Part shown: positions 1 to 64,000 of the stretch, piece by piece | How positions within the stretch are numbered: position 1 is the stretch's first letter | Layout of the letters: each line of letters opens with the position of its first letter | NCBI GenBank assembly: GCA_037379345.1 | Contig: CM074513.1 | Span: 53,609,195-53,673,194 of the forward strand | Source: Perna viridis | Lineage: Eukaryota | Reading direction: 5' to 3' | DNA: 64,000 bases | Position numbers and translations under genes: made by a program | The notes under the pieces: generated by a model | Databases searched by the model: none | Seen by the model: the letters and a program-made list of their open reading frames with translations, nothing else | What the model was told of the DNA's origin: nothing

Positions 1-24
1 TAGAGGAAGGTTTGTTTTTTGCAG

Positions 25-3000
25 ATTTATCAACCATAATAAGTTACAGATCATCCCAGAAGGTAACTAGAATACTATAAGCAGACTTACATAAATGGTA
101 TCTCCTGCATCCATGAGGATTCTAACATGTAAATGTAAGGTGGTTAAAAAGGTGTAAGGTACAAGACTGTAAGTAAAATCATCTCCTCTTGCAGTAATTC
201 AACAATAGTTTTTTTGGTTTTTTCACATCTACATAATGGTGACTGATTTTCCTATTTGAAATTTGCATCAAAGTTTGATGAAATGTGAGGTGGAGTTGTC
301 TTGAACATACTTAAACCCTTAAGTTGGAATAGATTCACTTTCAGTTATTTTAAAGTAATTAGTGTTAGTTTTGTAATTCTGCATAAAGCAGCTTGTTTTC
401 CATTTAGCTGTTCAGAAATTGAACTTACAAGACATATGGATAGACAGACAATTGAGCAAGGTGATTTCTATTTACCCTACCTTTTTAGAAGGCATTATAT
501 TAAAATGACCATTATTACAAAGTTTTTATATACCACTTATCTAACACATTCATTTATTATACTAAGTGCTTTACATTTCATATGAAAATAAATAACATTT
601 TAAAAAAATAAGTACAGATCAATTTATTTATAATTAAAACATATATTAAATATAAAGATAAGCATTTAACCAAAATGAAAGATGTGGGGGAAAAAAAGGA
701 AATATTGAAGCTAAAAATATTCTCATGTGCAAATAGAAACTTAAAATGAAATAGCTGAAATGATAAAATCAATTTATACATGTATTAAACTTTAAGTCTT
801 AATTATGACACAGGATCATGAAATTAGAAAGCAAGAGTACATGTTGTATTTGCAATAAAAAATATAAAACAAATTACAAAAACACTAGTCCGAATTTCCT
901 TTGACCCTGCAACCGTCCTCTTTTTTATTTGGATATTGATATGTCGGGTTGGGTTTATATCAATATCCAAATAAAAAAGAGGAGGGCTGCAGGGTCAGAG
1001 GAAATTCGGACTACAAAAACGCCTAGCTATGTAATTATTCTCAGTTTGGTGCAGAGTATGCATGATGTGGAAATGATTAATAAAATGTTACTATGTATTA
1101 TTATTTTCATTTCCAAGGAAAATAAATTTGTTGTAATAAAAATTCTAGTACTGGTAGTATATTAACTCTGCGATAAGACTTGTATTTTTTTTTCAGCAAT
1201 AGGAGATTTGGTTAATTTAGAGACTTTGAATGTTGCTGGAAATAAAATAGCTTCTCTGCCTAAAAACATTAAGAATTTACAGAAACTACAGAAATTGGAA
1301 TTATACAACAATATTCTACAGACACTACCACCCTGTAAGTTAACAGCATATTCTCAGACACTACCCTCCTGTAAGTTAACATGATATTCCACAGACACTA
1401 CCCTCCAGTAAATTAACATGATATTCTACAAACACTACCATCTTGTAAATTAACATGATATTCCACAGACACTACCCTCCAGTAAATTAACATGATATTC
1501 CACAGACACTACCCCTGTAAGTTAACATGATATTCCACAGACACTACCATCCAGTAAATTAACATGATATTCCACAGACACTACCATCCTGTAAATTAAC
1601 ATGATATTCCACAGACACTACCCTCCAGTAAATTAACATGATATTCTACAGACACTACCCCCTGTAAATTAACATGATATTCTACAGACACTACCCTCCA
1701 GTAAATTAACATGATATTCCACAGACACTACCCTCCAGTAAATTAACATGATATTCCACAGACACTACCCTCCTGTAAATTAACATGATATTCCACAGAC
1801 ACTACCCTCCAGTAAATTAACATGATATTCCACAGACACTACCCTCGAGTAAATTAACATGATATTCTACAGACACTACCCTCCTGTAAATTAACATGAT
1901 ATTCCACAGACACTACCCTCGAGTAAATTAACATGATATTCTACAGACACTACCCTCCTGTAAATTAACATGATATTCCACAGACACTACCCTCGAGTAA
2001 ATTAACATGATATTCTACAGACACTACCCTCCAGTAAATTAACATAATAATTGATCAGTATGAACTTGTTGTATGTCATATGAGTGATAATTTTTTTATT
2101 ACTTGTTCATTTGGACTGTTTACTGTAAAATAATGAAGTTTCAATGGCAAATTTTCAGCCCAAAATGATGGTGGCAAACTTATGGATTAAGTTATTAAAG
2201 GAAACCATTAGTCATTACATAAGCCATGATTCCTCTTGATTTTAAGCATTTGAATTGCTTATGCAATATACAAATTCTCTGTACATATATAATTCATGAC
2301 CCATTTGGTCCTTGTCTGTGACTATGTCTGAGCAGCATCTTTGTCTGTGTCATTGTCAACATCGGTAGACACTTGGTTTTTGTGAAAGAATTTTATTTCA
2401 GGCTAGTGTGTCTTGATAAAAATTTATAACAAGAAAATTTCAAAAAAAGAAGGTTTTAATTTTTGGGGTCACTGCCCTACCCCTTTAGAAATTATGGACC
2501 AGAAAGTTGCCAAAACAAGCACTTCATGAAGTTCACCTACATAACTCTTGTTTAAGTGTTTAATTGCAAATACCTAAATTCTTTAACTACTTATATTCTA
2601 GTCAGAATATTATGCTGTGTCAAAAAAGGGATTCACAATTCAAATTCAGACCTGTATGAAGTTATGAATGTTGTGCCCGTACTTGTTCCAACTGTTAAGG
2701 AAATAAAAAATTACCAAAAAAAACTTTCAACCTCTTTGTTTGTATCAAGCTGTGTGCTGGGCATCTTAGTTTGTTGTGTTCCACATTTGTTTCAGACCTC
2801 GTTTGAATTGAGTTTTATTGTTTGTCATGTGTTAAATGTTGTTTGCATTTGCTACATGTAGGGAGTGTTATGGAAAATCAGACTTGTTCGACTCCTCTAT
2901 CCCAAATTAGGAACCTCTGCCTGAAGGGGTAATTTGCAGTTTCAGGGGCCAGAGGAAGGCACACTTTGGGTGTTAGTCATTTTTCACCATTCATTGAATT

Positions 3001-6000
3001 ATCATAGACTGCTTTAATTTGGCAGTTTAATAGGATTGTTGTCTCTTTGATTCATTCCCACTTTCTTCTCTGTTGCAATGGTTTGTTTGTTTGTTTGTTT
3101 GTTGGGGTTTAACGTCCGAGCAGCAATATTTTAGTTATATTCAGACGATGGACATGAAATTGATGATAAAATGAACATGAAATGATGATGAAATGAAAAA
3201 GGGATGGGACACAAGGACAATGGGGTCGACAAATTTTGATTGCCACTGGAAATAGGGAGAGGTGGGTAGGGTCGGGCAATTTAGCCTCCTGTGGCGGAGC
3301 CCTATGGTTCCTACTCCGGGAGAATATCACAGTAGGGTTCTTTAACGTGCGACGAACGTGGCATCTTTCCCCAACATGGTGCACCACTATGGTTTGCGGT
3401 CAGGTTTTCCATATTATAGCCTGACAACCCCAGCATGTAACACGCCAGGGGTACCCCATTCCACCACCTGGGGCACACATCCCAGTTGCTCTGTGGGCAG
3501 AGGGCCCTAGCCCCCGGCTAGGGTTCTGAGCACTATTTAGTCGCCTTTTACGACAAGCTTAGCGCTGTTGCAGGCCTATCCTTTTAACACCCAGACCTAC
3601 ACGGGGCCTGTTGCAATAGAAAACAATGCAAAGAAGTAATATCAGACATTTTACTTTGGGTAAATTTTAATTGATTCGAAATATAAATCTTTATTTTAAT
3701 ATATATTTCATTCATTCAATTCAACTTTTGGAGTCTTAATTAATTAAGTGGTATTTATGACATATATCTTTCTGTTCATTATAGGCATTGGTAACTTGTC
3801 AGAACTAATGGTCCTTGTAGCAGCTAACAACTGCCTGTGCAGCATACCTGTAGAATTATCAAAGTGTAAAAAACTTGTGACCTTGAACTTTGATAATAAT
3901 AGATTGACTTTTCTTCCCAGGCAACTTCAGAGTCTTGATAACTTAGTGGAGTTATCTGTCAATGGCAATAATCTCTATATTTTACCACAAGGTAAGCCTT
4001 AAGGGAATTTGTTTACATGTGAGGGTAAAAAATGCTTGAAATTGTTATGATTTTCAAAGTTTGTTTTTTATAATGGAATTACATGTCAAAATGTAAATGT
4101 AACTTTTACTACATTTATCTGCCTACAACATAATAAACCTATCAGGAGAACAATTCAATTGTATATGAGGGAATTTGTTCGAAATTACAGAACATGCACA
4201 TGCAATGACAATCATATTGTATTATTTCATTCATCTGCTGTTTGAAATGATCAGAATTGTTTGTGTAGTAGGGAAACAGATCAATGAAGTTTGATATTTA
4301 ATCCTTTTCCTTGTCACAGTCTTGTGCATCTCAGACATAGAGCAAATTGTAGGAATAGTAACATAAACATATGATGTAATACATTCTTGACATCCTGAAT
4401 ATAAAAAATGGCAAAAGTATGTATTCAAATCAGACAGAAATGACCTAATCACCATCCTTCTGTTGAAAATATTTGGTATTTGACAATGAGTGACAATTTT
4501 TTTTTATAGAAATTGGTAATATTGATTGTCTATATGCTATATACGTGGACAAGAATGCCAGACTGTTTACCCTCCCAGCTTCTACTATTGACAAAGAGAT
4601 AGGATATTATAGGTAATTTATATACTCTCCACACATATATTATTACCAAAGAAATATGACATTACAGGTAATTATACCCTCTTAGCTTCTACGGTTGACA
4701 CATAAGTAGGATGTTATAGGTCATTATACCCAGGTTCTGTTATTGACAAAGAAACATGATACTATAGATAATTTTGTCCTCTCAGCTTCTACTATTGAAT
4801 ATAAAAATTATCTTGAATTTTGGATGCATTTTGAAAGGTCCCATACAACAAAAGGAAGGTATCATTTATTGTTGATAGTTATGGTCTTTAGACATATGCC
4901 TATTATACAGTTTTGTTGAAATTGTTGAAAAAGTAACAAAAATTTTTTCAAGATCCTGAACTTCCTACATAGGAGATCACGCTGCAGTACCTGACATGTA
5001 TTCTGTTACAACCATTTCTATCACGTGACCATGTGACCAGGTGCTGCAAAACATTTTATTACTTATCAGATAAATGTTTCAAATTCTGAAAAACCTACCT
5101 TTCCTCTTCACATTTCTTTGCCAAACTTCTGCTTAACCACATGTCATTTTCAACTCTCTTAACTCATTTTCAACTGTCCTTTGCTATGTTATTTTTGGTT
5201 GGCCTCTTGGACTTTTACCTTGTTGTGTCTGAAATAATTAATGGTTTATTTATTTTGTTGTTCTAACAATATTTAACTTAAGAGAATTTATCATATAAAA
5301 AATTAAGCTTAGATATTTATTCTTTAATTAATTTCAGTTGTGCCACAACACCTATCCCAGGAGATTTACTGGAGAATATAAGCCATATCTATATACAGCA
5401 TTCTATAACTGAGAAGATACCCCTTGTATTACCTCCAGAGTTAAGCCATGTTTTAGATACTAAGGACTGTGTTCCAACATTGGTAGAATTAGCATTGAGA
5501 AAGTGCTCTGAGTGTTCATGTGGCAGAGGTATGTATAGTGTACTTTTGATTGTCGATTTTCAGCCACTGAAAAAGATGTACCATATGTCTTTATATTTTA
5601 AATTTATGTTGTTTTTTTTTACCAATATGGAAATAATCGATTTCACACATTTAAAATATATAAAACAATATTATGCTTTCCAATATCATACCAAAATATT
5701 GTCTGTTCATACGTGAGGTCTTATTTATGGAAACAAATATTTACCATATGATTTTTTTATTCGTGTATTTTATGAAATAATTCATTTATAGCAGATGTTT
5801 TATATTTTTGATGGGGTGCTTATTTTAGCATATTTTAGTAGTCTGTCTATAAACCATACCTGTTAACCTTTGAAACAGTTCATGTGGGAGATTCTTATTA
5901 AAAAGCAATTTTTTTATGTAAAAGTGCAATTATTTAGTAAAATATGGTAAATATAGTAATTTTAAGCAAAAACATCCCACAAGTCTTACATTTTTATGTG

Positions 6001-6864
6001 CAAGGTTCTAAATAGACTCCCTCCTAATGTGGGAGGGTTAACAGGTATGATAAACATCAAAATTAATTCTGTGCAATATTACTCTGAATACTTAGTATAC
6101 AACTTAGCAACTGCTAAAATAAGAATTGGCAAAATTTTTAGCATTTCTTTCTTTCCTTAAAATCACAAAATTTTACACCTGCTTAAAAAACCTGACACAT
6201 TGTTGTAGCAGTTTGCAGTGATGAGTTCTGAGAGTGAAATTACAGAAATTATTTCACTTATAATTTATCAAAATTTATTACATATTTGATAATTCACTGT
6301 TATCTATATAATGAACAAAGGTATTTAACATTTTTCCATCCATGCAAAACCAGACAGGATAGTCAAGGATGTTAAAAAAACCCTCAGTCAGTAACACATT
6401 TTAAAATATAATTTGACTTGCACATAGACAATCAGGATGAAAATGTAGCTTCATCTCAGCTTTCAATGTCAGAAATTTAAATCGTGGCAAGAGTATCTGA
6501 AATTGTAGTCAAGGAAAATATATAAAGAATCATAGAGTTAAAGCAAAACATTCTTTGTCCGTACTTCAATACCATAATTATACAGTATAACCATTTTCTT
6601 TCAGATAAAAAGTTTAGTATTCCACAAGATTTGTCTTCCCTATTGGCTTGTCCCACAGCAACATGTGAAATGTGTAATAGTAACATATTCACCTCGGGTT
6701 TTCCAGTTGTCTACAAACATACGTACCATTCTGTGTATCTTCTTGGACTGTGCTGTAGTCTTGCCTGCACAAAACAATGTTATTTTACAAGAAAGAGACA
6801 CTTACCTGTGGTGTATCCAAGTTCTGAAGACTTACAATTAGCTCTCGTTCTTGTTTATAATTGA
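25..6864 (+). CDS. LRRC28: LRRC28-like leucine-rich repeat protein with BC-box and C-terminal Cys motifs (5' part outside window)
   Basis: Phase-compatible GT-AG exons: 25-62 (FINHNKLQIIPE), 1197-1334 (2 LRRs, IGDLVNLETLNVAGNKIASLP...), 3785-3991 (3 LRRs), 4510-4612, 5338-5528 (LVLPPEL...VPTLVELALR, BC-box-like), 6605-6864 (SIPQDLSSLLACPTATCEMC...IFTSGFP...LLGLCCSLAC, TGA). The C-terminal pattern matches my recollection of LRRC28 (LPRSLLELLHCPLGHCHRC...FVAYCCSTQC). Confidence 0.85.
886..1013. mobile_element. Fold-back MITE with TAG...CTA ends and a 9-bp TSD (AcademH- or Mutator-like)
   Basis: About 55-bp near-perfect inverted arms (tagtccgaatttcc...gatattgatat / atatcaatatc...ggaaattcggacta). 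Flanked by caaaaacac (877-885) and caaaaacgc (1014-1022). Confidence 0.8.
1311..2045 (+). repeat. 37-bp minisatellite (about 20 copies) derived from an LRRC28 exon/donor junction
   Basis: Unit ATATTCCACAGACACTACCCTCCAGTAAATTAACATG. The first copy is the exon 3' end plus GTAAGT at 1335. Confidence 0.95.
3080..3607 (-). mobile_element. SINE-like retroposon with (CAAA)n tail, 10-bp TSD, Meta-like and Deu/Nin-like cores, no tRNA head
   Basis: TSD ctgttgcaat at 3070-3079 and 3608-3617. (GTTT)n on + at about 3081-3103. The minus strand contains CTTGTCGTAAAAGGCGACTAA and GCACGTTAAAGAACCC, which I recall from conserved SINE domains. GC-rich relative to flanks. Confidence 0.75.
4571..4800 (+). repeat. 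Degenerate tandem repeat of about 50 bp (about 4.5 copies) of an LRRC28 exon end plus donor
   Basis: The unit cagcttctactattgacaaagagataggatattatag|gtaatt recurs with variants ending attacag|gtaatt, gttatag|gtcatt and actatag|ataatt. Confidence 0.75.
5855..6049. mobile_element. MITE with 14-bp TIR and apparent 6-bp TSD (hAT-like)
   Basis: catacctgttaacc ... ggttaacaggtatg, flanked by ataaac on both sides (5849-5854 and 6050-6055). Confidence 0.7.
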
Positions 6865-7704
6865 ATTTTACTCAGGATTTCCAATTAAGTTGGTACCAAT
6901 ACAAGAACTAAAGTCACTAGACTAGAAATAATTATAATTCCCAACAAAATACTTCTTGATGGTTATGATATTTGTGAAGTTTTGGTATAGATAAACAGAC
7001 TTCTTTGAATTTTGCTCAACCACACAAATTGATGTGTATAGTATTTTTCTAACTGCATCTTGCTTTATGTTTTTACAACTTTACCCATTTTACCTGGTTC
7101 TTATTGTAATAAGCTTTGGACCTGATATATTTATACATGTTATAATATTTATAATTATTATACTTGCATTGTCATTAAAAATAATTTTAAGACTACAACT
7201 CTTTTTTTTTCTCGGGCACTGTTTATATTAAGGATATGGCACTGTAGTCCAGTGATTATATTGTCATTGCATTTAGATGTCTGAACATAATTTTAGTTTT
7301 AGTTTGAAACTGTAACTCGATTAGTGTTTCAAACATTGGTATTGATTTCTTGGAATATACCAGGTAGCTCTGAACAATTGGAAATAGTGTCCAAATTTAG
7401 AAAAAATGGCGATAATGAAAATACATGTAGTGTGTATTTATTAAATTTATTACTTAATTTTGCCAATGTTGTAATGATTTCCACAGTGGCCTGATTTTAA
7501 AGGGATAGGGTTGTGATCACACCAAAGTACTTAAACCCTGCCACATTTTTTACGCCTGTCCCAAGTCAGGAATTTCTGGCCTCTGTACATCTTGTTTTTT
7601 GTTTTCAGTTTATTTTTATGTTACTTGAGTATATAGAGGCAACGCTTTCTCTATACCTGTGTATAATGATGTTTTGGGACCAGCTGCAGCCTGCCCTGTA
7701 GTGA

Positions 7705-7933
7705 GGATATGGTGAGTATATTGAAAAAGACAACCCCACTGGGATGAAAATTGTCAACTCAAGGCCACCCATCAGTCTTCAATGAACAATGAGGGAACCC
7801 TCACACTACATGGCAGGCTGCAGCTGTAGTGTGAGGGTTCCCTCATTGTTCACTGAAGACCGATGGGTGGCCTTGAGTTGACAATTTTCATCCCATTGGG
7901 GTTGTTGTCTTTTTCAATATACTCACCATATCC
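7705..7933. repeat. Long near-perfect palindrome (about 106-bp arms, 14-nt loop) within a dispersed repeat
   Basis: 7705-7810 is the reverse complement of 7825-7933 apart from a few mismatches and one 3-nt indel. Confidence 0.95.
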
Positions 7934-10841
7934 ATTCTCTTTAATATAAAAATTTTTGAAGATCTTTAAAGCAATCACTCTGCACAAGCACTCTTTCCTT
8001 GGTCTTTTTCTGAGTTTACACATAAAATATTTTGGGTACATTTATAGACAGTGCATTTTGAAGAATTTATCTTCATTAAAGAAGACATAAAATAGTATGA
8101 AACAAATCAATCTGAAAGTCAAAAGTCTTATTCAACCCTATGCTTATAAAAACAGTATAAAGAGCCTGAATCACTATATTGGCAACTTCAAAAACTTAAA
8201 GATCAGGAGTATTCATCCATTCATGCAGACATTCAATATTTTTCAACAGAATCAGAAAAATTAATGAAAAAGCTAGAAAAACTGAGAGCAAAGCACAATG
8301 AAGGATACTGCCAGTCAAAATGGATAAAATAAAAGTAATCACCAAAAAGTTGACATTAATTCAGTTTGAAATCGAATAATATGATATAGCATACCTATAT
8401 GGAAAGCTGTCAAATTATCAACTGGATCTGATAAATAATTGCAAAGAAAACTTTAACATAAAAGTTGTAAATGGAAGGACACCATAAATTGACAGTAACT
8501 CTTAAAGTATAAGTGGTACATCCAAAACATTTTGATACTACCAGAATACAAGTATGATTGGAATGGAGTGATGAAAAAACTTCTACAGTATAACAAATAA
8601 CAATATAGTAACGTCAAAAGTTTGTTAACTTTACAACAACAACAAAAAAAAAGCACTGTTTAAATTTAAACTTTTAAAAATTAATATTACACGTTACCTT
8701 CCTTTTTTTATGAGAAACTTTTTAGTACAAAATCATAATAATCGACACTATTACTGAACTTTTCTTTAGCAAAACTGAAACTTGTTTTTGTCCATAATTC
8801 CCCTAATTTCTAAGTTTCATAACACCAAGATTCAATTCCAATATCTTTTTTCATGGTATGAAACCATGTGATACAGGTATAATGATACATACACTTTAAC
8901 TCGCTTAATGTCAGCAAACCAGAAAAAAAGTTTCTGGTCCCTTTTTATTCTCTGATTCCTAAAACCTTGTAGTATGATTTTAGAGATCTATTAGCAATTT
9001 TACTCAATTTTTTTCAAAGAAAGATCTAAAATGAGGAAAAATCTTGTTTCTTGCCCCTTTTGGCACATAATTCATACATGATCAGGTCAGTCACAACCCG
9101 TAAGTACATGTACATTCCAGCCTTCCTTTTGTGATACATGTATGTCCATCAGTATAATTTCAAAGAGATGAATTCACTTATCAAATGGCCACTGACAGAT
9201 TACACTGTGACTGAAGACAGCTTGATACAATTTAATAAATGCAATTTTTGTGTATTTGATTAAAGCAGCAAAAACCTTTGATTTGGGCCCATCATGAGAA
9301 TAACTCTTACAAAGAGTTACTGACTCATATTTACCTAAAGAGATATTGTTATTCTTGCTTTCAAGATCATTTTTTCCACTTAAGTTCTTTTCTATTTATT
9401 ATGGTTTTCAAGATAGCCTAAAACTGCAAAAATTGTCATTTTTTGCTTTTCAAGCAGAATAAACCCGATTAAAAGTCATCATAAAACTAGATCCAAATGT
9501 GACCTTCATACAACCCTCCAAATTGATGAATATTTTACCTGTACCGCTTATAGCTTATACCTTTGGGGTTGTAAGTAAAATCTATGGCCCCATTTACCGA
9601 AAATTGCATTGCAGGTTATGTTTAGTGTTCAATTATTATAATTTATTTGATTTTCGAAGTTCATGTACATGTAGATACCTTTGATGCTTGTACATTTTCA
9701 ATGAATGATTTTCTTAGTGTTTTAATGAAAAAAATACTGATGACAGAAATTAAAAATGACAGATGCAAAGTGACTGCAATAGCTAACATTCATTCATTCA
9801 AATAAAAAATGTTTTTTTTTTACATTTTTTATTTTATCCAATGATAAAAATGTTTTCATTCAGCAACACAACATTAATTCAATGAATCATACTAATAGAT
9901 GAAGGCCCTATCCTTTACCTTAACATGTTACAGTAAATGAATGTCAATCATAACACTTTAATGTACTATATGAAGATCAATTAAAAAATAATCAATTATG
10001 TTAAAACAAAATAAAAATTGATCCATTGCAGACTTGCTTTTAACAATATATGAAAAATTTACACAAAGTTTAAGTTCTACATAATAAAAAAAACAATCAT
10101 TGAACCTTCTTATCTAGCTAAAGTGAATGAAAAAGAGAGGCCAGAGTGGGTCCTATGATCAGTTTGTTGTATATAAGATACACAGAGCAATTAAACTTTT
10201 ACTGAAATACAACTATTATGCATATTTTAAAACAATAAACTATTAATAACAAGAACTAAATGAGCCTGATCTTATCAAAATATCACATAATTTATGAAGT
10301 TTCAAGTAATTTTAACAGTCCTTAGGTGCATTAATATACCAATTTTCAAGTCTCCAGTTTCATGATTGAACAAAACTTGCACAACTGAATATACATGTAT
10401 GTTCATGCTCTCTGAATATCACTTAAATAAAAACAAACAATAACTTGGAAATATGTTCAACATATTATTGTAGTATTTTTAAAAACCTGAATAGAATTAG
10501 AAGAAAATCTTATGTCAAATAAAGCAAAATTTTTCTTCCAGAAATCTTAGATATAATTCATTTGAGAATTTTTGGCAATACAGTGGCTTGAGAGAAAGAG
10601 AAATCAGGTTTTAAGAAGACACAAATGCAAAATGATGGCAATAACTTAGGACTGAGATTATGAAACTGGTTCAAAATATGCATGATTTATTGTTACTTGA
10701 AGCAGTATGACACAAAATGGTTATATGTACCAATCTATGATTCCTTGCATAAACTAAAATTAATGAAATTATGCTAACTTTAAACTTTGCTGCTTTGCTC
10801 TGATTTTGTTGTGCTATGTTCAGTAAAATATACAATATAAG

Positions 10842-11879
10842 CTATGTTCCCTGTCCCTGATTATAAAATGATAGTCCTTTGGATCCTATGGCAACAGAAA
10901 CTGCATGATCAAGGAGATCATTACTATTTGTGGATGACCCTGTATTACTGGTTGGTGTATGGTCAGTTCTATTGTGTGAAGATACTGACAGAAGACAGCT
11001 TGATGAATGAGCGAGATCAGATAACACAGTCACTGGGTTACTACATGATGTCTGAGGAATGAGCCCTTGTAATTTTATGGCCTCAGATATAGCATGGTTT
11101 TCAACTAAGTTTGTCACAAATTGCTGAGGCTCTGGAGACACACCCATTTCCTCAAGAGTCTTGTTAATTGCATTGTCAACTATAGATTTAGCAATATGTT
11201 GATTCTGCCATCGTTTCAAGTACAAATTAAGTTCCTCTTCTCTTTGTCGACTTGAGATTAAAAGTCCTTCCTCCTCAATTTCAGGGTCAACACTGGTGCT
11301 AGATGGTTGAGCCATAAGACTAGTGGCATCTGAAAAACCTGACATAACGGAAATTCTTCCATCTTCCTTAGGTAAATCAGAGTCTTGTCCATCAAAACTA
11401 AAGTTGAAATTAGAACTAAGTGGACTACTTGTTCTAGAAACATTATAGATACTACTACAGCCCTCTTGTACTGATGATATTGGTGTCATGGGTGTTTGAA
11501 ATGGAGATGAATTGGTATTTTCTGTCTTATTACAGAAGGAGGACTCAATTGAGGATGATACATTCAGATTCTGTTGTTCATGTTTAGAATTAACAGTAAC
11601 AGAGCATTCCATTTCTCTCTCCAGTTTGCCATCATCTGCACACGGTAATTTATTAAGATTACATTCACACATAGAAGTACCTCCCCCTGAATTACAGTGT
11701 TGACATGTTGAAACACTGTCACAGATAACAACATCAGTTACACTAGAGAAATCTTCTTTATTACTTCGTTTTATCTGCCAAGAATAACGTGCTTTTTTCA
11801 GAGTGACTGAATCACAGTCCATATTACAACCATCCTTCCGTTTTGAGAACGTAGTATCCATTTTTGTCCACTGTACCAT
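10842..11879 (-). CDS. Uncharacterised 345-aa protein: Ser-rich middle, C-terminal amphipathic helices (AKAP-like)
   Basis: 1038-bp ORF in AT-rich DNA. A splice acceptor (tttgtttacag|) 6 nt before the ATG (exon starts 11885) implies an upstream non-coding exon. Motifs: LKKARYSWQIK, RWQNQHIAKSIVDNAINKTLEEMG, LLDHAVSVAIGSKGL. Confidence 0.85.
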   Translation of the reverse strand: MVQWTKMDTTFSKRKDGCNMDCDSVTLKKARYSWQIKRSNKEDFSSVTDVVICDSVSTCQHCNSGGGTSMCECNLNKLPCADDGKLEREMECSVTVNSKHEQQNLNVSSSIESSFCNKTENTNSSPFQTPMTPISSVQEGCSSIYNVSRTSSPLSSNFNFSFDGQDSDLPKEDGRISVMSGFSDATSLMAQPSSTSVDPEIEEEGLLISSRQREEELNLYLKRWQNQHIAKSIVDNAINKTLEEMGVSPEPQQFVTNLVENHAISEAIKLQGLIPQTSCSNPVTVLSDLAHSSSCLLSVSSHNRTDHTPTSNTGSSTNSNDLLDHAVSVAIGSKGLSFYNQGQGT

Positions 11880-11989
11880 TAAAACCTGTAAACAAAAAGT
11901 TAATAAATTGTAAACAATAAATTCTTTTGAATTTTGATTACGATAAGATATTTCACACAGGATGAATATTTGACCAGAATCAAAGACTG

Positions 11990-12755
11990 GTCACTTTTTG
12001 GCCCTTATTCCTAAATGGTTCCAGTCAAAACCTCAAATCTGTAGAGGTATGGCACCTTGCAGTTTCTGCTCCCTAATTTTTACTTGGCTCTACTCACTAA
12101 AAACTAAAAATATTAATTCCAGCCTTCCTTTAGTCACTAATAGTGCTATGGCACCTTGCAGTAAAATTTATACGAGATCCATTCACGTTTACACAAGTTA
12201 TTGTCTGGACACAAGGAAAATGTTTTGTTTTTGATAGACCCCTTTTTGGCTCATAATTCCAAAAAGGTTCAAATCTTAACCCACAACAACAATCCCAGTC
12301 CAGTGGTGTATGATACATTGTAATACAATTTCAAAGAAATTAATTCACTTATAGTCAATTTATCTAGAATCAGGAAAATGCATGATTCTGGGCTCCTTTT
12401 TGGCCCCTAATTTCTGATATAATCAAATCTTAACCCCCAAAATCAATCCAAGTCTGACTATTGTAGTGTAGAATACTGTGAAACAATATCATAGATGCTC
12501 CTATGCTTTAATTTAAATTCTATAAAATGCTTGTTTTTGACCCCAATTGACCAGTAATTCCCAAATTGTTGGGACCATAACCCCTAAAATCAATACTGAC
12601 CTTCCTTTGTGGTTTAGAACCTTGTAAAAAAACTTCATAAAGATCAACTAATATTCAACTTATCAAATGAAAACCAAGTGTCTATGAACTACAACATGAA
12701 CAATGACAGTACCATAACATTACGTGACTGCAAATTTCTTGTAGTTGTATAAAAC
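11990..12755. mobile_element. Decayed Helentron-associated (HINE/DINE-like) element with internal 170-180-bp repeats
   Basis: Repeated units such as tttttggccc(c)taattcc...aacccc(c)aaaatcaatccca...ccttccttt. A related fragment lies near 9040-9190. Confidence 0.45.
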
Positions 12756-12975
12756 TATAAAAGATACAATTCAGAAAAAGAGTAAAAAAAATAGTTTGGG
12801 TTAGTTACACCAGTATGGCTAAGGGGTAAGGTTAGCTGTATTATCAGTTAATCAATATTGTTTACAATAAGATAGTGCATCATAGGCCTTCAAAGGCTGA
12901 CTGTACTTGTATTCATGGTTGTATAGAATGATAAATCAGGTTGCATTATAATAATAAAACATATATATATATATC

Positions 12976-14332
12976 TGTAAAACTCAAAAGTGTGATGGGG
13001 ACGCCGAAGTGCTTTGGTCGTGCTGATCTGCGATGGTCAACGCTGAAGTACATTTGATGTTTAACGCAACGACGCGGAACTGTGTTGGTACACTAACGTC
13101 ACCACGAAATTTTACGTGCATAAGCGCGTACAATGTTACAGAGAAAACTAATAAACTGAAAGGCAAGTCATGAGAGTAGCTAGTATATTGTTGGCTGTTT
13201 AAACAAATGTAGCATGCATCATGATAATTATTGAGTGTTAACAGTACATGTATTTAATGCAGTATCAAAAAAATTAAAACATACGTTACAATACTCGAGG
13301 TAATGCGAGAAACATAAACTGTAGCTATAGGTTACAAAAGATAGCAGATATTGAAAGTGTTATTTTATGCATCATGAAAACTATAACAGATATAATTAAA
13401 ATATTTACCAGGACAACTTTGTTACATGTACAATTGTATAAAAATCAGAAAAAAATATTGCTTTTTTATAACTTTGATATCATGGAATTTTTCCTTTTGA
13501 AAAGTAACACATGATTTCACAATGAATCATGGAGCGTATTCTATAATTGAAAGGCGAAATAGAAACTGCAATATACAAGTTAAAACTGTAATAGAATGTC
13601 GAAGTTCGGATGGACCAGACTGACACGTTTCTCTTCATATTACGTATAGTCCGTTAATCCATCAAATCTAGTAAGACCTCTGTAGCATCAATCATTCTTT
13701 GATAACCTTAGCAGTAGTGTATATGATGACACACATGCAGAAAAAAGCAATGTCTTATACAACATTACATTTGTATTTGCAGATTCTACAGGTACTATAG
13801 ATCAGTTTGTATGTAGTACATGTAGTTTATACACTAATACAGAAGTCTTAAAGCTATCCACAACCATTCTATAGCTAAGCTAGTCAAGAAATATTTTCAT
13901 ATTAAAGAGTACTCGTCCTTCTAAGAGACTGCCAGTTTTATTCAATTTTCAACTGGGTGTAGGAAAAAAATGGAGAAAAATTATTAAATTTGTGTTTATA
14001 ATTTCCTCTATAGTTGGAAGTATGAACGAAATGAAAGCAGTTTTTTTCTGATTGCATGTAGACTAATATCATATCGGTAGAATTTCAAGATAATCGTATA
14101 TTTATGGTATCAACGGAAAAAATCTACATGATAGTCAAAATATTTCAGTGAAGTACACAACAAAACCGCACCTTATTGTAGTGGCCAACGCATTTATGCA
14201 TTGCTATTGGCAGAAAATAATCATGTCTAACCATCGCAGTTCAGCGTGATCATAAACCAGCTTCGGCGTACAACCATCGCACTTCTGTGCGACCATCATA
14301 TCTCGTCTTCCATCGCGGTTCCGAGTCTTACA
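12976..14332. mobile_element. Non-autonomous DNA transposon with TGT...ACA ends and subterminal repeats, inserted in (TA)n (Ginger-like)
   Basis: Left end tgtaaaactcaaaagtgtgatgg; reverse complement of right end tgtaagactcggaaccgcgatgg. Each end has 4-5 copies of an about 17-bp CCATCGCA(G/C)TTC(A/G)GCG-like motif in inverted orientation. TA runs flank both sides. Confidence 0.7.
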
Positions 14333-14450
14333 TATATATACCAGAAGGCATGTGAAAATTACTAGCACTTACCTCCTTCAGGCATGATGGCATGACTAAC
14401 CCTCATTACAGTTGAAATTTATATGAATTATATTTAAACAAGGTATTATT

Positions 14451-14684
14451 TGAATTAGGAATTATTTTGGAATTTAGAAAATGACAACCAAAATAATTTG
14501 TAAAAATAACCCTTACTAAGAAGGTTAGTCATACCGGCATGACTAAGGGGTAAGGTTAGTTCCATAACAAAAGGCATGGAAAACTTACTAATTCCCTTAG
14601 TCATGACTAACCTCCCTTAGCAGGGGTAAGTTTTATAATATTTTTTGAATTTTTTTTCTTAAATCCAAAATAATTCAAAATTCA
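14451..14684. repeat. Diverged inverted repeat (fold-back relic)
   Basis: 14451-14532 is roughly the reverse complement of 14603-14684 (atgactaacct..cttag..gggt...aatccaaaataattc). A related motif also occurs at about 12799-12840. Confidence 0.55.
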
Positions 14685-14894
14685 TATCATACTTATTTTT
14701 TATAAAAAATTCAAAGTAATTAAAATACCTTGTTCTATAGTTAAAGACCATGTTTCAGTAAAAATTATATCATCTTCTCGGAGTCTTTTCTAATTTTGTT
14801 CCTTATATTAAAAGAAACGAATTAAGTTCAGGAAAAATTTAATGTACAATGTTTAAGTATCTTTCTATGTTGATCCATCTTCAAGAACCTAACC

Positions 14895-15267
14895 AGTATG
14901 GTTCTGCCTAAAAACCAGGCAGAGGGTAGTTCTTCGTATCTTAAGACAATCAATAAAACTGCATAAATACATTTGTTAGGTTCTAAAAACAACTCTTCCT
15001 AAGTTCATGTCCTTGAATGTGCTACTAATTGTAAAATATTTTGTGTGTTAAAATTCTGGCGAAAATTTTCCTGTAATTTTTCTGTAGTTGAACATAACCA
15101 AATTTAAGTTTTAATATCTCCAGTGAACTACATTTACTGCACAAACATTTCCTAATACAGTTTCTATGGGGCCTACAGAAGGATTTTCAATAAAAAAAAA
15201 TTGGGGATTAAGAATTGTTTGAGTCACCATTATAAGCCTCTGCCTGGTTTTTAGGTAGAGCTGTACT
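14895..15267. mobile_element. MITE with about 31-bp TIR
   Basis: agtatggttctgcctaaaaaccaggcagagg ... cctctgcctggtttttaggtagagctgtact. Confidence 0.65.
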
Positions 15268-15522
15268 TAACAATAGAAAAGTTCATAATGGACAAAATTA
15301 AGATAATTTGGAATATTTAATTATTTACAGATACCTCCAAAATGAAGAAAAACAATATGACCCTTTGAAATCTGCCTTCAAGAATTGTTTTGTTACTAAT
15401 ATTTCCAATATTTGATAAATAATTCCAACATTGAAACTTTTAGATTTTTGTTTGTTGGACATTCTTTTTTTGTTGAGTTTGTGAAAGTTGTTCAAATGTA
15501 TAAATGATTTAATTTATGATTT

Positions 15523-15683
15523 AGACAACCAAAGGGTACATGGAGAAGGACGTTAGAAGGGGGGATGAAAATGAATGGAATCAGTTGGGATGAAATGGAA
15601 AGAAAGGCAAAAGACAGAGGTGGATGGAGGACCCTGGTGGATGCCTTATGTGTTGCACAACTCTAAGAGGATATGATGATGAA
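15523..15683 (+). mobile_element. 3' fragment of an RTE-clade LINE
   Basis: Translates RQPKGTWRRTLEGGMKMNGISWDEMERKAKDRGGWRTLVDALCVAQL* followed by a (TGA)n tail. This fits the typical RTE ORF C-terminus (W..A.DR..WR.LV.ALC). Confidence 0.8.
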
Positions 15684-17593
15684 TGATAGAGATCATCTTA
15701 AAGTACATACATGTATGTTAATTTCAAGTGATAAAAAGGAAATTTCTAAATGATTTCAATCCTAAATCAATTTCAATCAAAAAATTATTTGAAAAGGAAT
15801 TGAAATAAGATAAACATCATTTTGAAATAATTTGCCTAAAAAAGCAAAGTGTTTAAATTCCCAAATATAAATACATGTACATGTATGTCTCTTTTAAGAA
15901 ATAGATTCTACAATGTACATAGCCATAATTGTCAAATGCTATATTTTCATGAAAAAATACTAGCATATTTCTATTTATTTAGTGGAATTGTATTGTATCC
16001 CATATGGCTCCCCACTTGAGAAATCTCTGCACCAGAAGTAGGTTACAACACCAAAAATGGCAAATAATTGACATCTGATCTTCATTCAAGGGTTTAAAAA
16101 TTAAACAATGACAAAAATATGCCATAATATACTGAAGTGAAAAGTAAAATATTAAAAGAAATGAATATATTTATTTTATATTTATATAAATAACATTAGC
16201 GTTGTCTTTCCAGATCAGTACCTCGGTCTAACAAATAACATTTTGAACATCAGAAATGGGTTAACCCAGGAGATGTATAAACTGATTATCAAACTTAAAC
16301 TTAAAACTTATTGTTTAAGTTTTTGCTCTTAACTTTCAGATAATGATAATAATAATAAAAATATGGACTAATACATGCAAGTGTGTTAAATCGAACATGC
16401 TTAATTTACATATATAATCAAGGAATTCTTTATACATTCTGCGATTAGATCTTAATAAGTGAGGTCGCTCTTAAATGTATAGAAATTCATCTAATAATTC
16501 ATCATACTGACACTTGAGAAACTTTCGTCTAAGCATAACACTACATCTGGGTACATTAAGCTTAAAAAATAGTAAAAATGCAGCCTAGACAAAAAGTTTA
16601 AAGACGTCTTTGTTCTACTTCCTGTTAGAGATCTAGATAACACCTGCAATCTACACTGAACCCTGACAATTTTTCTGATAATCTTACGATTATTTGGAAT
16701 CTCCCACTTATATACTGATGAAAAATTCCTAAAAGAAACTTGGCAAAATGATGGCATGGAGTCTAATTTGTTGAAAAGGGAACCTGATATCTTTGCTTTG
16801 GACTTCACTTGCACTAAAGACCACTGCCCTCCTCAAATTAATAATATTTGCAGCAGAGATAATTGCCTGGAAAATATAATTTACTGATTTTAATGATCCT
16901 AGACTAGAGAACCAAAAATTGAATTTTGAGTATGATGTACCCCACAGTGTTAGCTTATAGAGGCAAAACCTACTCAACATTTGCATTGCATTAGGATGAA
17001 AGGAATTTCCAACCTATTATGTATTGTAAAGCATCATAGACCTGTAATTATTTTTTTAATGTAATTTGTAAATCATGCAGTTAAAAACTTCCATTTTTTC
17101 GGCTGAAAATGAAAACAAATTTTGCAAACATTCTAAAAAAAGAATCACTTAAACATATAGAAAAAATAAATTACTTCAGATTAAAATCTTCCATTTACAA
17201 TGTCAATACGCAGGAATTTACATCTCTACTTTTGACAGGTGCTCTTTGTTTACAAACATCTCAGTGATACCGATTTTTACAACACCCTTTACACAATGAC
17301 ATACAAACAGTCAAAAGACACAAATTCTGTTTTTTCCAAGGGGTGAAAAATATTATTTATTGAAATTTAAAAAGCTTTTTGATTTCTCTTAATAATTGAT
17401 ATCATCAAGTGAATTCGCTGATGTAACAATTCTTTAAATCTGATGAAAAAAAAAATAATATAAAAAAATATCTCGATAAAGGGAGACTTGCACGATACCA
17501 GTTCTCCTCCATATTTGTTATTCTTCGCGACCAGACGTGTCTGCGATCTATAAAAATGTTTCCTGCTGAAAAGACATGAAAATGAATGGGCCC

Positions 17594-44408
<26,815 letters not shown>

Positions 44409-47400
44409 AGAACAACCATGCTGGATCTACCCTGGATGATCTTTCTCACATTATTAGGGAACTTAGTGGATTGAATGTCCTGACTGAAGGGAAAATGCAC
44501 TGTGAACAGTTGTCTGTACTGGACAGCAAAATGTGCAAAACCTGAGAATGGAATAAGTGCTACTGTGGTTGATAAGTCTTTCATTGTTTCAGATTTGTTT
44601 CTGTACTGTACTGACTGTTCTTGTTGTCCCTGTATAATGACTATATCAGTAAATATTTTAGTTTTTATACCCAGTTGCATGTCCGTCCATCTGTCCATCC
44701 CAGAAGGCTTCCAGATGATAACTTGAGAACAGATCAATGATTTTTTTTTAAAAACTTGCAGAATTGTGAAGTACCATATAACAGGTTGAGCTTAATTTTT
44801 GGCAAAACCCAAAATTTAGGTTTTTAGTAAGGCAATTTGAACATTTTGCCATCCCCTATATTTTAACATTGTCTCGTGGGGTATCTCTTAACATTTCATT
44901 GATGCACAATATTATAGGCGTATTTATCAAAATCAGGTCAAAAAAAAGTTTACATCAACGGAAAACCCAGTCTGCTGTGATTAAAACTGCTGATTTTGTA
45001 TGAACTTGTATTGGACAAACTTATGTAGTTATGTACAAGATACATGTAAATTACCGTTCAGTAAAAGTATCTGTGATAATTTGTTAATTTATATTTTTAA
45101 ATGATTTTATTGGATATTTATTTGATTATATGCTTCATTTTGCATTGGTAAATAATAAAACATAATTCAATGTAATGATTGTCATCTCAGGATTTTGAAA
45201 TGGATGCAAATATATGCTTCTTAAAATTAAAACATGTAGTATAATACAATATAGATTTAATTATACCCCCTACAAACAAGGTTGTTTTTTGGGGGTATAT
45301 TTGTAGAAACCACCCTGAAGGTCTTTCTTGTCTGTCCACAGAAATATGTAGATGTTAATGAAGAAATGTAACTGTTGTCTAATGCATATTAAAGGAAATA
45401 ATTCAACTTAATGTTAAAATCTCTAAATGGAAACTAATCCACTGAAGGATTTTTGATAAGATTTGATGTTAAGGTTAGGCATCATATGTTAATGTGTTTG
45501 ATGTTTGCAAAGGATGATAATCAATCTCAAGTACTTCACAATCTTGGGGTATTATCTATGTGAGCTTGCTCACAATATTTAATTTAACAATGAATGTTTA
45601 AAATGCAGTTTATTTGTGAATCTAAAAACAAACTCTATGTACGAGTGAAAAAGCGTTTACCTCAATTTCTTGAAAATCTGATAGTGAGAAAACATATTTG
45701 CTTTGATCATGTTAGCTACTGGTATGAAGTTTGTTTATTTATAGAATTCAAATATACTGAATAAAGTCACAATATCATCATTCATGCTGTTTTAGAGTGC
45801 TTGTAGCATATATGAAGTGCAATGTAGGTATTTATATGTATTTGTAGTGATTAAATCAGTATTAAACTTAGAATAGATAACTTGCGTGTGTTCTGAATAT
45901 GTACTCAACCAGTCTATGTAAAACAACAGTTATCAGGTGCCAAGGTTAATGTTTTAGGGGTAAATTTGTTTATAGAACAAGTGGTTTAGACTTTTTCTTT
46001 AAGTGCAAAAGTCTTTTTTTTTAAGCCAAGTGTATTTGTAAAATCAAAATCAATCTATATGTCAAAAGTTTTTTTAAGGGAAAACTCAGAACAGTTGGTG
46101 TTGGGCATTAATACACTAGTTGCACACTATTTTAGTATATTGTCAGCAAGGTTAAAGACATCAGAGAAGTATCTCATTAGCCAATGATCAGTGTTCTGTC
46201 TGTTATCAGAAGTTTGATTATGTGTAAATCATGTTTGTCTTTGCTTTAAGTTTCTAGTCACTATCCTATTTATTGCACTTATCTTACTTTCACCTTTAAT
46301 AATTAAACATTGGTACTGTTTCGAATTTGAAAGTTTAATAATTTTCATCAGTCAATATTGATTAGATGAAAGGTTTTTTGAAATAATAGAGCCTATTTTC
46401 TGGTGGTTCTCACATTTCATCAAGACATAGTAACGAAAATTAGTAAGAAATGTTTGTTGTGATCCAGTTCTTAGAATCTGGAGGATATATTTCAAATGAA
46501 CACATATTAAGGTTATTGGGAACAAGTTGATCTGTATTTAAAGATATTTGTATCTTTGTTTTTAAAATAAAAAATGTGATTTTTTTTCTACTTTTTTTAT
46601 TTGTTAGAAATAATGCACATGGGAAACTCAAGAGTTACAAACTTTTTCTGAAAATATATAATTAGCTAATTTCACTCACAAAGTGTTTATTTTGGAAAGA
46701 TGCTGGTTTAAGGAAAGTTCCAGTTTGATCCTGCAAGTAGAGACGTTTACAAAACCCATCAAAATTGGTTTCTCTGTTGTTTACTCTCACTACTAATTTT
46801 GGCTGACCTGTTATTGTCTTTGGTACAGCAATTTCCACAATATTTGTTTATTCTTAGGTTTGTGATGCAAGAAATGATTGAAGTTGGCTTAATTGCCAAA
46901 CTTTTACTTGTCAGCCTACTTAGTTCTGGTAAGTATGGACACAACATTCAAGCTGTTATTTTATAAGCTTCAGACAAATAATGTATGTGGACATAGAACA
47001 TAAAAATTTGAAATTTTATATTTACCAATTTATTATGATCCAAAATTAAAAATCTAGCTAGACATTGCTCCTAACCATACTAATGCCCTGTGCAGCCTGT
47101 TTAACCCTGTACATCTAGGAACCAATGTGGACATACAATTTATATTTTACACAATTTTTATGGTGGAAATACTACACACTTTTGACACACAATTTTGACC
47201 AATTCCTAAAACACCAAACTCAACAGTGATCAGTACTATTTTTTTTTTTTGTTGTTGACAAAACAATAACAGAATATGACTAATTCCTGACAATACACGT
47301 CTCCATATGGTAATCTAACACTCCATTGAATTTCTTGATTCTTCCCAGTATGGTTATCCATCACCCTTATCAAGTTTTCTTTGAAATCAAAGTTATATAT

Positions 47401-47634
47401 TAACATCAATCAATTTGAAAACAGAATCCAAAATTCAAAATCTAAATACTCCGTTGGATTCAGCACATCAATGAACCACAAAATTTCAAGATTTCACTGA
47501 TGTTTCAACAAATGAGAATATGAGAGACTTCCTATAACCCACCCTGTGGATCTGCATAAAAAATCCAAACAATCATTTACTGCATTCCTAATTTCTGAAA
47601 TACATCACTTCCAACAAACAATGTTTCAGAGCAT

Positions 47635-47659
47635 CTATATGTGTGTGTGTGTGTGTGTG

Positions 47660-47694
<35 letters not shown>
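47635..47694. repeat. Compound microsatellite (GT)n(ACAT)n(AT)n
   Basis: Directly visible. Confidence 0.95.
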
Positions 47695-48269
47695 GACCCT
47701 CCATAATTACTAAGTTTAATTCTTTTCTTTCTGGTTTATCAAAATATTTTTGGCCAAACCCCCATAAATCAATCATCCTTCTATATTATGGAACTCAACA
47801 TAGATCCATTTAGTATTACTCAATTTTTTTACAGCATAGCTATGACAGCAAACATATGAAAATCCTCTTTCTATTAAATCAGAAATGGTATATGTATTTC
47901 TACAGGTTCACTGCCTAATATTCACTCAGTTCTAGGTTTGTGTTACTGTACTGGCATTTCTGTTGTATTGTAGAATGTATGTCAAAAGGTAAGCTCAAGA
48001 AAGAAAATGAGAAGAAAATGACGGAAGGTTCATAATAAGATTTACCAAAATCTGACACACATTCATCCACATTCTAGAAGTACATTGTAGTTATGGAAAA
48101 AATTTTCACCCCAAAGTTAACATTCACAGATGATGTTTAAATAAACATTGTATTTCTCTTCCTTGAGATAAATATTTCCTTCTTTGATCCTCCTGCTTAC
48201 TAGTAAAGGACTCTCTACTGGTCTCCTATACATCATTTTTTGATGCTGACACATCATCATTAATGGACA

Positions 48270-51200
48270 TCATTCACCAAATAATGACAGCATATGCTTG
48301 TCTATCATTTCTCTTACTACAAAATAAGATACAATTGCAGGTTAAACATTTTAAAAATTAATAGAATCATTAGGTTTTATCTACAACTTAAATCATTTAT
48401 CATGAAAAAAACAGTGTTCAATTGTTAATTGAAATCACAGAATAGAAAAGTAGTCCTGTGATAGTTGTATTTAGATAAAACATTAAGTTATTGTACTACT
48501 ATTTAATTACACTTGTTTACCAAGTTTACATGTCAAACACAGTACATGAAAATTATTTGATCTAATCTGAAAGTTTGAAGCAAGTTAAACTAAAAATCTT
48601 CAGCCTAGTTTTGTTAATGTGAAAATTGTGACTAGACTTACTACATGTAGGTTGTTATCATTTTAGGAAAGAATTTTAATTATTAGATTGATAAGCTCAA
48701 CTTGAATATTCAGCACAAGTAGTTATATCACATTTAATGTATTAACCAATGATATTAATTGAATCTATAAGAACAGCAAAATGGACATGTCAGCACATCG
48801 ACATATAGACATAACCTACGTCACCACGTTGCATATTGACCTTACGTTATTATCCAGATACCAAATGACTACAAATAACAACACATCACCAACAGCATGA
48901 TACATGTACCATAATACAACCCCATATTTTTTTTAGTTATATAAAAATGCTTTAAAATATCCAAGTCACAATTAAAAATGCCAAAAATACAAGAATAGAA
49001 AGTACCTGCTGCATTTCCTTGTCCCACAGCCAGTTCCATGGCAGTCATATCATCTTCATTCTGTACAGTGAGGTCTGCCCCTGACTCTAACAGCAGCTGT
49101 ACCACACCAGCATGATTTCTATAGGCTGCATACATCAGAGCTGTACTACCAGTCTATAGATATAATACACAGATAAAAGTAGATGGTATTTTTTGTATAA
49201 ATATAAAAAACCTGATATTTCATCTTGTTACCTACAACAACAGTTTATTCATCCCAACTCTACAAAAATGTAGAAACTGTTTCTAGGAAAGGCCCGTTAC
49301 AATCTTAATTATCTTCATCCAATGTTCTGCTTACTTTTTCATGTTCTGAACCAGTCCATAAAGACTTTTTGATATTGAGGTAGTTTATACAAAGAAAATA
49401 GGTCAAAGAGATAACAACCCAATACAGAGGTCAGAAAGTCCTGACTTGGAAAAGATACAAAAAATGTGGCATGGTTCAAGTACTTTGGCTTGATCACAAC
49501 CCAAACCTATTACATGGGGCATTCTTTTCTGTCATCTTGCAAAATCCTACAGAAATAGTGTTTGAAATGATGTAAAAAATGTCTTTTAATAATTTAAAAC
49601 AATTTTTGGCATAAAACTATATGTGGTAAATTTACAAAGTTATTTTAAAAAGCCTCTTTCAAGGGGGAAATAATTGATGGGATAATGTTCTATAGAAATG
49701 TAATGGGAATTGTAGGTTTTTTTATGTTACAAGAAAAAAAGTTCAATGACCTCCATTTTCTTCTTGAAACATGTCAGATAAGTGGTCTTTATACAAATAT
49801 TTTAGAAATTTTATCAACCAGTTTTTAAATAGTTTGTGATATAGTGAAAAGCTCCTACAGAATCTATATAAAATGTTGTAAACAAATCTACTATTTTTAG
49901 ACTCGGTGATCTTGAAACTATGTTCAATGACTTGTTTTTTTATATTAAAATTTCACAGTATGTTTTTTCAAAGTCGCCTTAGAGAAAAATGAGGAAAATC
50001 TATATGCTTGAAATAGAAGGTATGATCTACATTACATGTCATTTTCACTCAACAAAATATACCCCAATTACACATTACCATTTACATCTAATGAGAAATA
50101 ATTTTATCAAAATATGTTTTATACCTCATCTACATAATTAATATCCAGGCCTTTTTTTAGACAAAGTTTGACAATATCCTTGTATCCGCCAGAGCTGGCC
50201 AATAACAGACAGTTTTCTCCATTTTCTCCCATGGCACAGATATCAGCACCATTATCTATCAGGAACTCTATAGTAGTCAGCTGACCATAAGCTGCTGCCC
50301 ACAGTAAAGCTGTTAATCCACCCAGTTCATCACATTTGTTCACATCTGTACCTAATTAAAATAAACAAAACTGAAGATGACCTTATTATGAGATACTACA
50401 ATGTTGTAATTTTAAAAGATTGAATGATAATATTTATTGTACAATATTCACTCTCCATAAATTTTTACTAACATAATGCCTTAACTGGTCTATTTTTATT
50501 TGCCTTCAAAATATTAAATATTCAGACTGAAATTGCAAACTTTTGATAAACAAGTAGCTTAAAAAAAGATTATGTACAACTGACTGAATATGGTTCGATA
50601 AAAGTATTATGTACGACTGACTGAATATGGTTAGATAAAAAATATTATGTACAACTGACTGAATATGGTTAGATAAAAAGCATTATGTACAACTGACTGA
50701 ATATGGTTAGATAAAAAGGATTATGTACGACTGACTGAATATGGTTAGATAAAAAGCACTATGTACAACTGACTGAATATGGTTAGATGAAAACATCATG
50801 TACAACTGACTGAATCTGGTTAGATGAAAACATCATGTACAACTGACTGAATATGGTTAGATAAAAAAACATTATGTACAACTGACTGAATATGGTTAGA
50901 TAAAAAGCATTATGTACAACAGACTGAATATGGTTAAATAAAAAACATTATGTACAACTGACTGAATATGGTTAGATAAAAAGCATTATGTACAACAGAC
51001 TGAATATGGTTAAATAAAAAGCATTATGTACAACTGACTGAATATGGTTAGAAAAAAACATTATGTACAACTGATTGAATATGGTAAGATAAAAAGACAA
51101 TATTTAATTCAACTAAACTACTAAATAACTCATAAATTTTATTCTGACTTTAAGATAGTTTCTGAAATTACCGTCATTGATTTCTTGTAGAAGTAATTTT

Positions 51201-54200
51201 ATTTCACCCTGTGCTGCCATTTGATGAAAATTCAAGTCTAAAATAAAAAGTACATCATCTATTGACAATAACCACATTTACATATTCAATAGTTAGAAAA
51301 CTATCGTTATGTTTTGAATTTTGTTTAAAGTATTCAAAATCTCTGCATATCCAGTGGTTTGACCTAACTGTTGTGATTTACAATTACCATTATAATGTTT
51401 GACTGATTTATCAACCAAACGACAACTCAATAGCTTACTGTTTATTGCCATAATAAAGCATAGGGACTTATTACAATACGTACTGGATCAAATGAAATAA
51501 CCATTTTGATTCAGCAAATTTAATTTTGGACTTAAACATTTTTGTACATATGGCAGCACTTCCCTGAAACTAGTGATCAGATTTCAATGTTGAAATTGTG
51601 TAAAAGTAGTTAGATACAATATATACTTGATCAAAACACAAAGCCTTTGTCTAATTCACTTGACAAAGATTACATTACAATATTAGGATATATTTATTTG
51701 GTGTTGAATATCTCAAATGTGTTTTATCAAGGGAAATTAACAGAAGGCTACAGGTTTGCATTAGTCCATTGTTGAAGACTGCTCTTGAGATTTTTCTGTT
51801 ATGTTAAATCCTTGTTCCATCTTTTCTACTCAGTTTTCCATTGGTAAAAGAGTAGTTGTATATTATGTTCAAATACTGTGGTTTCATTTTTATTCATAAG
51901 GTACTAATTTCCATGGTATTCATGGGTAGTGGTGAACTACAAAAATTCAGATGCCAATGAACAATAATCTCTGTGGATGAATGTTCACTCCGATAGTTGT
52001 GTAGACTACCTGAGTCATTTGTATTCATTCACAAGAATTTTCACTTTTTGACAATTTTACTCATAATCCTGGAAATGAAATTGGAAGTCTTGAATCCCTG
52101 ACAGATGTATCATACTTATTTCATTCAAAATTAAAATAACTAATGCATCTAGGAATGATTTTTAAATATTAGTTTTGTGAAACATGTGTCCAAGAAAAAA
52201 ATATATGCTTACAAATCTTAAGCAAAAATAGTCTTGCTTCAGTGATAATTAACAGGAAACACAGACAACAAAAAAACATGAATAAATGTATCCACAATAA
52301 TAGGTAACTTGGAATATCCTTGAAAAATGACACAAGTTGAACATATAGTTCAAGCTGAAGTAATTAGATTGTTAACAACAGCTCTACCTTTTTTCAACAA
52401 ACTTACATCTTGGCAGAGGTGTTGTTGTCTGGACATTTCCTCTCTGTAAATTGGTCATCACAGTTGTTGGCTACAAAAGAAAATTAAAGAACCTTAGTGA
52501 GCGCGCTCAAATACCCCACGCGTCCCCATGTTGGACACGCAAGTTAATTTGTTTGTAAGAGAAATACATGTAGAAGGACCCCAATAAAAAGAGGAATCAA
52601 AATGTTTTTTAGGCTTTAGACCTTTATCTCCTAACTAAATTCTATCACTTAGAATGGTAGTTTCAAATTCCAGACTGTGATTTCTTTGAGTTTTAGTAAA
52701 TCCAAAGTAAATATCATCATAGCAGAACAAAACGTACACTTGACCTGTAACTTATCATAGTGAACTAATAAACCAAAAATCATGTCATAATCTGCAAGTG
52801 TTTAGAAAAAAAAAGTCCGAAAAACGGTTATTTCAGTGAATTTAGTTAAGTTCAAGGCCCATAATTTCAGTAAAAATCATCGGAGTGGAACCAACTACAA
52901 AATTGTCCTGTAACTTATCATGGTTAATTTCTATACTAAAACTCATGTCAATATCTGCAAACGTTTAGGAAAAAGTCCAGAAAACTGTTTTTTTCTGTGA
53001 ATTTTGCTAAGTTCAAGGCTCATAATTTTGGTAAAAATCATCAGAGCGGAACAACAGTTAAACTTGACCTGTAACTTATCATGTTGAACTAATATACCAA
53101 AAATCATGTCAATATCTGCAAGTGATTAGAAAAAAGTCTAGAAACTGAAGACGGACTGACGGACGAACAGATCAAAAGCATTATACCCTTCGCAACTTTG
53201 TTGCGGGGGGTATAGTAATGATATCAACTAACACAAAGAACCATTCTAATTTGACATGCATACAAAGCAATCTAAAAGAAACTAAAACATCTGTATATTA
53301 CATACGAAAAGAATTACATTGCATGCAATATTTACTCAAAAATGTACGTAAACAAATAAATTACTGGTTCCAAATGAAATTCGAACAAATTTTATGAAAA
53401 AGGATTGTTCTTTTTAATTTTTTTATTCCTATTCTACAAAATATTATAAGATGAGGATTGAAGGATAAAGAGGTATATTGTTTTTACATATTTTCACCCC
53501 TATTAAGTGAAAATTTTGGCTTTCCAACTAAAATGTCTTTTTGGCATAAATGTATGTTAAAAAGATGACTTAACAGATACAAAAATATTTCAAGCAGTTA
53601 TGCCAGGAACATGTAAAAAAAATGTCACAAATTAATGTTTCTTATCAATTTTCAATCATTTTTTAAAAGAAATTGTGAGGTTTGTGGGTGGTTTTCCAAT
53701 CAAGAAATATTGACCACATGTTTCAACAAAGTAAATTTTTGACACAAGTTGTCTTGACCCAATAGACATTGATATCAGCAGTGTATGTGGTGAATATTTC
53801 CTACATAGAAAAATGTTATGAAATCAAATGTTGTTCATCAATATGGTCAAATTTATACCTTTTATGTGTACTTTGCACTTTGGTTTCCATGTCGAGCATG
53901 CATTTACAACAAAAAGGTTTTTTAAGCAAAGATAGAACACATTTTATAAAAAATTATGCAATATAAGTATTGATTTGACAACTTTATTTTCTGGGGTAAA
54001 TTTGATATAAACTTAATATATTCCTTTAAGGAAAGTTTTCTAAATCCCATGAGTTTTGCCAGACTCCAAGGTTGATCATAATATTATTGTCCAGCCTTAC
54101 AAAGTCTAGATAGACTGTGAAAGTACTTTATTCTTGAACATCAACATTCATGATTTGTAAAAAATTCATAAGTTTGATGTATTTTTTAATTTATTGTTTC

Positions 54201-55873
54201 ATATTCATATTTCTTTAGGAATTTGAATTGGTTGTTTGACCAAAACCTCCTACACCATGAAAATTGGAGCCTCAAAGAAAAATATTTCTTCCACAGTAGC
54301 ATGTCAAACTGGAAAGCTTACAAGATCATGATTAAATTTGGAGGATATTTTCCTACAATGTATAGTCAAATCTTACATGGAAAGCTTTTTAAATAAGTAG
54401 AACTTACAATAAGATTAAAAGTGGTACTTTCAATTTACATTAATACTTTTTAAGTCAGTTTATATGTTTGTTTTTCATATAAATTTATTCTGCCAGTTTT
54501 CCAGCTGTTTACATCACTGAAAATTATTGTAAATTAACTAAAATGTACCCTTGCAGCATCTGCAGACTTCTTGGATGGAGAAATGCATGAATCATCTTCA
54601 GAGTTTTCTATAACAAAAGGAAATTTACACAAAAACTTGTCATGATGGCAGCTAGAATATGAAATGCTAGATACAAAAATAATTTGTGATTGCTTGTTTC
54701 ATGTGTTCCTGTGTGCTGTTTGTTTCAACAAGTTGTAATTTAATTGTGTAGAGCAACTTAATTGATCGTCATCTGTCATCCATTTATTGTTTAAGCCTTT
54801 CCTTCATGGGATTTGACTGATGTACCACTTTTTTCACAAGTGGTTTCAGTCAAAAATTCAAAATGCTCTAGATAATTCATGTTTAGTCCAAAAAACCTCA
54901 CACTTGGTGGAAGTATTTACTAGCAAAGTGTCTTCAAAAGGCTGTATTATGGCTACCATGTATTAATCAGTATTACATGGTAGGGTCAGATACTTAGCCT
55001 TAAAATATAGCTATTGAACAAGTTTTTAGGCTATTTGGCAAATCTGTAAGGCCCCTAGATTTTGCAGTCAGGAACAACATTCCCCCTCCGGGACCCCCTG
55101 GATTTTCTTTTTGTTCCCAATATTTCTGAAAAATGGTGAAATTTTTTGCTATAAGCCATTCTAGCCAAATGGCTTACTCCCTCTACAAGCTTTAGAAAAA
55201 GGGGTGGGTGTTTTAAAAGAAGTAAAGGGTTAAAAGAATTAAAAATCCATTTTTTAAAACCCATATATATCTTTTTTCTATTTAAAAAATTGCCTACTGG
55301 TGAAGTTTCGCACATCTCTTAATTCAAAAAACGTTGACATTACTTATTTAAACTTACTAATTATCTCATAGACATTACAAAAGACTAGAACCTGGTAATA
55401 CATTGTATCTATTTCATTTGTATACGACTGCTTTGATGATTATCTCACGGAACAGTTCCCACACATCTTACTTTCACTATCTTATTCATAGTGAAATGTA
55501 TACATATAACTATTATTTACAGGAATCTGTTCTGAAACTAGTCTCTTCATATTTCTAGTTTAATATACATATACATGTATATGCCAAAACAGGGGGGGGA
55601 CATGAACTATTTCTAACAAATCAATAACTGCATATATTCTTTAAAGAACTTACCATCAGCCAATACTGAGGCAACCTCTAAATCATTCTGTTCTTGGTCA
55701 CTATCAAAAGGTGATACTAATCTCAATGAAGTTGGAAACCTTTTCAGGGGAGATAATACAGGTGGTCTCTTCATACGTTCTGGTGATTTCTTCAGGTCCT
55801 TCTTCAGCATCTTGTCATCTCCATCCATTGTTGAACTGATCAAAATTGAAGTACTATGTGGAAGGTGAAACAT
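48270..55873 (-). CDS. ANKRA2: Ankyrin repeat family A protein (ANKRA2/RFXANK family)
   Basis: Minus-strand exons: 55873 (or 55828)-55654, 54607-54549, 52470-52407 (PTTVMTNLQRGN), 51237-51172 (FHQMAAQGE), 50351-50125 (GLTALLWAAAYGQ, GENCLLLASSGGY), 49153-49006 (GSTALMYAAYRNH, MTAMELAVGQG), 48316-48270 (VREMIDKHMLSLFGE*). All phases compatible, five ankyrin repeats, 261-276 aa. An acceptor at 55884 implies an upstream UTR exon. Confidence 0.92.
50568..51095. repeat. 38-bp minisatellite, about 14 copies, in an ANKRA2 intron
   Basis: Unit attatgtacaactgactgaatatggttagataaaaagc. Confidence 0.95.
52487..53214 (-). mobile_element. Helentron-associated element (sub-TIR, GTCC microsatellite, 160-170-bp internal repeats, terminal hairpin)
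   Basis: tataccc...cgcaactttgttgcg...gggtata at 53182-53214, gacggactgacggacg, three ctgtaacttatcat units, tgagcgcgctca hairpin at about 52498. Confidence 0.7.
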
Positions 55874-56810
55874 TTTAATGCTCCTGATGAAACATTAATT
55901 TAAAAAAACATCTTTGATAATTTTTGTCAGCTCTGATTTGATATATTATTCTTATAACCTTCCAATATAGTAAATTTAGTAATGATATACGGTTTTAAAT
56001 ATCCTAATGCATTATCCTAATTGTCATGGTCTGAAATGTCTATGGGCCAAAATGTCCAGCATTCACAAAGAATTATGGGTTGTCATGGTTCAAAATGTCT
56101 TAAGAGTCAAATTGTCCAGCGTATGTAAACACTATAGTTCCTATTAACTGCAAAATGTCTATAACAATTTTTTTTATTTTATTTAGTTTGGTTTCATTCT
56201 GTTTCAATTTGTATTGTTTTATTTTGTTTTCATTTCTTCTTGATTAATTTCGTTTCGAATTGTTTTGTTTTGAATCTTTATTTATCAATTCTTTTTGTTT
56301 CATTTTGTTTCGTTATTTCACAATTTTTAAGTACTAAAGAATTACATGTATAGGTAACACGGATTAAAGTCATTTTCATTAAACATCTGGGCACCATAAT
56401 TCAGACTGTTATAACTAACCCTATCTTGAAAAGTTATGATTTGATTTGTATTTAATCATCAAAACTAGCAAATATTTTCAGAGACTGGTTTTAATATCAA
56501 TCACATTTACACAGTATATGCAAATGAAGCTGCCATGATGCTATTTTTTCAGCTCCTGAAACTGCGGGTACAAACCAGATATTGATGCTTTTTCTGGCCA
56601 CAAGTATGCAGAACCCACTTCTACAACCATTACATATATACAATATATGAGCATAATACATAGATAACAACAGTAAAACTAAGTTTACATATTCTGACAG
56701 ATTTTAGAACCAGTACATGTAGTGAAAATATAGGTAGGAAAGTGAAGCAATGTCAATCTATAGTAGCTTTCAATATTGTAGTAAAGCTGAAGTGGACACC
56801 TAGTCATATG

Positions 56811-57077
56811 CTGCAGTAATCCCTTATGGGATTCAGTGTCCAGAGCTGTTTTCTGATTTGGCCGCCCACTGAATCCCTGAATGCCATAAACTTCATTCTG
56901 TCCTTCCTTGTTTGAGTGTGTCTAATGAAGCATGTGATGTAAAAAGTTCTGTTCCCAGGTGAGGTAAATTATTCCATTTTTCCAGAATGAAATGTGCAGC
57001 ATAAACAGGGATTCAGTGGGCGGCTAAATCAGAAAACAGCTCCAGGCACTGAATCCCAAAAGGGATTAATACTGCAG
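56811..57077. mobile_element. MITE with about 68-bp TIRs, each internally palindromic
   Basis: ctgcagtaatccctt..gggattcagtg...cactgaatccctg / cagggattcagtg...cactgaatccc..aagggatta..actgcag. Confidence 0.8.
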
Positions 57078-57369
57078 TTGCCATTCTAGCCAATCTAGGA
57101 GTAAAACTGGTGAGTAAAAATGAACATCCTGAAGGGTGTGTCTTGTTAAAGCTGTTTTCCTAATTTTAGATGCAAAACAATACACTCAAATTAACTATTG
57201 AATTGCTATTATCATTAACATTTCGTTTGGACTTCGGTCAAAAAATATTTTGCATTCTGTAAAATACGTGACCAAATGATGATTGGTCATTTTGAAAACC
57301 CTCTCCCTTTAAAATTTTTATTGGTATATAACAAAACTAAAAGGATTTTTTTAACTCAATTCGTTGTCT

Positions 57370-57670
57370 GTAAGTGTAAACGCTGCGACTAAGTATCGAT
57401 GAGGTGATAGGTCGTCGTATGATGGGAGGAATACGATAGTACCGTAATGCCTTTACTTAACATTCAATGCCTTGACGGCACCAGTGTATAAACGTGTATA
57501 AGTTATCATTCATTTATAATAACAAAAAGTGGGTAATTTTAATGCATTCTTCGCATTTTAGCATTGATTAAACCGAAAAAGGGAAACGAAGGCGAAGGAC
57601 AGAAACCGGAAGTTTACAAAGCAATTAAAATTTCCTCATCGATCACGGATTTCTATGGGGACAACTCGGT
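57370..57670 (-). promoter_or_regulatory. Candidate ANKRA2 promoter (CpG-retaining patch with ETS site)
   Basis: Local CpG enrichment and ACCGGAAGT at 57605-57613, upstream of the ANKRA2 first coding exon. Confidence 0.45.
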
Positions 57671-60513
57671 CTAGTACTAACTGGTCCTTTTTTTTAAATT
57701 TTTTTGGCTCATCTTTTAGCTTGAAAATTCCCAGAATCTGTCAAGATGCCGGTGTGCAAATGTTAAATACGTACTATCATATGAAAAAAAAAGATAGCTG
57801 ACGAGGTAATATTTTGTTCTTCCTACTTTTAATTTTCTGCATTAAACAGATGGCATGCAATTTCGATACATTTTTTTTTAAACACCACGATGTTAATAGG
57901 GAAACTGAATTGCAATCAGGTGACTTGTGTTTCCATGGAAAAGTGTCTTTAAGGTCAAAGGGTAAAAAGCGAAAATATACCAACTGCATCAGGAAAAAAT
58001 TACTTTAGGGCTGGAAAACTTGAAAAATATTCAATTTAAACAATTGTGTATTCATGGAGTAACAGTGCTTTCTAAAACCATTAGGATTTTTAAACTAAAT
58101 TCATTGTCTGTTAACACTGGAAGGTGAAGCAGTACAAGAGAGCACTTATGAAAGATTCATTGGCATCTGCCTTATTGCCAATTGGTCCTAAGGGTTCTAA
58201 TAGCCAAAAGGTTTATTGGGCTATTAAACACAAAAAAACATTAATTCACTCATTATAAACATTTGAAAACATTATGTTTAAAGTATTTCTTATCACCTGT
58301 TTGTGTCATGTAAGTAAAAAAGATCATTATATAAAGTTGGTACCACAATATAATGCAGAAAAGTTTTTGTACATATTGTGCAAAAACAAATATTTGGAGG
58401 CTTGTTTTACAACAAAAACAGAAGAGAATATGTTGTTTACGGTATGTCTCCATTTTGGTCATTCCCAAGTTTCTCTGAAGTCTCTAGTATTTTACGTTGT
58501 ATATTTGTGTTGTCACTGATTATATACATTGTTGAACTTGTTTGGTCAAGATTTTGCTAGTTACAGGTGCTAAATGAGACTGACATACCATTTCTGATAC
58601 CAAAATACTGTGGTCAATGTTGAAGAACATAAAATGGAAACTTTTGTAAGATTTGAAAGTCAATGGACAATGATAATGAAGACAAAGACAGCTCACAGTA
58701 GGGTAAGTGTCCATTGCTTTTCTAAAGCATTCACCCTGTTGCATGAATATATGCTATGGTTGCAATAACAGATATAAACGTTATCTCCTATGATCAATCA
58801 GCATATGTGTGACAAATAAAAACATAACCGTCATTCTATGTTCAGTACCACAGTCAGACAAACAAAATGACTCTTCCAATATGACAACAACAAAGAAGGC
58901 CAATAAATAAAAGATAATAAATCATTATAAATATAATCGTTTTATTGTTTTTGATTACAAAAGGTCTTAACTAACAATAACATGGAATACATGATTTCCA
59001 TCAACAGTTAAGTTCCATTGGCACTGAACATTTACCAACATTTAATTCATTCACTATTATAATGATAAAATGTAATCCTCTAAATTTGACCATCTCCAAA
59101 ATCACCTAATGTCTTGACATACTTCAGGTCTAAGAGATTGTCATTCTGATGGAGAAAATAAATGGACTGCATATGAATTCTTTAACTATGAAAAATACAA
59201 AAGCAAATAAAATGTAGGTAAATTTAAAATGTCCAAAGAATCCCTCAATCTGTTCTCACTATCTAAAAGATACTTTAATAACAATGAAAATAAAATTAAA
59301 TCATGAATTTCAAATATACAGTTTAAGTTTTATTTGAAAAGACATGGTAAAACAAGGCCAACATCACAAAAACAGAGGTTCAGAAATGCAATACTTCAAG
59401 AAAGGTTTTGTAGCAACTTGCACCTGACACAAACAGCACAAACACTAAGTCAAAGTTGACTTATTAAAAAAATTGTAACCCAAAGTTCTACAGTACATTT
59501 GTTTTATAAACAATTACCTTGCCATTGTTTCATTAACTACAGGATATGTAGATAAGATCTGATGGAAAATAAAAGAACCCCTCCAGACAACATGATAGAT
59601 GTACTACACAAACCTAATCAGCTATTCAAGATTACACACCAAATAAATGCAGTTACAGTTTTTTTTAAATGCAAAATAAAACATTACATGCAAAATATAT
59701 AAGGAAACTAACCCTGTTTACATATATTAATAAAACTGAGAAAAACAATACTTTACCAGGAAAGTGGATAAGAAACACAGGCAGAATAGAGATCAATGAG
59801 CCTGTCTTACCCAAACTATAAACAAGCTACAGACATTAAAGTAACATTTTAAAATAATGTAAAGTTGGCAACTGTAAATTATAAGATTAATTACTGGACA
59901 AAGTAAAGCAACAAAAAAATCATTTGCTGAGGAATGGGACGGAATATTAATATAACTAAAACAAATACTAACTAAAAATAAATAATATCACAGTTTTAAT
60001 ATCCACTTCTGTGCAGTTCTGTTTCCAGATCAACAGCTTTGTTCACAAAGCTGAGTTTAATCATCATTTATCGAACACTGTAACCATGAAAACTGAATGT
60101 TAACTTCAAACTCATTGTTGTAGTTACGTCAAATCACCTCAAACAAAATAAACAAAGCAATAAAATCTAGTAAAAATCAATAAAAAAAACTTTTACCACT
60201 GTATCTCTCTACTGTGATATTGTAGTAAGGAACATCATGAGTAATGAACAGTCCCTACAGGGTCAATGTTTTGTTGGTGTAGTTTTATCTTTCTACACAG
60301 AAAACTTTCATCTATAATCCATCAAGCTTTTTTTCTCAATGTAATGTACAGGAAGCTATTTACATAATTTTTTTATGATGTTAAACACATTTAACAAGAA
60401 TAAAATGTAAGGAATGTATGGTAACAATGAGTACTGATATCACAGCTATGTTAAGTCTTTTTAAATGAATGATATGCAACACAGCAACAACATTCAGATG
60501 AATCAAATCTTTA

Positions 60514-63397
60514 TCATCTTCCATGTGGTTCAAATGCTTTTGGACGAACATGTGACCTGTGTGATCTGGTTGGCGTCTGATACTTTGGTGACCTGTAAAA
60601 AAGATGAAAAATCATTGTAACCAAGTAGCAGATTGAATTTGATTTTATTAAACAGTTCTTTAAAACATCCAATCTAAACATTGTTCATTCATGTAACTGC
60701 TCCTTACATAAGTACTGTTTACAGGTTACAGGACAAGAATGAAAAACTGAAAATCAATGTAGCTACTTTCACAATTTATCTGATAAAGCATGATCATTAA
60801 AACATCAATAAAAACATTTTATAGCTGCTTACACTATGGAATAGCAGTTACCTTTGTACAATTATGTATTTTTTTAAAATGAAAATAATAGTGAAGTAGC
60901 AAGGAATTTGTTAAATAGAAATGTAGTTTTAACTCCATAAAAAGTCTATCATTTATCAAAGTAAACAAAAAATATTAAATTTCGTTTACTAAAGAAGGTA
61001 TATGCCCTTGTCTTTGTTTGCAGCCCCCTGGCTACAGTTACACAACAGTTCAGTAAACAAATTAATCAAAACAACAAAATACATATATAATGCTAACAAA
61101 TTTGGTTTCAAATAAAAAAAAAAAACAATAACAAAGTCAAAAATAAAACAACCTTAATGAACAAATATACTTTCTTACCTAGTACACATAATCTTCATAC
61201 CTGTAACTTACCCAAGTATACATTCATATAACCTGTTTAGGAGAGGTGTCATTACTTGTTGTATGGAAGAAGTGGAGCTTGAAACCCCCACCATTAGGAA
61301 TAGCCTAATGTTATAACTATTCTTTTTATACTTAGATATCAGTTTTGAAACATTTTCTGAATATGAAGGTAACTATCATTAGAAACATATTTATATACAA
61401 GGGTGGATATGACATTTTTTATCACTCTACAATCAACAAATTAAGGTTCTAATTAGTAAAAAGGGTGCTCATGTGTCTTCTTCAAATTGGTAAATGGTTG
61501 ATAACAATTTGGAAAAAAGTGAAAAAGTTTAACCTTTCAATAGAAAAGGTTGAATAAATTCAAGGTAATTAAATTAAGGCTTTTATCTGTGCGCATGTAA
61601 GCCTAATGCCCTTTGAATTTCAGATATTTTAAAAATCATATTTACTTCACTCAACACAAGCTCTAAAATCTAAAGTCAGTGACTTAGCTAGTGCTTCTTA
61701 CTTTTGGTTGATGAATCATCTTCAAGCATGACCATTTTTTTTTAATCCAATGAGTCATTTTATTTTTTTCAACACCAATCATTAAGTTAAAAAAAATGGC
61801 ACTCTTTATCTGTGAAGCTTTGTAGGTTTATGATCCACGTATATCAAAGATATAATTTGAATTTATATTACCAGTATTAGTAATTATAGTCTGCACACAC
61901 ACACTTGGACTAATAAAATTACAAAAGGGGGCCAATCTAATGTAAATATCAATAATCTATAACGGTATTCCAAGTATGGCCATTTAAAAATATTTAAAAT
62001 TAATGTTGATGATTGAAAATGTGAACTTTAAGAAATTCAAATTCATTTTAACTATCATTAACTCAGGGCAGTTGTATAATATACTAGACACAAATCTCCT
62101 TTCTGTTTCATCTTAAGAAGAGGACATTGAGCCTTGTAATGGATGTAAAATCTTGGCAAAGATAAAAGTGACTAAATGTTTTAAAATCTTGGCTAAAACC
62201 CTGAAAGTGTAACCTTAAAGGCTACCCCTTTGTAAACAATCCTCCTTTACCTTAAGATGATTGTTGATTTATATTCTTTACTTACCTATCAGTTTTTCTA
62301 CTTCCACCCCCAGTTTTAGGTGTCGATTTTGGTCCAGCAAATGATAACTCAGAGTCTTCCCTGAAAGTAAAGGAGTAAATCATTACATTTAATTGTGAAA
62401 AACTGGAGATAAGTAAAAGTTTAACAGTGCTAGTTCAAAGTTTTGCTTATTTCAATTTTGTACATTATGTATACCAGGTTTTATGATTGTGAATATGGTA
62501 AATAACCTTTTTTATTCACTACATGTATCACAGATAGAGGAAAGATAATAATGATATTTTGTAAGTACAAAGCAGGCTATTCAAGTAAAACATTTCTTAA
62601 CCCCAAGGAAAGCAAAATAAATTCCTTCCATGCAATGATCTATTCACTTTATCAATATATTGCAGAATTGAATGTAAAATCCACAACCACTTTTATAGGC
62701 ATGCTTTAATAATATACAGAATAGCCCTTAACATCCATTTTAAAAAGTATTGCAAAAAAGACTGGCAATATAAAGTATGTTCTTACTTAATGGGCAAGAA
62801 TTCAGCACTTGTTGAATCAAAATCCTCCTCAGATTGTCCTTTCTGTACATCTCTGGTGGGTATCTGTGTCTGTCATATATAACCATTATTACAAAGTGCT
62901 CAGACCCAATAAACAAAGGCAATATATTGTAGCTAATTAATGTATTAAACTTATATTTGGGATAATAGAACAAATATCATACATGTAAGTATACATCAAC
63001 TATCTAGACAACTTGGACAGCCCAATTACATTAGTTTACACTTTTCATTTCTTTATTTTTTATAGCAGCACATTTGTGTAAGGCTGTTTATCATTACTCC
63101 TATTCCACACAGCAGTCTGGTTATTGTTTGCCATTCTACAATTTGTGTATGCTTATAGTACTTTGTTTGAAGTGGGTTTTTTTCATACAAGAAATTAACA
63201 TCATTGCTTAATTCTTTATATACAAATACACATATAGTTAAACACTTTACCTCCTCCTCATACTCCCTCCTTACTGCATCACTTAACTCCCTCTTCAGAG
63301 TCAATATATGTTTCTTATGAGACTCTATTTCTTCTTCTAATGCCTTTACCTTGGCATAAGCTTGATTCTGATGGTCAACAAATGCTCCAACCAAATT
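60514..63397 (-). CDS. CCDC171: CCDC171-like coiled-coil protein, 3' exons (gene continues beyond window)
   Basis: Exons 63397-63251 (NLVGAFVDHQNQAYAKVKALEEEIESHKKHILTLKRELSDAVRRE), 62869-62787 (...EFLPIK), 62360-62286, 60592-60514 (SPKYQTP...HGR*), with compatible phases. Resembles the recalled CCDC171 C-terminus (LEKEMTSHRSHIAALKSEL...RE...DFLPLK). Confidence 0.75.
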
Positions 63398-64000
63398 CTG
63401 TTAATTAGTAAATTGGAGAAAAAGATATAATCAAAATAATGGTTAGACTACATGCTCAATCATTAACTTTGAAAATAACAGAGTTAGGATTATGGCACTT
63501 GATTGTACTTTTTCTATAATTTTTATTACATATGACCCCTCTTGACATGGAATTGATGACACCATACATATCCATTAAATGTTGTTAATAAAACAGAAGT
63601 TTATAATTACCATTCTGAAAATTAAAGAAACATCTTCCATTATAAGGAGTGAATTGTAGACTTTTTTCATATCAGTTAGTTATCAAGGTACGTAAACATT
63701 ACAATATTGTCATTTTCATAACAGTATTAATTTAGTTATGATCCAACATGATCTCATGCAGGTCAAAATTGTTAAAAAAAGGTATTTAAAATTAGCAGTT
63801 AAGGCCATCAGAGCCATTACATTTACGTGTTACATGTATCATATTCATGCTTGTAACTGCCATAAAGCCAGAACACAGGAATAAACTGACAAATCAAAAC
63901 ATGCATAAAAACTTATAGTGACAAAATAATTGCTGTTAACAATCATTCACCATATTTCGTTTAAAAAAAAAAAATTTTGCTATTGTGAAGTAACAATAGC

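What the first reader, a model, noticed from the sequence alone, without database searches (positions are those of the whole stretch)
10842..11879. Unrecognised 345-aa protein with an AKAP-like docking helix and two related helices
Seen: QNQHIAKSIVDNAINKT (about 11157-11207), then FVTNLVENHAISEAIKLQGL and DLLDHAVSVAIGSKGL. These form three repeats of roughly [LIV]-[DE]-x-A-[IV]-x-x-[AT]-[IL]-x-x-x-G-[LV] after a long Ser-rich, probably disordered linker. The N-terminus carries a basic-aromatic motif, LKKARYSWQIKR. Known: the optimised RII-binding peptide AKAP-IS is QIEYLAKQIVDNAIQQA, so AKSIVDNAI matches 8 of 9 core residues. Such helices bind D/D domains (PKA-R, DPY-30, ROPN1/RSP-type). Inference: a multivalent D/D-domain scaffold, possibly nuclear, encoded head-to-head with KATNAL2. 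I do not recognise the family.
Basis: partly seen in the sequence, partly recalled or inferred. Interest (0 to 1): 0.7.

Follow-up and report, generated by a model that had tools for sequence, protein, structure and literature searches.

The report
Undescribed protostome-wide three-helix scaffold protein
This is a real, expressed gene of an unnamed protein family shared by molluscs, segmented worms, insects and their kin; four short conserved motifs in a predicted floppy chain suggest a likely nuclear adaptor that would grip a partner protein, and only one of its three helices resembles a kinase-anchoring (AKAP) helix, with binding untested.

Summary
A spliced, single-copy gene on the minus strand (ORF 10842-11879) lies head-to-head with a katanin-like gene, about 275 bases between their 5' ends. 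The protein belongs to an unnamed family: 230 representatives at E<=0.001, with named members in bivalves, a gastropod, annelids, a brachiopod, a priapulid and arthropods. There is no Pfam, PDB or fold match, and gene-id searches found no paper. Four motifs are conserved in order: KKAR[YF]xWQ[IV]K and three copies of a 15-residue helix ending in Gly-Leu. The three-fold repeat is statistically real. The AKAP reading is only partly supported. Helix 1 has four hydrophobic pairs and matches 8 of 9 AKAP-IS core residues, but only 38 of 174 members do. Its most invariant residues are polar (D235, N236, N239), so both faces seem to be in contact, unlike a helix lying in a D/D groove. Helix 2 has a near-invariant Glu where a docking helix needs a hydrophobic residue. 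Best reading: a likely nuclear, disordered adaptor whose helices fold together on one conserved partner. D/D docking by helix 1 (DPY-30 or PKA-RII) stays open at about 25%; three equivalent D/D sites are unlikely.

The parts
10842..11879 (-). Coding sequence, 345 aa, all in one exon. A second in-frame ATG (Met8, nt 11858) has a better start context and aligns with the first Met of several homologues.
   Evidence: stranded RNA depth about 5-7 in three runs
17175..17260 (-). Non-coding first exon (5' end approximate; a few reads in one run reach about 17460)
   Evidence: joint 11883-17173 CT..AC in 6, 8 and 9 reads of three RNA runs; depth profile
11886..17174 (-). 5.3-kb intron in the 5' UTR, GT..AG
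9965..10841 (-). 3' UTR; ATTAAA at 9962, AATAAA at 10691 and 9833
   Evidence: contig 9965-11883 in run X5
11766..11843 (-). aa 13-38: KRK, then KKARYSWQIK. NLS-like basic cluster (inferred) followed by a conserved aromatic stretch [YF]xWQ[IV]K
   Evidence: KKAR-like in 143 of 174 members, with an upstream basic pair in 61 of those; W34 83%, K37 84%
11250..11762 (-). aa 40-210: Ser-rich, predicted disordered linker; spacing between flanking motifs 52-400 aa across the family
11139..11210 (-). Helix 1, aa 224-247 (WQ...AKSIVDNAINKTLEEMGV): AKAP-like hydrophobic pairs plus near-invariant D235, N236, N239
11061..11105 (-). Helix 2, aa 259-273: second repeat copy, E260 near-invariant, Gly-Leu end; held 28-42 aa from helix 1 in 80% of members
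10872..10916 (-). Helix 3, aa 322-336: third repeat copy, Gly-Leu end, a median 6 residues from the C-terminus
17260..17535 (.). Short gap between the two divergent 5' ends, a likely shared bidirectional promoter
17535..17647 (+). First exon of the neighbouring katanin-like AAA gene (ATG at 17594; KATNAL2 by recall)

Best explanation
The gene is expressed and encodes a member of an unnamed protostome-wide family, a predicted mostly disordered, likely nuclear adaptor whose three repeated Gly-Leu-capped helices would fold together onto one conserved partner protein. Shown: gene structure, expression, single copy, family breadth, four motifs in fixed order, the three-fold repeat. Predicted: the helices and the disorder. 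Inferred: (1) KRK...KKAR is an importin-alpha type NLS, and the adjoining [YF]xWQ[IV]K is a second, strand-like binding site; (2) helix 1 is clamped on both faces, its hydrophobic stripe against helix 2, helix 3 or the partner and its D235/N236/N239/E243 stripe hydrogen-bonded to a specific surface; (3) helices 2 and 3 dock in the same way on two like sites; (4) the long variable linkers only tether these sites. The partner is not identified.
For: Conservation is confined to four short blocks among linkers of 52-400 and 43-260 aa, the usual signature of binding motifs in a disordered chain (established knowledge). AlphaFold2 gives three confident helices (202-245, 253-271, 319-333) with pTM 0.29 and 0.34. 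In helix 1, N239 is kept in 174 of 174, N236 in 173 of 174, D/E235 in 173 of 174, E/D243 in 165 of 174, W224 in 156 of 172, while pair positions vary (A237: Thr in 74, Ser 6, Asp 2; I233: Ser 3, Glu 2, Pro 1, Thr 1). Mean entropy is 1.40 bits off the hydrophobic face against 1.93 on it (rough axis). Helix 1 to helix 2 spacing is tight (median 32, 10-90% 28-42.5). Helices 2 and 3 are the closest repeat pair (0 of 100,000 shuffles). KKAR-like motif in 143 of 174.
Against: No partner is named, so the statement is broad. No localisation or binding data. Covariation gave no clear helix-helix contacts (effective depth 92). The 174 sequences were selected by a profile of these same motifs and include near-duplicates and one misaligned fragment (P0153), so conservation counts are partly circular. 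Helix 1 also fits the loose D/D-docking pattern. The upstream basic pair of a bipartite NLS is found in only 61 of 143.
Confidence: 0.45

Rival explanations
1. Helix 1 (perhaps also helix 3) docks in the groove of a D/D dimer, making the protein an AKAP or DDIP. If it is nuclear the partner would more likely be DPY-30 than PKA-RII; its polar face would bind something else.
For: Four hydrophobic pairs at 4-residue spacing in 139 of 174 members counting Thr, the pattern described for RIIa- and Dpy-30-binding helices (PMC3494852, passages). Four turns suffice for DPY-30 (PMC12203939, passages). 8/9 AKAP-IS core match, unique in this genome as a codon pattern. The genome encodes RII, RI, SPA17-like and DPY-30 domains. 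A nuclear AKAP95 binds DPY-30 (PMC8339350, PMC12203939, passages).
Against: Strictly hydrophobic four pairs in only 9 of 174; the fifth (N-terminal) pair in 2 of 174, whereas PKA-R is said to need five turns. Hydrophobic moment 0.28 against 0.44 for AKAP-IS. 90 of 174 members match 5 or fewer of the 9 core residues. The invariant residues are polar. An 8/9 match has about 0.09 chance per proteome. A helix-1 profile pulled no named AKAP from the PDB at E<=10 apart from RSP3 at E=0.86, below unrelated enzymes (chains under 20 aa are not in that library).
Confidence: 0.25
2. All three helices are equivalent D/D sites: a trivalent scaffold.
For: The three helices are true repeats; helix 3 has three strict hydrophobic pairs in 167 of 174. 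Dual-helix AKAPs exist (PMC12083921 section 4).
Against: Helix 2 has Glu260 in 167 of 174 at a pair position and one or two strict pairs in 160 of 174; its hydrophobic moment is 0.13, helix 3's 0.18. The conserved Gly-Leu cap is not mentioned as a D/D determinant in the passages read.
Confidence: 0.05
3. The three helices pack on each other (or across a homodimer) as a small autonomous domain, and the AKAP likeness is just its buried face.
For: Small residues at i, i+4 in all three helices (A230/A237/T241, A263/A267, A326/A330) allow close packing; tight helix 1-2 spacing; pTM rose from 0.29 to 0.34 with a deeper alignment.
Against: Helix 2-3 spacing varies from 43 to 260 aa. Structure searches with the model aligned only the long helix, best Z 4.4; this is inconclusive, as coordinates and pairwise errors were not visible to me. 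No covariation signal between helices.
Confidence: 0.17
4. Helices 2 and 3 are ubiquitin-binding helices of a UIM-like kind (acidic patch, then hydrophobic-x-x-Ala-Ile), making the protein a ubiquitin-chain reader.
For: Helix 2 consensus VEDEGVSMAIQSHGL has an acidic lead-in and a central Ala-Ile; the UIM pattern is recalled, not from a call.
Against: The position of the UIM serine (recalled) holds His/Gln/Arg (271) or Lys/Gln (334). No UIM hit in Pfam scans of 20 and 35 members.
Confidence: 0.06

Closest known systems
AKAPs (RII-anchoring helix; AKAP-IS peptide)
   Same: An isolated 14-18 residue amphipathic helix with hydrophobic pairs every four residues in a disordered chain; 9 of 17 identities to AKAP-IS in the window protein.
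   Different: No homology to any AKAP in Pfam or PDB. Four, not five, pairs. Polar face near-invariant across protostomes. Helix is one of three Gly-Leu-capped repeats. Binding untested.
DDIPs that bind DPY-30 (ASH2L, BAP18, AKAP95, RSP3), as defined in PMC12203939 (passages)
   Same: Four-turn amphipathic helix; several are nuclear.
   Different: No shared domains (no SPRY, SANT, zinc finger or RSP3 domain above cut-off). RSP3 appears only at chance level (E=0.59, 0.86, 0.014 below cut-off).
Disordered adaptors built from short helical binding motifs (general class, own knowledge)
   Same: Short invariant motifs in fixed order, long low-complexity linkers, NLS-like cluster, no catalytic domain.
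   Different: This motif set (KKAR[YF]xWQ[IV]K; WQ..VDNxIN; two AIxxxGL helices) matched no family in the libraries searched.

Membership tests
AKAP (PKA R-subunit anchoring) | 14-18 residue amphipathic helix (PMC12083921, passage) | tested here: met
   Helix 1 only: predicted helix at pLDDT above 90; four pairs in 139 of 174 counting Thr; moment 0.28.
AKAP (PKA R-subunit anchoring) | Five helical turns of hydrophobic face (PMC12203939, passage) | tested here: inconclusive
   Fifth pair (225/226) in 2 of 174; but AKAP-IS itself has only one hydrophobic residue there, and W224 or M245 might stand in.
AKAP, type I selective | F/Y-Ala at helix positions 1-2 (PMC12083921, passages) | tested here: not met
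   In the AKAP-IS register these positions are Q225 (90%) and a variable residue.
AKAP (PKA R-subunit anchoring) | Direct binding to an R-subunit D/D dimer | not testable with these tools
   Needs overlay, ITC or pull-down.
AKAP (PKA R-subunit anchoring) | Homology to a described AKAP | tested here: inconclusive
   No significant Pfam or PDB match; AKAPs share no homology with each other outside the helix, so this does not exclude membership.
DDIP (DPY-30 binding) | Four-turn amphipathic helix (PMC12203939, passage) | tested here: met
   Helix 1 has four pairs counting Thr; helix 3 has three; helix 2 has one or two.
DDIP (DPY-30 binding) | Binding to DPY-30 and co-localisation with it | not tested
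   The genome's DPY-30 domain is split by an intron and was not modelled.
   Helix 2: Glu260 in 167 of 174; pair 259/260 hydrophobic in 4 of 174.
UIM (ubiquitin-interacting motif) | Ser four residues after the central Ala (recalled); Pfam UIM match | tested here: not met
   Positions 271 and 334 are H/Q/R and K/Q; no UIM hit in 20 and 35 members scanned.
Known globular fold | Structural match covering the three helices | tested here: inconclusive
   Foldseek none at E<=0.001; VIA-align best Z 4.4 over the long helix only; the helical region was not modelled alone.

The most novel reading that the evidence does not exclude
An undescribed, single-copy, protostome-wide D/D-docking scaffold: a nuclear protein whose natural helix has converged on the laboratory-optimised AKAP-IS sequence and that tethers DPY-30 (COMPASS/NURF) or PKA-RII to a second complex through two further repeated helices. 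It would be an ancient invertebrate-specific AKAP/DDIP missing from current AKAP evolutionary trees.
Probability: 0.25. Interest if true: 0.65.

Novelty: new variant of a known kind. Interest (0 to 1): 0.45.

Why it matters
A gene kept with near-invariant motifs across molluscs, annelids, brachiopods, priapulids and arthropods, yet without a Pfam family or a name, is likely part of a core animal process and is easy to test in an insect model such as a beetle or moth (RNAi, tagged pull-down). If helix 1 binds a D/D domain it adds an invertebrate branch to AKAP/DDIP evolution: PMC12083921 (section 4) places only five AKAPs before the bilaterians and the main expansion in vertebrates. If not, the AIxxxGL repeat is a new binding motif awaiting its partner. 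As it stands it is a well-defined unnamed family with an unproven mechanism.

Tried and rejected
Complex prediction of aa 212-340 with two copies of this genome's RII D/D domain (L002:1492-1626) gave no verdict: scores 0.21 and 0.15 against a mark of 0.34, alignments not used, controls not folded. It is evidence neither way. Only this one job was available; RI and DPY-30 were not modelled. Pfam: only sub-cut-off hits (20 + 1 + 35 proteins scanned, not all 174). PDB by sequence: 0 hits with A1, 1 with A3 (RSP3, E=0.59), 8 with the helix-1 profile, all E>=0.2; I did not check whether the RSP3 stretch is one of its D/D-binding helices, and treat it as chance. Fold searches found nothing clear. 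Atlas: no usable feature hit for two homologues, structure rows all TM<0.36. A recalled AKAP regular expression matched 8 of 174 in register, but I could not find it in print, so I do not rely on it. Covariation showed no interpretable contacts. No full RFX X-box pattern between 17,000 and 17,800, so no sign of ciliary co-regulation with the katanin-like gene. No RNA holder was on record in the run index; expression rests on raw reads laid. A third homologue search with the deep alignment added only 3 proteins and no new named taxa. Literature: 10 gene or protein ids and 2 motifs in full-text searches gave 0 papers; AKAP plus Mytilus gave 3 unrelated papers (listing only). Supplementary tables, where such gene ids usually sit, are not covered by these searches. 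Earlier findings: nothing. A separate profile search with helix 3 alone was not run, so helix 3 was compared with the PDB only as part of whole-protein profiles. Recalled look-alikes (centrin/calmodulin-binding WQ helices, ENY2-binding helices, DDB1 H-box, PP1 RVxF) were considered and not tested.

Full report
The gene. The ORF lies at 10842-11879 on the minus strand and encodes 345 aa. Stranded RNA reads cover it at depth 5-7 in three runs, and 6, 8 and 9 reads join 11885 to 17175 across a GT..AG intron. The coding sequence is therefore one exon behind a short non-coding exon ending near 17,260. The plus-strand neighbour starts near 17,535, with ATG at 17,594, so the two 5' ends are about 275 bases apart. 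The neighbour has a katanin-type AAA exon; I call it KATNAL2 from recall of its N-terminus, in line with the LisH-plus-AAA layout in the abstract of PMC7072489 (search listing). The core of the protein matches once in the 723-Mb genome. The nearest named relatives are bivalves.

The family. A single-sequence search found 20 relatives among 1347 candidates and a profile 38 among 7988. A profile search of 1.84 billion representatives gave 230 at E<=0.001, 151 at <=1e-10, of which 150 were listed. Named members come from oysters, scallops, ark and freshwater clams, a gastropod, Capitella, Paralvinella, Lingula, Priapulus, a centipede, a sea spider, a mantis shrimp, a wasp, a beetle and a butterfly; every name is 'uncharacterized' or 'hypothetical'. 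A quick tree of 172 motif cores groups the named arthropods with Priapulus apart from the named lophotrochozoans (no support values examined), as expected for one orthologous family. Pfam, PDB sequence, fold and Atlas searches gave nothing significant. Full-text searches with ten gene or protein ids and two motifs found no paper; supplements were not searched.

Anatomy. I aligned 174 sequences: all fetched up to except the exact copy P0002, including seven near-duplicates and one misaligned fragment. Four blocks are conserved in fixed order: P[LF]KKAR[YF]xWQ[IV]K (aa 26-37); WQ...[IVML]AK[ASG][IF]VDN[AT]INx[TV]LE (aa 224-243); [VIL]E[DN]x[GA][IV]xxAIxxxGL (aa 259-273); and [FLIV]L[DN]xAVxxAIxxKGL (aa 322-336), a median 6 residues from the C-terminus. 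Linkers run 52-400 aa before helix 1 and 43-260 aa before helix 3, but helix 1 to helix 2 is tight (median 32). AlphaFold2 predicts three helices (202-245, 253-271, 319-333) in an otherwise low-confidence chain, pTM 0.29 with 28 sequences and 0.34 with 150. The last 15 residues of each helix align as one repeat: 35, 8 and 0 of 100,000 column shuffles reached the observed profile scores. The register was picked by eye, so the first two figures are optimistic.

The AKAP resemblance. The AKAP-IS string is in print (four papers, listing only). The window protein matches 8 of 9 core and 9 of 17 residues, and the codon pattern occurs only here in this genome. The chance is about 3e-6 per protein but 0.09 per proteome. 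Across the family 38 of 174 keep 8 of 9 and 90 keep five or fewer. Published criteria are loose: a 14-18 residue amphipathic helix (PMC12083921, abstract, passages and section 4), three or four hydrophobic pairs at four-residue spacing (PMC3494852, passages), five turns for PKA-R and four for DPY-30 (PMC12203939, passages). Helix 1 has four pairs in 139 of 174 members if Thr counts, in 9 if not, and the fifth pair in 2. Helix 3 has three pairs or more in 167. Helix 2 has one or two in 160, because Glu260 (167 of 174) sits at a pair position. So helix 1 is a fair D/D candidate, helix 3 a short one and helix 2 not one.

What argues for something else. A helix lying in a D/D groove leaves one face to solvent (established knowledge). 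Here that face is the more conserved: N239 in 174 of 174, N236 in 173, D/E235 in 173, E/D243 in 165, W224 in 156 of 172. A few members put Ser, Glu or Pro at I233 and Asp at A237 while keeping D-N-x-x-N. Mean entropy is 1.40 bits off the hydrophobic face and 1.93 on it (rough axis). These counts are partly circular, since members were found with a profile of the same motifs. I infer that helix 1 is contacted on both faces, and that the three repeats, which share an acidic or Asn residue at position 3 and a Gly-Leu cap, act as one binding module.

Mechanism. Most likely (0.45) a disordered, nuclear adaptor: the KRK...KKAR cluster would import it (KKAR-like in 143 of 174, upstream basic pair in 61), the three helices would fold on one conserved partner, and [YF]xWQ[IV]K would be a second site. 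Rivals: helix 1 docking on DPY-30 or PKA-RII (0.25; these domains are encoded in the genome; nuclear AKAP95 binds DPY-30, PMC8339350 passages); an autonomous three-helix domain or homodimer (0.17); UIM-like ubiquitin binding (0.06); three equivalent D/D sites (0.05). Localisation and every binding step are inferred.

Verdict. Observation confirmed, interpretation partly supported. It is an unnamed, deeply conserved family with a defined motif architecture, not fileable as an AKAP on present evidence. Interest 0.45; 0.65 if D/D docking is shown.

Noticed in passing
window 17194-17175 and 11885-11879 (-): In the spliced 5' UTR an 8-codon upstream ORF crosses the exon junction and its TAA stop overlaps the first ATG (TAATG); two more upstream ATGs lie in exon 1, one followed at once by TAA. 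Met8 has the better start context. Possible translational control.
   Followed up: partly
window 1-7100 (+): A spliced leucine-rich-repeat gene (LRRC28-like by recall) ends tail-to-tail with this gene, about 2.9 kb from its 3' end.
   Followed up: partly
window 36362-38108 (+): A broken Tc5/pogo-type DNA transposon (HTH_Tnp_Tc5 and DDE_1, in several frames) inside an intron of the katanin-like gene.
   Followed up: partly
window about 48800-55900 (-): An ankyrin-repeat gene (ANKRA2/RFXANK-like by recall) converges on the katanin-like gene.
   Followed up: partly
L005 (G000:C3:35439599-35442706): A second RII-like PKA regulatory subunit with a 399-aa open frame, apparently intronless, besides the intron-containing RII at L002.
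   Followed up: no
P0124, P0158: Two family members have a divergent helix 1 (Glu at 233, Asp at 237) yet keep D-N-x-x-N and the other motifs; useful natural variants for binding tests.
   Followed up: partly
P0011, P0012, P0014, P0015, P0017-P0019: Oyster members keep KKAR but have lost the following WQ[IV]K, which suggests that the basic and aromatic halves of the N-terminal motif are separable functions.
   Followed up: no
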